Assembly (NCBI GenBank): GCA_963768055.1 | Contig: CAVYGN010000002.1 | Coordinates: 320,001 to 384,000 of the forward strand | Direction of reading: 5' to 3' | Source: an uncultured Spirochaetota bacterium | GTDB taxonomy: Bacteria > Spirochaetota > Brevinematia > Brevinematales > JAOACQ01 | Length of the DNA: 64,000 nucleotides | Shown: piece after piece, positions 1 through 64,000 of the stretch | How positions within the stretch are numbered: the stretch's first letter is position 1 | How the letters are laid out: each line of letters begins with the position of its first letter | Translations under genes and position numbers: made by a program | Notes under the pieces: generated by a model | The model's database searches: none | What the model was told of the DNA's origin: nothing | What the model saw: the letters and a program-made list of their open reading frames with translations, nothing else

Positions 1-57
1 GCCCAGAATATCAAGAATGTCGGTGATGCTGTTAATTATATTAAAAGTCATCAGTAA
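1..57 (+). CDS. acpP: acyl carrier protein, C-terminal end (gene starts before window)
   Basis: Frame 1 reads AQNIKNVGDAVNYIKSHQ*, a typical ACP C-terminal helix (I.TVGDAV.YI). Confidence 0.8.
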   Translation, partial: AQNIKNVGDAVNYIKSHQ

Positions 58-64
58 ATTTATT

Positions 65-95
65 AAAAAAACGGGGACTCGCTCCCCGTTTTTTT
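65..95 (+). terminator. intrinsic terminator (potentially bidirectional)
   Basis: A7-CGGGGA-ctcgc-TCCCCG-T7 immediately after the acpP stop. Confidence 0.85.
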
Positions 96-111
96 ATTCC
101 CGGAGGGAACG

Positions 112-1299
112 TTGAAAAAGGGCGTAATCGTGCTGTTAGCCTTTATTTTCATACCGAAATTCCTGTCGGGGACCGTTTTTCATTACGATAACTCGATAGG
201 CCGCAAGATCAGGATCAAAAATATCGTCACCCAGGAAATTTTCATAAACGGGGTAATGCAGGAAAAAGTTGAATCGATGAATAAGGCCGTACTCGAAACC
301 ATGCAGGAATCGAATGATTACACGCTTTACAAGGGAAAATTCGAATATTACGAAAAAAATCTTTCGGCCGGCGATCCTTATAAATTGATCAATGTTTATG
401 ACAGCAGCTTTTTCCAGGACATCCGCGGCAATATGAAAATTTCCCCCGATATTTTAAAACCCGACGTTCGGAACGTCCCGACATTCCCGACAAACGATTT
501 AAAGCCGGGCGATTCCTGGAAGGCCCCGGGAGAGGAGGTCCAGGAGGGCGTATTCGATTCCAACGCAATAATAATTTCAGATTTCGACGCGGATTACGCC
601 TACCTTGGAGACGAAAGCATCGGGGCTACGAACTATTCAAAAATCTCTATAGACTATCAAATAGTCGATTATCCGAAAAACGATCCGAATATATTCAGCA
701 TTACCGGCTATTCGCACATCATTTATTACTGGGACACCTCCCATAATAGCCCCGGCTTCTATAACGATAAATTTTCCCTGCTTTATACAAGCCATGCGGG
801 GGAGACGGTTCTGATAAAGAGCGCATCGCAGGGCCGGGGAGAGCTCGTCAGCGATACGACGTCCGACAGGAAAAAACAGATTGTTTCAGAAATGAACGTA
901 AGCATTCCGACAAACAGCGGAATGTCGGTCAGGGAAGTCGCCGACGGCATAATACTCAGCCTCGGCAATATACTCTTCGATTTCAATAAATTCACATTGA
1001 AAAAAGGGTTCGATAGTAAACTTGAAAAGGTCGCAGAAGTACTGAAAAAATATCCTTCGATAGACCTGACCGTGTCGGGTTTTACCGACAATATCGGCAG
1101 TGAAGAATATAACACCGTCTTATCCGAAAACCGGGCTAAAACGGTCGCGGATTTCCTGATCGGCCATGGCATAAGCCCGTCAAGGCTTTCCTATTCAGGA
1201 TACGGCAGCTCCAACCCGGTTTCCGCAAACGACAGCGAAGAAGGCCGTGCTCTGAACAGGCGCGTAGAGATCAAATTGATCACTAAAGAGGAGCCCTGA
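112..1299 (+). CDS. OmpA-family peptidoglycan-binding protein with signal peptide
   Basis: C-terminal ILFDFNK...GFTDNIG...LSENRA...NRRVEI OmpA_C motifs, hydrophobic N-terminus. Confidence 0.9.
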   Translation: MKKGVIVLLAFIFIPKFLSGTVFHYDNSIGRKIRIKNIVTQEIFINGVMQEKVESMNKAVLETMQESNDYTLYKGKFEYYEKNLSAGDPYKLINVYDSSFFQDIRGNMKISPDILKPDVRNVPTFPTNDLKPGDSWKAPGEEVQEGVFDSNAIIISDFDADYAYLGDESIGATNYSKISIDYQIVDYPKNDPNIFSITGYSHIIYYWDTSHNSPGFYNDKFSLLYTSHAGETVLIKSASQGRGELVSDTTSDRKKQIVSEMNVSIPTNSGMSVREVADGIILSLGNILFDFNKFTLKKGFDSKLEKVAEVLKKYPSIDLTVSGFTDNIGSEEYNTVLSENRAKTVADFLIGHGISPSRLSYSGYGSSNPVSANDSEEGRALNRRVEIKLITKEEP

Positions 1300-1309
1300 T
1301 TAAGCCGCC

Positions 1310-2479
1310 GTGAAAAAATTTATTTTCAGCCCCGCTTTTATCCTTCTCTTCATGGAAAATTTTTTCTTTTTTACCGCCCGCAGTTCCCTCTGTATGCTGC
1401 CCCCTTATCTGACCGCCCTGGGGGCCTCGAAGGGATACATCGGGTTCTTTATGAACATCAATGCGCTTATGCTTGTCCTTTTTGTAATTTTCTTTAACCG
1501 GATATTTTCACATTTTAAAAAGAAACAGCTTTTGCTTACCGGTTTCCTGCTTCAACTCATTTCAACGCTTTTTATGTTCGTTTTTCCCCAAAACCTCTAC
1601 GTTCTCCTTATCCTGCAATTAACAGGTTCATTATCTTACGCTTTCGGCTTTACAATAAACTCATCCATCGCTTTCGAGATCATACCTCCTCAAAAAAGAA
1701 CAGGCGGAATCGCCATTTTCGGTTTATCCGGGGTCATGGCGTCGCCTGCAGGCTCTTTTCTCGGAGAGAAGGTTTCCAGCCTCCTCCAGCCGAAATACCT
1801 TTTTCTCCTGTCGGCATTATTTTGCATATCGGCTATAGTCTGTGTTTTTTTTATACCCGGGGAGAAATCCGACGAGGAACGCCGGGCTGTTTCTTTCTGG
1901 CGGATAATAGTAAAAAGGGACTTGAGCTTGTTATTTGTCTACGGCCTCGTACTGGGCGGCGCATGGAGCGTACTGGCGACATTCATCCCGGATTTCACAA
2001 GGGTCAGGCTCGGAATTGCAAATCTTTCCTCGTATTTTCTAGCCAATACGATCATCGCTATCCTCTCGAGGACGGTATTCGCTAAAACTATCGACAACAC
2101 GCCGAGGAAAAGGCTGATCGCCGCCGCCCTTATTCTGATCTTTCTGTCCATGGGCATGACAGGCTTCCTCGCATTCCACTGGCAGTTATACGCCATCGGC
2201 ATTCTTTACGGACTGGGGCATTCTATCCTCTATCCCGTCCTGAACGCCTCCTTCGTCGACAGCGGGAAGGGGACCGATAAATTCTCACTGTCAAACGCAT
2301 TCATAGCGACGTATACCTTAGGCAACGTAGCGCTCAGCACCCTCCTCGGGGTCCAGGGCGACTGGCTGGGCAGGCTTTTCGGTGAAAACGGGGGCCTCAC
2401 CTCGATCTTTGTTTCAATGGGCCTGCTGGCGGCTCTCTGCGTCCCGGCCGTATTCGTCCTTAAAGAAAGATCATCGTAA
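1310..2479 (+). CDS. MFS transporter
   Basis: 389 aa with about 12 hydrophobic segments in a two-fold MFS layout. Confidence 0.85.
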   Translation: MKKFIFSPAFILLFMENFFFFTARSSLCMLPPYLTALGASKGYIGFFMNINALMLVLFVIFFNRIFSHFKKKQLLLTGFLLQLISTLFMFVFPQNLYVLLILQLTGSLSYAFGFTINSSIAFEIIPPQKRTGGIAIFGLSGVMASPAGSFLGEKVSSLLQPKYLFLLSALFCISAIVCVFFIPGEKSDEERRAVSFWRIIVKRDLSLLFVYGLVLGGAWSVLATFIPDFTRVRLGIANLSSYFLANTIIAILSRTVFAKTIDNTPRKRLIAAALILIFLSMGMTGFLAFHWQLYAIGILYGLGHSILYPVLNASFVDSGKGTDKFSLSNAFIATYTLGNVALSTLLGVQGDWLGRLFGENGGLTSIFVSMGLLAALCVPAVFVLKERSS

Positions 2480-2596
2480 TTTCGGAAATCCTCCCCAGTT
2501 ATCCTCGAAATGACAACTAAAACAACTAAAAAGATTTGAAATATAAACCATGAACTGCTATAATATCTGTCATTATTGCTATTGGAGAAAGTACCA

Positions 2597-3670
2597 ATGA
2601 AAAAACTCAGAGCGGGGATCATAGGCGCTACCGGAATGGTTGGACAGCGTTTTGCGACTATCCTCGAAAATCATCCGTGGTTCGATACCGCGCTTCTGGC
2701 GGCAAGCCCGGTGTCGGCCGGCAAACCCTACGCGGAAGCTGTCAGGGGCCGGTGGTCTATGAAAAACCCTATACCGGAAAAGTTATCTCAAATGATTGTC
2801 TATAACGCGTCCGATTGTGAAAAGATCGCCATGGAAGTGGATTTCGTGTTCTGCGCTGTCGATATGCCAAAGGCCGAGGTTTTGAAACTCGAAGAAAGAT
2901 ACGCCAGGCTTGAAATCCCGGTGATCTCCAATAATTCCGCTTCACGGGGCTTTTCGGACGTCCCGATGGTCATACCTGAAATAAATCATGGGCATCTTGC
3001 CGTAATAGAAACCCAGAGGAAACGCCTCAATACGAAAAAGGGCTTCATAGCTGTAAAACCCAACTGCTCAATACAGAGCTACGTCCCGGCAATTCACCCC
3101 CTTCTGGATTACAGGCCTGTAAAAGTGCTTGCCTGCACTTACCAGGCCATTTCCGGGGGCGGTAAAACCTTCAAAAGCTGCCCCGAGATGGTCGATAACG
3201 TAATCCCATTCATAAGCGGCGAGGAGCAGAAAAGCGAAAAAGAACCGCTGAAAATCTGGGGCGAGGTAAGGGACGGAAACGTAGTTAACGCTGCCGGACC
3301 CTTGATCACCTCGCAATGCATCCGCGTCCCTGTTACCGACGGCCACATGGCCGCTGTTTTCGTAGCCTTTGAAAAAAAGCCGCCGCGCGATGAAATACTT
3401 TCAAGATGGAAATCCTTCACCGGCAAACCGCAAAATTTGGGACTTCCGAGCGCCCCGGTCCCTTTCCTGACCTATTTTGAGGAAGAAAACAGGCCTCAGA
3501 CCGCACTCGACAGGGAAATAAACAGGGGCATGGGCATATCCATCGGCAGGCTGAGGGAAGATCCGATCTTCGACTATAAATTTGTCTGCCTATCCCATAA
3601 TACCATTCGCGGAGCAGCAGGAGGAGGGGTCCTCATAGCGGAACTCCTCATGGAGGAAGGGTATCTTTGA
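2597..3670 (+). CDS. asd: aspartate-semialdehyde dehydrogenase
   Basis: GIIGATGMVGQ Rossmann motif, catalytic PNCS, QAISGGG, CIRVPVTDGH, HNTIRGAAGG; start set at ATG 2597 after GGAG. Confidence 0.95.
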   Translation: MKKLRAGIIGATGMVGQRFATILENHPWFDTALLAASPVSAGKPYAEAVRGRWSMKNPIPEKLSQMIVYNASDCEKIAMEVDFVFCAVDMPKAEVLKLEERYARLEIPVISNNSASRGFSDVPMVIPEINHGHLAVIETQRKRLNTKKGFIAVKPNCSIQSYVPAIHPLLDYRPVKVLACTYQAISGGGKTFKSCPEMVDNVIPFISGEEQKSEKEPLKIWGEVRDGNVVNAAGPLITSQCIRVPVTDGHMAAVFVAFEKKPPRDEILSRWKSFTGKPQNLGLPSAPVPFLTYFEEENRPQTALDREINRGMGISIGRLREDPIFDYKFVCLSHNTIRGAAGGGVLIAELLMEEGYL

Positions 3671-4827
3671 AAATCGACGATGTACCCTCTTCAAAGATAA
3701 CTATTTTTGCACACTTCAGCGTTACAGGCGCTACCGAAGAACTCAGGGACTGGCTCCTGTCCCGAAAAATTAAAGAACTCGTTTATATCGCTTTTCCATT
3801 CGGGGGCTACTCGCAAGGCGCATCCTCCAGCCGGATCAAGGTCTTTGTTTACAGGTACGGAAAGCTTGCAAGGACAAAGGAATCTTTTGTCAGGTTCAAA
3901 AAACCCGAGATCGTTTCATACGTCAAAGATTTTATATACGCGCTTTATTACGGCTTCTTATTCTGCAAAAAAAACGATATTCTTTTCGGCGGGGATAATC
4001 TTCTGGCGATGGCCGGAAATATATTGAAACTGGCGGGGATCGTGAAAAAAACCGTTTATTACATGATCGATTACACGCCCGTGAGGTATAAAAACCCTTT
4101 CATAAACGGCCTGTACTATGCCTTCGACAGGAGGGCGTCGTACGGATCCGACGCAGTCTGGCCCCTCTGCGATAAGACCATCGGGGGAAGGTTCGACGAC
4201 GGCAGGCTGAGTAATTGCAGGGTGAGATGGTATCCTGTCCCGTACGGCAATCATTTCAATGATTTTTTCCCAAAGTTCAAACATAATAAAATGAAAATAG
4301 CCTATATGGGGAGGATCGATAAATTAAAGGGCGCCGAACTCCTTATCCCCCTCGCGGAATATCTGCTGAAGAAAAAAGCCGGTTTTAAAATCACGGCCAT
4401 CGGAGACGGCCCTTACTCGGAGACTTTCAGGGAAGATATAAAAAACAAGGGTCTTTCAGGTTCTATAGATTTCATAGGCTACATCGAAAGGTTCGAAGAT
4501 GTCATGCAGATACTTCTTACCTGCGGAATAGCGATCGCCCCTTACTACCCCTTCGACAGGAACAACTATACCTTTTACGCCGACCCCGGAAAGATCAAGT
4601 CGTACCTGGGGGCGGGCCTGCCTGTCGTCCTTACTTCCGTACCGCCGGTCGCGGCCCTGATAAAAGAAAAAGGGGCGGGCCTCATAGCAGAATACGATCC
4701 GCAGAGCTTCGGGGATAGGATCATAGAAATAATGGATAATTACGGCGGTTTCGAAAAGCGCGCGGCGAAGCTCGGGGAAGAGTTCGACTGGGAAAGGGTG
4801 CTGACCGAGGCTTTTGAAAAACTCTAA
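3667..4827 (+). CDS. glycosyltransferase family 4 (GT-B)
   Basis: YMGRIDKLKG, IGDGP, PGKIKSYLGAGLPVV, FDWE motifs. Confidence 0.85.
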   Translation: MKIDDVPSSKITIFAHFSVTGATEELRDWLLSRKIKELVYIAFPFGGYSQGASSSRIKVFVYRYGKLARTKESFVRFKKPEIVSYVKDFIYALYYGFLFCKKNDILFGGDNLLAMAGNILKLAGIVKKTVYYMIDYTPVRYKNPFINGLYYAFDRRASYGSDAVWPLCDKTIGGRFDDGRLSNCRVRWYPVPYGNHFNDFFPKFKHNKMKIAYMGRIDKLKGAELLIPLAEYLLKKKAGFKITAIGDGPYSETFREDIKNKGLSGSIDFIGYIERFEDVMQILLTCGIAIAPYYPFDRNNYTFYADPGKIKSYLGAGLPVVLTSVPPVAALIKEKGAGLIAEYDPQSFGDRIIEIMDNYGGFEKRAAKLGEEFDWERVLTEAFEKL

Positions 4828-5022
4828 CCATAGGGGGTAAAAGCATTTATCTTGCTAAAATACTGAAAACACGGTCTACGGCTTTCCCTCAGGGGAATTT
4901 GTACAGGGATTCATTTTTCTCAAGTTACTGACAAACAATGAAATTTTGATAAATATTTTGGACCGGCTTAAAATGAAGATAGCGGGCTTCGATGGCGAAT
5001 CGGTTAAAAAAGGAGAAAATCC

Positions 5023-5334
5023 ATGTTTTGTTCTAATTGCGGGAAGGAAATTTCAAGTGAAGCTAATTATTGCCAATTCTGCGGCCATAAGATCAAACAA
5101 TATCAAATTCAAATTATGGATGCAAGCCCGCGAAGTCAGATAGCGGCGACAATCTTATGCTTTTGCCTGGGAGGAATCGGAGTTCACCGGTTTTATGTGG
5201 GGAAAGTCGGCACAGGAATTTTAATGATATGTACAATCGGCGGCCTGGGCATCTGGTGGCTTATAGATTTTATCATGATCGTTACAAGTTCCTTTACCGA
5301 CAAGGAAGGAAGACTGGTTGCGGGGTGGGAGTAA
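5023..5334 (+). CDS. zinc-ribbon + TM2-domain membrane protein
   Basis: CSNCG...CQFCG plus LGGIGVHRFYVGKVGTGIL...WWLIDFIMI TM2 signature; AGGAG RBS. Confidence 0.9.
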   Translation: MFCSNCGKEISSEANYCQFCGHKIKQYQIQIMDASPRSQIAATILCFCLGGIGVHRFYVGKVGTGILMICTIGGLGIWWLIDFIMIVTSSFTDKEGRLVAGWE

Positions 5335-5416
5335 GGGGATCGGCCGCCTGAAATTTCTCCGATTGCGTATATATATATATATACAGAAAAATATTAAACA
5401 TACTCTTGAGGATTCG

Positions 5417-5950
5417 TCATTTTTTGTCTTTTACGAGGTTCATTATAAAATTCCTGAAATTATTTATATCATTTTCATCCGGATACGCATTCATATCGGC
5501 CCTGTAATTCTTCCAATCATCCTTTTCTTTTTTGAAAACCATCATTTTTATGAAAATCGAAATCAGTCTGGGAGGCTTGCCTCTGCAATGAAAGTAATTA
5601 TACCGTTCGATTGAATTATCTTTACAATACTGCCGGAAATATGTTTCACAGCCCTTTGCCCATGAATCATAATACGGCCCGCTATCATATGTTGAATGCG
5701 TGACAAAACAAGCGATATTTTTATTTTTGTGTAAAGAATTGAAAAGTTTTAGAACCGGTCTTGCCATTGAATTAGAATCACAGTAAGACCCTATGATTAA
5801 AAGGTCGAATAATTGTTCGTTTTTATAATTATATTTTTTGATCGGAATGAGCGATACATTATTGGATAAATCAGTAAATAATTCGGCTGCATATTCCGCA
5901 AGTTTTTCAGTATTCCCGGTTTTTGAGCAATAGATAATTCCAATATTCAT
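5417..5950 (-). CDS. flavodoxin family protein
   Basis: IIYCSKTGNTEKLAE FMN phosphate loop, DLLIIGS. Confidence 0.85.
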   Translation of the reverse strand: MNIGIIYCSKTGNTEKLAEYAAELFTDLSNNVSLIPIKKYNYKNEQLFDLLIIGSYCDSNSMARPVLKLFNSLHKNKNIACFVTHSTYDSGPYYDSWAKGCETYFRQYCKDNSIERYNYFHCRGKPPRLISIFIKMMVFKKEKDDWKNYRADMNAYPDENDINNFRNFIMNLVKDKK

Positions 5951-5962
5951 AAAAACTCCTGC

Positions 5963-6358
5963 TTAAAGCTTTTCTTGCACTAAATCCATCAGTTTTCTAA
6001 TATCCTCCGAATAAGCCAGTCCGTCGATCCGGTCTAGTTTTTCAAGCAAAAAAAACGCTTTATTGTAATTCAATTCCGTTTCATTTCTATTACCAAGCGA
6101 CTCCTGCTTTTGCGCTTCATGGATCAAAAGGGCCGCCGCCAGATAAGCCTTTATTGCATAAGTATCCGGATTCATTCCTAAAATTCCTGCAAGAGCGGGC
6201 CCATCCAAACTTAATAAAGTATTATATGGCAGACCGATTTTTTCACTGGAAATACTTTCGATATCTCCGGATTCCCATTTCGTACCATTTATTAAAGCCG
6301 TAAGAAAATCACCCATGAATTCGATTATCCGTAATATAAAATCGTCCCGCAGTTCCAT
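5963..6358 (-). CDS. hypothetical helical protein
   Basis: 131-aa ORF co-oriented with neighbours, no recognised motif. Confidence 0.6.
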   Translation of the reverse strand: MELRDDFILRIIEFMGDFLTALINGTKWESGDIESISSEKIGLPYNTLLSLDGPALAGILGMNPDTYAIKAYLAAALLIHEAQKQESLGNRNETELNYNKAFFLLEKLDRIDGLAYSEDIRKLMDLVQEKL

Positions 6359-6421
6359 GAAATATTTTCCTTATATTTGATTTCGAATCGTAAATCAATT
6401 CTGTTATGAAAAATTATAATA

Positions 6422-6592
6422 TGGGCACTTCTAATAACTGCCCCCCTTACGGGGACAAGCCCTTTGGGGCAGCAAGGTAGTGCACCTGTCCTGGGGACTG
6501 GCACCAGTCCAGGCACCAGGGCCCATTGGGCGGAATTATTAAGATTCATTATTATGATTGTTTTTCAAAAATCTAGTTTTTGGAACCGCCCA
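6422..6592. mobile_element. MITE with imperfect ~18-bp TIRs and TA duplication
   Basis: Left TGGGCACTTCTAATAACT, right end reverse-complements to TGGGCGGTTCCAAAAACT; TA at 6420-6421 and 6593-6594; GC-rich hairpins inside. Confidence 0.7.
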
Positions 6593-7120
6593 TATGAAAG
6601 GAATAAACATTTTGGTTTTTCCCATATATTGTATATACTCATTCCCGAACCTGCCAATCATTTCCTTTTCCTCTACTTTGGCGGTAAATATTATTGATAT
6701 TATATTTATAATTAACAATACCAGTTGAATGAAACCGGTTTGTTTTAACAGCGCTCCAAATCCCAGTAGAATTAAAGAAAGATATAAGGGGTGCCTTATA
6801 TATTTAAATAAACTGATTGATATTATATTGGTTGTATTTTCAAGTTTCCCTTTCGGCTTACCAATCACTTTCAGAAGGTAAAACCCCAAGGATGCAATAA
6901 TAATTGATGATAATAAAAAGATCCATGATATTATTTGCATAACCTTAAAGGGATTAATAAACCAATATTTCGCATTTATTATAATTAAAATAAAAATACT
7001 TTCGAAAGAAAAAAATCTAAAAATACCATGATACCTTTTATCTTTTATTGAAGCCCACCATGAAAAGATGATAATCAATATTGTTCCCAAAATAATAAAT
7101 ATAATGGAAATATTATTCAT
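6539..7120 (-). CDS. isoprenylcysteine carboxyl methyltransferase / PEMT family membrane protein (C-terminus altered by MITE)
   Basis: FKYIRHPLYLS and EEKEMIGRFGNEYIQY motifs. Confidence 0.85.
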   Translation of the reverse strand: MNNISIIFIILGTILIIIFSWWASIKDKRYHGIFRFFSFESIFILIIINAKYWFINPFKVMQIISWIFLLSSIIIASLGFYLLKVIGKPKGKLENTTNIISISLFKYIRHPLYLSLILLGFGALLKQTGFIQLVLLIINIISIIFTAKVEEKEMIGRFGNEYIQYMGKTKMFIPFIWAVPKTRFLKNNHNNES

Positions 7121-7275
7121 GATAATTACCTCTATCATTATAGTATAAAATTAAATTGAAAAAAAGAAATTTTCATTTCAATATTCTTCAATTGATATCC
7201 CATCAGGTGAACACGGATTTTGGGGGATTTTTACAGGGAGTCGCGGAACGACCTGCTCGAGTAGAATTACAATAA

Positions 7276-8265
7276 TTATACCCCGAAAGCCTTCGCCAGG
7301 ACTTCCATAAAAGCCTTTTGGGGAAGGACCGCTTTTAATAACGGAAGGGCAACAGCCTGGGAGAAAGTTCCGGATTTATAATGGAGTTTAGGTTTTTTGC
7401 TGCGAATGATCTTCAAAATCTTTTTTGAAACGGTATAAGGAGGCGGGGCTACTATATGATTTGTTATAAATATTTTCCACATGTCCTTCGACCGGTCATA
7501 ATAGGAAGAATCTTTTAGCGTGGGCAGTTCATCAACCATCGTCCCGATATCGGTCGATGATAGTTTTCCCCCGCTCTTATGGCGGCCGATCATATTTGCG
7601 TCAACGCTTGTATTTATATCTCCAGGAAGCAATGAAGAAACGCTTATGTTGAACGGTTTTAATTCATTATAAAGAGATTCGGTAATGCGCTCAACACCCG
7701 ATTTGGCAGCGGAATAATGGGAAGAGAACGGCAATCCGACTATCGCAGCCAGCGAGGTCGTATTTATGATCAGGCCGGCCTTGCGGGATCTCATGTGAGG
7801 AAGGACCGCTTTTATGACCCGGAGCTGGCCGAAATAATCCACTTCAAATAGTTTCTTCGCTTCTTCAATGGAGACTTCTTCGACAGGCCCCCAATATACG
7901 TACCCGGCGTTATTGATCAGGACATCGATCGGACCGGCGGATTCAATCCTTTCGACCGCGTTCCTGACCGAATTTTCATCGGTTACATCCATTGTAACAT
8001 ACTGAATTTTTTTTAAATATACGGGAAGATCTTGAACCAGGGCTTTCTCTGCAATAATCCTGTCCTCGCTGACTTTCCTTTTTTCCGGACCGGTAAAACG
8101 ATATTTTGAATTATCCCGCAAGAAAATCTCACGAAGTTTGTCAATATCGGTATTTTTCGGATCTCTCGACGTGCCTATTACAGTATAGCCTTTTGAAGCC
8201 AGGTAAACCGCATGCGACAAACCCAATCCGGACGATGCCCCGGTAATAAAAATTTTTCCCGGCAT
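7276..8265 (-). CDS. short-chain dehydrogenase/reductase (SDR)
   Basis: ITGASSGLG, INNAG, catalytic YSAAK; GGAGG RBS before ATG 8265. Confidence 0.9.
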   Translation of the reverse strand: MPGKIFITGASSGLGLSHAVYLASKGYTVIGTSRDPKNTDIDKLREIFLRDNSKYRFTGPEKRKVSEDRIIAEKALVQDLPVYLKKIQYVTMDVTDENSVRNAVERIESAGPIDVLINNAGYVYWGPVEEVSIEEAKKLFEVDYFGQLRVIKAVLPHMRSRKAGLIINTTSLAAIVGLPFSSHYSAAKSGVERITESLYNELKPFNISVSSLLPGDINTSVDANMIGRHKSGGKLSSTDIGTMVDELPTLKDSSYYDRSKDMWKIFITNHIVAPPPYTVSKKILKIIRSKKPKLHYKSGTFSQAVALPLLKAVLPQKAFMEVLAKAFGV

Positions 8266-8627
8266 AAATTTTTCCTCCTCTGTGTATAATTTATTAAACT
8301 TTATAATCAATTAAAACAAAAAATGACCTATTATAATATTACTTTATTACTTTTTTATCAATAGTAGGGGGGAGGCGCTGAGGATCCTTGGACCTTCCCT
8401 GACGCACAAGATCTGGGCAGTGTCCGGCAGCTCCCCGGCCAGCTTAAGACAATTCTACTCTTTTGATCTTTCAGAAGGCTTTAATTATAATACAGAAAGG
8501 TTTAAATTTGCCGGAGTTTAATAAATGAGTAAAATAGGACCCAATGAACCATGTAGAATGCGGTAAAGTGGACGCGAGCCATTTGGAAAATATCGAATAA
8601 TATAATCACTTTATGGAGGGTAATTTG

Positions 8628-9419
8628 ATGAGATTTGTATTATCCTTAGTCTTGGCTGTTCTATGCCTCGGATCGATGCATTCCCAAAGTACGGCAAATA
8701 AAGGCCCTTTCTTCTTCGTCCAGATCACCGATACCCATCTCGGAGACCCGGCAGGCGATAACAGGATAAACAAGGTCATCGAGGCAATCAACAGCCTGCC
8801 CTTCCCTGTTGAATTCGTAGTCCACACCGGGGATATAGTTAACAATAAAATGTCGGATAAGGATTTTATTTCGAAAGTCCGGGGCATGTTTAATAAGATA
8901 AAGTACCCGGTTTATTTTGTAGCGGGAAACCATGACATCTTCCCCGGCGAAATCGAACAGGACCTCGACAACTATACGAATTTTTTCGGGCCCCTGGCCC
9001 ATGAAGAGGACCTGCATGGCGTGCGGTTCCTTTTTGTTTATACCGAGCCCTGGGCCGGTAAGATTTCAATCCCGGGATACGACCCGAAGGCCTGGCTGGA
9101 AAAGTCCCTTAAAGATAAGCCGGGGATGCCCGTCATCATCCTTCACCACAGGCCGAACGCAGGGGATTTTTTCAACAATGAGGTGCATGACAACTGGCCT
9201 GCGGCAGCTGAGAAGGAATGGGAGATGTTGATTTCTTCCGATACTAATATAAACGCCGTTCTATGCGGACATTTCCACAGGGACGAGCTTTACTGGATAA
9301 CCGGTGTACCGGAATATGTCTGCCCCCCTGTTGTCGCGTTTTTCGGACGGCAGACCTGCATCAGGATCTATGAATACCGTGACGGCCGCCTGTCCTACAG
9401 GACGGATTATATAGAATAA
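8628..9419 (+). CDS. secreted metallophosphoesterase (calcineurin-like, CpdA-like)
   Basis: DTH, GD, GNHD, HH, GHFH motifs; signal peptide. Confidence 0.9.
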   Translation: MRFVLSLVLAVLCLGSMHSQSTANKGPFFFVQITDTHLGDPAGDNRINKVIEAINSLPFPVEFVVHTGDIVNNKMSDKDFISKVRGMFNKIKYPVYFVAGNHDIFPGEIEQDLDNYTNFFGPLAHEEDLHGVRFLFVYTEPWAGKISIPGYDPKAWLEKSLKDKPGMPVIILHHRPNAGDFFNNEVHDNWPAAAEKEWEMLISSDTNINAVLCGHFHRDELYWITGVPEYVCPPVVAFFGRQTCIRIYEYRDGRLSYRTDYIE

Positions 9420-9428
9420 GAAGGGAAT

Positions 9429-9506
9429 ATGAAAGCTATTGTCTGCCACGGGTACGGAACGCCCGATATTCTCATGTATGAAGACATCGAAAAACCGACC
9501 CCCGGG
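9429..9506 (+). pseudogene. N-terminal stub of an MDR (quinone oxidoreductase / alcohol dehydrogenase-like) gene, truncated at the island boundary
   Basis: MKAIVCHGYGTPDILMYEDIEKPTPG is a typical MDR N-terminus; similarity stops abruptly. Confidence 0.65.
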
Positions 9507-9584
9507 TCACTTGGGGTGCCGCATTGCAGTGGTGGGGAATCCAGGCGGCCTGGACAAATATTGCCTATAATTGCTGATATTTAA

Positions 9585-9615
9585 CCAGTATGTCGATGAA
9601 ATATCGACATACTGG
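9585..9615. promoter_or_regulatory. perfect 13-bp inverted repeat, candidate AbiEi operator
   Basis: CCAGTATGTCGAT-gaaat-ATCGACATACTGG directly before the RBS and ATG at 9624. Confidence 0.6.
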
Positions 9616-9623
9616 AGAATTTT

Positions 9624-9797
9624 ATGGTTAATTTAGGGAATCTTGCTTCCGAACTTGATTATCTTGCTATAATGAATGCTCTTTCAGGTTACAAGCAGCC
9701 AAGAGATAAACTGACAAAACTTCTAATTAACGGTGATTTGATAAGAGTAAAAAAAGGGATTTTTAATTGCTTCACCTGGAAAGTCCTTGATCGATAA
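9624..9797 (+). pseudogene. type IV TA antitoxin AbiEi-like, N-terminal wHTH fragment
   Basis: LDYLAIMNALSGYKQPRDKLTKLLINGDLIRVKKGIF resembles AbiEi N-termini; stops after 57 aa. Confidence 0.65.
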
Positions 9798-9850
9798 GAT
9801 TTTTTCGACTGTGATGCTGAAAATATGGATGACGTGAAGGAATACATTAT

Positions 9851-10237
9851 TTGCTTGAACCAGTGCCTATAAGTGTGCGATTATACTCTCCTTCAAGTAT
9901 TTTCAGCGGAAAAATGCATGCTGTCCTTTTCAGAGGCTGGAAGAACAGGGTGAAGGGCAGGGACTGGTACGATATGGTATTTCTTATAGGGCAGGGTATT
10001 GCTGTCAGTCTTTCGCATCTAAAAGAAAGGCTTGTTCAAACAGTGCACTGGAAACCTGGTGATAATTTCAGTAAAAATGATCTGCTGCAAATGCTAGAAA
10101 AAAGAATTGAGCAGACGGATTTTGACTCTGCAAAAAACGACGTGCTCCCATTCATCAAAGATCCTGATTCTGTGAGAGTCTGGTCGAAAGAGTTTTTTAG
10201 AGGGCTTTTATTGAAACTCAAAACAGTAGATTTATAG
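9851..10237 (+). pseudogene. AbiEii/AbiGii nucleotidyltransferase toxin, C-terminal fragment
   Basis: FSGKMHAVLFRGWKNRVKGRDWYD motif; N-terminal NTase half absent (in-frame TGA at 9830-9832). Confidence 0.8.
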
Positions 10238-10315
10238 TCCCCTTATATTCTTCCCATAGATTCTTTAAATTAACCCCTGGCCTGGTTAATTCCTTTAATA
10301 TGGTTCTATTTTAAC

Positions 10316-10368
10316 AAAAGCGGAAAACCAGATCGGTGAAAAGCGGAAAATTTAAACCGGTGTTAACA
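10316..10368. mobile_element. orphan IS21-like terminus
   Basis: Tandem AAAAGCGGAAAA...CGGTG subterminal repeats ending in ...GTTAACA (CA end). Confidence 0.4.
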
Positions 10369-10540
10369 TCAAGGATTACAATGAAAACAGGCCACATAGC
10401 AGGAAATATTGTTATGGGAAAACTCCAATGCAGACTTTTATCGATTCGATCCCTCTGGCCAAGGAAAAAATGATCGGATATGAGAATGTCGTTGGGGGGT
10501 AGAAATGGGTTGTTTGTCAGATGAAGTTCTGGCTAGTACA
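10369..10540 (+). pseudogene. IS481-family transposase 3' remnant with right end
   Basis: Translates ...DYNENRPHSRKYCYGKTPMQTFIDSIPLAKEKMIG...*; ends TGTCAGATGAAGTTCTGGCTAGTACA. Confidence 0.7.
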
Positions 10541-10633
10541 AATAACATTACTGATCACACTGAAATCTTATATTTATATTTCCTTTAATCCCCTTATTAT
10601 ATAGTATATTCTTGTAACTATTTTGAAGCTTCA

Positions 10634-11310
10634 TCATTCAAAATATTTGAACTCATTAACCAATAAATTATATATTTCTTCTTTAACTATTTTCATTTGT
10701 TCAGATATCTCTTTAAACATTGAAATTAAATCATGGCAGCCATTGATTTCTGCATACTTTTTTATTTGAATTAAACCCGAATCTTTAGTTAAAAAATCAG
10801 GATAGTTAAAATATTTAAAGTATGGTTCATTTTGTAGTCCAATGTTACGTAATATATCACCTTTGCAGTAGTTAATATTCCATTCTTTATATAATATTTT
10901 AATAGTATTAACGAGGTTAATAGCTTGAGATGGAGTTTCCACAATAAAATTATCTAATTCTTTCATCCAAAAGGAATCAGGATTATTGGTACTCAGCGGA
11001 TTATTGACAAAGACTTCTGGAGCTCCATCTACAGGATTATCTTTTTCAAATTTAGTTACAACACATCCATTTTCAGCCAAACCAAAGGCAAAGCATAATG
11101 AATAAAAATATGCTTCTAAATGTTGAAAAATTTCTGGTTGCCAGATATCAAATTGATTTGCCCAAATGGGATATTTCCCATTCAAGGCTTTTGTTATTGC
11201 AAACCAAGAAAATATTTTCTTTGCGGAAATAAAATTATATGCCGAATATCCTTTTTGATCGGGAGTTAAATTAGTACATCTTGATTTATTCATATCAAGA
11301 AAAGCTGTAT
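10634..11310 (-). pseudogene. Type IIG-like R-M gene, 3' segment (putative target-recognition region)
   Basis: Rejoins the middle segment in frame (...VWFRI|DTAFLDMNKSRC...) when the IS3 and one CTAT are removed. Confidence 0.8.
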
Positions 11311-11346
11311 CTATCGGTTTTTGTCAAGGGAGTTGTCGCTTTTATT

Positions 11347-12375
11347 TTACGCCGCAACCAACGATTCCTTGTTAGTCTTACTCGGGTTTAAAAATACCGA
11401 TTCTATCCGTTCCCATTTTTTAGATTCTCCTGACCATCTTTCAGGATGTCTGCTTTTTGCAGCCGCATAAGTTTCCGCTCTCTTCAGGAGTATCGCCTTA
11501 TCTTTACCTTCATGTCTCTGTGCTGGTGTGACATATCCGATCCCTGAATGAAGATGTTTATTATTATACCAGTCTACAAAATTTTGCATCCATATTTCTA
11601 CCGATTCCATTGTCTCGAAATTGCCTGGGTATTTCACATTATATTTCAATGTTTTAAACAATGATTCTGAGTAAGGGTTATCGTTACTTACACTCGGCCT
11701 TGAAAACGACGGCATAACCTGTAACCTCTGCAAGGTCGCTAACATCGTAGCCCCTTTCATAGGAGAACCATTATCAGAATGTAAATACAAGCCTTTCAAA
11801 TCAATGGTTTCTCCGATCTCTGCCACCATTCTTGCGGCATGATCAGAGCTTTCCTCCTCGTGCATTTTCCAGCCGACTATCTTACGGCTCCAGACATCTT
11901 CGATCATATAGAGGTAGAAATACTTACCTTTTATATGACTGGATATATATGTAATATCCCAACTCCATACCTGATTAGGACCCGTCGCTTCCAGTTCTCT
12001 TGGCGTTTTCCTTGCCGTTTTCGGCTTCGTTTCGTATCTATGGTGCAGCAAATCATTGTCCTTTAAAACGCGGTAAAAAGATGATTCTGATGCTATATAC
12101 CGACCTTCCTCTGCCAGCATGGGCACTATTTCATTCGGCGTCATATCTCTAAATCTCTCGCTGCAACAGCAGGAGATGATCTCCTCCCTTTCTTCGGCCG
12201 ACAGGGCATTTGAAGGCATTACATTTCTCAATTTTCTTCTGTCTCCCTCAAGATTTTTATTCCAGCGCTGTATGGTCCTTATATCATAGCCAGATTCTTC
12301 ACAAGCCTTATCCCTGCTGGCCCCTGTCGTAACAGCCTCATTAATCAAGGCACAGATATCTATGCGTATATCCAA
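11347..12375 (-). CDS. IS3-family transposase OrfB (DDE integrase core)
   Basis: WSWDITY, HSDNGS, DNPYSESLFKTLK motifs. Confidence 0.95.
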   Translation of the reverse strand: MDIRIDICALINEAVTTGASRDKACEESGYDIRTIQRWNKNLEGDRRKLRNVMPSNALSAEEREEIISCCCSERFRDMTPNEIVPMLAEEGRYIASESSFYRVLKDNDLLHHRYETKPKTARKTPRELEATGPNQVWSWDITYISSHIKGKYFYLYMIEDVWSRKIVGWKMHEEESSDHAARMVAEIGETIDLKGLYLHSDNGSPMKGATMLATLQRLQVMPSFSRPSVSNDNPYSESLFKTLKYNVKYPGNFETMESVEIWMQNFVDWYNNKHLHSGIGYVTPAQRHEGKDKAILLKRAETYAAAKSRHPERWSGESKKWERIESVFLNPSKTNKESLVAA

Positions 12376-12380
12376 TGGAG

Positions 12381-12863
12381 TTAATCTTCCTCGATCCCGA
12401 ACAGCTTGTTCAGTTTTTTTTTAAGCACCAGCAGAGAAGTAACCTCGGCTATAGTTTTATCCTTACGGTTAATTTCTTTTTCTAACTCTATGATTTTTGC
12501 TTTCAAACCCTTGTTTTCTTCTCTGTATGAGTTATTAGATATCACTGATAAACACTCCTGTTTCCAGAGTTCGATATGAGTCGACTGGAGACCATTTTTT
12601 CTCAACCACTGTCCTAACTCTTCTCCCGATTGGCTTGCTGCGTCTACTACCGCCTGATATTTATCAGATAATTTCCAGCCTCTCGGGCTTCTATCCTGGA
12701 ATCCTCTGGATACATTATTCTGGATCATTTTCCTCCAGTTGTAAAGGGTTTGTTCACATACTCCTATTTCCTGGCTCAGTTCAGATACTGTTTTTCCTCC
12801 TGGCATACACATCTTTTGAACGATAGATTTCCTGAATTCCTCTGAACGAATTTGACTATTCAT
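12381..12863 (-). CDS. IS3-family transposase OrfA (HTH)
   Basis: HTH VSELSQEIGVCEQTLYNW; coiled coil; A9 slippery run near the 3' end. Confidence 0.9.
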   Translation of the reverse strand: MNSQIRSEEFRKSIVQKMCMPGGKTVSELSQEIGVCEQTLYNWRKMIQNNVSRGFQDRSPRGWKLSDKYQAVVDAASQSGEELGQWLRKNGLQSTHIELWKQECLSVISNNSYREENKGLKAKIIELEKEINRKDKTIAEVTSLLVLKKKLNKLFGIEED

Positions 12864-12910
12864 TTTTTGTCTCCTAATATTTTAGGCGACAACTATCCTA
12901 ACACACGGGG

Positions 12911-14117
12911 CTATCCTGAACCAAACAGAATTAATATTATTTATTGAAAATCTTATATTATCTCTTGGATTAATTCTTACAGGTGTACCATCTTCCATTC
13001 CTCCAATAAAATTAGAATTCGTTACCCCATATGTTTTCTTATTATTTCTCCTTTCATCTTTTAACGGTAAACCGCCATAAATCTGTTTGGAATCAATTTC
13101 TTGTTTTGTAGGGTCTCTTTTAAAATCATACATCGCCTGTTTAGACCATATTTTTATAGATGTTCTATTTTGTGAAAAATTAATTATTTTAGATTGTTTT
13201 ATGACTTTTAATATTATTTTGTTAAGTTCTTCGAGTGATAAACCCCAGTTAATTGATAACTCTTTAGCCTCTACATTTGAATAATCATTAATTTTGATGA
13301 TATTACTATTTCCTTTTTCATTAAAATTATAACTCCAAATTGTAAATGAAACCGGGAAATTACCAATATTTTTAAAAAATCCATTGCCATTTACAATAAA
13401 CCCTTTTTCATATTTAAAATGCTTATCAAAAACTTCTCTAAATGCTTTATACGAAGGCCTTGGTATCAACCATGAAGTTGCAGTAAATATTAATAAAATT
13501 GGATTCAAACCCGGATGCTTCTCTAAATATAATTTTGACAGATTTAAAATTTGAGCCAAAAAAGCAGTATATCTTTCATTTCCCGCATCGTTACCTGTAA
13601 GTTCAATTATAGATGGATCTACTTTATAATTTGAATTAGCATTTATTCTTATATTAATATTCTCATCAGTATTTTTATAAGGTGGATTTAACAGGAATGC
13701 CAAAGGCTTATCGAAAGATAAATTTTTTTCTTTCAACTCATTTTCTAAAATTTGAAGATATTCATTTGCGGTTTTATCAATAAAATTCAACCCTTTATTT
13801 TCTGATGTCTTTGGTATTATAGTAAACCCTGCTTGAATATCATCCGGATCATTTTTCATTCTTCTTTCAATCGTTTTTAATAAATCCGGCTGCAATTCAG
13901 AAACTATTTTATGTTTTAAATGTCCTCTCCAGCTTGTTACTAAATTCCCTGATCCGCCTGCAGGATCAAATACTATATATTTGTCTGATAATTTGGTTTC
14001 GTAATAATGATGGACAAACCACAATGCGAATTTGCTTAAATTAATATTTGTAAAAAAAATTCCATTCTGTCTTACGTAATCAGGATTTATTCTATTAATA
14101 ACTTCATCAAATCTACT
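12911..14117 (-). pseudogene. Type IIG-like R-M gene, middle segment (amino-methyltransferase)
   Basis: Motif X GIFFT, motif I VFDPAGGSGNL, motif IV LNPPY (gamma-class order). Confidence 0.85.
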
Positions 14118-14164
14118 AAAATAATGGGAATTACATACTTGACTACCTAATATGAATATTTTGG

Positions 14165-14224
14165 GTTTGTTTGATAATTTTATTAGAGTAAATTAAAAAT
14201 AAGAAAATAAACTCTTTTATATTT
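14165..14224 (+). repeat. block A, 60-bp plus-strand promoter/leader, copy 1
   Basis: Identical to 14630-14689. Confidence 0.9.
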
Positions 14225-14248
14225 ATTAATAAAATAAAGGAATTACTT

Positions 14249-14425
14249 ATGTCTATTAAAAAATTCAAAGAAGGAAAATTAATTAAAGAATATAGCATTC
14301 CTAATAAACGATTAGAATCTATAATTAAAATTTTAGATGAAAATAAAATCAATGTTCTGATGTATAATTGCGATCCTCAAATGAATACGGCAGACCTTAG
14401 AATAGAATTTTTAGAAGAAAATTAA
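14249..14425 (+). CDS. 58-aa hypothetical passenger (pair 1, plus partner; not in ORF track)
   Basis: AAAGGA RBS; MSIKKFKEGKLIKEYSIPNKRLESIIKILDENKINVLMYNCDPQMNTADLRIEFLEEN*; stop overlaps partner stop in TTAA. Confidence 0.6.
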   Translation: MSIKKFKEGKLIKEYSIPNKRLESIIKILDENKINVLMYNCDPQMNTADLRIEFLEEN

Positions 14426-14571
14426 ATCTGTCCTGAACCGCCGCATTTTGGGCATGCTTTTCTTTTGTCGCCACCACAAGAATGACATTCTTTCCCATTA
14501 ATTTTCCCGGTTCCATGACAAACAGGGCAGATAATTGTTTTTGCTCCGTGACAAGTTGGACACATAGCCAT
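14422..14571 (-). CDS. 49-aa DnaJ-type cysteine-rich zinc-finger mini-protein (pair 1, minus partner; not in ORF track)
   Basis: MAMCPTCHGAKTIICPVCHGTGKINGKECHSCGGDKRKACPKCGGSGQI*: four CxxCxG repeats; GGAGG RBS; TTGACA-16-TACACT promoter. Confidence 0.85.
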   Translation of the reverse strand: MAMCPTCHGAKTIICPVCHGTGKINGKECHSCGGDKRKACPKCGGSGQI

Positions 14572-14635
14572 TTTATTCCTCCGCAATAATTAATAGTTAA
14601 GTGTAGTTCGTTTTCGTAAATTGTCAATAGTTTGT
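14564..14635 (-). repeat. block B, 72-bp minus-strand promoter + RBS + start, copy 1
   Basis: Identical to 16814-16885; contains -35 TTGACA (14622-14627), -10 TACACT (14600-14605), GGAGG and ATGGCTAT. Confidence 0.9.
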
Positions 14636-14689
14636 TTGATAATTTTATTAGAGTAAATTAAAAATAAGAAAATAAACTCTTTTATATTT
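14630..14689 (+). repeat. block A, copy 2
   Basis: Identical to 14165-14224; overlaps block B by GTTTGT. Confidence 0.9.
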
Positions 14690-14715
14690 TTAAATAATAT
14701 AAAGGAGTGTATATT

Positions 14716-14889
14716 ATGTTAAACTTTAAAATCGGTGATTCTGTAATGTTAAAATCAGGGGGAGTTACAAGAACAGTCATTAAAATATTGAAAAATGGGT
14801 TTATAAAATGTTCTTATTTAAACCCCAATAAAAGATTCTTTAAAAAAATGATTAATGTTTTTAATCCTTTGGTACTTACTAAAGTTTAA
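14716..14889 (+). CDS. YodC/DUF2158-like small protein (pair 2, plus partner, 57 aa, basic)
   Basis: FKIGDSVMLKSGG...C...F motif; AAGGAG RBS. Confidence 0.8.
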   Translation: MLNFKIGDSVMLKSGGVTRTVIKILKNGFIKCSYLNPNKRFFKKMINVFNPLVLTKV

Positions 14890-14894
14890 TTAAA

Positions 14895-15095
14895 TTAATC
14901 TTTTACCAATTCTATCACATTTGGATTAAAAGTAGCAAATATTGGTTTCTTTGTTGATTCATCTTCTCTTGTACATCTTATATCACCAATATGTACAGCA
15001 AATAGTGGATTATTTTCTGTTACAATGGAATGAACTACCCATTTAGACCCACCACTTTTCATTTTAACAATATCTCCAATATTAAACGTATCCAT
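14895..15095 (-). CDS. YodC/DUF2158-like small protein (pair 2, minus partner, 66 aa)
   Basis: FNIGDIVKMKSGG...C...FNPNVIELV; own TTGACA-18-TACGCT promoter (15147-15152, 15123-15128). Confidence 0.8.
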   Translation of the reverse strand: MDTFNIGDIVKMKSGGSKWVVHSIVTENNPLFAVHIGDIRCTREDESTKKPIFATFNPNVIELVKD

Positions 15096-15293
15096 TTTAT
15101 TCTTCCCAATAGTTATTGGTTAAGCGTACCATTTATTTAATAAAATTGTCAATATTACGAATACACAAATCAAAAAAATTGATTTAAAATTATTCTTATC
15201 TTATTGTAATCAAAGGAGTTCTGCGCCTATACCCCTCATTTTATAAAGTAGTCAAAATATGTTATAATATATGTGCTGAAAGGGAGAAAAGGC

Positions 15294-16215
15294 ATGAAAA
15301 ACACGGCGATCAGCACGTATGAGTTTTTGAAAAGTTTTCCCGATGAAAAGTCTGCGAGGATTTATTTAGAGAAGGAACGCTGGAATGGTAAAATAACTTG
15401 TCCTTTCTGTGGAAATAAAGATCGTATTCAGGTAAGGAAAGAAGAAGGCTATTTTCGTTGTTTGGCTTGCAAAAAGGATTTCACTGTCCGTACAGGGACT
15501 ATTTTTGAAAGGTCTCATGTTCCTCTTGATAAATGGCTTTACGCAATGTACCTTGTCGTAACCGACCGTAAAGGAATTTCATCATTGGAACTATCAAAGG
15601 TTATTGGGATTACTCAAAAGTCAGCCTGGTTTTTATTACAGCGTTTACATGAAGCATGCAAAGGCGAGAACACTATCCTTTCCGGCATAATCGAAGCCGA
15701 TGAAACGTATATCGGCGGCAAAGAGAAAAACAAACATTCTAATAAAAAAGCGAGAGCCGGACGTGGTGCAGTTGGAAAGACGGCAGTATTAGGCATGAAA
15801 GAAAGGAATGGAGACGTAAAAGCAATTGCAATTCCTAATACGGAAGCTTCGACTATTCAAGATATTATCAGAGAAACAGTCGTTCCAGGTTCAATGCTTT
15901 TTACAGATGAACATCGGTCGTATAATGGTATGACGGAATATACACATCTTTCAGTCAATCATAGTGCGAAGGAATTTGTAAACGGCATGGCTCACACAAA
16001 CGGTATTGAAAGCGTATGGGCTGTGTTGAAGCGTGGATATTACGGCACATTCCATCATTTTTCAGTCAAGCATCTTCAAAGATATGTTGACGAGTTTTCA
16101 TTTCAGGTTGAATGAAGGCAAATGTAAGATTAAATCTATAGATCGTATTAATGCTTTATTCACTAAAACTGTCGGTGTTCACATGACGTATAAAGAATTG
16201 AAGGATATACATTAA
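15294..16215 (+). pseudogene. IS1595-family transposase with a +1 frameshift near the 3' end (~16101-16104)
   Basis: Zn ribbon CPFCG...CLAC, HTH, EADETY/FTDE/TNGIES DDE residues; the EFSF|RLNEG...MTYKEL tail continues in another frame to stop 16215. Confidence 0.9.
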
Positions 16216-16219
16216 TTCT

Positions 16220-16252
16220 AACTCCTTTATATTTAGTAATAATAAAGGAGTT
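16220..16252 (+). promoter_or_regulatory. RBS-sequestering hairpin
   Basis: Perfect 11-bp stem AACTCCTTTAT/ATAAAGGAGTT containing the AAGGAG of the 16258 ORF. Confidence 0.7.
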
Positions 16253-16257
16253 TATCT

Positions 16258-16482
16258 ATGCGAAAATGTAGAATTGTAAAAAATTTAGACAATCAGAAAT
16301 TTTATCCAGAAGTGTTTACAGATTATTTTGGTTATGATGACTGGCTAAATTTTGAAGATGAAAAACAAGGTTCAGGGTCAATAGCATCATTTGACACTCT
16401 TAAAGAAGCAGAAGATTTTTGTAATAAATTTATTAAGCATTCTCAAGCAGATAAAATAGAATCTCAAAAAGAATTAAACTAA
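16258..16482 (+). CDS. 74-aa hypothetical passenger (pair 3, plus partner)
   Basis: Strong RBS; SFDTLKEAEDFC motif; 9-nt overlap with convergent partner. Confidence 0.7.
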   Translation: MRKCRIVKNLDNQKFYPEVFTDYFGYDDWLNFEDEKQGSGSIASFDTLKEAEDFCNKFIKHSQADKIESQKELN

Positions 16483-16821
16483 TTTTTTAGGGACATCATA
16501 ATCATTATCAAGTTCTGTCGAGGCTTTTGCAAGATCAAAATAATCACTTAAATGGTTTATTAACATTTCAATAAATCTTCCATGATAAACACCATAAGTT
16601 TCTCTTTCTAATTCCTCATCTTTTCTTTTTAGAATTCCAAAATTTATTTGTTTATCAAGTAAATACGGTTTTAACCATGCTTTATTTTCCCAATTATCAG
16701 CGATATGTGTAAAATCACCAGCCTTGTCTGGTTTCCATGTTCTTATTTTGTTACTTTCAATAAGTTCATTGATTTTTTCTAAAAAACCTCTTGGATTATT
16801 TGTCTGGATATAAATAGCCAT
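16474..16821 (-). CDS. 115-aa hypothetical passenger (pair 3, minus partner)
   Basis: Starts MAIYIQT inside block B; TW...GDFTH...W..KAW and YGVYHGRFIEML segments. Confidence 0.8.
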   Translation of the reverse strand: MAIYIQTNNPRGFLEKINELIESNKIRTWKPDKAGDFTHIADNWENKAWLKPYLLDKQINFGILKRKDEELERETYGVYHGRFIEMLINHLSDYFDLAKASTELDNDYDVPKKLV

Positions 16822-16885
16822 TTTATTCCTCCGCAATAATTAATAGTTAAGTGTAGTTCGTTTTCGTAAATTGTCAATAGTTTGT
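16814..16885 (-). repeat. block B, copy 2
   Basis: Identical to 14564-14635. Confidence 0.9.
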
Positions 16886-16937
16886 ATTCTAAAGTTTTTG
16901 TTATATAATATTGGAAATAGGATAATGGAGGCAAAAT

Positions 16938-17432
16938 ATGTTTTGTCCTAAATGTGGAAAAGAAAACGTTGACACGGCGGCTTTCTGTATCGCTTGTGGA
17001 AACAAAATTAGCCAAGACAATTCTACTGTTCAAGAGAAGGTTGAAGTCCAGGAGAAACCTACTAAGGTAAAATTACCAGGATTAATTCTCGCATTTGTTT
17101 TGGGACTAATCGCATTTTTAACACAAATAATAAGTATAATATTCCTTGTAATTATGGAAAATTGGAAAGTAATTTCATTTACTAATACAATTAAAGAGGC
17201 AGTGAATAATAGTTTATTGATATTTGGGGTTATATTGGTAATATTAGCCATTATAGTAATTGTTTTTAGTATCATTGGTCTGGTTTTGGGTAGTAAAGCA
17301 TTAAAAACTTTTAAATTGAATCCAACACAATATCAAGGTAAGGGTTATGCAACGGCGGGAAAAGTTTTTTGTATTCTTAGTCTTGCAATATATATTATTC
17401 CAATAATTATTCTTATTTGGTTATTATTTTAA
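16938..17432 (+). CDS. zinc-ribbon membrane protein (DUF4190-like C-terminus)
   Basis: CPKCG...CIACG; three hydrophobic helices; LGSKALK...GKGYATAG motif. Confidence 0.75.
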   Translation: MFCPKCGKENVDTAAFCIACGNKISQDNSTVQEKVEVQEKPTKVKLPGLILAFVLGLIAFLTQIISIIFLVIMENWKVISFTNTIKEAVNNSLLIFGVILVILAIIVIVFSIIGLVLGSKALKTFKLNPTQYQGKGYATAGKVFCILSLAIYIIPIIILIWLLF

Positions 17433-17472
17433 TCGGACATATTTACAGACAATAAATAAGAAGGTTAAATAA

Positions 17473-17598
17473 ATGAAGAAACAAATTAAACCAAAAGAAA
17501 GTAAGAATAAAGGCAAGAAATATGAAAAGCCGTTATCACTCTATTCAATAGGAATGAAGAAGGTTTTAAATATAGTGCTAAAGAAGAATAAAGCTTGA
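17473..17598 (+). CDS. 41-aa lysine-rich small ORF (not in ORF track)
   Basis: AAGG RBS; MKKQIKPKESKNKGKKYEKPLSLYSIGMKKVLNIVLKKNKA*. Confidence 0.5.
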   Translation: MKKQIKPKESKNKGKKYEKPLSLYSIGMKKVLNIVLKKNKA

Positions 17599-17637
17599 TT
17601 CCTCTTTATATTTAGGTAAAAACCGGAGGATTCAATT

Positions 17638-18255
17638 ATGAATACTTTTGAAGCATTTCAAATAACATTATTTTTAATTCCAGGATTTCTATCATCAATT
17701 ATATTAAATGCACTTATTGTCCAAAAGGAGAAAAATAAATTTAATCTTATTATTGAAGCTTTGATTTTTTCATTGTTTATATATCTTCCATTAGCTATTT
17801 TAAATCAAAGTAATCCATTAATAATAGATTCCCAATTTAAGATAAGTTATAATGCGGTATCAATGATTTTTCTTGTTATTTTTAGTTTGATTTATCCTAT
17901 GGTTTTATCTTTTCTAATTAATAATGATGAGTTATTAAAATTTGCCAGAAAAATTCATATAACTAAAAGAACTTCAAGAGAATCTGTATGGTATGATGTA
18001 TTTTATGATCATAATAATTTGATTGTCGTAAATTTTTTAGATGGACGAAGGCTTTGTGGATATCCATTACATTATTCTGATAATCCAGAACATCCCTATT
18101 TATATCTAAAAAAACCTGCTTGGATTACTACAAATGAAAATAAAGAACTAAAATATTTAGGAATCGATCAAGATGATGGTATATTGATAACTCCAGAACA
18201 AAAAATAACCTATATTGAATTTTTAAATATACCAAAAGAAAAACTGATAGGGTAA
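17638..18255 (+). CDS. DUF6338-like membrane protein (pair 4, plus partner)
   Basis: LIPGF N-terminal TM motif, three TMs, then SVWYDVF...DGRRLCG...YL Sm-like soluble region. Confidence 0.7.
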   Translation: MNTFEAFQITLFLIPGFLSSIILNALIVQKEKNKFNLIIEALIFSLFIYLPLAILNQSNPLIIDSQFKISYNAVSMIFLVIFSLIYPMVLSFLINNDELLKFARKIHITKRTSRESVWYDVFYDHNNLIVVNFLDGRRLCGYPLHYSDNPEHPYLYLKKPAWITTNENKELKYLGIDQDDGILITPEQKITYIEFLNIPKEKLIG

Positions 18256-18256
18256 A

Positions 18257-18490
18257 TTAATTATCTTTTTTAGTTGTTTCAGTTGATGTTGTTGTAACGA
18301 TAGGAGCCGCAATTGGTGGAGTTAAATTATTATAAAATTCCGTTGCATTTAATTTATTAAATAATGCTTCAGGATTTTTTGATAAATTATTATCTATTGA
18401 AGCAGTCTTTGATTTTTTGGCGATATTCTCTAAATCGTTTTTAGATTCTTTGAGATATTTTATTAAATCTTCTGGTTTATTATCAGGCAT
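18257..18490 (-). CDS. 77-aa hypothetical passenger with Thr-rich tail (pair 4, minus partner)
   Basis: GGGAG RBS; own TTGACA-18-TACACT promoter (18531-18536, 18507-18512). Confidence 0.7.
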   Translation of the reverse strand: MPDNKPEDLIKYLKESKNDLENIAKKSKTASIDNNLSKNPEALFNKLNATEFYNNLTPPIAAPIVTTTSTETTKKDN

Positions 18491-18536
18491 ATTAAACTCC
18501 CGAAATAGTGTATCATATTTATATTTGTGATGTCAA

Positions 18537-18586
18537 ATGAAATTAAAAGGCAAAGATGATGTTAGGTAGTTAAGTATGTAATTCCC
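18537..18586. repeat. internal copy of the transposon right end
   Basis: 48/50 identical to 19111-19160, includes a TIR with one mismatch (18562-18586). Confidence 0.9.
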
Positions 18587-18677
18587 ATTTGTAAATAATA
18601 TAAAGGAGTATGTATTATGAAAAATTCTATGGTTTCAGTCATAACGACTGATCATGATTTTTTAATGGAGGAATATC

Positions 18678-18848
18678 ATGGCAACAACTTTTAAAAAGGG
18701 TGATAAAGCTAAACTTAATTCTGGAAGTCCTGTTTATACTATAACACGAATTAGAAAAGATGGACTTGTTGATTATTATTGGATTGGTAATGATGGGAAA
18801 AAACAAAAAAGTTTTGCTCCGTCTGCTTGTTTAACTAAGATTGAGTAA
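18678..18848 (+). CDS. YodC/DUF2158-like small protein (pair 5, plus partner, 56 aa, basic; not in ORF track)
   Basis: MATTFKKGDKAKLNSGSPVYTITRIRKDGLVDYYWIGNDGKKQKSFAPSACLTKIE*; GGAGG RBS; preceded by a 25-aa ORF at 18617-18694. Confidence 0.8.
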   Translation: MATTFKKGDKAKLNSGSPVYTITRIRKDGLVDYYWIGNDGKKQKSFAPSACLTKIE

Positions 18849-19065
18849 CAAGCATTACTTCTTCTGGTCCATAAAAATTTAATTCATCTTTATTGGAAGA
18901 AGAATCATACCATTTACAAATTAAATCTCCATGAGAACGGTGTCTTAATAAAGCTTGCATGTTATAAGGTCCTTCATTGGTTCCATCATAGATACAGACA
19001 ATAACCATGTCAGGACCACCACTTTTTAATCTAACAACATCACCGACTTTAAATTTTTCAGCCAT
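18835..19065 (-). CDS. YodC/DUF2158 family protein (pair 5, minus partner, 76 aa)
   Basis: FKVGDVVRLKSGGPDMVI...CKWYD canonical signature; AGGAGG RBS; extended -10 TGcTACAAT. Confidence 0.9.
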   Translation of the reverse strand: MAEKFKVGDVVRLKSGGPDMVIVCIYDGTNEGPYNMQALLRHRSHGDLICKWYDSSSNKDELNFYGPEEVMLVTQS

Positions 19066-19160
19066 TTTAATCTTTTCCTCCTTTTTATATTTCATTGTAG
19101 CATAATTTGGATGAAATTAAAAAGCAAAGATGATGTTAGGTAGTCAAGTATGTAATTCCC

Positions 19161-19979
19161 AAAATAATCATCAATAGTTAATCCTGCATTTGGATTAGTA
19201 TAAATATAATGTTGTTCAACAAATTTTCTAAACTCATATTGATTTTTTGAAGCTAATAAAAATCTTTCACTATTTTTTCTTCCACCTTGGCAACTTACCC
19301 ATACTTCATCAGGTTTATTCTCTGCTGGTTCGGCTACAACACTAGTAATATCCCAATAAGAAACAATAGCATAGAAGCAATGAATTGCTGCCATAGGCTC
19401 TTCAAAATACTCTTTAAGCATTTCAATTTTATTTATAAAATTTTGAGGATCGATTTGTAGTCTAGTTGAATCTAAGTTCTTCAAATGTTCAACAAATTCT
19501 TCTAATTTACGGTCAATAAATAGTGAATGAATTTCATCTTTGTTAATAACTAATATTGCATAATCAAGCAATTCTTTCTTTTCAGTACTTTTTAATTTAT
19601 TTGAATTAATATGGCCGATTTCACTTGGTGATTTATTCGGATCAGAATTTGTTACAATTTCAAAAATATAATTAGGTAAATTAGATATTTTCCATAAACC
19701 AATAAAATTATGAGAAATTATACAAATACTGGAAAATGTTAGTCCTTTTTTATTGTAATGATATGCTTGAAAAAATCCTGATAGCCAATCATCTTCTTTA
19801 GTTTTTAATTCAACAATTAAACGTCCTTTTATATAAATATCGGCACCATGTGCTTCTGATTCTTTTAGAAAATCTTTTGAACTGAATATATTTTTAAACA
19901 AAGGAAATATAAGATAATCATCAGCTTTTTCAGAATGAGAACTTGTTAAATATTTGTATAATTGTTTAAGCTCTTTCAT
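19161..19979 (-). pseudogene. Type IIG-like R-M gene, 5' segment (PD-(D/E)xK-like nuclease)
   Basis: ADIYIKGRLIVELKT...QAYHY nuclease-like motif; rejoins in frame (...TIDDYF|SRFDEVI...). Confidence 0.8.
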
Positions 19980-20081
19980 ACAAATGCCACCTGAATATCC
20001 TGCCAAGATAGTAAATTATCTAATCCCATCAATAATTATAACAGATTTATTTGTTTTATAAAAGAGTCATTTTGAAGCTCT

Positions 20082-20821
20082 TTATAAAATTGGTATCAAT
20101 CTTAGCTTTTTTGATCCAAAAAGTTTCACCCGGAATACCCTGCAGGTTTCCGCCGGATTGGGCGACAGTTTTGAACCAGAAACCAGGCAGGTTAAAGCAT
20201 AAACGAATAACAGATAAGAGATGTTTTTGGTGGCTAAAAAAACAATAATATTAATAAATAACCCCCATATTATCCCTGAAGAAAATCGTACTATTCCTTC
20301 ACAAAAAATAATCTCTTCATGAAGCCATTCGGATTTTTCACATACATGCGTTTTACATATATTAATAAATTCATTGTGTTCCATCCTCTCTGGATTTCCG
20401 CTAAATTGTTTATTCATAATTTTGTTATAAAATTCTGTAAATAATTTTGGATGAATTGAATTTTCTTTAAGAAACCATTTAACGTATGGAAACTTCTCTA
20501 TATGTAATTTTATACTATCATTTTTACCAAAACCAAATATTTTTTTAAATTTATTAATAAGACAATATGAATAGCCTGAAAATTTATCAATGATATTTGG
20601 GTTTATTGACCGTAATGAAAATCCAATAATATATGAAAGAATAATAAAAAGAAAATAATAGGAAATATTATAATTTGATTTATCAATAAAACTACCTAAA
20701 CCAAAAATATCAAAAATTTTGTTCCAATAAGATAAAAATTAAATAATAAAAATGCTCCAGGTATTAAAATTCCAAAAAAATCACCTCTTCCAAACTTAAA
20801 AACTTCAGCATATCTACTTAT
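20082..20821 (-). pseudogene. frameshifted multi-TM membrane protein
   Basis: RGDFFGILIPGAFLL segment, frameshift near 20715, further TM segments continuing into the 20082-20417 ORF; no clean ATG. Confidence 0.45.
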
Positions 20822-20845
20822 ACCCCTTTCTACTTCTTTTAAATA

Positions 20846-20967
20846 TCATAATTTCAATTCCTCTATTTTATATATTTTATCAAAAAATTCTTTTCTAATT
20901 TCGCCACTATTTAAATCATTTTTTATTCGTTTAATATAATCATTAAAATTAGGATTAATCTTTGCCA
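20846..20967 (-). pseudogene. 3' tail of the HTH/COG2958-like gene split by IS3 copy 2
   Basis: Joins in frame: ...LETINK|MAKINPNFNDYIKRIKNDLNSGEIRKEFFDKIYKIEELKL*. Confidence 0.8.
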
Positions 20968-21018
20968 TCTTCCCCGTGTGTTAGGATAGTTGTCGCCTAA
21001 AATATTAGGAGACAAAAA

Positions 21019-21501
21019 ATGAATAGTCAAATTCGTTCAGAGGAATTCAGGAAATCTATCGTTCAAAAGATGTGTATGCCAGGAGGAAAAACAGTATCTG
21101 AACTGAGCCAGGAAATAGGAGTATGTGAACAAACCCTTTACAACTGGAGGAAAATGATCCAGAATAATGTATCCAGAGGATTCCAGGATAGAAGCCCGAG
21201 AGGCTGGAAATTATCTGATAAATATCAGGCGGTAGTAGACGCAGCAAGCCAATCGGGAGAAGAGTTAGGACAGTGGTTGAGAAAAAATGGTCTCCAGTCG
21301 ACTCATATCGAACTCTGGAAACAGGAGTGTTTATCAGTGATATCTAATAACTCATACAGAGAAGAAAACAAGGGTTTGAAAGCAAAAATCATAGAGTTAG
21401 AAAAAGAAATTAACCGTAAGGATAAAACTATAGCCGAGGTTACTTCTCTGCTGGTGCTTAAAAAAAAACTGAACAAGCTGTTCGGGATCGAGGAAGATTA
21501 A
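21019..21501 (+). CDS. IS3-family transposase OrfA
   Basis: Same translation as 12381-12863; A9 at 21460-21468 opens the -1 frame into OrfB. Confidence 0.9.
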   Translation: MNSQIRSEEFRKSIVQKMCMPGGKTVSELSQEIGVCEQTLYNWRKMIQNNVSRGFQDRSPRGWKLSDKYQAVVDAASQSGEELGQWLRKNGLQSTHIELWKQECLSVISNNSYREENKGLKAKIIELEKEINRKDKTIAEVTSLLVLKKKLNKLFGIEED

Positions 21502-21506
21502 CTCCA

Positions 21507-22535
21507 TTGGATATACGCATAGATATCTGTGCCTTGATTAATGAGGCTGTTACGACAGGGGCCAGCAGGGATAAGGCTTGTGAAGAATCTGGCTATGATA
21601 TAAGGACCATACAGCGCTGGAATAAAAATCTTGAGGGAGACAGAAGAAAATTGAGAAATGTAATGCCTTCAAATGCCCTGTCGGCCGAAGAAAGGGAGGA
21701 GATCATCTCCTGCTGTTGCAGCGAGAGATTTAGAGATATGACGCCGAATGAAATAGTGCCCATGCTGGCAGAGGAAGGTCGGTATATAGCATCAGAATCA
21801 TCTTTTTACCGCGTTTTAAAGGACAATGATTTGCTGCACCATAGATACGAAACGAAGCCGAAAACGGCAAGGAAAACGCCAAGAGAACTGGAAGCGACGG
21901 GTCCTAATCAGGTATGGAGTTGGGATATTACATATATATCCAGTCATATAAAAGGTAAGTATTTCTACCTCTATATGATCGAAGATGTCTGGAGCCGTAA
22001 GATAGTCGGCTGGAAAATGCACGAGGAGGAAAGCTCTGATCATGCCGCAAGAATGGTGGCAGAGATCGGAGAAACCATTGATTTGAAAGGCTTGTATTTA
22101 CATTCTGATAATGGTTCTCCTATGAAAGGGGCTACGATGTTAGCGACCTTGCAGAGGTTACAGGTTATGCCGTCGTTTTCAAGGCCGAGTGTAAGTAACG
22201 ATAACCCTTACTCAGAATCATTGTTTAAAACATTGAAATATAATGTGAAATACCCAGGCAATTTCGAGACAATGGAATCGGTAGAAATATGGATGCAAAA
22301 TTTTGTAGACTGGTATAATAATAAACATCTTCATTCAGGGATCGGATATGTCACACCAGCACAGAGACATGAAGGTAAAGATAAGGCGATACTCCTGAAG
22401 AGAGCGGAAACTTATGCGGCTGCAAAAAGCAGACATCCTGAAAGATGGTCAGGAGAATCTAAAAAATGGGAACGGATAGAATCGGTATTTTTAAACCCGA
22501 GTAAGACTAACAAGGAATCGTTGGTTGCGGCGTAA
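21507..22535 (+). CDS. IS3-family transposase OrfB
   Basis: Same translation as 11347-12375; DDE motifs. Confidence 0.95.
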   Translation: MDIRIDICALINEAVTTGASRDKACEESGYDIRTIQRWNKNLEGDRRKLRNVMPSNALSAEEREEIISCCCSERFRDMTPNEIVPMLAEEGRYIASESSFYRVLKDNDLLHHRYETKPKTARKTPRELEATGPNQVWSWDITYISSHIKGKYFYLYMIEDVWSRKIVGWKMHEEESSDHAARMVAEIGETIDLKGLYLHSDNGSPMKGATMLATLQRLQVMPSFSRPSVSNDNPYSESLFKTLKYNVKYPGNFETMESVEIWMQNFVDWYNNKHLHSGIGYVTPAQRHEGKDKAILLKRAETYAAAKSRHPERWSGESKKWERIESVFLNPSKTNKESLVAA

Positions 22536-22567
22536 AATAAAAGCGACAACTCCCTTGACAAAAACCG

Positions 22568-23333
22568 TCTTGTTAATAGTTTCAAGGTCAATAACTTCTT
22601 TGAATTTCGCTTGAAATATTGTTTTAGTAGAATTTGGATCTTCCAAATCAAGTTTTATTATACCTATTCCAAATGATGATGAGAGTCTTTCAAGTTCATT
22701 TGTAAAATTTTCATCATCAAGTATATCAGCAGCAACCAGATAACCTTCATTTGCCCATGAAGAATTAGATACTGCTTGAAAAAATGATTCCCTAAGATTA
22801 TTAAAATTCAAAGATATTTTTAATTCATACGAATATAACTTTATGGGCGAAATATTTAATTCTTTAGTTAAATTTATTACTTCTGGTAACCAATTGGGGT
22901 AATAAACGCCAACAATATCAGGATGTGCCCATTGACCAAATGTTTTTTTAGTTGATTCTTCGTGATAAATTGTTTTTGTATAAATATCTTGAAAGGCATA
23001 AACATAATAAGAGAGAAATTTATGTAAATCTTTTTCTTTAAGTTTTTTAATTTCATCTGATTCTTCTATTTTTATTTCTTTTGATTTTATTTGGTTAGAT
23101 AAAGATTTTAGATAAAATTTTGTTGGCCGTTCTTCTGCCTTGTAAAATTTAGAATTCTTATTATCTTTCAGGTCTAAATATAACAAAGCTGCCATTGTCT
23201 GCCATGGAGTTTTTCCTGATGAATTTAATTGTTTATCATAATTCATTTCTTTACCAATTTTCCAAATTTCCATTTTTGTTAATGGCCTTTTTGTGTCATT
23301 AAGAACTTTCTCGGCAAAATCAAGAAAATTCAT
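22568..23333 (-). pseudogene. HARE-HTH + restriction-endonuclease-like (COG2958/HrgA-like) gene, 5' part
   Basis: GKTPWQTMAALLYLD HARE-HTH motif; HPDIVG...SYELK...FFQAVSNSSWANEGYLVA. Confidence 0.85.
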
Positions 23334-23611
23334 ATTACCTTCTATTTAACATTATTTATCCCAAGTATAGTTAAAATGCCATACATATAAAGAATTTTTG
23401 TCTTATAAAATGTTCTATCTAAAATTAATAATCGTACTTCTTCATTATTGTACAACTCTAATTAATGTAATTATACCCCCGCTTTTAAATTCTCTCAATA
23501 GATTGCCAATAATTCTGTGGAATTGATATGTTTGATAGGAAAAAAATTATATAAATTAATCTACCCCTCGCGCAATCTGTACCCATCTGTGAAATCAGTG
23601 TTTCCGTCCCC

Positions 23612-26386
23612 CTAAAACGGTAGATTCACCCCGCCCGAGATATAGAACTCGTTCGTCGTTATATTGTACGCCGCTTCGGCGTAGTAGTCGAACTGCAGGG
23701 CGTTTAATATTCCGACGGGCAGGGCCAGTTTGAGGTCGAGGCGGGTGTATACGGACTGCAGGTAGTTTTGGGCGAGATACGCCCTGTATCCGGCGGTCAT
23801 ATAAAGACGGTTGAAGTACAGGGGGAACCATCCGTTCTGGAGCTCGGCGTTGAATATGAGTTTTGAAAATTCCCCCTCGAAATAATAAACCGAGGTGAAA
23901 GTCTCGGACGAAAATTCCATGTAGGCCGGATAATGGTCCCCGCCGAAATACGGGTCGGAAGCCGATGCGGAAAGCGCCGCTTCCGGGCAGTATGCGCCGT
24001 AAAGGTTGATGACGGAATATATGAAAGGCAGGGCGAAATTTAGCGCCCCCTCTGCTTTATAAAGGCTGTAGGCGAGCGAGTAATCTATGTAGCCTGTAAA
24101 GCTCATTCCCCGCTGTCCGTAGAGCAGGTCGGTGTAAAGGAGGGTGGAAAAGCCCGCGTACCCGGATAGAATGACAGAGGAATAATTATATGGCCAGTCG
24201 TAGGGCGTAACGCCGGTCCCCGGATCGTCGGCCTCCGCGTATAACCTGGCGCCGGCGCCGAAATAGAGATTGTTGTTGACCGGAAGCAGGGCGATCGAAT
24301 AATCCAGGTTTACGGAAGCGCTGGTTTGCCTGTCGTATGAATAATTCTGCCAGTTGAATGCCATATCGTCCGCCGCGGTCAGGTAAAACCCCGCCGGGAA
24401 AGCGCTCATATTGCTCCATTCGCCCGAGAGGTTGGCGAATTTCTCTATGTAGTTGTATCCTATTTCGAATAATGCTATGTTTTCATCTATAGGGTCCGAG
24501 ACTTCGGATATTACGCCTATGCTGTCGACGGTGAAATACTTCCCTCCCGGGGAGGATACAGACGTCGGAAGGACCAGCCAGCACTGGAATGGGGAAAGGT
24601 AATTGAACGGTGAGTAATTTTCCTGTTTAAAACCGTTATTGCTCAGGAGGACATTTGAATCGGTTCCTGTATCGGCACCGGACTGCGTCCAGGCCCGGAA
24701 TTTTTCCATGCTTGCCGTAATGTTCGTCCCCCTTATATCGGTGATCTTATCGGGATATTTCATGAGCTTGTCGCCCTTCGAAAATTTCCCGGTATAATAG
24801 ACCGCATCGCCGTCCGAAACCGGGTAGAAAACGCCGCCCCCAAAGTTGTTGGTCTGGAGCGTCAGCTTATTCCCTTCGAGCACTCCCAGCCTGTAGAATT
24901 CATGGGCGGTGTTGTAGCAGAATAAAAGGCGTCCTCCCTCCGAGGACAGTCCGCGGATATAATCCGCGCCTCCGGCCCCTTCCGGCAGTTTCATCGTAAA
25001 AAGTTCGCCTGTCTTTTTATTATAGACCATTAATTTCCTGGGGCCGTTATCTGTCATAATGAAGGCGATCCTCGCGTCGTCCATCGCGACGGGCGCGGAA
25101 AGGACGGATGTATCGTTCCCGTCAAAAAGCGTTTCTTCCCTGTCGCCCTCAAGGTATACGAGGGAATTTCTATGGGTGTCGGCTTTCAATGCTATTATCC
25201 CCTTCCCGAAAAAGCGGGCGCCATAGATCCCGTCGATGTATTTATCGAGGAACTTCTTCTGAGTCAGGTCGTAAAATAAGACCCTTCTGCCGTAAAAACT
25301 TTCCTGATATGTATATAAACTTACAAGCATATACCGGCCGTCGGGGGAAATATCAAGACAATCGACCCCGTCGGAGTTGTCGATCACCGTCTCGTAATTT
25401 TTCCCGGCGGCGGAGTAGGCCATTACACTGTATTTGAACGAATCTATAAAATAAATTTTACCCTGCGAATACACGGGCGAACTTATCGAATAATAATCTC
25501 TGGACAGACAGTCCGGATTATCGGAGACGTTCGTTATTGTAAGCGAATTTTTAAAGTCGGCCCATAATTTTTTCAGCGGGAGGCCGAACGCCGCTTCGAA
25601 AAAGTAGCTGTAAAACCAGTAGTCGTATTCCGACTGGGTTATATTAGTCCCCATGTTCCCGAGGTTGGCCATGGAGTGCCAGTACTGTTTATACTTTTCC
25701 ATCCCGAACCTGTCCTCAAGGTACTTGTTGAAAAGTCCTCCGTAATAGTAGTAGGAATAGGAATTCGGGTAGATGTCGCGGCTCCCGGACGCCTGGAGGG
25801 TGGACAGGAATTCGTTTTCATATATGTCTTCCCTCAGTAATTCCTGGACTATGGGGTCGTTGGCCCTGCCGGAACCGGAGAGGCTTTCGAAACTGACCGC
25901 CGAACCCTCAACCATGTATTCGGGTTCGAACGCCAGGGCGAACGCGAAAGGGGCGCCGAAAATGCCGTAAAAAAATTCGCAGAAGGGGCTCTTCAAATCC
26001 ATCGTCACGGCATGGGTCAATTCATGCATGAAAACATATTTCAGGGTGTCGGATAGGAAAGCTTCCTCCCCGTCGGGCGGGGAATCGTAAAGGACGATGT
26101 GGATGTAGGGCAGCGGGGACGTGTAGCCGTTAAAATATCCGATGTCCGGTGTGATGACTACCGGTATCCTCCTGCTGTTGGTGTAGCTTAAAAGGGTAGT
26201 GACCTTGTCGAAGATCCCGTCCGCCATGCCGGCCAGCCGCATTGCGGACTTCACGGAGCCCTTCGAATAGATTATATCGAAATGTTTTGTTTTTATAGTG
26301 TAAAGGGTCTGCCCGGATTTAAAGGTAGCGCCATGGACGCCGCTGAAAAATACAGTTGCACTCAGTATTATTAACAGCGCTCTCAT
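23612..26386 (-). CDS. exported protein: gluzincin-like HExxH domain + beta-propeller + probable C-terminal beta-barrel
   Basis: Signal peptide, HELTH...EGSA, ISPDGRY propeller blades, alternating aromatic strands ending in F. Confidence 0.7.
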   Translation of the reverse strand: MRALLIILSATVFFSGVHGATFKSGQTLYTIKTKHFDIIYSKGSVKSAMRLAGMADGIFDKVTTLLSYTNSRRIPVVITPDIGYFNGYTSPLPYIHIVLYDSPPDGEEAFLSDTLKYVFMHELTHAVTMDLKSPFCEFFYGIFGAPFAFALAFEPEYMVEGSAVSFESLSGSGRANDPIVQELLREDIYENEFLSTLQASGSRDIYPNSYSYYYYGGLFNKYLEDRFGMEKYKQYWHSMANLGNMGTNITQSEYDYWFYSYFFEAAFGLPLKKLWADFKNSLTITNVSDNPDCLSRDYYSISSPVYSQGKIYFIDSFKYSVMAYSAAGKNYETVIDNSDGVDCLDISPDGRYMLVSLYTYQESFYGRRVLFYDLTQKKFLDKYIDGIYGARFFGKGIIALKADTHRNSLVYLEGDREETLFDGNDTSVLSAPVAMDDARIAFIMTDNGPRKLMVYNKKTGELFTMKLPEGAGGADYIRGLSSEGGRLLFCYNTAHEFYRLGVLEGNKLTLQTNNFGGGVFYPVSDGDAVYYTGKFSKGDKLMKYPDKITDIRGTNITASMEKFRAWTQSGADTGTDSNVLLSNNGFKQENYSPFNYLSPFQCWLVLPTSVSSPGGKYFTVDSIGVISEVSDPIDENIALFEIGYNYIEKFANLSGEWSNMSAFPAGFYLTAADDMAFNWQNYSYDRQTSASVNLDYSIALLPVNNNLYFGAGARLYAEADDPGTGVTPYDWPYNYSSVILSGYAGFSTLLYTDLLYGQRGMSFTGYIDYSLAYSLYKAEGALNFALPFIYSVINLYGAYCPEAALSASASDPYFGGDHYPAYMEFSSETFTSVYYFEGEFSKLIFNAELQNGWFPLYFNRLYMTAGYRAYLAQNYLQSVYTRLDLKLALPVGILNALQFDYYAEAAYNITTNEFYISGGVNLPF

Positions 26387-26389
26387 AAA

Positions 26390-27310
26390 TCACCCGTTTC
26401 TTAATTTTTCCAGCAGGTCCTGCATCTCGCCCGGGAGGTCGATCTCGAAATTCATCTCCCTTCCGTCGCCGGGGTGCCTGAATTTGAGCTTTTTCGCGCA
26501 GAGGGCGAGGCCTGTCAGGCCGTACCTGCCCGGGGACGAGGAATAAAGCCTGTCTCCCGCCACGGGATGCCCAATGTGGGCCAGATGCACCCTGATCTGA
26601 TGGGTCCTTCCCGTAAGGAGATTTACCTCTAAATAACTATGGCCTTTAAGGTTTTCAAGTAACGTGTACTCGGTAATTGAAGGTTTCCCGCTAGACGTTA
26701 CCCCCATAATCTTCCTGTTCTTTTTCGACCTTCCTATAGGGGTTTCGATCCTGCCGCCGGACATAAGCTCCCCCTTCACTATCGCATGGTAGATCTTGGT
26801 GATATTTCTCATTTTAAAGTCATCTGTCAGGCGCCGGTGAGCCTTTTCATTCAATGCGACTATCATGAGACCCGCCGTGTCTTTATCGAGGCGGTGGACG
26901 ATCCCCGGACGTTCTGGAACGCCTCCGTCGGGCAGGCTGCTGCCCAGATAATAGAGCAGTCCGTTTACAAGCGTTCCGTCCTCATGGCCCCTTGCGGGAT
27001 GTACGGTCAGTCCGAACGGCTTGTTTATCACGGCGATATCATCGTCCCTGTAAACGATATCGAAATCCACTTTTTGAGGCAGGGCCTTTATTTCTATCGG
27101 AGGGGTCAGGACGAATTCAACCAGGTCCCCCTCCCTGACCCTGCAGGCGAGCTTCTCGATTTTCCCGTTTACAAGGACGGGTACGTCCCTGGATTTCAGG
27201 GAACTCCTGCTGAAATCTATCGACTCCGATAAACAGTATTCGGTTATCGCCACGTCGAGCCTTTTGCCCTGCTGTTCTCCCTTTATTCTAAACGAGTAGC
27301 TGCCGCCCAT
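26390..27310 (-). CDS. rluD: RluA/RluD-family pseudouridine synthase
   Basis: S4-like N-terminus, NKP, HRLDKDT, TGRTHQIRVH. Confidence 0.9.
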   Translation of the reverse strand: MGGSYSFRIKGEQQGKRLDVAITEYCLSESIDFSRSSLKSRDVPVLVNGKIEKLACRVREGDLVEFVLTPPIEIKALPQKVDFDIVYRDDDIAVINKPFGLTVHPARGHEDGTLVNGLLYYLGSSLPDGGVPERPGIVHRLDKDTAGLMIVALNEKAHRRLTDDFKMRNITKIYHAIVKGELMSGGRIETPIGRSKKNRKIMGVTSSGKPSITEYTLLENLKGHSYLEVNLLTGRTHQIRVHLAHIGHPVAGDRLYSSSPGRYGLTGLALCAKKLKFRHPGDGREMNFEIDLPGEMQDLLEKLRNG

Positions 27311-28600
27311 TTATTCCAGGTCGAAGGCTGCGACGGAATAGGGAGGCAGGCTTAAGGAAATCTTTTTCCCGGTTATAGCAATAGACTTAGGATCCATGTC
27401 TTTGCCGTTGGAATCTTTAGACAATAGGTATCCCTTGACTGATTTGACTCCGCCTGAAATCCCTTCGGGGGATATCTCGAGCTGTTTAACCGCGGACGGA
27501 TTATCGTTGATCAGTATCAAATGTTTGCCGCCGTCGGCGTCGATGCCCGCGAAGGCCTTAACCTCGGGATCGGCTGATGCAGCGTAAGCCATGCGGCTGC
27601 CGAAATGGCTCGCGTAAAACGGGAATACATAATAAACGGGCCTGGGAACGTACGAATCGGCCTCGAAAATGGCATGTGCGCCGTAAGCCCCGAGGCAGTA
27701 ATAGAGGGAATAATCTATCCCGTATAAAGCCATATACCCCAGGACCTCCGCGGTCCAGACGGCCCCGGACATCTCGGTAAGCTGGGCGGGATTCTGGGTG
27801 TTCCAGTGTATGGCGTATTCCGAAAGGGCCAGCTTGATGTCCCTTTTATAGCCCTTGGGGTTCATTTCAGGGTCTTTCAGCCATGCCCTGTACCTTGTTA
27901 TCTGATTGGTAATATCGTAAGTGGTGGATACGGCTATGTCGTCGGAGGCGCTTCCGTCGGTCGGATACCAGTGCCATGACAGGACATCGACAATGTCGCC
28001 GTTTTCTTTTATAAAACTCGTGATCCAGTCGTCTTTCGGCTTGCTGACAAGCGGGCCCGCGAACTTAAGGGAGGGGTCGGCTTTTTTCATAGCGGTTACA
28101 TATTCGCGGTATATTTTATTATATTTATCGGGGGTCCAGGGCGTCGAGGTTTTATCATAAAGATCGGGCTCGTTGCCTATGCTCCATACGTCCACCCTTA
28201 CCTTGTTCGATAAAGCCGTATAGACCGTCTGGACGGCTTTCTCGGCCGAACTGTTATACACTCTGATCTGCGAGAATGTAAACGGCGCTTGAAGCATGCT
28301 CTGCTGAAGATGGAAAAAGCTGTAACTCGCGCTGTCGAACGGGTTTTCATTCTGCTGGTCCCCGATATTGCCGGCCGGGTATGTTATAACGGGGATATTC
28401 ATAAGCCTTATCTTTTTTATAATCTTGGCGATCATCATAGAGTTATTTACGTTCATCCCCCGGATCGATTCGGGTTTGACGTCCGCGATAATTTTCGAAT
28501 AATCGACGCTTATAGCGGAATTACCGGCCCCGTAAGCGGCCGCACTGATCAACAGCAAAATGAGAGCTGAAACCGGAATTAAAGACTTTTTTAACATCAT
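27311..28600 (-). CDS. exported clan GH-A glycoside hydrolase (GH44/GH51/GH79-like)
   Basis: Signal peptide; WSIGNEPD acid/base; LSEY nucleophile; SLPPYS C-terminal beta-sandwich. Confidence 0.75.
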   Translation of the reverse strand: MMLKKSLIPVSALILLLISAAAYGAGNSAISVDYSKIIADVKPESIRGMNVNNSMMIAKIIKKIRLMNIPVITYPAGNIGDQQNENPFDSASYSFFHLQQSMLQAPFTFSQIRVYNSSAEKAVQTVYTALSNKVRVDVWSIGNEPDLYDKTSTPWTPDKYNKIYREYVTAMKKADPSLKFAGPLVSKPKDDWITSFIKENGDIVDVLSWHWYPTDGSASDDIAVSTTYDITNQITRYRAWLKDPEMNPKGYKRDIKLALSEYAIHWNTQNPAQLTEMSGAVWTAEVLGYMALYGIDYSLYYCLGAYGAHAIFEADSYVPRPVYYVFPFYASHFGSRMAYAASADPEVKAFAGIDADGGKHLILINDNPSAVKQLEISPEGISGGVKSVKGYLLSKDSNGKDMDPKSIAITGKKISLSLPPYSVAAFDLE

Positions 28601-28751
28601 TTGAAACCTCCTAAAATCGAACCCCTAGTTACACTGATTAAGCCCTTTAAGGGAACACGGATTTAATCTGAGAAATCTATATAAAATTATAGCGGCCGTC
28701 CCCATCCATGGATCCTTACAGGACTTAATCTGTGGTCCCGGCCTCTATTGT

Positions 28752-29756
28752 CTATAATTGTTCTTTTATCTTCGCTACTATAGCGGTTTTGAATTCTTCA
28801 AAACTCAATTTATCGGTCCTGCAGCCCGCAGCCCTCATATGGCCTCCGCCGTTAAAGGAGGAAGCGACCCTGGCTACGTCTACGCCGTGTTTGCTTCGAA
28901 GGCTTGCGTTAAATCGGCCCGGCGATTTTTCCTTTATAAGAATATAAACTGAAACGCTCTCGAGCATGCCCAGGTATTCGACTATGCCTTCGGTGTCGTC
29001 CTCTTCTCCGGGAATAAAATCGCCGTAGAAAAGGTGGGAAACCGCGATACGGGAATTCTCAAGGAGTTCAAGATTGTCGAGCGTCCCCGTTAAAAGTTTC
29101 ATATAGGCTTCCGATTTGTTCTGATAAAGCGATATATTGAAATCGGCGGGGACTACTCCATGCCTCATCAGGTCGGCGGCGATAATGTGGACTGCCGGTT
29201 GCATGCAGTCGTAATTAAAAGAGCCCGTGTCTGTCGCTATCGATACGTAAAGATCGGCGGCAATCGACGTTGTGATCGCGATGCCGTTAAGAATAAAAAA
29301 ATAATATAACAATTCCCCGACACTGCAGGCTTTTTCAAAAACAATATTCAGGTTTCCGAAGTTCGTGTTGCTTTTATGGTGATCGATATTGACTACTTTA
29401 TGCCCCGGCCTCATAATATTTCTTACATCGCCTATCCTGTCGATATCTCCCGAATCTACTGCTATGAAGAGGTCGAATTCGCCGGGATCGACCGGATTTT
29501 TATTGATATTTACGATCGACTGGGAATTTGGGAGGAACCTGAAACCCTTCGGGACGTCCTCGCTCCATGCTATTAAGTACCTTTTCCCTATCGATTTCAG
29601 GTATTCGCCGATAGCGAGCTGGCTGGCTATGTCGTCGCCGTCGGGATTTACATGGCCCGCGATGATGACCGCGCGGGACCTCTTTATGGTTTTATAAAGA
29701 GCCTTTAATTTTTTCTTTAGCAAATAACGGTCAGGGATTATCGGTTTGTACTTCAT
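28752..29756 (-). CDS. nrnA: DHH-family oligoribonuclease/pAp phosphatase
   Basis: HVNPDGD, IDHH, TDTGSF, GGGH..AAG. Confidence 0.9.
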   Translation of the reverse strand: MKYKPIIPDRYLLKKKLKALYKTIKRSRAVIIAGHVNPDGDDIASQLAIGEYLKSIGKRYLIAWSEDVPKGFRFLPNSQSIVNINKNPVDPGEFDLFIAVDSGDIDRIGDVRNIMRPGHKVVNIDHHKSNTNFGNLNIVFEKACSVGELLYYFFILNGIAITTSIAADLYVSIATDTGSFNYDCMQPAVHIIAADLMRHGVVPADFNISLYQNKSEAYMKLLTGTLDNLELLENSRIAVSHLFYGDFIPGEEDDTEGIVEYLGMLESVSVYILIKEKSPGRFNASLRSKHGVDVARVASSFNGGGHMRAAGCRTDKLSFEEFKTAIVAKIKEQL

Positions 29757-30105
29757 TATCGAGTAATTCCTTTAATTTTACGTTCATTGCCACTCCCAAT
29801 TCTATCGAATGCGTCCTTTCAAAGGTCAGATGCGGCGCATGGGGAAGCCGCATCGCTTTACTCACTACCGAAGAAATGAAACCCGCGGCGCTGTTAAGGG
29901 CCTCGAGGGTTTTAAGATTGTTAAGCTCGTTACTGGAATAGATGCTCACCAGGATTGTAGCGTTTTTCATGTCGCTCGACATGTCCGCCTCGACGACGGA
30001 TACCAGCGAAATGATCCTGGGGTCTTTGACCTCCCGCATGATGACCTCGCTGATCTCCTTCATCAGCGTTTTATTTATCCTTTGTATTCTCCTGCTCGTC
30101 GCCAT
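29731..30105 (-). CDS. rbfA: ribosome-binding factor A
   Basis: EISEVIMREVKDPRI, AAGFI, APHLTF; directly follows infB. Confidence 0.95.
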   Translation of the reverse strand: MATSRRIQRINKTLMKEISEVIMREVKDPRIISLVSVVEADMSSDMKNATILVSIYSSNELNNLKTLEALNSAAGFISSVVSKAMRLPHAPHLTFERTHSIELGVAMNVKLKELLDNEVQTDNP

Positions 30106-30107
30106 TG

Positions 30108-32444
30108 CTATTCCTTAATCTCTTCAGTGAAACATTCGATAATATCGCCCTTTTTGAAATTTTCATAATTGACAAAGGAGGCTCCGAATTCGAAACCTTC
30201 CTGGACTTCCGAAACTTCGTCCTTGAATCTTCTCAGGTCCTTTATCCTGCCCTCCCAGAATTGCGCCCCTTCGCGGAAAAGGCGGACCTTTTCGCTTTTC
30301 CTGATGAAGCCCTCTTTCACAATGCTGCCCGCGATCTTTCCGACGTCCTTGATCTTGAAAATTTCCCTGATCTCGGCGGTCCCGATGATCTTTTGAATTA
30401 TCTCCGCCTTGTGCATGCCCTTCATGACGCCTTCAATGTAATCGAGCAATTCGTATATGATCGCAAATCTCTTTATATTTATTCCTTCGGATTCGGCCTT
30501 GTCCTTGGCTATGGAATCTACACGCACACGGAAAGCGAGGATGATAACCCCGGTTTCGGCCGTATTTGCTGTTGCCGTCGCCAGCATAACGTCGCTTTCA
30601 AGGACCGTTCCGACGCCCGAATGGATGATAGTGACTTTAACATCCGGGTTTTCCATTTTATTGAGCATGTTGTTTATTGCTTCCACCGAACCCTGCACAT
30701 CGCCCTTTACTATGACTTTCAGTTCCTTTATTTCCTTCGCGGTTATCGCTTCCATCGTGTCCTGGACCTGGACCCTCTTGATGCTTGCAGTCTCTTCTAT
30801 TCTCTTCAAGTCGAGCCTTTTTGAAGACATGGATTTAGCGACTTCCTCGCTTTCGACGACATAAAATTTATCGCCGGCCGTAGGGACTTCGTCAAATCCC
30901 ATTATTTCGACGGGGTATGACGGCAGGGCGATATCCATTTTTTTGCCCATTTCATCGAACATGCCCCTCACTTTGCCCATGGTAGTCCCGACCACGAAAT
31001 TATCCCCTATCCTCACGCTGCCGTTTTTAACGATGACGGTCGCTACGGCCCCGCGTCCGATATCCATTTTCGATTCTATTATGAATCCGGCCCCTCTTTT
31101 ATCGGGATTGGCCTTGAGTTCCATCATTTCAGCCTGCAGCAGCAGCGCGTCAAGAAGGTCCTGAATCCCTATCTTTTTTAAAGCCGAAACGTTGACATAA
31201 ATGGTTTCGCCGCCCCATTCCTCCCAGAGCAGGCCATGGTCGGATAACTGCTGCTTAACCCTGTCTACGCTTGCTTCAGGAAGGTCGATCTTGTTTACGG
31301 CGACCATGACCGGAACGCCTGCGGCCTTTGCATGGTTAAGAGCTTCGATTGTCTGGGGCATAACCCCGTCAACGGCCGATACGACAAGAATGACTATATC
31401 CGTAACGTTGGCGCCCCTGGCGCGCATCGCGGTAAAGGCTTCATGGCCCGGTGTATCGATGAAGGTTATATCGCCCTTCGGCGTTTTTACGCGGTATGCG
31501 CCAATGTGCTGTGTAATACCGCCTGTTTCATGCTCGGCGATGGTGGAATTCCTGATAGCGTCGAGAAGTTTTGTTTTGCCATGATCTACATGGCCCATTA
31601 TCGTGACCACGGGAGACCTCGGCTTGAGGTCCTTGGCCTTGTCCTCTTCTTCCTTTATCTCGACTTCCTCTTTCAGGCTTTTCACGACGACCTTGCAGTT
31701 GAATTCCGAGGCGACGATCGACGCCGTATCGGAGTCTATATTATCGTTTATCGTGGCCTGCACGCCCAGGTCGAGGAGCCTTTGTATTATTTCACTGGCC
31801 TTCAGGTTCATTTTCTTGGCCAGGTCCGAAATCTTGACCGCCTCTCCTATCTCTATCGAATCCGGGATCGCGGCCTCGCCCTTTCTGGACCTCTTCCTGA
31901 TGGAATCTTCCATTTTTGAAAGGATCACCGCCTCTTCCCTGTTCTTCGTCTTTTCTTTAATTTCAGCCGCGCTCTTAGGCCTTCCGAAAAATGCGTTTCT
32001 ATGCTTCCCTTTCCCGGCCTGGTCTTTTTCGAATACCGGGGTCGTTGTAGAGCCCTGTTTGAAAGGAGGCCTGTCCCTGTACGGTCCGCCGCCGCCTATA
32101 GGGCGCGGTCCCCTGTCCCTCTGGAATTGCTGGCCCTGCCTCGGCGGTCCGAAACCTCCGCCCTCCCGGCTATCCCTGTTATGCCTCTGGTATTCGAATT
32201 TTCTCGGGGGCGCACCGGCGGGCCCGGCGGGCCTCGGGGCTTCTTTAGGCCGTAAGTCCCTGTGCTGGGGCGCAGGCGCCGCTTCAACAGCCGGACTTGC
32301 TTTTTTTGCCGTTTCCTCGGGAGCGGCTTTAACTGCAGCCGCTTTTTTGGATGATTTTACTTCCCCGGCTTTTTTTTCGGTGGCAGCGGGGGCTTTAAGC
32401 TTGATGATCTTCTTAATTATTTTCTTTTTTTGTTCTTCAGACAT
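30108..32444 (-). CDS. infB: translation initiation factor IF-2
   Basis: [38 protein letters not shown]. Confidence 0.98.
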
Positions 32445-32596
32445 AGCTTGTCCCCCTAGTAAGCCGGAGCCTTTTTTTATTCAGGGCGCTACTAATAACC
32501 TTCGGATAGGAAGCCCCCTCCGGGGATAACCCCATAGGGCAAATATAACGAAATACACAATTCTTTGTAAGAATATAGAATATTCTTGAGTTATTA

Positions 32597-33964
32597 TTAC
32601 TGCCCTTCATTATCACCCGTCTCCTCTTCTATATCGACATTGTCCTCTATTACCTTCCAGATGACCATGGCTTCGTCAAGGCTTATCTCGCATTTCCGGG
32701 CAAGGTCCTCGATCGAATACTCTATTATTTCAGCCACATCCTCAAACCCCGCGTTTTTCAAAATTTCGACCTGGCCTGGTTCAAAAGGCAGCATTGAAAT
32801 CGGTATCTGCTCTTCCTCGATAAACTCGACTTCCTCGTTTCCTGTAATACCCAGGATCTGATCGACTTCTTTTTGTTTCTCCGCGATCTTTATCTCGTAA
32901 TCTGAAAATGGAATGAAACGGATGCGCCAGCCTGTAATTCTTTCAAGCATGCGCTGATGCACTCCTTTTTTGCCTATGAGAGGGGCTACGAACTCGTTAG
33001 GTACGACAACCGACGCCTCTTTCGTTTCGCTTTTGAGATCGATATGGTAAACCTCGGCGATCCTGTTCTTCAGGACCCTTGACGCGGTAATTACATTCTT
33101 AATAAGTATCTTGGGATCTTCATTGGCCCGGATTATCTCGATCCTTTCGGACCCGAGTTCCGCCCGTATGGGCTTGATCCTCGAACCCTGCTTGCCTATA
33201 GTAACGCTGACGGGGTCGATCGAATCAACATTCGAATAAAGGACGACTTTTGTCACTTCGCCGGCTTTCCTGGCGATCGCGCGGATGATAAAAGTGCCGT
33301 CCGAAATCTCCGGGACATTCGTCCGCAATAACTGCCGGGCAAAATCCTCGCTCGCCCTTGAAAGAATAAGCTGTGATTCTTCCCTGCTTGAAACCTCATT
33401 GACCTGGAGAAGCAGGGCTTTAAGGAAATCTCCCCTCTCGAATATCTCGTCGGGTATCGTTTCCTCTTCCGGCAAAAAAGCCTCCGCTTCTTTTGGTTCT
33501 ATGGAGACAAAATACCCGCTGTTTCTGCCCTCCATCCTCGATTTGACCTTTCCTACGACGATTTCGCCGACCTTGCCTTTGAATTCGTTGTATATTATGT
33601 CTTTCTGAATTTCACTGACTTTCTGTTTTAATATCTGTTTGACAATTTGAGCAATCTGCCGCCCGAAACCCTCGATAGGAAGGGGTATTTTTACTTTATC
33701 GCCCACATCCAGGTTTTTCTTTTTTGAATAATTTTTTGCGTTTTCCGCGCTGATCTGGGTTATTTCGTTCTCAACATTTTCAGATATTTCCTTTATCTGG
33801 TTGATGGAAAGCTTTTTATCCAATTCGATTTCAACGTTTTCATATTCCTTGCCGAACTTTCTTTTATAAATGCTTATCATAGCTTCCGTTAATATCTGCG
33901 TTGCCAGGTCCTTTGAAATTTTATTCTCTTTGGCGAACTCAGAGATGTAATCCACTATTGCCAT
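32597..33964 (-). CDS. nusA: transcription termination/antitermination factor NusA
   Basis: FGRQ.AQ..KQ, S1 domain, VPEISDG, KH domains; between rimP and infB. Confidence 0.92.
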   Translation of the reverse strand: MAIVDYISEFAKENKISKDLATQILTEAMISIYKRKFGKEYENVEIELDKKLSINQIKEISENVENEITQISAENAKNYSKKKNLDVGDKVKIPLPIEGFGRQIAQIVKQILKQKVSEIQKDIIYNEFKGKVGEIVVGKVKSRMEGRNSGYFVSIEPKEAEAFLPEEETIPDEIFERGDFLKALLLQVNEVSSREESQLILSRASEDFARQLLRTNVPEISDGTFIIRAIARKAGEVTKVVLYSNVDSIDPVSVTIGKQGSRIKPIRAELGSERIEIIRANEDPKILIKNVITASRVLKNRIAEVYHIDLKSETKEASVVVPNEFVAPLIGKKGVHQRMLERITGWRIRFIPFSDYEIKIAEKQKEVDQILGITGNEEVEFIEEEQIPISMLPFEPGQVEILKNAGFEDVAEIIEYSIEDLARKCEISLDEAMVIWKVIEDNVDIEEETGDNEGQ

Positions 33965-33978
33965 TGTGGTTCCTCCAC

Positions 33979-34440
33979 CTATAGATAATTCTTAATATTA
34001 AAATACAGCTTAACTCCCGAAATATCGTCCCATTCCAGGGCTATAGTCCCGCTGTCAGATAAAATTTTCAGGGACGTACCGGAAATCTCCGTCACACGGC
34101 CCAGGAGAACGCCGTCTTTAAAGCCGGATTGCCCGGGATTTTTAAGGGTAAAAAGCATTTCCCTGTCCTGGAATATGCCTAATTCCCTGAGCGTACTAAT
34201 TTTCCTGTCAGCTCCCGGCGATTCCACAATAAGAGCGTACTTCTCTGAAAATTGCGGAATTTCAACTTCGAGCCTTCTTAACAGGACATTGGATAACTTC
34301 GCGCAATCGTCCATCGAAACATCGGCATTCTTCCTGTGAATGACAACTTTTAGGGTCGGTCCGGAGAGTTTCGCTTCCACGAAGATAAAACCGAGCGCGG
34401 AGACCGTATCTTCAGCAAGGGTTAATATCTTATCCTTCAT
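33979..34440 (-). CDS. rimP: ribosome maturation factor RimP
   Basis: DDCAKLS, VESPGADR; operon position. Confidence 0.9.
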   Translation of the reverse strand: MKDKILTLAEDTVSALGFIFVEAKLSGPTLKVVIHRKNADVSMDDCAKLSNVLLRRLEVEIPQFSEKYALIVESPGADRKISTLRELGIFQDREMLFTLKNPGQSGFKDGVLLGRVTEISGTSLKILSDSGTIALEWDDISGVKLYFNIKNYL

Positions 34441-34614
34441 ACCGGACGCCCTAATTAAAAAAGGAGCCGGATTATCCGACTCCTTATTATCATTTTCATC
34501 CAATCACATTATAATTTTAAACAACGCCGGATATTATGTCAATTTTTATGCTTTACGTGAATGTGTCATTGAAGCCCGGTAGGGCGACGAGAAATCCTCC
34601 CCGTTGGTCCCGCA

Positions 34615-35037
34615 TCAGTTAATAATTAACGTATAAGTATTAGTTTTAACGATTTCATCCTTCCTGACTATGCTTCTATAGCTATAAGTTATAACGGCGC
34701 TCCCCTTGCCCGCGCATTTAAACCTCCATATATACTGGACGGGCGCCCCGACCAGGCCTGGTCTGCTTAAATTGAAGGAGGCTTCATCGATATATTTAAC
34801 GCTGTCGCCGCTTAACGTGTAATCCCATAAATATGGGACCGCCCCTGTTTTCAGTTCGACATAAAACGAATCGTCAACCGATAAATAGTTTGTGCCGCTT
34901 GTAATTATCGATTTATAGCCCTTGATGAAATCATTGTAATTTTTTTGCGCCTGCAAAACAAAATGGTTTCCGCTGTAGCACGAAACGCATATTAAAAAGA
35001 TGATCACCGCAAGCGCTAAAAACTTTTTTAAGGCCAT
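34615..35037 (-). CDS. chagasin-like (I42) protease inhibitor family exported protein
   Basis: TGAVPYLW, GLVGAP, WRFKC..G, Y.Y.S motifs; signal peptide with Cys. Confidence 0.7.
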   Translation of the reverse strand: MALKKFLALAVIIFLICVSCYSGNHFVLQAQKNYNDFIKGYKSIITSGTNYLSVDDSFYVELKTGAVPYLWDYTLSGDSVKYIDEASFNLSRPGLVGAPVQYIWRFKCAGKGSAVITYSYRSIVRKDEIVKTNTYTLIIN

Positions 35038-35085
35038 AATCTAACTCCTACGGCAGTATGTCATAGACATGGAAAAAAATCAAGC

Positions 35086-35159
35086 TGTCATTTCGAACGC
35101 AGCGTTTATCCTGTAAGGGTTTATCTCGCCCCGGCGGCGCTTCACGCCGCGAAATGACA
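35086..35159. repeat. REP-like palindrome TGTCATTTCG...CGAAATGACA
   Basis: Same terminal 10-mer as 58713-58807; partial copies near 2503-2514, 44116-44152 and 61906-61915. Confidence 0.65.
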
Positions 35160-35245
35160 CAGCCTGGTGGTTGGATGCAATAAACCAATTCCTACGATTA
35201 AAATAATATGCAGTTCTAATTGATCCGCATGTTATTTGAATCGCC

Positions 35246-38122
35246 CTACCCTGCCCCCAGCTCCTCGAACAGATATACCTGCTCTGCAAATACCTGTCCG
35301 CCTTTAATGCTTCCCTTCAATAGATAGATAGTATGATTTCGTATTATAGAGGAATAATGTTTATAAATCGACGGGACAAAAATAACCTGCGCCATGCCTT
35401 TTTTATCGCAGATCACTGCATCGGCCCCCTTCATGCCCCCGCTTTTGCTTTTTATCCTTAATTGAAACATATAAACGATGAAAGTGCCGTAAGTCATATC
35501 ATGGATAGAGTCGAGGTAATCGACATTGTAAGCCTTTATTTCTCCTTCGGCCATATCAAGCGGATGATTCGATAAATAAGCTTCGGTGGCCTCGAATTCA
35601 GCCATCGGGGAAAGGTTTTTTTCAACATCCCTGCAGTTTTTAATAAAATATTCAAGATCGGGAATGAATTCCTCCCTTTCGAAAAGATTCAGGGATTTAT
35701 CATTTCCTTCCCTGGAAGCGAATTTAAAGATATGCGCAGCACAGGCAAGGAGTTCATCGGTTTCAAACCCGCTATCCCTGAAAGCTCCTGCTTTGACCAG
35801 GTTAAGAAGCGCTTTTTCATGGAGGCCGAGGGGCGTCATTCTTATCGCGAAATCGAGCATGTCTTTGAAAACGCCGTTCTTTTCCCTTTCCATGACTATT
35901 TCCCCGGCTGCCTCATGGCCCAGATGTTTTATCATTTCCAATCCGGCCCGTATTTTTCCATTCTCCTTCGAGAAACGCCTTCTGCTCCTGTTGATATCTA
36001 CCGGAAGGATGGCCCCCGGAGGCTGTTCTATCATTAAATCAATAAGTATCCGGTTCAGTTTATCTGTAGAATACATATTGTTGTTCAGGCTTGCCAGATA
36101 AAAATCGACCGGGCTATGAGTTTTTAAATAAGCCAGGGAGTAAGCGGTATAAGCGTAACCAAGGGTTTGAGATTTTTTTACAGCCCAGCTGCCTGTTTCA
36201 ATTAAAATACCGAAAAGCCTTCGGGCGGGTTCTTCACCGCTTCCTTTATCGATGCAGCCCCGTATGAATTCATCCTTGACCCTGAGTATTGCCTGGTTAT
36301 CCCTTTTTACAATAGCCTTGAGAAACATGAGCGACTTATTCCAATCCATTCCCGCCGCTTCATGGGCGATAAGCAGGACCTGTTCTTCATAAAGTATCAG
36401 CCCGTAAGTATCCCAGGTTATCGGACTGGTTTCATGCGCCTGCGGAGACGCTTTTCCGTAATACTGATTATTCATGCGCCTTGTAATGTAATTAAGAGCC
36501 GTTCCGTCCGTAATCGGGCCCTTCCTATATATCGCTATTATATCGCAGAGGACCCTCATTGAATCGACTGCCGACGATCTTAAATACTCCCTGATAGCGA
36601 AATTCTCCAGGATGAAAATGCTGTTCGTCCTGCCTTCCTTTATCATTAAATATGTTTCCCTGTCGTCATAATCGATAGATTTTATCCCTGCGGACCTGAA
36701 TCCCTCTTCAATAATGGAGATCAGGGAACTTGATTTCATTTCGATCCTGAGAAAATCGCTGAAATCGGCGTCATTTCCGGTCAGCCCGGAATAACGGTCT
36801 TTAACGCCTTCCGGATAAAGCGGGGCAAGTTCTGCAATATTTTCCCCGACAAGAGCGACGCTCCCGGTTTCTGTTTCAAGCCCTCTCGCCCTTCCTTCGA
36901 ATTTGCCCGCGGCCCGTGTCCATCGAAGGATTGTTGTCATATAAGCCGAACACCGCGGACCGAATCTTGAATTTATATAAGAAAATAAAAAGCGCTGCTT
37001 TTTCCGGGCGATATCAAGTTCCATTGAACGCAAAAAATCAGTCCCTGGCGGCGCTAAAAGTTCGAAAACAAGGCCGTATTTAACAGGATCGATCTTTGTA
37101 AATCCCAGGAGGAACAGGACAAGAGAGGATGGGAACGGCCCTTTTCCGGGGCCGTATGCAATACCCTTTTTTTTCATAAAGCAGGACAGCTCATAAGCGA
37201 TTAGAAAATACGAGGAAAGGCCGCTGGAAATAATCTTCAGCTCTCCGGCAAGCCTTTCGGAATATTGGATATCACTGGAATAATTCGAAAGCCTTGATTC
37301 GCAAATTTTTTTTAGCCTTGAATGACCCTTTTTATATTCCGGCATCGGGAACCGTCTGGCTATCAGGTTATTTTCTATCCTGTCAAGTAGCATGGCGGCG
37401 TTATCCAGGTAGTCCGGATGGTTTTTGAAATGATTTTTTATGCTCACGGCGTCTTTAAGGGAATAGTCGGATTCCTTTTCAAGATCGCCTGAAGTTGTAC
37501 CAGTTATCATCATGTTAAAATCAGCCCTATCCCTGCCGATATACCTGGCCTCGCTTGAAGCGATAGGCTTAAGTGATTGTACGCCGGCGATTTCAACCAT
37601 TTCCCGGATCACACCGATTTTTTCATCTCCAATGTAATTCATTTCAAGGAAAAAATTAAGCCCGAAAGCCTCGGTATAATGACCGCAGATTTTTTTTATT
37701 GCCGCGCTATCGTTCCTGTAAGCGTAAATTTCAGAAAAGGCCAGAACTGCCAATCCCTCGCGGTGCAAAATTAAATCCTGCAAAGGTATAGGATTAAGCA
37801 TACCAGAGTAATTATCCCGGCCGGTTTCAGAGGCCAGGCCGTAAAGGTTTAAAAGACCCTTCCTGTCAAGCGCGATCAGAAGAACCGGATAATGGCCCCT
37901 TCCGCTAACGCCTTTAACGATGAGCTGGCACCCGAAAACAGGTTTCATGCCATATTCCGACGCCCTGGCTGAAAGTTCGATAAAACCGCTGACGCAATTC
38001 GTATCGGTAACAGAACAGCCGTCGAAACCGTTTTCAGCCGAATATCTCGTTATTTCTTCAATTGAAAGGAACGATGAGCGAAAAGAATATTCGCTGTGTA
38101 CATGAAAATTAACAAAACCCAT
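35246..38122 (-). CDS. DNA polymerase III alpha (DnaE)-like paralogue with degenerate polymerase active site
   Basis: PHP HVHSEYS, TYGLILYEEQV, PVDINRS, HhH, OB tail; catalytic motifs altered. Confidence 0.85.
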   Translation of the reverse strand: MGFVNFHVHSEYSFRSSFLSIEEITRYSAENGFDGCSVTDTNCVSGFIELSARASEYGMKPVFGCQLIVKGVSGRGHYPVLLIALDRKGLLNLYGLASETGRDNYSGMLNPIPLQDLILHREGLAVLAFSEIYAYRNDSAAIKKICGHYTEAFGLNFFLEMNYIGDEKIGVIREMVEIAGVQSLKPIASSEARYIGRDRADFNMMITGTTSGDLEKESDYSLKDAVSIKNHFKNHPDYLDNAAMLLDRIENNLIARRFPMPEYKKGHSRLKKICESRLSNYSSDIQYSERLAGELKIISSGLSSYFLIAYELSCFMKKKGIAYGPGKGPFPSSLVLFLLGFTKIDPVKYGLVFELLAPPGTDFLRSMELDIARKKQRFLFSYINSRFGPRCSAYMTTILRWTRAAGKFEGRARGLETETGSVALVGENIAELAPLYPEGVKDRYSGLTGNDADFSDFLRIEMKSSSLISIIEEGFRSAGIKSIDYDDRETYLMIKEGRTNSIFILENFAIREYLRSSAVDSMRVLCDIIAIYRKGPITDGTALNYITRRMNNQYYGKASPQAHETSPITWDTYGLILYEEQVLLIAHEAAGMDWNKSLMFLKAIVKRDNQAILRVKDEFIRGCIDKGSGEEPARRLFGILIETGSWAVKKSQTLGYAYTAYSLAYLKTHSPVDFYLASLNNNMYSTDKLNRILIDLMIEQPPGAILPVDINRSRRRFSKENGKIRAGLEMIKHLGHEAAGEIVMEREKNGVFKDMLDFAIRMTPLGLHEKALLNLVKAGAFRDSGFETDELLACAAHIFKFASREGNDKSLNLFEREEFIPDLEYFIKNCRDVEKNLSPMAEFEATEAYLSNHPLDMAEGEIKAYNVDYLDSIHDMTYGTFIVYMFQLRIKSKSGGMKGADAVICDKKGMAQVIFVPSIYKHYSSIIRNHTIYLLKGSIKGGQVFAEQVYLFEELGAG

Positions 38123-38128
38123 TATAAT

Positions 38129-39523
38129 TCAGTCGATCAGGTTCTTGAGCTCTTTCCCGGCCGCTTTGATAAATGAGCCGGGAATACCGCCTTTTGAAGC
38201 TGCGGTAACGCTTAGTTTTATATTCCTGGAAGATAAAATTTCTCCGGTGGAGGTATCGATAAGCTGAGCGGTAAGGCTGTAAACCCCGAGATATCTGTCA
38301 AGTTCTTTGTTATACTGTGCATTATCCGGCGCGTTAAACTTTATGATCATGACCCTTTTTATTCCGACGGACGAAAGCTCCTTCAGAGATTCGGGGTTTT
38401 CTTCCGAAAAGCTTTCAAGTGTTAAATCCGGAGGGATTTTCACCACCTTATATCCTTTCAGGATCAGATAGTCCTGAACCTTCGCCGTCAAATCCGGTAT
38501 TCCGGATATCACGGATACGGGAATATTCATATTTTCCAGAGAAAACGTGCGGAATTCCGAATGAGCGGCAGCACGGTCCATAGCGTCCCTTAATGCTGCG
38601 GAATCTATTCCGGAAAAATCAATAGATAAAACGGCCCTGATAATGTTACCCGGCTTAGCCTCTTTAAGACTGTTGATCCTGCATAGAACTATGCCGTTCG
38701 TCTCCGACACCCCGGTCCGCGAGTAATCTCCTTCGTTATTTTTTATCAGAAAGGAAACCCTTACTCCGCCGAGGGGCGTTTTTCCCGAATTACCATTGTA
38801 GGATACGATAAAACGGAATACATTGCCCTTCCCCATATCGATGGATGAAGGATTATCAGTTGATTCAACGGCAATATTGTCCAGCAGTTTTTCTGCTTTG
38901 CTTATATAAATGGGTATTTCATCCGATCTTTCCTTAACATTCATAGCGGACACCGCCGCAGCCAGGTATGAGTTTACCGCGGCGATAATGTTCCCGGAAC
39001 CGATAAAGCCTTCAGCCTCTTTTAAATTATCATCAACCAGGGCCATCTTTCTTTGAAGTTCGGACAATATTCTTGACCTTTCCCTTTCCAGGTCCGTATA
39101 GGAAATTTTTGCCAGGACCCAGACTTTATAAACGACAAGCCCGGAGTCCTCAGTCTTTTCATAATAAATGTCCTCTGTTTCAACTCCTGTAAGATTGACG
39201 GCGCTTTTGCTTTTGATCGTTTCCGTGTAAGTTTTTCTCAATTCTTCGTTGTCGCCCAACCCTCCGGAAGTAGTTAGAACTTTTTCAACCGATGTTTCTT
39301 CAAAGATAGCGTCCGCTATAAATCCTTTCGCATTCTGGAAAGCCTTGGCCTTGATGTCTTCCAGATTGCCGGTATCCTCGACATAACCTACCGAATAAAA
39401 AAACACTTTGTCTTTTTTTGGAGTGCTGGCCCAGGGAGGTTCGTTTGCATGAACCGGATTTCCCCGGGTTAATGCCGGTATAACGAAAAAAAATAACGGG
39501 AGAAAGTATAAAACCTTCCTCAT
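38129..39523 (-). CDS. exported LPP20-like protein
   Basis: Signal peptide, PPWA...YSVG...KAFQNA LPP20-like N-domain. Confidence 0.6.
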   Translation of the reverse strand: MRKVLYFLPLFFFVIPALTRGNPVHANEPPWASTPKKDKVFFYSVGYVEDTGNLEDIKAKAFQNAKGFIADAIFEETSVEKVLTTSGGLGDNEELRKTYTETIKSKSAVNLTGVETEDIYYEKTEDSGLVVYKVWVLAKISYTDLERERSRILSELQRKMALVDDNLKEAEGFIGSGNIIAAVNSYLAAAVSAMNVKERSDEIPIYISKAEKLLDNIAVESTDNPSSIDMGKGNVFRFIVSYNGNSGKTPLGGVRVSFLIKNNEGDYSRTGVSETNGIVLCRINSLKEAKPGNIIRAVLSIDFSGIDSAALRDAMDRAAAHSEFRTFSLENMNIPVSVISGIPDLTAKVQDYLILKGYKVVKIPPDLTLESFSEENPESLKELSSVGIKRVMIIKFNAPDNAQYNKELDRYLGVYSLTAQLIDTSTGEILSSRNIKLSVTAASKGGIPGSFIKAAGKELKNLID

Positions 39524-39590
39524 ATAATCCTCCGTTAAAGAATCGATAATTAATATAGCATTAATTTTCTATGATTACAATCGGACTTAC

Positions 39591-40178
39591 TTATCTCTCC
39601 AGGAAAATTTCATTTCCATTTTTTATCATAACAATACCGCTGTCTTTGGAAAAATAAAGAAGACAGGTTTGATCGAGAAGTTTGAGTTCTCCGGATATTA
39701 TATTGTAATACGGCCTTGCTATGGAGGGATCGCTGAATTTATTGTAATATTTTAACAATTTGAATGACATGTTCTCGCCGATTTCGACCTCTTTATCAAA
39801 TACGGGAACCGCCGGAAAAACGTACAGCATGGGCGGGAAAGTCCTCGTATAGGCTCCGTCCCTCAATTCATTCAAATAAATATTTCCATTAGTTAAAAGG
39901 GTCATTTTTAAAGAGTAGATAAACTTTTCATTGGATAGTTTCATAATAATAAGCCAGTTTAGAAAAAACTTGTCGATAGTCTCGCTGGTTCTCGGGATTT
40001 CAATCTTAAGCGAAATATCGATAGTATTGCTTTTATTTGACGCCAGGCTTTCGCTGTAATTGGGATTGACCGGAAAATAGGATATGTCGGGAATATGGAC
40101 GGAAAATGACCGGCGGAAAGAAAATAACAGCGAAAATACCGCAAAAAGCAATAGGATGAGTTTATTTATCGGGGTCAT
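39591..40178 (-). CDS. hypothetical protein with N-terminal membrane anchor
   Basis: 195-aa ORF overlapping upstream TPR gene. Confidence 0.6.
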   Translation of the reverse strand: MTPINKLILLLFAVFSLLFSFRRSFSVHIPDISYFPVNPNYSESLASNKSNTIDISLKIEIPRTSETIDKFFLNWLIIMKLSNEKFIYSLKMTLLTNGNIYLNELRDGAYTRTFPPMLYVFPAVPVFDKEVEIGENMSFKLLKYYNKFSDPSIARPYYNIISGELKLLDQTCLLYFSKDSGIVMIKNGNEIFLER

Positions 40179-41301
40179 ACTCTGTATACTCTTCTATCTC
40201 GTTTTGAAAATTCTCGATCGTTGATGATGCAAGTTTCGAGGTGAATTCTTTTTTATCATTGAATATTGCGCTGTATTTTTCATATACTTCCGCAGTTTTT
40301 TCCCGTTGGCCCGTATCTTCGTATATTTTGGCAAGTATCAGGACGACCCTCGAGTCATTAGGGTACTTTTTAAGGTAATCGCCGCACATTTCAACAGCTT
40401 TGTCCCATTCCTTCCTTTCGATATGGATCCGTATGAGCCCGATCATAGTGTACTTATTCGAACTGGTTGCCATTACTTCCAGGTAGATTTTTTCAGCATC
40501 TTCTATTTTACCGACCTTCAGATAACAATCGGCAAGCCTTGTAAGTATCCTGTCGTTATTGGGTTCCTTTGACAGGATTTTTTTCCAGTACTTTATTGCG
40601 TCCCTGAACCTTTTCTTACCTCGGAGGGAATCCGCTATTCCATAAAGCGCGTAAAAATTGTTTCTATCTATTTCAAGCGCTTTCTGGTAGTAATCTATCG
40701 CCTTATCGAACTGCTTCCAGGTCCGGTAAATATTACCCACCATCGTAAGAATGTTAATAAATTTCGGGTTTATTTCAAGAAGGGTTTTCCAGTGTTCAAG
40801 CGCCTTGTTGAATTTCTTGTTCTTATAATAAAGATCGCCCAGCCCCATAAGGGCAAATTTGTTTTTCGAATTCAGATCGAGCGACATGAGATAATATTTT
40901 TCTGCGTTGGAAAAATCGTTCTTTTTCCTGTAAGCGTCGGCGATGCGGGTTGTTACAAGGAAATCCCCCGGATCGATGGTGAGGACCGTGAACCAATATT
41001 CCAGCGCCTTATCCCAATCCTTTAATCCCCTGTAACTATCGGCCATTCCAAGCATAGCCTTCTTGTTCTTTGCGTCGATATTGAGTATGTCTTTAAAATA
41101 GGGAATCGCTTCCTCAAAATACAGCTGCTCTCTAAGGCAGTCACCGATACCCTGAAGCGCCTCCAGCATCCGGGGACTGTCAGTTTCTCCGGATGACCTT
41201 AATTCGTTGAGTATGAGGGAATAAATCTTTTCCGTTTCCTCATACTCCTGCTGTTTATATAAACTTTTCGCTTTTTCGAACTCATCATTGATATTTATCA
41301 T
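40162..41301 (-). CDS. tetratricopeptide repeat protein
   Basis: About 9 TPR repeats (A..G.AD.Y...A..Y). Confidence 0.9.
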   Translation of the reverse strand: MININDEFEKAKSLYKQQEYEETEKIYSLILNELRSSGETDSPRMLEALQGIGDCLREQLYFEEAIPYFKDILNIDAKNKKAMLGMADSYRGLKDWDKALEYWFTVLTIDPGDFLVTTRIADAYRKKNDFSNAEKYYLMSLDLNSKNKFALMGLGDLYYKNKKFNKALEHWKTLLEINPKFINILTMVGNIYRTWKQFDKAIDYYQKALEIDRNNFYALYGIADSLRGKKRFRDAIKYWKKILSKEPNNDRILTRLADCYLKVGKIEDAEKIYLEVMATSSNKYTMIGLIRIHIERKEWDKAVEMCGDYLKKYPNDSRVVLILAKIYEDTGQREKTAEVYEKYSAIFNDKKEFTSKLASSTIENFQNEIEEYTEYDPDK

Positions 41302-41325
41302 TTTCTTCCTCCCATTCGGACGGGA

Positions 41326-43905
41326 TTAATCCAGCCACTTAATTAAACCCATCTCAAACTTATGCGCTGCGCCTTCATAAAAAGGGAAAACCCTTATCGT
41401 ATACTCGTAGTTTCCACCGTCTGCAGGGTTTAAAGTCCCGTTAAAAAGGAAGCGGCCTCCGCCGAGGTCTTCTGATTGGTCCATTCTGAAAGTCAGGTTG
41501 TCTTCAAGAACATTTCCTCTATCGTCTATTTTCCTGTAATATATTTCAACAGCTATATCCTGGGGCTTTAACTGCCCCAGAAATATCGTTATGCCGATAT
41601 TGAAGCCCTTCCCCTGCAGCTCTTCCGTGGTCTCGCCCGATCTCGTCATCGAATCCTGTTCAATTCGAATCTGGTGCCATTGGGATATTACCCTGCTCTT
41701 GAAGGCAGTTACAGATCTGGCCTTTGCATAACCGTCCAATGAAAATTCCCTGCCCTGGAGTGCGGCTTTCAGATAAAACTTTTCCGTGTATTCCTTCACC
41801 ATTCTATCTGTGCTGAAATGAGGTATAACGGTCTGCATCGATTGTTTCATTTTTTTTACCCATTTGACAGGTATTCCGTCCTTGTCCCTGTCGTAATAAA
41901 GCGGAACGATGATTTTTTCAAGTTTTGAATATATATCAAGACCGTCTTCCTTATCCTGGACATCATTACTTGGATACTCCCTTTCCATTCCAATGGACCA
42001 TCCGCAGTCCGTATTAATATTATATGCTTCTCTCCACCAACCGTCAAGGACGCTGAAATTGATCACGCCGTTGATCGGGCCTTTCATACCGCTTGTACCG
42101 CTCGCTTCATAAGGCCTTCTGGGAGTATTAAGCCATACATCCACTCCCTGGATAAGGTATCTTGCAACATTCATATCATAATCTTCCAGGAAGAATATTT
42201 TGCCCTTGAATCCTTCCTGCCTTGCTATATCGAAGATCATTTTTATAAATTCCTGACCGGGCTTGTCTTTAGGGTGCGCCTTTCCCGAAAAAATAATCTG
42301 CATAGGCATATCATGATTATTAAGGATCTTTTTAATTCTTTCCATGTCCCGGAATATAAGGACTGCCCTTTTATATGTCGCAAAACGCCTGGCAAAACCT
42401 ATAGTTAAGTAATCAGGGTTGAGCAGGCTGTCGGCGTCTTCTGAAATTTCCGATATCATCACTCCGTATCTCTTCCACTCCTCGGTCGCTTTTTTCCTGA
42501 TATATTCGATCATTTTAAGTTTCAGGGCCTGGTGCGCCTTCCATAATTCCTTATCGGGAATATTCTTTATGTTTTCCCAGAATTTCTCGTCGTTCAGGCG
42601 GCTACCCCAGTCTCCGCCCAGGTGAATCCCGAACAAAATTTTCATCTCTTCAGCCATCCAGGTCCGGGTATGAACGCCGTTTGTTATATGATCGATAGGA
42701 TTTTCTTCAAAAGGAACGCCGTCCCACGTTTTTTCCCATAGTTTTCTCGACACATGGCCATGGAGCTCGCTCACTCCATTTGCCCTTCCGGCAATTTTCA
42801 ATGCGAGCATCGTCAGGCTGAAAATTTGCGATCCGCCGGGATCTATTTCCTTTCCCAGGTCAAGAAACATGTTTTCGCTGATTTTAAGCTTATCAAGAAA
42901 TGATCGAAAGTACTTGGACATTAATTGAAGAGGAAAAGCGTCATTACCTGCCGGAACGGGGGTATGGGTGGTGAATATCGTACTGGACCTGACTAATTCC
43001 AGGGCTTCTGCAAAAGAAAGGCCTTCGGAGACATACTCCCTAATCCTTTCCAATCCCATAAAAACAGAATGGCCCTCGTTCATATGCCACACTGTAGGTT
43101 TCAGGCCGAGGGCCCTCAAGGTTTTCACGCCGCCGATGCCGAGAATTATTTCCTGGGTGATCCTCATTTCCTGGTCGCCCCCGTAAAGCTGCGATGTGAA
43201 CCACCTGTCATCCGTTTTGTTTTTATCGATATTTGTATCCAGAAGGTAGACCCTTACCCTTCCGGCCTGTATATACCATATATTTGCATATACCTTTCGT
43301 CCGGGTAAATCGACGTCGACGGTAAGCTGCATGCCGCTATGGTCGTGCGCTTTATTAAGAGGAAACTGTGAAAAATCCAGGTTGTAATACACGGCTTCCT
43401 GCCACCCCTCGTTTGAAAGTTTCTGTGTAAAATAACCCTGCTTGTAAAGGAGCCCTATTCCCACGAAAGGCAGGTTTATATCGCTTGCGCTTTTCACATG
43501 GTCTCCGGCTAATATTCCAAGGCCCCCCGAATATATGGGCAGGGATTCATGTATGCCGTATTCGGCCGAGAAATAGGCTATGAGATCGTCTTTAAATTCC
43601 TGATGGGTTTCGTGAAACCAGGTGTCTGTAACGCCCAGGTAAGCGTCGAACTCTTCCATGACTTTATTATAAATATCGATGTAAGCCCTGGATTTCGAAG
43701 ATTTTTCGAGTTTCTCCTGTGTGACATAGAGAAGTAATTTCACGGGATTGTGATAAACTTTTTCCCAGAGTTCTTCATCAAGAGACTGGTATATTTTCAA
43801 CGCGGAAGGGTTCCAGGACCACCACAGGTTATAAGCAAGTTCTTTAATCCTTTCTATATTTGATGGAATTTCAGGGTTGATCTTCACCATTCCGGCATAA
43901 TTCAT
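41326..43905 (-). CDS. glgP: alpha-glucan (glycogen/maltodextrin) phosphorylase
   Basis: YSGGLGILAGD, ARRFATYKRA, PLP site EASGTSGMK. Confidence 0.95.
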   Translation of the reverse strand: MNYAGMVKINPEIPSNIERIKELAYNLWWSWNPSALKIYQSLDEELWEKVYHNPVKLLLYVTQEKLEKSSKSRAYIDIYNKVMEEFDAYLGVTDTWFHETHQEFKDDLIAYFSAEYGIHESLPIYSGGLGILAGDHVKSASDINLPFVGIGLLYKQGYFTQKLSNEGWQEAVYYNLDFSQFPLNKAHDHSGMQLTVDVDLPGRKVYANIWYIQAGRVRVYLLDTNIDKNKTDDRWFTSQLYGGDQEMRITQEIILGIGGVKTLRALGLKPTVWHMNEGHSVFMGLERIREYVSEGLSFAEALELVRSSTIFTTHTPVPAGNDAFPLQLMSKYFRSFLDKLKISENMFLDLGKEIDPGGSQIFSLTMLALKIAGRANGVSELHGHVSRKLWEKTWDGVPFEENPIDHITNGVHTRTWMAEEMKILFGIHLGGDWGSRLNDEKFWENIKNIPDKELWKAHQALKLKMIEYIRKKATEEWKRYGVMISEISEDADSLLNPDYLTIGFARRFATYKRAVLIFRDMERIKKILNNHDMPMQIIFSGKAHPKDKPGQEFIKMIFDIARQEGFKGKIFFLEDYDMNVARYLIQGVDVWLNTPRRPYEASGTSGMKGPINGVINFSVLDGWWREAYNINTDCGWSIGMEREYPSNDVQDKEDGLDIYSKLEKIIVPLYYDRDKDGIPVKWVKKMKQSMQTVIPHFSTDRMVKEYTEKFYLKAALQGREFSLDGYAKARSVTAFKSRVISQWHQIRIEQDSMTRSGETTEELQGKGFNIGITIFLGQLKPQDIAVEIYYRKIDDRGNVLEDNLTFRMDQSEDLGGGRFLFNGTLNPADGGNYEYTIRVFPFYEGAAHKFEMGLIKWLD

Positions 43906-44189
43906 AAAAAAACGTCCCGTGTTTAAAAAGAATTTTTAACTTATAAACACTTAATTAATTACACAATATAATATTATAGAATAATACAGTCTTTTTTCAA
44001 TATAATACCGCGTGTTATTGTAAACTAAAACACCGGTTAAATCAATATTATCAGTTTAAACAGCATTCAAACTCCTTTATGATACTAATTTTTAACATTG
44101 AGGAGGCATGACGCTCGAAATGACATTACTGCCATCGAAAAAAGGTCATTTCGAAAACCCCGGTATATTTACAGCCGAATTTAAATTGA

Positions 44190-44433
44190 TATATTGATGT
44201 TATAAAACAAATTTTATTGCGCGTTGTCGAAGTAAGCGTAGTAGTTGCCGTTGAAAAACGGCGAAAGCAAGCGCTTATTTGAGCCGCTCATAGTATTTAA
44301 ACTATTTCATATAGATAAAATAATTTTTTATTAAAAAAGGCATTCAATCAGTGCTTGCCGACGTTTTGAAACGCCGCAACTCAAGCTTACGAGTACAGCA
44401 CAATAAAATTTGATTTCATAAAATATCGATATA
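44190..44433. repeat. long imperfect inverted repeat (~100-nt arms)
   Basis: CAAATTTTATTG/CAATAAAATTTG, GTAAGC/GCTTAC, AGTTGC/GCAACT and GCAAGCGCT/AGTGCTTGC pair in nested order. Confidence 0.75.
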
Positions 44434-44501
44434 TTGTTTAATCGGCCCCCCTTGATTAATCCTGTTATATTTATTAATTTATATAACAAACCGGAGGCCT
44501 T

Positions 44502-45986
44502 ATGGATTTCAAAACCCTGGCTTATAATCAATCGCTGACACTTCTTACCGATTTTTATCAGATGACCATGTCCTACGCTTACTGGAAGAGCGGTACATAC
44601 AATAAAGAATCTGTTTTTCACCTGTTTTTCAGGAAAAATCCCTTCGGCGGCGGTTTTACGATAGCCGCCGGCCTGGAGTATGTGGCTGATTTCCTTGAAA
44701 ATTTCTATTTTGACAAATCCGATCTTGAATATGTATCGTCTTTAAAAGGGAACAACGGCAAACCGATTTTCGAGGAAGATTTTATAGATTATCTCATGAA
44801 TTTCCGTTTTGAATGCGATGTCGACGCCCTGCCCGAAGGCAGCGTTGTTTTCCCTAACGAACCGATCATTCGTACGCGGGGCCCCATCATTCAATGCCAG
44901 CTCCTGGAAACTATTTTTCTTAATATAATTAATTTTCAGACCCTTGTGGCAACCAAAGCGGCCAGGATCGTTCTTGCGGCTAAAGGCGATCCTGTTATCG
45001 AATTCGGACTGAGGAGAGCGCAGGGAGTTGACGGAGCCCTGGCGGCCAGCAGGGCGGCTTATATAGGAGGCTGTGCCGCAACTTCAAACATGATGGCTGG
45101 AAAGCTGCTTGGCATCCCTGTGAGGGGGACTCATGCCCATAGCTGGGTAATGTCGTTTGACGATGAAGAAGAGTCTTTCATGGAATACGCCAAAGCTCTT
45201 CCAAACAACTGTATCTTCCTGGTTGACACGTATAACAGCCTTGAAGGCGTAAGAAAGGCCGTTAAAGCCGGCTTCTGGCTAAGGGAGCACGGTTCTGAAA
45301 TGATAGGGATAAGGCTTGATTCAGGCGATCTCGCTTACCTTTCGATAGAGGCAAGAAAAATACTCGATGAGAACGGTTTTAATAATGCAAAGATTTTAGC
45401 CTCGAACCAGCTTGATGAGAATATAATAACAAGCCTGAAAGACCAGGGGGCCAGGATCGATATATGGGGCGTAGGAACGAAACTTGTGACCGCTTATGAC
45501 GAACCCGCTCTTGACGGCGTATACAAATTATCCGCTGTCAGGGAGCCTGATAAGGATTGGAAGTTTAAGATCAAGCTGTCAGAACAGGCGATTAAGACCA
45601 CCAATCCGGGCATCCTTCAGACCCGGCGTTTTGAAAACGGAGGGGAATACATTGCCGACTGTATTTATGATATAAATTCGGACCTCGGAGACCGCTGTGA
45701 AATAGTCGACCCGCAGGACCATACGAGAAGAAAGGCAATTGAAAAAAATACCGGATTTACAGACCTGCTTCAGCCGGTTTTCAGAAAGGGCTTAAGAGTA
45801 TATCCCAAAATCGATATCAATACTATCCGGAATAACACGCAGGCGAATCTTATAAAGTTCCATCCTGGTATTAAAAGGTTCATCAATCCTCACAGGTATC
45901 CGGTCGGCCTTGAAAAATCCCTTTTCGATATCAGGACTGCCATGATCCTATCCAACAGGAGGGGGCTTAAAGGAGGTAAATTATGA
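44502..45986 (+). CDS. pncB: nicotinate phosphoribosyltransferase
   Basis: LLTDFYQ.TM, EFGLRRAQG, GTHAHS, LVDTY, IRLDSGD. Confidence 0.95.
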   Translation: MDFKTLAYNQSLTLLTDFYQMTMSYAYWKSGTYNKESVFHLFFRKNPFGGGFTIAAGLEYVADFLENFYFDKSDLEYVSSLKGNNGKPIFEEDFIDYLMNFRFECDVDALPEGSVVFPNEPIIRTRGPIIQCQLLETIFLNIINFQTLVATKAARIVLAAKGDPVIEFGLRRAQGVDGALAASRAAYIGGCAATSNMMAGKLLGIPVRGTHAHSWVMSFDDEEESFMEYAKALPNNCIFLVDTYNSLEGVRKAVKAGFWLREHGSEMIGIRLDSGDLAYLSIEARKILDENGFNNAKILASNQLDENIITSLKDQGARIDIWGVGTKLVTAYDEPALDGVYKLSAVREPDKDWKFKIKLSEQAIKTTNPGILQTRRFENGGEYIADCIYDINSDLGDRCEIVDPQDHTRRKAIEKNTGFTDLLQPVFRKGLRVYPKIDINTIRNNTQANLIKFHPGIKRFINPHRYPVGLEKSLFDIRTAMILSNRRGLKGGKL

Positions 45987-46600
45987 AAGCTTTTCTAATC
46001 ATCGACGTGCAGAATGATTTTTGCCAGGGGGGTTCTCTGGCCGTTAAAGACGGCGAACAGGTAGTGCCTGTCATTAACAGGTTGCAGGAAAAATTCGACC
46101 TTATTCTGGCTACGCAGGACTGGCATCCAAGGGAACATGGCAGTTTTGCCAGCATGATAGGAAAACCTGTTTATGAAAAAATAAAGCTGTCGGGCCTGGA
46201 TCAGACCCTCTGGCCCGATCATTGTGTTCAGGGAACGAACGGCGCCGAATTCCATCCGGATCTCAAAAAGGATAAAATAGAAAAAGTTTTCAAGAAAGGT
46301 ACTGACAAAAACATAGACAGTTACAGCGGATTTTTCGATAACGGCCATAAAAAATCCACCGGGCTCGGCGATTATCTTAAATCAAAGGGGGTAAGCGAGG
46401 TTTATATAGCCGGCCTTGCAACCGATTACTGCGTAAAATACACTGCCCTGGATTCACGTTCCCTGGGTTTCGAGACTTATGTGATAGAGGACGCCTGCAA
46501 GGCGGTAAATATATCGCCGGATGATTCTGTAAAAGCCCTGGAAGAAATGAAAAGGGTCGGCGTCAAGCTTATAAATTCGAATGAATTACTGCCAGCCTAG
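45983..46600 (+). CDS. pncA: nicotinamidase/pyrazinamidase
   Basis: IDVQNDF, DWHP, WPDHCVQ, KG, ATDYCV. Confidence 0.95.
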   Translation: MKAFLIIDVQNDFCQGGSLAVKDGEQVVPVINRLQEKFDLILATQDWHPREHGSFASMIGKPVYEKIKLSGLDQTLWPDHCVQGTNGAEFHPDLKKDKIEKVFKKGTDKNIDSYSGFFDNGHKKSTGLGDYLKSKGVSEVYIAGLATDYCVKYTALDSRSLGFETYVIEDACKAVNISPDDSVKALEEMKRVGVKLINSNELLPA

Positions 46601-47616
46601 AATAAAAGCCAGATCAATATGATAATAACGATAAAGGCTGTGATCCCGATCAGTATGAAAATGATATTCATCGAACCGGCGCCCTTTTTTTTCTCTTCTT
46701 TGGGCTGGGGGGGCGCGGCAGGCTGCATAAAGCCCGCTTCTTCAACCGGGCTTTTTTTCTTTCTTTTATCATCCGCGGGATCGTATTTTTTTACCTTAAC
46801 CGTGTCCTCGTCGAGCGATTTTCCGTAAATGCCGGGCCCGACGCTTACAAGGACGGTATATATCTTACCTTCCTTTGTCATCTTGACAACTGTGGCCGGT
46901 ATGGGGATGATCTCGTTATTTTCCGAGGCATTCAGAAGATCGATAAAGTATTGGCCCCTGCTGGTCTGTTCGGTTATTTTTATAAAGATCTTGTCGCCTT
47001 CTTTAAGGTCATAGAGGGGTATCCCTGAAATAGGGGAGAGGATTAACGAAACCTCGAGAATTACTGCCGATTCTTCAAGGGTCGGCATCGAACTCGGAAG
47101 GGGCTGGCCTTCTTTATCCGGAGTAGAAAGCATTTCCTTGGCTTCCCTTTCGTTGCGATATTTTTTAGCTTCCTCAACCTCGCTCTTCAAAATATTTTCA
47201 ACAGCGATTTCGCATTTTACCGCCTTATCAGTCGTCGGCCGCGCAAGGACCTCGTCAAAAATATCGCTTACCTTGCTTATCTGAGCTTTTTTTACATTAG
47301 ACCAGATATCCTGGGTCCTTCCGGTGCCGGCCTGGAAAATATCGTCAAAACTCGCCTGAATATCATGCGTCAGACTTGTAGCATATTCTCCCTTCCATTT
47401 CAGCTTTGCAATGATTTCTTCGAATTCATGCCAGGGCATATTAACATTATTTTCATATAAGGTGCTGAAATGAGATGAAACTATGTCGTATTTTTCTACG
47501 TTTTTGGTCACGTTATCAAGAAAGATAATAAACACGCCGAAGGAACTTGTAGCGGGAGCCCTGAATCTCCCTTTTATCACTATAAAGGTGTTTTCCATTC
47601 TTATTTCCGGATTCAT
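46597..47616 (-). CDS. hypothetical protein with C-terminal membrane anchor (DUF4899-like)
   Basis: LSPISG motif, C-terminal TM. Confidence 0.6.
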   Translation of the reverse strand: MNPEIRMENTFIVIKGRFRAPATSSFGVFIIFLDNVTKNVEKYDIVSSHFSTLYENNVNMPWHEFEEIIAKLKWKGEYATSLTHDIQASFDDIFQAGTGRTQDIWSNVKKAQISKVSDIFDEVLARPTTDKAVKCEIAVENILKSEVEEAKKYRNEREAKEMLSTPDKEGQPLPSSMPTLEESAVILEVSLILSPISGIPLYDLKEGDKIFIKITEQTSRGQYFIDLLNASENNEIIPIPATVVKMTKEGKIYTVLVSVGPGIYGKSLDEDTVKVKKYDPADDKRKKKSPVEEAGFMQPAAPPQPKEEKKKGAGSMNIIFILIGITAFIVIIILIWLLF

Positions 47617-47795
47617 AACAACCTCAACTCAAATCGGACCTGTTTTTTAACTCGAAGCATAATTATAATTATTAATGTTTGAAACAGCAATTTTTGCTTC
47701 TATTACTGCTGCTTCATATGCTTTATATTTACTTAAATAGTAATATTCTTTATAATCTTTGGTAATGATATCGGAAAGGACAGGTATTATCTTGA

Positions 47796-49079
47796 ATGGA
47801 CATCATATTATATCTTTCATCAAAATATTTGAAATTCAAGGCAAGCGACAGGGGCTTATCCGTCATATCAGTAATTGCTTTACTAACTATCGTAATCAGT
47901 TGCGCCGCCGCTATAGTTATTCTATCCGCGGCTAACGGCATCCATGACAACTTTATGCAGAAACTCATGGCAAGGGATTTTCATGCGGAAATTATCGGGC
48001 CCGGGCGGGGGATTCCGAATTATGAAAATATCATAAAAAACCTGCTTAAAATAAAAGGGGTCACGGAAGTTTTCCCATATTTTGAAAAACAGGTACTTTT
48101 TAAAGGCGATTACAGCCCATGGGGCGCAATGGTCGAAGGCATGCCTGTTGACATTTACACGAAAGACACGGATTTCAGCAAGCAATTTAAACTCAACGAG
48201 GGTGATTATTCCTTCAGGAGGAGTAAATCTGTCGGAATCGGCTATAATCTTGCCATAAACCTTGGCGTCGGGATAGGAGACACGGTCGGAATGATGGTTT
48301 ACGGCGACGATTTCATCCCTGTCGAATACCGTTTCAGGATCGCTTCGGTTTTTACAGCAGGCCAGAAAGATTTTGATTCGTCCCTGGCTTTTATCTCATT
48401 TGACGACGCCCGGGAGATTTTCAATGCGGGCAATTATGTTAACGGGATCAGGCTGAAAGTCGCAGACCCGTACAACATCGAAAAATACATGCCCCAGCTG
48501 AGAAAAACCGCCCCATACTACGTTTATAGCTGGAAAGATCTGCACCACAACGATCTGGCAGCGCTTCAGGACGAAAAAATGCTCATCAATATTATTCTTT
48601 TCTTCTTTTTCTTCGTAGTAGCTTTCAATATTTTAAGCACAATGATCGCTATGGTAATCGATAAGAAGGAGGAAATAGGAATTTTAAAAGCGATGGGTTT
48701 AAAGCCCAGCGGAACGCTCCAGGTCTTCCTGTTCGACGGATTTCTCCTTGGAGTCGGGGGCAGCCTGGTAGGCATTATAGCGGGGCTTTTAGTCACCGTC
48801 ACACTGAATGATATATTAAAGCTGATTGAAATTGTAATAAATTTTATAACATCGTCCGGCTATTCTCTTGCCAGGCTGATTAAACCGGTCGAACCGCCGG
48901 TCGAGTTCCAATTTTTTAATTCGAATGTTTACTATATTGATAAATTCCCGATAAAGATACTCTTCGGAGACATTATTTTTGTCATGCTTCTATCGGTAAC
49001 CTTATCGACGATAGCGGTAATAATGCCGGCCATGAACGCTTCAAGATTCAGGCCTGTCGAGGTGCTGAGAAATGACTAG
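47796..49079 (+). CDS. lolC: lipoprotein-releasing ABC transporter permease (LolC/E family)
   Basis: EIGILKAMG, PA..ASR.RPVEVLR; precedes LolD. Confidence 0.85.
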   Translation: MDIILYLSSKYLKFKASDRGLSVISVIALLTIVISCAAAIVILSAANGIHDNFMQKLMARDFHAEIIGPGRGIPNYENIIKNLLKIKGVTEVFPYFEKQVLFKGDYSPWGAMVEGMPVDIYTKDTDFSKQFKLNEGDYSFRRSKSVGIGYNLAINLGVGIGDTVGMMVYGDDFIPVEYRFRIASVFTAGQKDFDSSLAFISFDDAREIFNAGNYVNGIRLKVADPYNIEKYMPQLRKTAPYYVYSWKDLHHNDLAALQDEKMLINIILFFFFFVVAFNILSTMIAMVIDKKEEIGILKAMGLKPSGTLQVFLFDGFLLGVGGSLVGIIAGLLVTVTLNDILKLIEIVINFITSSGYSLARLIKPVEPPVEFQFFNSNVYYIDKFPIKILFGDIIFVMLLSVTLSTIAVIMPAMNASRFRPVEVLRND

Positions 49080-49734
49080 GACCATCATCGCCGCAAAGAA
49101 CATAACCAAGATATACAGGACATTATTTGATAATATTACTGTTTTTGAAAATATGAACATCGAAATTATGGAAGGTTCGGCCATCGCGATTATAGGCCAG
49201 AGCGGACGCGGAAAAACCACTATGCTCAATATTTTAAGCGGGCTTGACAGTCCGACCTCCGGGGAAGTAATATTCAATAACAGCAGGATTGATAACATCG
49301 ATGAGGAAAGATTATCCGAATTCAGGAATAAAAATGTAGGTTTTATTTTTCAGCACCATTATTTACTTGAGGATTTCTCGGCACTGGATAACATACTTAT
49401 CCCGCTCAGGATCAAGGGCGTCAACATTGATGAAAGGGTTAAGACATATGCAAGGGACCTTCTGGACAGCGTCGGGCTTCTCAACAGGCAGAACCATTAT
49501 CCAGACCAGCTCAGCGGGGGCGAAAGGCAGAGGGTCGCAATTGTCAGGGCTTTGATCCATGAACCTCTCGTTGTTTTTGCAGACGAACCGACAGGAAGCC
49601 TGGACAAGCGGAACGCGGAAAATATCGAAGGCCTTCTTTGGGACCTGAAGGGGAAATTCAACAAGACTTTTATTATAGCGACCCATAACATGGAAATAGC
49701 CGCCAAATGCGACAGGGTCATAGATCTGGGATAA
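49072..49734 (+). CDS. lolD: lipoprotein-releasing ABC transporter ATPase
   Basis: GQSGRGKTT, LSGGERQRVAI, ADEPTGSLD. Confidence 0.85.
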   Translation: MTRTIIAAKNITKIYRTLFDNITVFENMNIEIMEGSAIAIIGQSGRGKTTMLNILSGLDSPTSGEVIFNNSRIDNIDEERLSEFRNKNVGFIFQHHYLLEDFSALDNILIPLRIKGVNIDERVKTYARDLLDSVGLLNRQNHYPDQLSGGERQRVAIVRALIHEPLVVFADEPTGSLDKRNAENIEGLLWDLKGKFNKTFIIATHNMEIAAKCDRVIDLG

Positions 49735-49759
49735 TTGATCTAATCGTAAGAAGGGGGAG

Positions 49760-50641
49760 ATGGAAATGGGCAATTTTGTTTATGTCAACGGGAAAATCGT
49801 TGAAAGTGAAAAGGCCTCTATATCGGTATTCGATCATGGCCTCTTATATGGGGATGGCGTTTTCGAAGGGATCCGCGCTTACAGCGGTAAAATCTTCAAA
49901 CTGGATGAGCACATCGGTAGGCTCTATAATTCCGCGAAAATTATCATGCTTACGATACCTGTCTCAATGGATGATTTTAAAAAAGCAGTGATCGGTATCT
50001 GCAAGGCCAATAAAATCAGCGACGGATATATCAGGCCGATCGTAACAAGGGGAATAGGCGACCTGGGGCTTGATCCCTGGAAATGTAAAGACCCTTCGAT
50101 AATAATAATAGCCGATAAAATTCAATTATATCCCAAGGAGCTTTATGAAAAGGGAATGCCTGTCGTAACCGTGCCTACCAGGAGAAACTTAAACGAAGCG
50201 GTAAGCCCCATGATTAAATCACTGAATTATCTGAACAATATTATGGCAAAGATCGAGGGTAAAAACTCCGGGGTTGAGGAAGTTATTTTACTGAACAACG
50301 AAGGCTATGTCGCGGAATGTTCCGGGGACAATATATATATGGTAAAGCAGGGTAAAATTTACATGCCCCCCATCGTAGCGGGAGCCCTGCCCGGAATTAC
50401 CAGGGACACTATAGCCGAAATAGCCATGGATTCGGGGCTATCATTAATCGAAAAATTCTTTTCAAGGATGGAGATGTTTGTCGCCGACGAGGTTTTCCTG
50501 AGCGGAACCGGGGCTGAAATCGTTCCGGTGATAATGATCGACGGGAGAACGATAGGTGACGGCAAACCCGGCCCGCTCACCAGGGACCTTGTGAAAAAAT
50601 TCAAAGTCAGGGTCCAGTCAGAAGGGACTCCTATATTGTAA
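49760..50641 (+). CDS. ilvE: branched-chain amino acid aminotransferase
   Basis: YGDGVFEG, IKSLNY, ECSGDN, LPGITR, GTGAE. Confidence 0.95.
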   Translation: MEMGNFVYVNGKIVESEKASISVFDHGLLYGDGVFEGIRAYSGKIFKLDEHIGRLYNSAKIIMLTIPVSMDDFKKAVIGICKANKISDGYIRPIVTRGIGDLGLDPWKCKDPSIIIIADKIQLYPKELYEKGMPVVTVPTRRNLNEAVSPMIKSLNYLNNIMAKIEGKNSGVEEVILLNNEGYVAECSGDNIYMVKQGKIYMPPIVAGALPGITRDTIAEIAMDSGLSLIEKFFSRMEMFVADEVFLSGTGAEIVPVIMIDGRTIGDGKPGPLTRDLVKKFKVRVQSEGTPIL

Positions 50642-50729
50642 CCCCGGTTTAATAGTTATAAAATTCACTTGATTTTTCTAAAAAAATGTGTATAATTCTC
50701 TTTAAGTAGCTCAAGTAAAGGAGGGTCCT

Positions 50730-51719
50730 ATGAAGAGAATTATCGTCGCCCTGATTATTTTACTATCTTGCTCGGCCGGTGTTTTCGCTACTGTTCCACA
50801 AGCTCTTATTAACGAACTTACCAACGAATTGAGCCAGGTTATTTCAAATACCATATATCCGATATCTACCGAGATGGCCAAGCATATGGGTTACTATACG
50901 GGCGACGGCAACGTTTGCCCCGCCGATACGTCCGGGGATTTAAGCATCAAATTCGGCCTGGGCGGCGGAGTCAATCTCGCGCAGGTATTTTTCGATATGT
51001 TTAAAGGTACGAATATATTTACAAATTCCACCCCGAACTCTATGGACGATATCTATACTTCTTTAGATTCCGCTTTTGCGGCCGTCCCTTTCCCCTATGA
51101 CGACGGTTATTTCAAACTCGGGATCCCGGGGATGCCGATGGATGTCGGCCTGAGGCTGGGCGTTATACCTCTGACCAAAATACCCCTCGGGACCGGTTCG
51201 ACTATTACTTTCCAAGAATTTCATATAGGCGGCGAGGCCAGGTACGTGCTCTTTGATTTCATGAACCTGCTCAAAATCGACGGGCGCCTGTCGGTCGATT
51301 ACGACGGGGGCGACATCGAATATGCGGCCACAAACTCCGATGTAGCTTCGACTAACGGCTCTCAGATAGGGACTAACAATTATAACATGGATTTCAATTA
51401 CCAGTGGGGCGGCGTTTCCATCGGCACCAAGGTAATTGCCGGGCTCAATATTCCCTATTTCAGCCCTTTCGCAGGTGTAGGGTTTAATTTAAACTTCGGA
51501 AGGGTTACAACATCCATGACCCTGAACGACACTCTGGTGGTCGACGGAGGGGGAAATTATAGCCTGCCCCCGCTAGTAGGGAGCGCTCCACAAAATTATA
51601 ATCTTTTCGATATGAGGCTTATCGCCGGAGTAAAGATATTTATCATTAATTTTGCGGCTGAATACGGAGTCATTAACCAGGACTGGGATTTCACGGCCCA
51701 ATTTTCATTCGCATTTTAA
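50730..51719 (+). CDS. putative outer-membrane beta-barrel protein
   Basis: Signal peptide, amphipathic strands, terminal Phe. Confidence 0.65.
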   Translation: MKRIIVALIILLSCSAGVFATVPQALINELTNELSQVISNTIYPISTEMAKHMGYYTGDGNVCPADTSGDLSIKFGLGGGVNLAQVFFDMFKGTNIFTNSTPNSMDDIYTSLDSAFAAVPFPYDDGYFKLGIPGMPMDVGLRLGVIPLTKIPLGTGSTITFQEFHIGGEARYVLFDFMNLLKIDGRLSVDYDGGDIEYAATNSDVASTNGSQIGTNNYNMDFNYQWGGVSIGTKVIAGLNIPYFSPFAGVGFNLNFGRVTTSMTLNDTLVVDGGGNYSLPPLVGSAPQNYNLFDMRLIAGVKIFIINFAAEYGVINQDWDFTAQFSFAF

Positions 51720-51730
51720 CCTTCCAGGAT

Positions 51731-51765
51731 AAAAGGGCTGTCCCGAAAGGGCGGCCCTTTTTTTT
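51731..51765 (+). terminator. intrinsic terminator
   Basis: AAAAGGGCTGTCC-cgaaa-GGGCGGCCC followed by T8. Confidence 0.85.
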
Positions 51766-51855
51766 CATATCCTCATCAAAACAGAATTCTTTTAGGGTCT
51801 ATTTACGAAAATTCTATTCTTTGCTATATTTGTATTAGCTTTAGAGGAGATGTTC

Positions 51856-52899
51856 ATGGAAAGATTGATTGATGAAGCTACTACGGCGATATTAAAGGAT
51901 TCGTTCGAGAAAACCCTCACAAGGGACGTGGATATCAAGATGTACTCTTCCCAGCAGGGACAGTTCGCGGAATTTACCGCTGAATTTTTAAGGGAATTGG
52001 CACTGATCTCCGACAAGGTAAAGGTTGATATTTACAGCGCCGAGGAAGGCAGGAAGAAGGGTCATTCCACCGATCCGTACCTGGTATTCGGAGAGGGTCT
52101 GGGCTACCGCATATTTTTTAACGGAACACCGGCAGGCCATGAAGCCAACACGCTGATCGAAATATTAAAAATGGTATCGACAGGGGAACCCGGTCTTTCA
52201 AGCGATACCCTGGAGGCAGTAAAGATGCTTGACAAACCTGTCAAGCTCCAGACTTTTGTAACGACAACCTGTCCCTTCTGCCCGCAGGCGGCAACTCTCG
52301 CTAACAGGTTCGCAGTCGCGAACGCCGGACTTGTAACCTCGGAGGTGATAGAAGCCGAGGAAAACATGGGTATTTCCCAGGACCTCAACATATCGTCAGT
52401 CCCCGTGCAGGTCATTAATGACGACAGGGCGGCAGGCATGCTCGGAGTGCAGCCCGAATCGAAATTATTAATGGAAGTGCTCAAGCATGGATCGAATTCT
52501 TATCAGGAAATATTCGAAGCCCGGGAAAGGATAAGAAAAGAGGCAATGGTGCTGCATGACAATCCTGAAGGCATAGTTATGCTTGGGGATTCCAATTTTA
52601 ATGAGGCTGTAAAAAGATATCCGAAGCTCGTGGTAGACTGCTGGGCCGAGTGGTGCGCCCCATGCAAGATCATGGAACCGGTAATAAAAGAACTTTCGCG
52701 GGAATATTCAGGCAGGGTGGTTTACGCCAAGTTAAATGTCGATGAAAACCCTCAAATATCCGCCGAGTACCAGATTACATCCATCCCTACAATTCTCATT
52801 TTCAATAACGGGATAATATCCTCTTCACTCCTCGGGGCGCAGCCCAAACAGACCCTTGAGGACGAGATCGGCAAGGCGCTTAAACTTATAGTTATTTAA
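51856..52899 (+). CDS. protein-disulfide oxidoreductase (AhpF-NTD/PDO-like) fused to thioredoxin
   Basis: G.PAGHE, CPFC, VSSVP-like ISSVP, then WAEWCAPC. Confidence 0.85.
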   Translation: MERLIDEATTAILKDSFEKTLTRDVDIKMYSSQQGQFAEFTAEFLRELALISDKVKVDIYSAEEGRKKGHSTDPYLVFGEGLGYRIFFNGTPAGHEANTLIEILKMVSTGEPGLSSDTLEAVKMLDKPVKLQTFVTTTCPFCPQAATLANRFAVANAGLVTSEVIEAEENMGISQDLNISSVPVQVINDDRAAGMLGVQPESKLLMEVLKHGSNSYQEIFEARERIRKEAMVLHDNPEGIVMLGDSNFNEAVKRYPKLVVDCWAEWCAPCKIMEPVIKELSREYSGRVVYAKLNVDENPQISAEYQITSIPTILIFNNGIISSSLLGAQPKQTLEDEIGKALKLIVI

Positions 52900-53860
52900 C
52901 GGCTTTCAGGCATTTAACCATGTGAGAGTTATTAATATAAACTTCCGGGCTTGCATTTTCCAGACATTCTTTTTCAAATTTTTCACAGGATTGGGAAAAA
53001 GCGCAGCCTTTTAACAGAGGCCGTCTATCTATTTCGTCCTCAAAAACTATCCTTTTGCGTTTGATTTTTGGATCGGGGATCGGGATGGCGGATAAAAGTG
53101 AAATCGTATAAGGATGGACCGGGTTTTGAAAAAGTTCATCCGTCGGCGCCATTTCAACGATCTGACCCGAATACATGACCGCTATGATATGAGAGATGAG
53201 TTTAACTACTGCCAGGTCATGGGCAATAAAAAGATACGTCAAATTCATTTCTTTCTGAAAATCCATCAGAAGGTTCATTATCTGCGCCTGGATGGAAACA
53301 TCCAGGGATGAAACAGGCTCGTCGCATATTATAAAAGATGGGGAAAGGGCCAGCGCCCTCGCAATAGCTATCCTCTGCCTCTGGCCTCCGGAAAACTCAT
53401 GGGGATACCTGTAAATAATATCCGGTGCGAGCCCCACTTTTTGAATGAGCGCACTCACCCTGCCGGCCATCTCCTGCCTTGATTTCACCATCCTGTGAAT
53501 GGCAAGGCCCTCACCGACGATATCCAGAACTACGCGCCGGGGGTTTAGCGAGGAATACGGATCCTGGAAGACTATCTGCATATTTTGCCTTATTGCCCTC
53601 AAATCGCCGGCTTTTAAACCGAAAATATCCCTGCCCTCGAACAGGACGCTGCCCGAGGTCGCTTCCAGCAGTCTTAATACGCATCTTGACACGGTAGTTT
53701 TGCCGCATCCCGACTCGCCGACAAGGCCGAGAGTCATGCCCTTTTCAATACTGAAAGAAACATCGTCAACAGCGGCTAAATACCTTTTTCTACCGGTTAA
53801 TTTATCCGGACTGATTTTAAAATATTTTTTAAGATTTCTTACATCGACCAGTTTGTTCAT
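52892..53860 (-). CDS. oppF: peptide ABC transporter ATPase (OppF/DppF-like)
   Basis: GESGCGKT, FSGGQRQR, C-terminal Cys cluster. Confidence 0.9.
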   Translation of the reverse strand: MNKLVDVRNLKKYFKISPDKLTGRKRYLAAVDDVSFSIEKGMTLGLVGESGCGKTTVSRCVLRLLEATSGSVLFEGRDIFGLKAGDLRAIRQNMQIVFQDPYSSLNPRRVVLDIVGEGLAIHRMVKSRQEMAGRVSALIQKVGLAPDIIYRYPHEFSGGQRQRIAIARALALSPSFIICDEPVSSLDVSIQAQIMNLLMDFQKEMNLTYLFIAHDLAVVKLISHIIAVMYSGQIVEMAPTDELFQNPVHPYTISLLSAIPIPDPKIKRKRIVFEDEIDRRPLLKGCAFSQSCEKFEKECLENASPEVYINNSHMVKCLKAVK

Positions 53861-53868
53861 GCCGCCTC

Positions 53869-54834
53869 CTAATATAGCCAGCAGGCTGTAGAACAGCCGG
53901 CCCCGACTTCCCTCGTTTCAGGAAATTTTTCCCTGCAGACCGGCATTACATAGGGACAGCGCGGGTGAAAAGTGCATCCGGCAGGAAGATCTGAGGGGTC
54001 CGGAATATTACCCGGTATTGCATAAAGCCTCCCTTTGGCTTTAGGGTTGGGCACTGATTTTATCAGGCCCATTGTATAAGGATGAAGGGGTTTTTCAAAA
54101 AGATCCAGCACGGGAGATTGTTCGATGATCTTACCGGTGTACATGACGGCTACTCTCCCGCAGACCTGGGCTACGATGCCTAAATTATGAGTGATCAGGA
54201 GCATCGACATTCCCAGTTCTTCCTGCAGGTCTTTAAGAAGATCGAGGATCTGCGCCTGAATCGTTACATCGAGGGCTGTCGTGGGTTCATCGGCTATCAG
54301 GAGCTCCGGAGACAGGATCAGAGCCATCGCGATCATAGCGCGCTGCCTCATGCCCCCCGACAATTCATGCGGAAAAGACTCGATCACCCTTTCAGGATCT
54401 TTCAGGCCTACATGGCCGAAAATACCTGCAGCCTTATCATGCATTTCATTAATGCCGCCCTTCTTATCGTGTATTAATAACACTTCTTCAACCTGTTTTC
54501 CGATCCGCTGAACAGGGTTGAAGCTTGTCAGAGGTTCCTGGAAGATCATGCTGATCTGAGACCCCCTTATATTCCTCATTTCTTCGATTGGAAGCCCGAG
54601 AAGGTCCCTTCCCTTCCAGAAAATACCATCGCCTGAAATCGCCCCGGGCGGCGAAGGAATCAGCCTCAATATCGATAGGGCGGTAGTGCTCTTTCCGCAG
54701 CCCGATTCTCCGACAAGGCCGAGAACTTCGCCTTTTGATATTGAGAGCGTTACTTCGCTGACAGCCCTGACCGGAAAACCGCCCGTTTCGAAGGTAACGG
54801 AAAGGTTCTTGATTTGAAGTATATTATCTGCCAT
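53869..54834 (-). CDS. oppD: peptide ABC transporter ATPase (OppD/DppD-like)
   Basis: GESGCGKS, LSGGMRQR, DEPTTALDVT, GCTFHPRC. Confidence 0.9.
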   Translation of the reverse strand: MADNILQIKNLSVTFETGGFPVRAVSEVTLSISKGEVLGLVGESGCGKSTTALSILRLIPSPPGAISGDGIFWKGRDLLGLPIEEMRNIRGSQISMIFQEPLTSFNPVQRIGKQVEEVLLIHDKKGGINEMHDKAAGIFGHVGLKDPERVIESFPHELSGGMRQRAMIAMALILSPELLIADEPTTALDVTIQAQILDLLKDLQEELGMSMLLITHNLGIVAQVCGRVAVMYTGKIIEQSPVLDLFEKPLHPYTMGLIKSVPNPKAKGRLYAIPGNIPDPSDLPAGCTFHPRCPYVMPVCREKFPETREVGAGCSTACWLY

Positions 54835-54852
54835 TAATTACCACCATTATTA

Positions 54853-55890
54853 TTACTCGATTTTATAGTATTCCTTGGGATCGAAGGCGTCCCTTACTCC
54901 CTCGCCGACAAATGCTGTGAGCAGAAGGATTAAAAACAAAAACACCGCCGGGAAGATGGACAGCCAGTAAGAGAAAAGATTGCCCAGGCCCTGGTGAAGA
55001 AGCTCTCCAATGCTGGGGGTCGGAGCCGGAAGGCCGAACCCGAGAAAATCGAGGGCTGAAAGTGAAAAAATAGCGCCGATCAGCGTGAAAGGAAAAAACG
55101 TGACAATGGGCGTCAGCGCGTTGGGAAGTATATGCCTGAACATTATAACTACGTTTCCCGCACCCAGCGCCTTCGATGCTTCTACAAACGGCATTTCACG
55201 CAATTTAAAAAATTCCGATCTGAGATAATAAGATATATCTATCCACTCGAAAATAGTGAACACTATAAGCAGTATCACAAAACTCTGACCGAGCGAGCTC
55301 CCCAGAATTATGACTATGTAGAGAAAAGGCAGGGCTGAGATTATTTCAATGAACCTCTGCATCGCAAGGTCGAAAATCCCCCCGTAAAACCCCTGGATCG
55401 ATCCGATTACAGTACCAAGCGCCATACTCGAGAATGTGATAAGGAGGGCAAAACTGAAACTGATCCTGAAACCGTAGAGAAGGCGTGTAAGAATGTCCCT
55501 TCCCCGGTCGTCGGTCCCCATTATGTTTTGCCAGGTGGGGGGAGTCGGCGGGTTGCCGGGCAAAGTAAGAAGAGATTCGTTGTATCCGTAAGGTATCAAG
55601 GGGAAAATAATAAAGTTGCCTTTATCTTTTTTAAATTCCTGGCTCGAGTTTATAGATTTATAATCGGGGACATCGGTCGCTTTAAGTCCGAAATTATCCC
55701 CCCTGTAAAACCTGAATACAGGGAAAAACAATTTGCCCTTGTAGGAAACAGCCAGGGGCTGGTCATTGGCTATAAAATCGGCAAACAGCGATATAATAAA
55801 AAGCACCGAGAGGATTATAAATGAATAATAAGCACGCTTCATCCTGACAAAATTCTTAAGTCTTTTTTTTGTTATCGGCGACAGGGTCAT
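54853..55890 (-). CDS. peptide ABC permease (YejE/OppC-like)
   Basis: GTDDRGRD, EASKALG, RHILPNA, GEGVRDAFDP. Confidence 0.9.
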   Translation of the reverse strand: MTLSPITKKRLKNFVRMKRAYYSFIILSVLFIISLFADFIANDQPLAVSYKGKLFFPVFRFYRGDNFGLKATDVPDYKSINSSQEFKKDKGNFIIFPLIPYGYNESLLTLPGNPPTPPTWQNIMGTDDRGRDILTRLLYGFRISFSFALLITFSSMALGTVIGSIQGFYGGIFDLAMQRFIEIISALPFLYIVIILGSSLGQSFVILLIVFTIFEWIDISYYLRSEFFKLREMPFVEASKALGAGNVVIMFRHILPNALTPIVTFFPFTLIGAIFSLSALDFLGFGLPAPTPSIGELLHQGLGNLFSYWLSIFPAVFLFLILLLTAFVGEGVRDAFDPKEYYKIE

Positions 55891-56915
55891 GCGGACCTCC
55901 CGCCGAACCTTATTCTGGGGTCGACAAGCACCAGGCAGAAATCCGATATGATCCTCCCGACCAGGAAAAGAAGGCTCGATATAACTATTATTCCAAGAGC
56001 AACAGGATAGTCCCTGTTGACAATGGACTCATACCCCAGAAGGCCCATCCCGTCAATCGTGAAAATTGTTTCAATGAATATCGAACCGGACAGCACGACG
56101 CCTATAATAGTCCCGATATTTGTCGCTATAGGGATCAGTGCATTCCGCAGCGCATGTTTTAATACGGCCTGATCGTAGGACAATCCTTTTGCAAGCGCCG
56201 TCCTCATATAATCCTGGCTCAATTGCTCCATCATTGAATTCTTCATGAGAAGCGAAAGCGCGGCGAAGTTCCCGATAGTATAGCACAGGACCGGCAGGAA
56301 CATATGGGAAATAAAATCCCAGATCTTTGAAAAAAACGGAAGCTGGTCAAAATTGTCGGAAACGAAACCGCTTATCGGAAATATATTAAGGAAACTCCCT
56401 CCCCCGAAAAGTACTATGAGAACTACACCCAGTGCAAAAGGAGGGATGGAATATCCTGTGAAAATCAGGACGCTTGAAACCTGGTCGAACGTCTGCCTGT
56501 TCGAAAGGGCCTTTTTTATGCCCAGGGGAATGCAGATGAGGTATGTAAGCAGGATGCTGGTAATTCCGAAAGTCAGGCTGACCGGCAGGCGGCTGAAAAT
56601 CACATCGGTTACGGGTTTTTCATATGTGTAAGACACGCCAAGGTCGAACTGAACAAGCTTTCCAAGCCAGTTGATATAGCGGACAAGGACAGGCTTGTCG
56701 AAGCCGTAATATCTCTTTATATTTTCCAGCTCCTCCTGAGTCATCGTGGACTGCAGGCTGCCCTGTCCCGATTCCTGCTGGGCCTTTTTTATTTTTTGAA
56801 GGGCCTGTTCGATCGGCCCTCCCGGTACAGCCTGCATTATAAAGAAACAGGCGACGGTTATGCCGAAAAGTGTCGGGAAGATCAGCAGGAAGCGCTTGAT
56901 AAAATATGAACCCAT
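55887..56915 (-). CDS. peptide ABC permease (YejB/OppB-like)
   Basis: PGGPIEQ, YGFDKP, TALAKGL, HALRNA, DPRI. Confidence 0.9.
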   Translation of the reverse strand: MGSYFIKRFLLIFPTLFGITVACFFIMQAVPGGPIEQALQKIKKAQQESGQGSLQSTMTQEELENIKRYYGFDKPVLVRYINWLGKLVQFDLGVSYTYEKPVTDVIFSRLPVSLTFGITSILLTYLICIPLGIKKALSNRQTFDQVSSVLIFTGYSIPPFALGVVLIVLFGGGSFLNIFPISGFVSDNFDQLPFFSKIWDFISHMFLPVLCYTIGNFAALSLLMKNSMMEQLSQDYMRTALAKGLSYDQAVLKHALRNALIPIATNIGTIIGVVLSGSIFIETIFTIDGMGLLGYESIVNRDYPVALGIIVISSLLFLVGRIISDFCLVLVDPRIRFGGRSA

Positions 56916-56930
56916 TTGAATCCGTCCTCA

Positions 56931-58670
56931 TTATTTTCCAGTAAACTTATCGTAATACACATCAGTAGGTTCAGAGGGAAGAGCAGCGCCGCTTTTCTCG
57001 GCCTCATCCAGCTTTTTAACTTTTGCCGGATCATACCACCAGTAGCATATGATTTCGCTGTCTACATAGAAAACTCCTGCGAAGGTTCCATACTTCGAGA
57101 CATAGGTTTTAGGGTGGCCGAAAACGTTTTTATAGAACACCATGTCAAAGTTCGGCCGCCAGAAAAGTATCCATGGGACGTCGGAGTATATTATCGAATC
57201 TATCCGCCTGATTATTTTTGTTCTTTCACCCGTGTCAAAAATAGACGGAAGGGAGTCTATAAGCGCATCGACCCTGGGATTTTTATATCCGGGATAGTTG
57301 TTCCCGTTGAGTTCATCCGCATGCCGCGAGTGCCACAACTGCTCGGGATCTTCAAAAACCACGCCTGAAAATCCCATCCTGACCGCGTCGAACTTGTATT
57401 CGTCCATCCTTTTTGTCATAGTTGCAACCGATGTAAGGTCGAGATCGACCTTTACTCCCGCCTCTTTGCAGGACTGGGCGTATATCGTAAGATATTTTTC
57501 AATATCCTCGTTTATAACTGAAAGTATAGAAAATTCCAGCCTTTCACCCCGGCTGTTTACAAGATAGCCGTCCTTGTCGAGCTTATTGTACCCTGCTTCC
57601 GCAAGAAGTTTCTTGGCCCCTTCAGGATCGTACAGTACGGCGGGATTTTGGCTTATATCCGGGAAATATGAATTAAGCGGCTCAGCCATGCCGTAAAGCA
57701 GCTTGTCGATAATGGTTTTCCTGTCCAGGAGCATAAAAAGGGCCTTCCGGACCCTGACATCCCTGAAAACAGGTTTTCTTATATTAAGAGCCAGTCCGAC
57801 GAAAATTTTCGGCTTATGGTTGTATATCTTCTGTTTTACTATCCAGTTTTTTACGAATTTATCCGAACCGGTCTCGGTTACCCAGTGTCTCGGGGTCAAC
57901 TGATTATTACCGGAAAAAATGTCGAAATCGCCTTTTTTGAATGCCTCGAAGGCCACATCGTTTTCTCTGATGACTTTAAAGATTATTTTATCGAAATTGA
58001 ACATATGGGCCCTGTTGGGAAGAACATCCGCCCAGTAATCCTTTCTTCGCGTCAGGACATAACCCCTCCCGTCCTTTACATCCGTAAGGGCGTAAGGGCC
58101 GCTTGACCCGGGAAGCTCCATGTTGAAGCTTTTATTAAAATCCTTTCCTTGGTAAAGGTGCCTGGGCAATATATTCATTCCTGCAAGGGTTACGAAATTA
58201 AGGTAATTTACGTTTTTCGACTTAAACCGGATAGTATTTTTACCTGTAATTACCGGTTCGTCAAAGCGTATGAAAAAGAGCCTCTGGACCGATGTAAGGT
58301 TATGGGGATCCATTATAACATCATAGGTAAAACTGACGTCTTCCGCCGTTATGGGCTGTCCGTCGGACCACTTTGCCCTCGGATCGATCGTGAAGGTAAA
58401 GGTCTTTTTATCGGGCGATATATTCCAGGAATCCGCTATCAACGGCTCGAATTCAAGGGTATCGGGATTCAGGTCCAGCAAGGAATCGTAAATAAGCTGC
58501 GTCACCTGGTCGACATCGACTTCGTTGTTAATAAAAGAATTGAACGATTCGGGAAACTCCGGCGTATGCAGTGTGAGAACTCCTCCCCTGACCGCAGCCG
58601 GATCGCCCCCTTCGGCCCACAATGAAACCGCCAGGATAAACGGTATTATCGATATTAAAATTTTTTTCAC
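56931..58670 (-). CDS. peptide ABC substrate-binding protein (family 5, YejA-like), copy 2
   Basis: AKWSDGQPITAEDV signature; GTG start at 58670 after GGAGG. Confidence 0.9.
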   Translation of the reverse strand: MKKILISIIPFILAVSLWAEGGDPAAVRGGVLTLHTPEFPESFNSFINNEVDVDQVTQLIYDSLLDLNPDTLEFEPLIADSWNISPDKKTFTFTIDPRAKWSDGQPITAEDVSFTYDVIMDPHNLTSVQRLFFIRFDEPVITGKNTIRFKSKNVNYLNFVTLAGMNILPRHLYQGKDFNKSFNMELPGSSGPYALTDVKDGRGYVLTRRKDYWADVLPNRAHMFNFDKIIFKVIRENDVAFEAFKKGDFDIFSGNNQLTPRHWVTETGSDKFVKNWIVKQKIYNHKPKIFVGLALNIRKPVFRDVRVRKALFMLLDRKTIIDKLLYGMAEPLNSYFPDISQNPAVLYDPEGAKKLLAEAGYNKLDKDGYLVNSRGERLEFSILSVINEDIEKYLTIYAQSCKEAGVKVDLDLTSVATMTKRMDEYKFDAVRMGFSGVVFEDPEQLWHSRHADELNGNNYPGYKNPRVDALIDSLPSIFDTGERTKIIRRIDSIIYSDVPWILFWRPNFDMVFYKNVFGHPKTYVSKYGTFAGVFYVDSEIICYWWYDPAKVKKLDEAEKSGAALPSEPTDVYYDKFTGK

Positions 58671-58712
58671 GGCCAAATTTCCTCCCCGAGATGTTATTAT
58701 ATAATTATACAC

Positions 58713-58807
58713 TGTCATTTCGAGCGTAGCGAGAAATCTTCCTTTCGAGCATAACGTTTATCCTGCCCAGGGGAAGATTTCTCGTCACTACGCTCCTCGA
58801 AATGACA
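58713..58807. repeat. REP-like palindrome between the tandem binding-protein genes
   Basis: TGTCATTTCGAGCGTAGCGAGAAATCTT...AAGATTTCTCGTCACTACGCTCCTCGAAATGACA. Confidence 0.75.
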
Positions 58808-58808
58808 T

Positions 58809-60560
58809 CTATTCTTTCGCCAGGTCGTCGTAACGGACCTCGACCGGTTCTCCCGGCAGGGCCGTTCCGGATCTTTCCGCGTCCCTCAACATTTTAGCCT
58901 TTACCGGATCGTACCACCAGTAGCTGATAATCTGCATATCGATATTAAAGTAATAAAATTTGCCTATTTTGGAGACAACCGTTTTAGGTTTGCCGAACTC
59001 GTTTTTATAAAATACCGGATAAAAATCATAATCCCAGAAGAGTATATAAGGCACCCCGGGATATATTATCCTGTCCATCGCTTTTAATACATCATTCCTG
59101 GCCTCTATGCTGAAATTTCCCGCAAGTGAATCGATAAGCCTGTCCACGCGCGGGTTCTTATATCCGGGCAGGTTCCCGCCAACCAGTTCGTCCGCATGTT
59201 TCGAATGCCAGGTCTGCTCGGGGTCGTCGAAAATCGAGAAAGCCAGGCCGATGTTAACAGCGTCGAATTTATACTCGTCGATTTTTTTTATCAGCGTAGC
59301 CCAGGATGTGAGTTCAAGATCAATTTTTACTCCTGCCTGCCTGCAGGATTGTATATAGAGGGTAAGGCATTTTACCGAGTCTTCGTCGTCCTGGCGCGCC
59401 AGTATGGTGAATTCAAGCCTACGGCCATTTTTATCGACAAGGTAGCCGCCGCTGTCGAGTTTATCGTAGCCCGCAAGAATTAATAATTGCTTTGCCCCGG
59501 CAGGGTCGTACGGGATGGGCGGATTTTCGCTTAAGCTCGGCCAGTAAGAATTAATAGGCGTTTCAAATCCGTACATTAATTTGTCGATTATCGTCTTCCT
59601 GTCGAGAAGCATGGCAAGCGCGCGCCTGATCCTTATATCCGCGAAAAGGGGAATTCTCATGTTGAGCGCGAGCCCCCTGAAACCCCTGGGAAAATGATTG
59701 TATATTTTCTGTTTTACTACCCAGTTCTTTTTAAATTTCTCGCCGTCCGTCTCCGTAAACCACCTTTTAGGAGTGATCTGCCTCGGGCCGGCGCTCGTAT
59801 AAACATCGAAATCTCCACGTTTGAATGCCTCGAAGGAAACATTGTTGTCCCTTATGATCTTATATTCTATCCTGTCGAAATTGAACATATGATACCTGTT
59901 CGGCAGATGTTCCCCCCAGTAATTACGGGACCTGGATAAAACATAGGAACGGGTCCCGTTAACCTCAGCGAGGCTGTAAGGGCCGCTGGAGCAGGGCAGT
60001 TCCATGTTGAAGCTTTTGTTAAAGTCCTTCCCTTTATAAACATGCATGGGAAGAATATTCATCTCTGCGAGATTCGCAAAATTCAGGTAATGGACGAACC
60101 TTGCCCTGAATTCGACAGTGTAATCGTCGCGGATTACAGGTTCCTCGAACCGGGAAAAGAAAATCCTCTGGATTGAAGTCCTGTTGCCGGTATCCATGAT
60201 AACATCGTAGGTAAATTTTACATCCCGTGCCGTTAAAGGCTCCCCGTCGGACCACCTGGCCCTTCGGTCGAGCATGAACGTATAGTTTTTTTTATCGGCC
60301 GAGATCGTCCATGACTTCGCGATCAGGGGTTCGAATTCGAGCGTATCCGGATCTATGTCGAGAAGGGTATCGTAAACAAGATAGAAAACATCGGAGGCGT
60401 CGACCGAAGGGTTGACATAGAGGTTGAACGATTCGGGGAATTCAGATTTATTTACTACAAGGGTCCCTCCCCTTACAGCGTCGGGATCCCCGGAAAACGC
60501 CGCGCAGGACAGGGGCGCCAGCATTAACAGCAAAATATACCTTAAATGAAGCCATTTCAT
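58809..60560 (-). CDS. peptide ABC substrate-binding protein (family 5, YejA-like), copy 1
   Basis: ARWSDGEPLTARDV signature; clear paralogue of the downstream gene. Confidence 0.9.
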   Translation of the reverse strand: MKWLHLRYILLLMLAPLSCAAFSGDPDAVRGGTLVVNKSEFPESFNLYVNPSVDASDVFYLVYDTLLDIDPDTLEFEPLIAKSWTISADKKNYTFMLDRRARWSDGEPLTARDVKFTYDVIMDTGNRTSIQRIFFSRFEEPVIRDDYTVEFRARFVHYLNFANLAEMNILPMHVYKGKDFNKSFNMELPCSSGPYSLAEVNGTRSYVLSRSRNYWGEHLPNRYHMFNFDRIEYKIIRDNNVSFEAFKRGDFDVYTSAGPRQITPKRWFTETDGEKFKKNWVVKQKIYNHFPRGFRGLALNMRIPLFADIRIRRALAMLLDRKTIIDKLMYGFETPINSYWPSLSENPPIPYDPAGAKQLLILAGYDKLDSGGYLVDKNGRRLEFTILARQDDEDSVKCLTLYIQSCRQAGVKIDLELTSWATLIKKIDEYKFDAVNIGLAFSIFDDPEQTWHSKHADELVGGNLPGYKNPRVDRLIDSLAGNFSIEARNDVLKAMDRIIYPGVPYILFWDYDFYPVFYKNEFGKPKTVVSKIGKFYYFNIDMQIISYWWYDPVKAKMLRDAERSGTALPGEPVEVRYDDLAKE

Positions 60561-60622
60561 AGATTAATCCCCTTCGGGAAAATTATAATTCCGGCGCGGG
60601 GGATAATCAAGAAATGCCCGCT

Positions 60623-60666
60623 AAAAGCGGCGGCCCCGTCCTTTATAAAGAAACGGGGCCGCTTTT
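60623..60666 (-). terminator. intrinsic terminator after flaA
   Basis: GCGGCCCCGT stem pairing with ACGGGGCCGC, flanked by A and T tracts. Confidence 0.75.
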
Positions 60667-60685
60667 ATATGCAATATTGTGAAAT

Positions 60686-61676
60686 CTATTTGTTGGTGGA
60701 AGCCGCAGAAGAGGTACTCGTGGAATTCGTTGTACTCGTTGGAGCCGGATTCATATTAGTCGAGTTATTAATATTCATCCTCTTTTTCTCCTGCTGATAG
60801 AGGTAGAGATCTTCCGAGAACTTCTTGTTCTCAATATCCATTCTATACTTGGTCCTTGCGGTGATAATTCCCCATACCTGCTCGTCCTTGATATCCTGGG
60901 TGACCTCGTCGTCGATTATATACGGGGTATATTCCATTTCAACAGACTTTATATATGTGACAAAATCTCCGCCAAGCTGGTCGGACGGCCTGTAAACGAC
61001 TATCGAGTCCACGGAATAATAAGGAATATCGAAGGGATAAAGCGGTTCCCTTGAAAGTGTCTTGGATGAAACTCTCTCGGTAAAATTCGGGTTTTCGAAT
61101 ACGAGTTTCCTCCATCCGTCGAAAAACAGCCATCCGAAAAAATACTCATGAATATTATCAAAGCGGTCTTTCAAGCGTATTGCCAGCCCCATGCCGGTAA
61201 TTTCTCCCGTTTACCCATATAGAAAGGCTTTTTATCTCCGAGACGTTAGGCATAACGCCGTTTTCCGCATTGGCGAACTGGCCGTTTGTATCGTAGATCT
61301 TTACCGGGAACGGGGGTTTTATAATCGCGTAGCTGTTGTTGTTCCAGCTCGGGAAATGCACCCTTACGCCCAGGGTGGTGGCAAACCGCTGGCTGACTAC
61401 CGGTTTGCAGTAGCTGTTGATCCTGTTATTTATCATGTCGGCTGATTCATTCATTTCCACTTTCCAGTTCTCGAGCATGTAATCCTTATATCCAATGACG
61501 ACTTTGGGAAAGCCGTCGACATTAGTTATATAACTTTCAGCTGGAACCGGAAATTCTGCTTTAATATTATCATCGTATTTCGAGAAATCGATGAGGGTTC
61601 TTGTAATAACAGCGCTTGAAGTAGCCATACAAAAAAATAAAAAAATAACACCGTATATGGCTGATTTTGTTTTCAT
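60686..61676 (-). CDS. flaA: periplasmic flagellar filament sheath protein FlaA, split by a +1 frameshift at 61187-61190
   Basis: LGVRVHFPSWNNNSYAIIKPPF, IKSLSIWVNGRNY, LFFDGWRKL.FENP motifs; two ORFs join as NGRNYRH|GLAIRLKD. Confidence 0.85.
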
Positions 61677-62000
61677 ATGACGCTCCTACAGATTTTTCCT
61701 AAAATTACAACTTTCAATGATCTTAAATTAAAAATCGGCAGAATTAGAAATTGCCTTACATTTTTTAAATTTTTTTTTATTTGGAGGCTTCTAATGTACC
61801 CTACGGGCACCTTCGGCCCTTCGGATAGGTAGCCCCCATAGGGCTCTGCATAATGTCATGGGGAAGATTTCTTCCTGCCCTAATGGGGCGGAATAAACCA
61901 TCGCTCGAAATGACATATAAAAAATATAGACTGAAATATTGGCTTTAAGGAAGTTATTCTTTAAAATAATGTTTCTGAAAACACGAGAGGTCGTTTAATA

Positions 62001-62531
62001 ATGGCAAAAATGGAAATTGTCACATATGGAAATCCGGTTTTAAGACATAGGGCGGAAGAAATAAAATCGGTAGATAAAGATATAATAAGGATCGTTCATG
62101 ACATGATCGACACCCTTGACGAGGGAGGCGTAGGCCTGGCTGCAACCCAGATCGGGGTCCCGAAAAAGATCATGCTGATAGACCTTTCAAAAACAAGCGA
62201 AGAAAAAAAAATTACGCTTATAAATCCGGCGATAATATACAGGTCCTTCGAGGAAGTCGAATATGAAGAGGGGTGCCTTTCGGTCCCGGATGTCTGGGGA
62301 GTCGTCAGCCGGCCTAAGTCGATAAAATTAAAAGGAACCCTGCCGGGAGGAAAAACCATCCTCATTGACGCCGACGAATATTTTGCCAGGGTTCTCCAGC
62401 ACGAAATGGACCATCTCGAGGGAAGGCTTTTCATCGATTACCTTTCGTTCTCAGACAGGGAAAAGAACAAGGAAAAGATCGAGGATATACTTGACAAAAA
62501 CAGGAAGAAATTCGGGAAAATCTGTCTATGA
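62001..62531 (+). CDS. def: peptide deformylase
   Basis: GVGLAATQIG, EGCLS, QHEMDHL. Confidence 0.97.
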   Translation: MAKMEIVTYGNPVLRHRAEEIKSVDKDIIRIVHDMIDTLDEGGVGLAATQIGVPKKIMLIDLSKTSEEKKITLINPAIIYRSFEEVEYEEGCLSVPDVWGVVSRPKSIKLKGTLPGGKTILIDADEYFARVLQHEMDHLEGRLFIDYLSFSDREKNKEKIEDILDKNRKKFGKICL

Positions 62532-63490
62532 GGATGCTTTTTTGGGGAAGTTCCGATTTTTCAATTCCTTCTCTTGAAGCATTAAGCCTCAAAAACGATA
62601 TAGCAGCAGTAATTACTAACCCCGATTCCATATGCGGCCGGGGCATGAAAAATGTCTGTGAAACCACCGTAAAGTCTTTCTCCGTTTCTCATAATATTCC
62701 GGTCATTCAGCCGGTGAAACTCAATGACGAAGGCTTTATTGAAAAATTAACCCGTCTAAAACCGGATCTTTCCGTCGTAGTCTCTTTCGGAATGATCCTC
62801 CCTGAAAAAATACTTAGAATCCCAAGATTCTCCTCGATCAACCTCCATGCTTCACTCCTCCCCTCTTACCGCGGCGCGTCGCCTATACAGGCCGCGCTGG
62901 AACACGGGGACAATTTCACGGGGATCACGATCCAGTACATGGTTAAAGAACTGGACAAGGGGGATATCATACTTCAAAGCAGGCTCGAAATCATGCCCGA
63001 TGATAATTATCAAACTCTTAGCGCACGCCTGGCCGCTGAGGGAGCTAAAAGGCTGGAAGAAGTTATCCGGGCTATTGAAAAAGGAAATGTAAAAGCTGTC
63101 AGGCAGGAGGATTCTGCAGCAACTTTTACAAGGATGTTGAAAAAAAAAGACGGACTGGTCGATTTTGCCGGGCATTCTTCCATTGAAATATATAATAAGT
63201 GGAGGGCTTACTCTTCATGGCCCGGGATCTTTGCAGAGTACGCGGGGCCTTCGGGAAAGATGAACATATGCCTTGTTGAGATCAGGAATATTGAATATGA
63301 CGGACCGAAGGGACGGGCAGGTATGATAAGGGAAGCCGATAGAAAAGGTCTCGTTATAGAGTGCCGGGAAGGGTTTCTGTCCCTTTTAAGACTTAAACCA
63401 TGGGGTAAAAAAGAAATGGACTACCTCAGCTTTATTAACGGTTATAAACCTGTAACCGGAAGGAATTTTAAGGAGAATTATAATGAATGA
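62528..63490 (+). CDS. fmt: methionyl-tRNA formyltransferase
   Basis: NLHASLLPSYRGASPI, LDKGD; follows def. Confidence 0.97.
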   Translation: MRMLFWGSSDFSIPSLEALSLKNDIAAVITNPDSICGRGMKNVCETTVKSFSVSHNIPVIQPVKLNDEGFIEKLTRLKPDLSVVVSFGMILPEKILRIPRFSSINLHASLLPSYRGASPIQAALEHGDNFTGITIQYMVKELDKGDIILQSRLEIMPDDNYQTLSARLAAEGAKRLEEVIRAIEKGNVKAVRQEDSAATFTRMLKKKDGLVDFAGHSSIEIYNKWRAYSSWPGIFAEYAGPSGKMNICLVEIRNIEYDGPKGRAGMIREADRKGLVIECREGFLSLLRLKPWGKKEMDYLSFINGYKPVTGRNFKENYNE

Positions 63491-64000
63491 TGCAAAGGCT
63501 CCCTTGAAATTGTTCCAGAGCCTCAAGGTCACTATATTCAAATTCGAAAAGAAAACCAGGGATTATTTCAGCGCCCAGGGAGCGGATATTTATACAAGAT
63601 TTGTCAGAAGAATGTTTTTTGTATTTATCCTCGCATGTCTGACGGCCGCTGTTGTTGCATTTGCGGTATTATTTATTTCCAGTATTGCCGGTCCTGTCGT
63701 TAAAGTCCCCTCGGTAACCGGTATGAACGTCATAAACGCTGCAATAGCGCTCCAGGAAAAGGGGCTGTCGGTTGAAATAGACAGTAAATTCGATACGAAT
63801 ACTCAAAAATTTATGGTCATAGATCAATTTCCTCAGCAGGGTCTTGCTGTAAGGAAGGGACGAACTGTTACCCTGATCGTCAGCATGGGAAAGGATGTTT
63901 ATACGGTTCCATCATTGGCAGGGTTAAAGAGGGAAGATGCCGAACAGCTCCTGACAAAGCTTAATATAAGCTATGATGTGACTATCATCCAGAGTCCGGA
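63483..64000 (+). CDS. PASTA-domain membrane protein (runs off the window)
   Basis: TM helix, then VPSVTG...QFPQQG...V.LIVSMG and a second VPSLAG PASTA repeat. Confidence 0.85.
   Translation, partial: MNDAKAPLKLFQSLKVTIFKFEKKTRDYFSAQGADIYTRFVRRMFFVFILACLTAAVVAFAVLFISSIAGPVVKVPSVTGMNVINAAIALQEKGLSVEIDSKFDTNTQKFMVIDQFPQQGLAVRKGRTVTLIVSMGKDVYTVPSLAGLKREDAEQLLTKLNISYDVTIIQSP

Follow-up and report, generated by a model that had tools for sequence, protein, structure and literature searches.

The locus considered here lies in a 64-kb window, the whole stretch of DNA that was analysed, and is a 5035-bp mobile element (14126-19160) whose small passenger genes repeatedly meet tail to tail. It raises the question whether these convergent pairs form a repeated sense/antisense module that serves as the unit of cargo, as the original prediction held, or are a matter of packing. 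Taken as a whole, the probable explanation is a 5035-bp IS1595 transporter IS, itself probably decaying, with tightly packed small passengers whose pairing mostly reflects packing.

An IS1595-family transporter IS

The element is bounded by perfect 25-bp terminal inverted repeats, with the 25-mer GGGAATTACATACTTGACTACCTAA at one end matched on the opposite strand at the other (25/25 bp; chance expectation 0.00 in 100 shuffles), and is flanked by identical copies of the 8-bp target duplication AAAATAAT (Table 1). Target duplications of the IS1595 family are 8 bp long. The transposase combines an ISXO2-like DDE catalytic domain (PF12762) with an N-terminal zinc ribbon (PF12760). By its transposase domains, ends and 8-bp duplication, the element is an IS1595-family transporter IS carrying passengers; the earlier claims of an IS1595 element with cargo, delimited by these repeats and containing under 1 kb of transposase, were all borne out (measured transposase region, 922 bp). 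Working on the 25-bp ends, a DDE transposase would have placed the element within an AT-rich 8-mer, with duplication of those 8 bp.

The transposase frame changes near 16100, where an intact frame would be expected of an autonomous copy: a 273-aa frame ends at 16115 and the C-terminus lies in the next frame (16087-16200). Six of six sibling transposases align to the region in two frames. The frameshift may well be real, although a sequencing error has to be reckoned with; unless the break is such an error, the copy is probably immobile without help. We regard the element as a real but probably decaying transposon copy. The frameshift had gone unmentioned in the original prediction.

The transporter IS (tIS) concept (Siguier, Gagnevin and Chandler 2009, as cited in PMC11891212 and PMC7986276) already covers this kind of element, to which the present one adds a member. 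It shares with IS1595-family tIS such as ISNha5 the ISXO2-like DDE transposase with N-terminal zinc ribbon, short inverted repeats, the 8-bp duplication and internal passengers, but its passengers are small, number about 12 and flank the transposase on either side; it also has an additional right end in its interior, uses promoter modules more than once and has a frameshift in the transposase.

Table 1. Features of the element and its surroundings (positions in the window)
Feature	Position	Strand	Remarks
Target gene in three pieces (19169-20006, 12915-14125, 10634-11314)	10634..20006	-	912-aa open frame after removal of both insertions
IS3-family element, left copy	11315..12910	-	own 4-bp duplication CTAT; direct repeats
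Left target duplication AAAATAAT	14118..14125	.	identical to 19161-19168
Left terminal inverted repeat (IRL), 25 bp	14126..14150	+	0 mismatches; core as in relatives' ends GGGAATTATATACTTGAC
P+ promoter/leader module, copy 1, upstream of 14249 gene	14165..14241	+	77 nt, 96% identical to 14630-14706; TTGATA-18-AAAAAT
Pair 1, 58-aa orphan ORF	14249..14425	+	AAGGA 7 nt before ATG; no family above cut-off
Pair 1, 49-aa CxxCxGxG zinc-finger mini-protein	14422..14571	-	PF00684 E 3.2e-5 (below cut-off), phrog_28723 E 3e-5; GGAGG 6 nt before ATG
P- promoter/leader module, copy 1, before 14571 gene (putative driver)	14564..14636	-	TTGACA-16-TACACT
P+ module, copy 2, upstream of 14716 gene	14630..14706	+	hairpin pairing with ribosome-binding site, -12.8 kcal/mol, z -4.05
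Pair 2, 57-aa DUF2158-like protein	14716..14889	+	phrog_3261 E 5.2e-5, PF09926 E 0.0034; paralogue of 18678 gene
Pair 2, 66-aa DUF2158-like protein	14895..15095	-	PF09926 E 4.7e-4; paralogue of 18835 gene, E 7e-7
IS1595-family transposase, 922 bp	15294..16215	+	PF12762 E 2.1e-43, PF12760 E 1.1e-10
Leader hairpin pairing with ribosome-binding site of 16258 gene	16220..16252	+	-12.0 kcal/mol, z -3.85
Pair 3, 74-aa near-orphan ORF	16258..16482	+	AAGGAG 7 nt before ATG
Pair 3, 115-aa protein, widespread ~110-aa family	16474..16821	-	81 homologues; model pLDDT 94.3
P- module, copy 2, before 16821 gene (putative driver)	16814..16886	-	repeat and promoter match
Unpaired 164-aa zinc-ribbon and DUF4190 membrane protein	16938..17432	+	PF13240 E 2.5e-8, PF13828 E 2.3e-7
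Unpaired 41-aa lysine-rich ORF, doubtful gene	17473..17598	+	no Shine-Dalgarno core; no family
Pair 4, 205-aa DUF6338 membrane protein	17638..18255	+	PF19865 E 7e-13
Pair 4, 77-aa orphan ORF	18257..18490	-	GGGAG 6 nt before ATG; TTGACA-18-TACACT
Internal second right end (IRR', 18562-18586) with subterminal sequence	18537..18587	-	51 nt, 96% identical to 19111-19161
Pair 5, 56-aa DUF2158-like protein	18678..18848	+	phrog_3261 E 1e-6
Pair 5, 76-aa DUF2158 protein	18835..19065	-	PF09926 E 1.8e-10; SH3-like barrel model, pLDDT 80
Right terminal inverted repeat (IRR)	19136..19160	-	25-mer match to IRL
Right target duplication AAAATAAT	19161..19168	.	identical to 14118-14125
IS3-family element, right copy	20972..22567	+	own 4-bp duplication TCTT; direct repeats

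Relatives of the element

With the transposase as query, 80 related loci (L001-L080) were retrieved, the best at 71% identity. An end pair was present at 64 of them, with the GGGAATTATATACTTGAC core in common, and 51 had ends together with a duplication whose copies agree at 7-8 of 8 positions. The delimited relatives comprise 49 distinct sequences of 1716-7964 bp, none of about 1 kb, and all carry passengers; the left end of L008 is identical to that of the present element over 25 bp. Forty-nine perfect duplications average 87% A+T versus 44% in the 2-kb flanks, so this IS1595 clade strongly prefers AT-rich targets.

Sibling cargo (147 heuristically called ORFs from 46 elements) mostly consists of larger genes, from one to three per element, placed right of the transposase. 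A DNA methyltransferase occurs in 14 of the 46 elements, several times with a restriction endonuclease or as an HNH fusion, and others hold P63C, KilA-N or Bro-N domains. The relatives thus share the end core, AT-rich 8-bp duplications and passengers with the present element but carry restriction-modification, methyltransferase-HNH, P63C, KilA-N and Bro-N cargo, none of it homologous to the cargo here: none of the 12 cargo proteins has a homologue inside a delimited sibling element, the single match falling outside the element of L036. Regular passenger carriage by this clade was not found in a full-text literature search that left out the founding IS1595 paper. On these counts the clade would carry restriction-modification genes from place to place and often disrupt AT-rich defence islands.

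Small accessory genes as cargo

Twelve non-transposase ORFs lie between the element ends, eight of them with family or homologue support. Judged by sequence, the cargo appears to be about 12 small accessory genes of the phage or plasmid sort, including four predicted DUF2158 beta-barrel mini-proteins, two predicted membrane proteins and orphans. Phage morons and plasmid accessory mini-genes are likewise small genes each with a promoter, DUF2158 matches phrog_3261, and P2-like Burkholderia and Ralstonia phages have the 115-aa family in their accessory region; the mini-genes here, however, ride in an insertion sequence, not in a phage. Elsewhere the 115-aa family precedes TIR or NYN effector genes, and its model had no fold match in the PDB. 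The 49-aa mini-protein may be a DnaJ-type zinc finger, with its Pfam match below the cut-off. Pairs 1, 3 and 4 each set a family member opposite an orphan; fast-evolving partner systems show this pattern too, and it speaks against packing as the whole explanation.

A Shine-Dalgarno core stands 6-12 nt before the ATG of 11 of 13 ORFs, with only 16 strong cores on both strands of the whole 5-kb element, and by this measure the ORFs look real. Nearly every cargo gene is predicted to have its own ribosome-binding site and several their own promoter; promoter-like TTGACA/TACACT sites precede three minus-strand genes, and the site upstream of the 77-aa gene is a 10/12 promoter match. We consider it improbable that several small partners are chance open frames in AT-rich DNA, which would make some pairs ORF-calling artefacts. 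The 58-, 74- and 77-aa partners and the unpaired 41-aa ORF do lack a family, shadow ORFs of 55-84 aa occur opposite real genes of the element, the 41-aa ORF has no ribosome-binding site, and the 77-aa ORF had no homologue in the Atlas. Yet the three partners each have one of the scarce Shine-Dalgarno cores 6-7 nt before the ATG, the 77-aa ORF has its promoter match, and a single distant homologue (E 1.4e-6) of the 74-aa ORF was found among 1.84 billion representatives.

Tail-to-tail junctions

The five convergent, spacer-less junctions were confirmed to the nucleotide, with overlaps in pairs 1 (14425/14422, 4 nt, TTAA), 3 (16482/16474, 9 nt) and 5 (18848/18835, 14 nt) and gaps in pairs 2 (14889/14895, 5 nt) and 4 (18255/18257, 1 nt). 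The absence of terminators between partners held as well: a terminator scan of the region gave two sites versus 1.7 expected, both away from the junctions, and no terminator-like site at any of the five. Convergent junctions are in marginal excess over random orientation (at least five among 13 randomly oriented genes, P = 0.046). Tail-to-tail overlaps, of 4 and 8 nt, also occur in two pairs of housekeeping genes in the window. Two plus-strand cargo genes (16938-17432 and 17473-17598), absent from the original prediction, have no convergent partner.

Cargo genes would be directed outward from spacers of 116-198 bp that bear promoters, two of these spacers containing re-used promoter modules, and would meet at their 3' ends; the lack of a spacer there may simply be due to the tight packing of the element. 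The back-to-back pairs appear to be mostly tight packing and not a new kind of module. The only repeated two-gene module, as far as sequence comparison tells, is the DUF2158(+)/DUF2158(-) arrangement of pairs 2 and 5, which are paralogous partner for partner and would represent diverged copies of one pair.

The row of small unrelated accessory genes with repeats between them recalls an integron cassette array. Integron cassettes are co-oriented and mostly promoterless. Here attC-like sites are absent, promoter/leader modules make up the repeats, orientation alternates and most genes have a predicted promoter of their own; an integron array was rejected on the repeats, the orientation and the lack of an integrase among the ORFs.

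Re-used promoter modules and the pair as a unit

Two promoter/leader modules, unremarked in the original prediction, are re-used within the element. Near-identical copies of P+ and P- flank pairs although the genes downstream are unrelated. A diverged P- module lies upstream of the 66-aa gene (14895-15095, minus strand), and the leader of the 18678 gene (18587-18629) is 84% identical to 14686-14728. Leader hairpins pairing with the ribosome-binding site precede three of five plus-strand genes and hint at regulation that packing alone would not explain. Read on the minus strand, the P+ hairpin (-8.0 kcal/mol, z -2.0) has a U-rich tract after it, so minus transcripts could end only beyond the entire plus-strand gene.

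Complex prediction, which covered pair 5 only, gave a score of 0.58 against 0.00 for the best control; runs agreed to at least 98%, and the partners had a pLDDT of 82 or more. Of 157 solved complexes, 116 attain the pass mark, as do 2 of 215 mismatched pairs, and passes scoring 0.60 or less comprise only 18 of the 157 solved complexes yet both passing mismatches. The score weakly suggests that the pair 5 partners bind each other, and the products of a DUF2158 pair may form a heterodimer; since the partners are paralogues, the pass may instead reflect a tendency of the family to dimerise. The tail-to-tail DUF2158 pairs offer a concrete, cheap handle on the function of an uncharacterised small-protein family.

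These observations bear on the proposal that each pair is a functional module (toxin/antidote, excludon-like switch or anti-defence), coupled by full-length antisense transcription and gained or lost as a unit. The junction geometry, the missing terminators, the marginal orientation excess, the U-rich tract, the paralogy of pairs 2 and 5 as whole pairs and the weak binding signal all speak for it, and the P+ and P- modules flanking pairs would suit whole-pair exchange as cassettes. As a general rule, however, the proposal is unlikely. Relatives of the 115-aa and DUF6338 proteins elsewhere have co-directional neighbours and lack an abutting convergent partner (three of three contexts each, six of six together), unrelated housekeeping genes of the same genome overlap tail to tail too, two cargo genes are unpaired and the 74-aa partner is almost an orphan. 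Sibling elements, whose transposases are at most 71% identical to this one and which share no cargo with it, are not enriched in convergent junctions (42 of 176 by heuristic ORF calls, 24%, close to random). The idea keeps partial support from the DUF2158 pairs and the flanking promoter modules. Nothing matched the suggested toxin/antidote or anti-defence role: PADLOC matched none of 15 proteins, and no toxin-antitoxin family turned up in Pfam or PHROGs.

Toxin-antitoxin pairs and excludons are two-gene units as well, and terminator-less convergent genes would give overlapping antisense RNA. Type II toxin-antitoxin pairs are normally co-directional operons, and excludons are long overlapping antisense transcripts, described in Listeria. 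The present pairs differ from the former in being convergent and in having no toxin or antitoxin family among their proteins; their likeness to excludons consists of convergent promoter-like sites without terminators, known from sequence alone. It is quite unlikely that a pair bracketed by P+ and P- is a swappable cassette, exchanged between elements by recombination in the promoter modules, with partners coupled by mutual antisense transcription and, in the DUF2158 pairs, by a heterodimer. If it were so, an IS1595 element would act as a platform, gathering small two-gene switches or addiction/counter-defence modules and carrying them into AT-rich defence islands.

A second right end

A third copy of the end (18562-18586), missed in the original prediction, has one mismatch to the 25-mer and sits in a 51-nt repeat (18537-18587 corresponding to 19111-19161). 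Given this internal end, the most recent move would have involved a unit made up of an older 4461-bp element (14126-18586) and an added 574-bp segment, which would have supplied pair 5 together with another right end. Cargo may have grown by end duplication or by fusion of copies. The element illustrates the growth of a simple insertion sequence into a multi-gene carrier, with the duplicated right end and the re-used promoter modules as seams.

The split target gene and the surrounding island

Precise removal of the IS1595 element restores a 696-aa open frame, and removal of the left IS3 copy as well extends it to 912 aa. The original prediction that the element destroyed a restriction-modification gene was right about the split gene; its identity is suggested solely by two methyltransferase-type motifs, DPAGGSGN and NPPY, separated by about 90 residues in the translation, which would fit a large defence-type, restriction-modification gene, whereas the fragments had no Pfam, NCBIfam, PADLOC or PDB-sequence match. 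The element may have landed in this gene of 27% G+C because its clade prefers AT-rich targets, and not because defence genes are aimed at.

The two IS3 copies form a perfect 1596-bp inverted repeat. Between them lie 8 kb with a G+C content of 26-30%, against about 45% for the region. Such a repeat could join unrelated sequence in assembly, and the low-G+C island, with it the setting of the element, would then be a chimera. We consider this highly improbable, as the IS3 copies are each flanked by a 4-bp direct repeat of their own, the restored 912-aa frame spans from inside to outside of the inverted repeat, and low G+C extends past both copies. An IS3-bounded composite transposon was also considered for the island and rejected: the 4-bp repeats are separate (CTAT and TCTT) and the outer flanks differ.

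Element boundaries, transposase and class assignment

The 5,035-bp element is an IS1595-family transporter IS (tIS), a concept attributed to Siguier et al. 2009 in passages of PMC11891212 and PMC7986276. It is unusually gene-rich, with twelve cargo genes beside a single transposase (ISXO2-like DDE domain, E = 2.1e-43; IS1595 zinc ribbon, E = 1.1e-10), and seams of cargo accretion are visible in it. The transposase appears to be frameshifted, with residues ~5–275 encoded at 15309-16109 and residues ~268–306 in the next frame at 16087-16200 (alignments to 6/6 sibling proteins), and the element is probably no longer autonomous. Whole-element blastn against plasmid and phage collections gave no matches. 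An integron-like array was rejected, as no integrase is among the ORFs, the repeats are promoter/leader modules and gene orientation alternates.

The original prediction of perfect 25-base ends and an 8-bp duplication enclosing 5,035 bp was borne out at every position, and no chance matches to the end sequence GGGAATTACATACTTGACTACCTAA are expected (100 shuffles). Absent from that prediction was a third copy of the end with one mismatch at 18562-18586, contained in a 51-nt repeat (18537-18587 and 19111-19161, 96% identity), so that the element has two right ends. Because the duplication AAAATAAT flanks the outer one, the 5,035-bp unit was the last to move. A form bounded by the internal right end would measure 4,461 bp, and the element may have grown by duplication of its end. 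Also absent from the original prediction were the frameshift, the re-used promoter/leader modules, the two unpaired genes and the leader hairpins. A 25-codon upstream ORF (18618-18695), whose ATG corresponds by homology to that of the gene at 14716 and which overlaps the real start at 18678, may be a gene-fusion remnant or a leader peptide; at 18635-18651, in the same region, there is a small hairpin with a T-run.

Features of the element and its surroundings (window positions)
Feature	Position	Strand	Remark
AbiEii toxin fragment	9851-10237		low-G+C island
IS3-family copy, left	11315-12910		1,596 bp; 100% identical to right copy, inverted; ORFs of 160 and 342 aa
Flanking duplication AAAATAAT, left	14118-14125		outside left end
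Left terminal end GGGAATTACATACTTGACTACCTAA	14126-14150	+	25 bases, 0 mismatches
Pair 1	14249 / 14422	+ / -	
Pair 2	14716 / 14895	+ / -	DUF2158-like
Transposase region	15294-16215	+	
Pair 3	16258-16482 / 16474-16821	+ / -	74 aa / 115 aa
Zinc ribbon and DUF4190 membrane protein gene	16938-17432		unpaired
ORF	17473-17598		unpaired
Pair 4	17638-18255 / 18257-18490	+ / -	DUF6338 / 77 aa
Pair 5	18678 / 18835-19065	+ / -	DUF2158-like; minus-strand product 76 aa
Right terminal end GGGAATTACATACTTGACTACCTAA	19136-19160	-	25 bases, 0 mismatches
Flanking duplication AAAATAAT, right	19161-19168		outside right end
IS3-family copy, right	20972-22567		1,596 bp; 100% identical to left copy, inverted; ORFs of 160 and 342 aa
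HARE-HTH protein gene	22491-23333		low-G+C island

Relatives of the element

A transposase-based genome scan recovered 80 loci (best identity 71%), none of them from the window's own genome. A pair of ends with the common core GGGAATTATATACTTGAC encloses the transposase in 64 of the 80, and in 51 of the 80 this pair is flanked by an 8-bp duplication (7–8 of 8 bases matching). The duplication-flanked relatives comprise 49 distinct sequences of 1,716–7,964 bp, none of simple-IS size; the left end of one relative, L008, equals that of our element across all 25 bases. The A+T content of the 49 perfect duplications is 87%, compared with 44% in their 2-kb flanks.

We identified 147 non-transposase ORFs of at least 60 aa in 46 sibling elements, after dropping L056–L058, which are near-copies of the locus L055. 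A DNA methyltransferase is aboard 14 of the 46; several of these siblings add a BsuBI/PstI, XamI or MvaI/BcnI endonuclease, a type I specificity subunit, a type III Res subunit or an HNH fusion, and several carry complete restriction-modification pairs or methyltransferase-HNH fusions. Other siblings carry HNH, P63C, KilA-N or Bro-N proteins. Many of the scanned ORFs could be placed in no family. No homologue of our twelve cargo proteins was found inside the delimited siblings, the single tblastn match falling outside the element at L036. Convergent junctions make up 42 of 176 in the siblings (24%; heuristic ORF calls), 20 of the 42 with a gap of at most 5 nt. These cargo contents and junction counts show that passengers are the rule in this clade of relatives and that arrays of convergent pairs are not. 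A description of the clade's passenger habit together with its insertion at AT-rich 8-mers was not found in our literature search, outside of which Siguier et al. 2009 lay.

Three copies in one genome (OZ253489.1; L017, L018, L019) have perfect ends and mismatched flanks, with the 8-mers permuted among them: L017 has on its left the 8-mer that L018 has on its right, and L018 has on its left the one that L019 has on its right, a pattern suggestive of post-insertion recombination between the copies. The unit at L059:9889-17852 is 7,964 bp long, has perfect ends and an 8-bp duplication, and is a nested or fused element, since two IS1595-type transposases lie in it along with an IS3-type integrase-core gene.

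Cargo genes, junctions and promoter modules

All five tail-to-tail junctions were confirmed exactly as originally predicted (overlaps of 4, 9 and 14 nt, gaps of 5 and 1 nt), as was the lack of a terminator at each: a scan of 5.3 kb returned two sites against 1.7 expected, both elsewhere. With 13 genes oriented at random, at least five convergent junctions would arise with P = 0.046. A Shine-Dalgarno core lies 6–12 nt before the start of 11 of the 13 genes, while both strands of the element hold only 16 strong cores, and a family or a homologue supports eight of the twelve cargo ORFs; the small ORFs are credible as genes.

Promoter and leader sequences are re-used in front of genes that are mutually unrelated. 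On the plus strand, a 77-nt module (P+) is present in two copies, 96% identical, one upstream of the gene at 14249 and one upstream of that at 14716. Its minus-strand counterpart (P-, ~73 nt) consists of TTGACA-16-TACACT, a ribosome-binding site and the first codons; it is identical before the genes ending at 14571 and 16821, and a diverged copy lies before 15095. Folds of the P- modules as plus-strand intrinsic terminators were no better than those of shuffles. Hairpins pairing with the ribosome-binding site occur in three of five plus-strand leaders, at -12.8 kcal/mol (z -4.05), -12.0 (z -3.85) and -11.9 (z -1.87), and a search of 13500-19700 against Rfam gave no matches.

Possible two-gene units among the cargo

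Pair 2 as a whole is a paralogue of pair 5 (14716+ to 18678+, E = 2e-4; 14895- to 18835-, E = 7e-7). Each of the four proteins resembles DUF2158/phrog_3261, and their two leaders share 84% identity. Structure prediction for DUF2158 gave an SH3-like barrel (mean pLDDT 80) whose fold matches were only generic SH3/Tudor/KOW-like barrels, none at E ≤ 0.001. Since tblastn with the 76-aa protein gave no match among plasmids and phages, these pairs have no outside context there; in the literature, DUF2158 and DUF6338 were mentioned in tables or lists only, with no function. Complex prediction for pair 5 weakly supports binding, with a score of 0.58 (best of three controls 0.00), run agreement on at least 98% of contacts and partner pLDDT of at least 82. 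Of 157 solved complexes, 116 reached the mark used, as did 2 of 215 mismatched pairs; at scores up to 0.60, only 18 of the 157 reached it, plus both passing mismatches. Because the two chains are paralogues, the score may reflect a tendency of the family to dimerise.

The 115-aa protein of pair 3 belongs to a widespread ~110-aa family (81 matches, 35–53% identity, 16 invariant residues). Its model is confident (pLDDT 94.3), and no PDB counterpart was found by sequence search with the family profile (best E = 0.31) or by Foldseek (best E = 0.09, TM-score <0.5). In the three contexts examined, the gene precedes a TIR-domain gene in the same direction, precedes an NYN-domain gene, or stands by itself near BrnTA in the accessory region of a phage, and in none of them does a convergent partner abut it. 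The family gene lies directly upstream of the TIR-domain gene on an Acidithiobacillus plasmid (L081:2833-4215) and of the NYN-domain gene on a Komagataeibacter plasmid (L083:3001-4115), an arrangement that may point to a two-gene system, defensive or toxin-like, in which the small partner is conserved. For the 74-aa partner of the 115-aa protein in our element, a single distant homologue turned up among 1.84 billion representatives.

On three plasmids, relatives of the pair 4 DUF6338 protein are encoded after a protease gene, after an MPN/JAB-domain gene, or by themselves, likewise with no abutting convergent partner. On an Acinetobacter soli plasmid (L086:1-3094), metallohydrolase, hypothetical and MPN/JAB-domain genes precede DUF6338, all in one direction; DUF6338 may there serve an uncharacterised multi-gene system as its membrane effector. 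An Atlas search with the 77-aa ORF gave no usable match, and PADLOC models matched none of 15 proteins.

Tail-to-tail overlap is not special in this genome: in the window, an isochorismatase gene overlaps its neighbour by 4 nt and a thioredoxin-domain gene overlaps an ABC ATPase gene by 8 nt, and these two housekeeping overlaps are two of the three chromosomal convergent junctions between ORFs of at least 100 aa. The proposal that a two-gene module is the unit of cargo finds only partial support. Paralogy links pairs 2 and 5 as wholes, but only 24% of sibling junctions are convergent, and relatives of the 115-aa protein and of DUF6338 lack an abutting convergent partner in the three contexts examined for each; none but the DUF2158 pairs resembles a recurring unit of two genes. 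We consider the bolder reading of the convergent pairs as cassettes or antisense units improbable. The most likely explanation for the tail-to-tail arrangement is tight packing of genes that alternate in orientation around spacers bearing promoters.

Insertion site and surrounding island

The element lies in a stretch of 26–30% G+C within a region of ~45%. The low-G+C island as a whole extends over ~9800-23400 (26–37%, compared with ~45% in the chromosome region). The two IS3-family copies are flanked by different 4-bp direct repeats, CTAT for the left copy and TCTT for the right, which indicates independent insertions and rules out a composite transposon.

Excising the element and one copy of the duplication restores a 696-aa frame across the junction, and excising the left IS3 copy as well yields a single 912-aa frame; the gene is thus split by both. 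That the element landed in and split a gene therefore stands, but its predicted restriction-modification identity found no family-model match. We infer from the DPAGGSGN and NPPY motifs of the translation that it may be a restriction-modification or methyltransferase gene. With the AbiEii fragment and the HARE-HTH protein among the neighbours of this large methyltransferase-motif gene, the island looks like a decaying defence island.

Elsewhere in the window, two segments (57917-58212 and 59801-60096, ~75% identical, 1,884 bp apart) lie in neighbouring minus-strand ORFs (56931-58718 and 58809-60560), which are probably tandem paralogous genes.

Follow-up and report, generated by a model that had tools for sequence, protein, structure and literature searches.

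The PeSL regulatory cassettes of T4-type phages, reportedly treated by Comeau et al. in 2014, and the IS1595-family elements with passenger genes that Siguier, Gagnevin and Chandler are said to have described in 2009 both invite comparison with the locus studied here. A survey of putative mobile promoters by Matus-Garcia, Nijveen and van Passel (2012; PMC3575422) reported more than 4,000 families of identical upstream regions in front of unrelated genes. In the account that the survey gives of them, the families were mostly pairs, identity extended over 100 bp in some of them, certain cases were associated with insertion sequences (IS), and the mechanism was left open (PMC3575422). PeSL were described as cassettes of a strong sigma-70-like promoter and a stem-loop, repeated among small uncharacterized genes that recombination between copies was proposed to shuffle (Arbiol et al. 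2010, PMC2839356).

The window, a single stretch of 64 kb that was analysed as a whole, contained two repeat blocks, A and B, and as in the survey, similar or identical upstream regions stood before non-homologous genes of one genome. The survey required 50 nt or more of at least 80% identity ahead of non-paralogous coding sequences; the blocks were identical over 72/72 (B) and 60/60 nt (A), and the coding sequences downstream were non-paralogous. Relative to the start codon, block A extended from about -84/-86 to -25/-27 and block B from -64 to +8, leaving fewer than 50 nt of either block inside the -150 to -50 range of the survey (PMC3575422), so that the published screen, as described, would have missed both. 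Unlike the families as the survey presents them, these blocks included the Shine-Dalgarno (SD) sequence or the start codon, stood back to back in divergent orientation and formed part of a transposon's cargo.

Comparison with PeSL gave a similar mixture. Both have a sigma-70-like promoter in a repeated cassette among small unknown genes, recognized here by consensus match (10/12 positions in B, 9/12 in A). The stem-loop of PeSL, as described, is a terminator, whereas the hairpin of block A was AT-rich, lay in the 5' UTR and paired with the SD, and nothing terminator-like was found in A or B. PeSL belong to the hyperplastic regions of T4-type phages, whereas the present blocks were chromosomal, in an element unmatched as a whole in 50,697 phage records; the cassette here was bidirectional, unlike PeSL as reported, and is known from one sequence alone, whereas mini-circles were detected in the phages (PMC2839356).

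The surrounding element shared with the IS1595 family a DDE transposase with a zinc ribbon, terminal inverted repeats and an AT-rich 8-bp target duplication. It differed from the family's elements with passenger genes in its size of 5 kb, in the roughly dozen small cargo genes flanking a frameshifted transposase gene and in an extra internal end.

A 5,035-bp transposon in a methyltransferase-like gene

Both blocks were located within a 5,035-bp element (14126-19160), a context missed by the initial annotation. The first 25 nt at its two ends were identical (25/25) in inverted orientation (14126-14150 and 19160-19136), and both flanks carried the AT-rich 8-bp duplication AAAATAAT; AT-rich 8-bp duplications have been reported for an IS1595-family member (PMC12561309). 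The sequence designated block C, once a candidate promoter element, proved to be a transposon end instead. Coordinates are collected in Table 1.

Table 1. Features of the transposon and its surroundings (positions in the window)
Feature	Position	Strand	Remarks
C-terminal host-gene piece	10634..11314	-	about residues 700-922
IS3-family copy 1	11315..12910	-	1,596 bp; 4-bp duplication CTAT; within the same methyltransferase-like gene
Middle host-gene piece	12911..14125	-	about residues 278-699
Target-site duplication, left, 8 bp	14118..14125	.	AAAATAAT
Left terminal inverted repeat	14126..14153	+	first 25 nt equal to right end
Block A copy 1	14165..14241	+	60 nt exact to 14224; promoter-like TTGATA-18-AAAAAT and 5' UTR leading to 58-aa ORF a1
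Pair a1/b1	14249..14571	.	a1 14249-14425 (+), b1 14422-14571 (-); overlap 4 nt
Block B copy 1	14564..14635	-	TTGACA-16-TACACT, GGAGG, ATGGCTAT; leads to 49-aa Zn-finger ORF b1
Block A copy 2	14630..14706	+	leads to 57-aa DUF2158-like ORF a2; 3' part is a 13-bp hairpin pairing the SD
Pair a2/b2	14716..15095	.	a2 14716-14889 (+), b2 14895-15095 (-); both DUF2158-like
B'	15088..15160	-	53/74 identical to B (72%); ahead of 66-aa DUF2158-like ORF b2
IS1595-family transposase gene	15288..16215	+	frameshifted near 3' end; ORFs 15288-16115 and 16033-16215
A-type tail	16220..16252	+	SD-pairing hairpin before 74-aa ORF a3; 85.7% over 35 nt versus 14210-14244
Pair a3/b3	16258..16821	.	a3 16258-16482 (+), b3 16474-16821 (-); overlap 9 nt
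Block B copy 2	16814..16885	-	leads to 115-aa ORF b3
Other cargo	16938..19095	.	Zn-ribbon/DUF4190, 164 aa (+); DUF6338, 205 aa (+); 77 aa (-)
Other cargo (continued)	16938..19095	.	DUF2158-like 56 aa (+) and 86 aa (-)
B''	18483..18536	-	distant B-type, 55%; TTGACA-18-TACACT with TG; ahead of 77-aa ORF
Third, internal copy of right-end repeat	18537..18586	-	48/50 identical; outer flank is an A-type tail
Right terminal inverted repeat	19110..19160	-	first 25 nt equal to left end, inverted
Target-site duplication, right, 8 bp	19161..19168	.	AAAATAAT
N-terminal host-gene piece	19169..20006	-	about residues 1-290 of the ~910-aa methyltransferase-like gene
IS3-family copy 2	20972..22567	+	100% identical to copy 1, inverted; 4-bp duplication TCTT; within HARE-HTH gene

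The transposase matched the Pfam families PF12762 (DDE_Tnp_IS1595, 2.2e-43) and, N-terminally, PF12760 (IS1595 zinc ribbon, 1.1e-10), and measured 273-275 aa against 304-312 aa in intact relatives. Its gene had a GC content of 38.7%, versus 26-27.5% for the cargo, and lay 1.1 and 2.9 kb from the element ends; it is a putative cognate of these terminal repeats. No convincing inverted repeats or duplication were found directly around the gene, so a discrete 1-kb IS at this position was rejected. Comparable ends were not found in related IS, the nearest annotated relative (45% identity) being without clear ends, and a search of an Entomospira plasmid IS for family-typical ends yielded nothing.

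The transposon split a methyltransferase-like gene of about 910 aa in a low-GC island. Relatives of about 920 aa matched three colinear minus-strand pieces (19976-19152, 14147-12906 and 11305-10637), and removal in silico of the element with one duplication copy, and of the IS3 with 4 nt, restored 910 codons with no internal stop, whose product (11-909) was 49% identical to residues 11-922 of a 922-aa relative (P0084). The ORFs of 304, 380 and 219 aa are pieces of this one broken gene. Block C was also rejected as the natural 5' end of this gene, as relatives require about 277 preceding residues, which were found at 19152-19976. Searches of Pfam and of PDB sequences with the ~920-aa relatives returned nothing. 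A composite transposon, or an inversion between the two IS3 copies, was likewise discarded, since each copy had its own 4-bp duplication and excision restored each interrupted ORF. The wider context was a chromosome with IF-2, NusA and DnaE genes.

Blocks A and B in front of unrelated genes

The initial annotation had described block B as a repeat with a -35/-10 promoter and GGAGG, and this was reproduced on the minus strand at 72/72 identity. A pattern scan of the window allowing up to three mismatches returned only these two matches, and none of 100 shuffles gave two or more. Block A was equally real, at 60/60 (14165-14224 and 14630-14689), with identity continuing at 74/77 (96%) to 14241/14706. 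A repeat search (seed 12, minimum 30 nt) found two copies of each block in the 64 kb; the count for A was taken from repeat searches and alignments, that for B from the pattern scan as well. In all-against-all BLASTP the best match between a1 and a2 had an E of 0.055 over 19 residues, and b1 and b3 gave no match, indicating that the genes behind each block were unrelated, as had been proposed.

The exact identity of A stopped 25-27 nt upstream of the start codons, within a hairpin loop of the 5' UTR, and that of B stopped in codon 3 of b1 and b3; no DNA similarity was found past the block limits. The limit of B had been read as a fusion within codon 3. Identity does stop there, but the precision of the joint was overstated, because the last 8 nt of B (ATGGCTAT) are typical of starts in the 115-aa family and the sole relative found of the Zn-finger protein likewise begins Met-Ala. 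From 80 loci of b3 relatives that were fetched, 73 aligned from residue 1, 64 of them starting with ATGGC and 9 with exactly ATGGCTAT. As the b3 family starts with ATGGC, the copy of B at b3 was probably native.

The spacer 14564-14689 was indeed B followed by A, overlapping in GTTTGT at 14630-14635, and the lone copy of A began, and the lone copy of B finished, with the same hexamer. This was the only full B/A spacer in the element; the remaining spacers were diverged or different.

Two families of 5' regions serving convergent gene pairs

The cargo formed a row of convergent small-gene pairs, with a promoter-like region for each gene, served by two families of 5' regions. Minus-strand genes of the pairs each had a B-type region (TTGACA...TAC(A/G)CT, GGAGG, AAAATGG), and plus-strand genes each had an A-type region, in which the promoter was followed by a hairpin pairing the SD. 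A second A-type tail was found at 18587-18629, with 90.9% identity between 14686-14718 and 18587-18619. Each block began 6-8 nt upstream of its -35 hexamer and reached the SD or the start codon, and in the B/A spacer the -35 hexamers stood 8 nt apart with GTTTGT between them, forming compact divergent predicted promoters. On their consensus matches, of which that of A was weak, both blocks are predicted to be active promoters.

The SD-pairing hairpins of a2 (-12.8 kcal/mol, z -3.45) and a3 (-14.3 kcal/mol, z -3.72) were each matched in stability by 0/200 shuffles. The 5' region of a1 folded at just -4.5 kcal/mol (z -0.28), as would be expected if A came to a1 from elsewhere. A terminator scan of 13900-19300 returned two sites, none of them in A, in B or between convergent genes, and Rfam gave no match at E <= 1 in 14000-19300.

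The 80 loci of b3 relatives contained none of the other 16 island proteins, so that a3 and b3 do not form a conserved pair. In a few of the 79 loci examined (for example L008, L017, L040 and L044), repeats were present in upstream sequence near the b3 relatives but were rejected as unrelated and local. The structure model of b3 was confident (pLDDT 94.5) and matched no PDB fold at E <= 0.001. The relative of the Zn-finger protein (P0082) was 77% identical and lay on a 9,083-bp contig. PADLOC, given 17 proteins, matched only an AbiEii fragment and nothing among the host-gene pieces or the 11 proteins of the cargo; PHROGs matches were to families of unknown function only.

Searches for sibling elements

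The initial annotation had suggested looking for blocks A and B elsewhere. The exact 72-mer of B had no match in 185,579 species genomes, which also places the window's own genome outside that collection. With 14100-14720 as query, blastn found nothing in the plasmid collection and, among phages, only a 55-nt AT-rich match of 80% in two records of one Enterococcus phage. The whole element was unmatched in the phage and plasmid collections, and the B/A spacer, A and the terminal repeat had no match in the 80 loci of b3 relatives (825,585 bases). Thus, neither sibling elements nor alternative ORF partners were found in the genome, phage and plasmid collections searched.

Probable promoter reuse and the competing explanations

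The blocks resemble promoter reuse of an ordinary kind in mobile DNA rather than a new cassette system. The observations comprise the repeats, the limits of the transposon, the families of 5' regions and the restored host ORF. The explanation that fits best, probable though far from certain, is that general recombination recently copied 5' regulatory regions inside the transposon cargo. A and B would each make up one half of a compact spacer that holds divergent promoters and 5' UTRs. The letter-perfect pairs would be recent copies within older A-type and B-type families, which ordinary gene conversion or homologous recombination between paralogous 5' regions probably produced. Recombination of this kind would make the limits of identity coincide with those of the promoter unit, which are the gap separating the -35 boxes at one end and, at the other, the start codon or UTR loop. 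We infer that the Zn-finger gene received its B from the 115-aa gene and a1 its A from a2, in which case both promoters of the a1/b1 pair would be borrowed. This history is read from one sequence, and no recombination event was itself seen in it. At 72%, the identity of B to B' is low for RecA-driven conversion to begin, which makes an unseen sibling array an equally possible source of the copy. Both copy boundaries lay in the same 8-nt gap, which would seldom be expected of a purely random process; selection keeping one promoter whole could be the cause. The earlier proposal, that ORFs are swapped behind fixed platforms and modules joined at or near GTTTGT, is supported in one respect, the reuse of whole 5' expression regions before unrelated ORFs, and not supported in the other, the joining at GTTTGT.

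Direct repeats of 60-72 nt suffice for homologous recombination, which gives some weight to modular shuffling of the PeSL kind. In this explanation the B/A spacer would be portable and gene-pair units would be swapped between sibling arrays by homologous recombination in the flanking A and B copies, including the looping out and re-insertion of circles of 465 bp (between A copies) and 2,250 bp (between B copies). The a1/b1 unit is flanked on both sides by apparently borrowed copies (A1 and B1), the third transposon end at 18537-18586 indicates that the element grew by nesting or fusion, and T4-type phages are reported to shuffle genes in this way, with mini-circles detected (PMC2839356). Against this stand the lack of a sibling array or alternative ORF partner in the collections searched (the exact 72-mer being absent from all 185,579 species genomes), the whole element without a match in the phage and plasmid collections, and the single full spacer among others diverged or different, and we regard such shuffling as a possible but rather unlikely origin of the blocks.

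A bolder version, which we consider improbable, would make the B/A spacer a portable bidirectional cassette for expression and recombination, a counterpart of PeSL with which IS1595-type transposons gather and shuffle convergent pairs of small orphan genes. In that case breakpoints would be expected preferentially between the two -35 boxes and in the loop of the hairpin that pairs the SD. Within about 15 nt of the 5' arm of this hairpin lie three breakpoints, namely the end of A1/A2 identity, the outer flank of the internal transposon end (18587) and the point at 16220 where homology starts.

The joining of modules at GTTTGT, as the initial annotation had it, would call for a dedicated site-specific enzyme, either one like that of integrons or the transposase, if it acted at internal sites. 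The hexamer opens the lone A, closes the lone B and is common to both halves of the spacer. However, it was not enriched in the element (6 on both strands versus 3.5 +/- 1.8 in shuffles), its three plus-strand copies there were simply the block edges, and it was missing from the B' and B'' junctions and was unlike the terminal repeats of the element, and the argument rests in effect on two breakpoints 6 nt apart. By Pfam, no tyrosine or serine recombinase and no phage-integrase-type domain was found in 23 island and 41 other ORFs of the window. The earlier statement that no tyrosine or serine recombinase was present holds for these ORFs, but it overlooked the DDE transposases; rve (IS3) and DDE_Tnp_IS1595 were the only recombination enzymes detected.

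The likeness to integrons, also drawn in the initial annotation, extends to an array of small, mostly unknown genes parted by short repeats. An integron would be expected to have intI and attC, and neither was found in the 64 ORFs or in the spacer, which showed no attC-like hairpin as single-stranded DNA (z -0.01 on the plus and -0.66 on the minus strand; A alone -0.34, B alone +0.23). Integron cassettes are mostly promoterless and co-oriented with attC at the 3' end, whereas this cargo consists of convergent pairs with promoter-bearing repeats at the 5' ends. Site-specific joining at GTTTGT is accordingly very unlikely.

We give just as little credence to old paralogous promoters kept identical by selection, as members of a shared operator or regulon, without recent copying. 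Around GTTTGT the two -35 regions are arranged as an imperfect palindrome, a possible operator, and the 5' regions do fall into families, but selection would not hold 72/72 and 60/60 positions, promoter spacers included, while B' drifted to 72%. Repeats created or collapsed by the assembler are hardly credible. Repeats and insertion sequences abound in the region, but nothing specific points to an artefact: the blocks are shorter than ordinary reads, the source contig measures 1,888,111 bp, the assembly separates two identical 1.6-kb IS copies, each with a target duplication of its own, the ORFs on the flanks are unbroken, and restoring the host gene gave an in-frame product.

Implications

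If ordinary promoter reuse is the true explanation, the locus would be a clean and well-bounded case of it, with complete 5' units placed before unrelated orphan genes. It would set this copying within a dated mobile-element history, in which a transposon entered a methyltransferase-like gene and IS3 insertions followed later. For annotation, three ORFs become one broken gene and block C becomes a transposon end. If the bolder view of a portable cassette were true, small transposons would have a built-in means to assemble and reshuffle individually expressed small genes, which would bear on the origin of orphan-gene arrays in mobile DNA.

Identical Blocks Before Unrelated Genes

Two blocks occurred twice each within the 64 kb. 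Block B was identical at 72/72 positions between 14564-14635 (copy B1) and 16814-16885 (copy B2); these were its only matches in the window, even with up to 3 mismatches allowed, and two matches did not arise in any of 100 shuffles. Block A was exact over 60 nt between 14165-14224 (A1) and 14630-14689 (A2), with 96% identity over 77 nt, as far as AAAGGA. On the minus strand, block B held the predicted promoter TTGACA-16-TACACT, followed by GGAGG and ATGGCTAT; the promoter-like match in block A was weaker (TTGATA-18-AAAAAT). Identity between B1 and B2 stopped in codon 3 of a 49-aa DnaJ-type zinc-finger ORF (b1) and a 115-aa ORF (b3), and the ORFs 3' of block A were a 58-aa ORF (a1) and a 57-aa DUF2158-like ORF (a2). 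The ORFs behind each block pair were mutually unrelated in an all-against-all BLASTP comparison. The initial annotation had described identical blocks before unrelated ORFs and a 14564-14689 spacer composed of B then A with GTTTGT common to both, and these observations were borne out. Its regulatory reading of the blocks was also sound.

A B-type 5' region was common to the minus-strand cargo genes. The diverged region B' was identical to B at 53/74 positions, keeping the -35 neighbourhood, TAC(A/G)CTTAAC and GGA(G/A)GAATAAAATGG, and a second, B'', retained the hexamers of B. On the plus strand, an A-type tail was common to a1, a2, the 74-aa a3 and a short ORF at 18617. In predicted folds of this tail, an upstream CUCUUUU/CUCCUUU segment paired with the SD, and perfect A1/A2 identity ended in the loop of that hairpin. 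None of 200 shuffles was as stable as the predicted hairpin of a2 (-12.8 kcal/mol, z -3.45) or of a3 (-14.3 kcal/mol, z -3.72), and 72/200 were as stable as that of a1 (-4.5 kcal/mol, z -0.28).

Convergent cargo genes overlapped or almost abutted, and a terminator scan found no terminator-like site between the partners of any pair, so that transcription of one partner would be expected to continue antisense across its neighbour, with possible mutual interference. The 3' overlaps measured 4 nt (14422-14425), 9 nt (16474-16482) and 14 nt (18835-18848).

The Carrier Element and the Disrupted Gene

All repeats in the initial annotation fell within an element of 5,035 bp (14126-19160), located between the first two pieces of a split host gene. 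The first 25 nt of its ends were identical and inverted, and AAAATAAT, a direct repeat of 8 bp, flanked it at 14118-14125 and 19161-19168. The sequence initially labelled "block C" was the terminal repeat of the element. The right end recurred inside the element as a third copy (48/50 identical), which suggests that two related elements may have nested at an earlier stage and then, once fused, moved jointly, using one outer end of each. This copy sat exactly in an A-type 5' UTR, whose flank at 18587-18619 was 91% identical to 14686-14718.

Besides those of the IS3-family copies, the only transposase gene lay in this element and was of the IS1595 family (PF12762 at 2.2e-43, plus its zinc ribbon). 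It carried a frameshift towards its 3' end; intact relatives were 304-312 aa, the best 77-78% identical. Its GC content was 38.7%, versus 26-27.5% for the cargo, and a search around the gene found no clear ends belonging to the transposase gene itself. AT-rich 8-bp duplications are described for one IS1595-family member (PMC12561309). As a carrier, the element matches an IS1595-type transposon bearing passenger genes, the transposase being a candidate for acting on these ends.

Positions of features in the window
Feature	Position	Strand	Note
AbiEii-type nucleotidyltransferase toxin fragment	9851-10237		edge of low-GC island
Host-gene piece, residues 700-922	11305-10637	-	tblastn
IS3-family copy 1	11315-12910		1,596 bp
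Host-gene piece, residues 278-699	14147-12906	-	tblastn
Left end	14126-14153
A1, then a1 and b1	from 14165	+ / -	convergent
B1 and A2	14564-14706		back to back
a2 and b2	14716-15095	+ / -	convergent
B'	15088-15160
Transposase gene	15288-16215
A-type tail	16220-16252
a3 and b3	16258-16821	+ / -	convergent; b3 at 16474-16821
B2, then a further promoter	16814-16885
164-aa and 205-aa genes	16938-18255	+
77-aa gene with B''	18257-18536	-
Internal end copy	18537-18586
A-type tail	18587-18629		outer flank of internal end copy
56-aa and 86-aa genes	18678-19095	+ / -	convergent
Right end	19110-19160
Host-gene piece, residues ~11-290	19976-19152	-	tblastn
IS3-family copy 2	20972-22567		1,596 bp
HARE-HTH-domain gene	22568-23333		runs 40 codons past 20971
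Tandem solute-binding protein genes	56931-60560	-	family 5, paralogous
FlaA	60686-61676	-	two overlapping ORFs

The ORFs of 219, 380 and 304 aa at 10634-20006 (minus strand), which a gene caller would report as separate, all belonged to a single gene of ~910 aa from an unnamed family, whose relatives were 922 and 933 aa. In a profile-free search, ~920-aa relatives of the 380-aa methyltransferase-like ORF matched from ~residue 278 onwards alone. A tblastn search of five such relatives against the window traced three minus-strand pieces, colinear as one gene and disrupted by both the 5-kb element and an IS3 copy. Pfam and PDB sequence searches with the ~920-aa relatives gave no match; the translation contained DPAGGSGN and NPPY, which we take to be adenine-methyltransferase-type motifs. 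In silico excision of the element with one AAAATAAT copy, and of IS3 copy 1 with 4 nt (duplication CTAT), yielded an ORF that ran for 910 codons without an internal stop, of which 11-909 aligned with residues 11-922 of P0084, a ~920-aa relative, at 49% identity. The two IS3-family copies were 100% identical and inverted. Copy 2, which cut the 3' end of the HARE-HTH-domain gene, had its own duplication (TCTT), and its excision lengthened that ORF by 40 codons. A composite transposon or inversion was rejected, because the separate target duplications and the ORFs restored by excision indicated three simple insertions.

The window looked like a bacterial chromosome, probably that of a spirochaete, with genes including IF-2, NusA, RimP, DnaE and FlaA at 43.5-45.6% GC and a low-GC island at ~9.4-23.5 kb. 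The AbiEii gene was truncated at its 5' end, as profile positions 150-268 of 270 alone were present. The two FlaA (flagellar filament outer-layer protein) ORFs covered profile positions 30-135 and 135-227, a split that could be a frameshift, pseudogene or sequencing error. Direct repeats of 73-76% at 1,884-bp spacing were explained by the tandem solute-binding protein paralogues.

Cargo Proteins

Four cargo genes were DUF2158-like and matched phrog_3261, a family of unknown function. PADLOC gave no match for the cargo proteins, nor did Rfam for the region. The structure model of b3 was confident (pLDDT 94.5) and had no PDB neighbour at E ≤ 0.001; its family had no Pfam name. This family of ~110 aa was well conserved and sporadic across many phyla, with 81 hits in the search (best non-self 52% identity) and 18 invariant columns among 36 sequences. 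No other island proteins lay beside b3 relatives in the 80 loci fetched. In a few of 79 loci, the region upstream of the b3 homologue was repeated nearby (82-88% over 83-89 nt), as in locus L008 (3340-3486 / 4350-4438) and locus L017 (102-186 / 2850-2940, with a long palindrome within); the sequences of these repeats bore no relation to block A or block B.

Boundaries and Probable Direction of Copying

The initial annotation had proposed that modules were joined at or near GTTTGT, resembling integron cassettes or the promoter/stem-loop (PeSL) cassettes of T4-type phages. In the B|A spacer, the hexamer sat in the 8-nt gap separating the -35 box of B from that of A. Measured from its own -35 box, the A copy started 6 nt beyond and the B copy ended 8 nt beyond, so that GTTTGT was common to both because two copy boundaries, 6 nt apart, fell in that gap. 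On both strands of the element, GTTTGT was not enriched (6 observed versus 3.5 ± 1.8 in shuffles), and the three plus-strand occurrences were the block edges themselves. As it was also absent at the B' and B'' junctions, we do not regard it as a recombination site, and the cassette and hexamer mechanism was not supported; nor was the block array an integron. Site-specific joining is thus very unlikely. With just two events involved, selection to keep one promoter intact may suffice to explain boundaries in the gap.

Among the b3 relatives, 73 of the 80 loci aligned from residue 1; 64/73 started with ATGGC and 9/73 with exactly ATGGCTAT, and thus the coding end of B was native to b3. The zinc-finger gene probably received its copy of block B from b3. 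The sole relative found for b1 (77% identical) also started Met-Ala, and therefore the true B joint may fall anywhere from the SD to codon 3. In the predicted folds, the 5' arm of A paired well with the SD region of a2 and poorly with that of a1, suggesting that A2 was the source of A1. On this reading, the a1/b1 unit would have borrowed both its promoters.

Mechanism and Known Systems

Complete 5' regulatory units would have been recently copied among the members of two older, local families inside the transposon cargo, by way of general homologous recombination or gene conversion. Read from one sequence, this is the likeliest explanation, and we hold it with modest confidence. The chief rival, a PeSL-like process in which sibling arrays swap entire gene-pair units via the same blocks, possibly through 465-bp and 2,250-bp circles, is considerably less probable. 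The block arrangement works similarly to PeSL cassettes as described in PMC2839356, but is not a member. Sibling elements were found neither in phage, plasmid and species-genome collections (the latter without the source genome) nor in the 80 b3-relative loci. A bolder PeSL-like form, with the B|A spacer as a portable expression-and-recombination cassette of IS1595-type transposons, is more doubtful still. Paralogous promoters held identical by selection are as improbable as site-specific joining, and an assembly artefact is the least credible explanation.

Putative mobile promoters are conceptually the same phenomenon as recent copying of blocks A and B. The survey in PMC3575422, which gives the mechanism as unknown, reports >4,000 families; most are pairs, and in some the identity extends over 100 bp. 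Gene-proximal blocks such as A and B would escape that survey because its stated window was -150 to -50. The region is best described as a case of promoter reuse within transposon cargo, the transposon having disrupted a methyltransferase-like gene.
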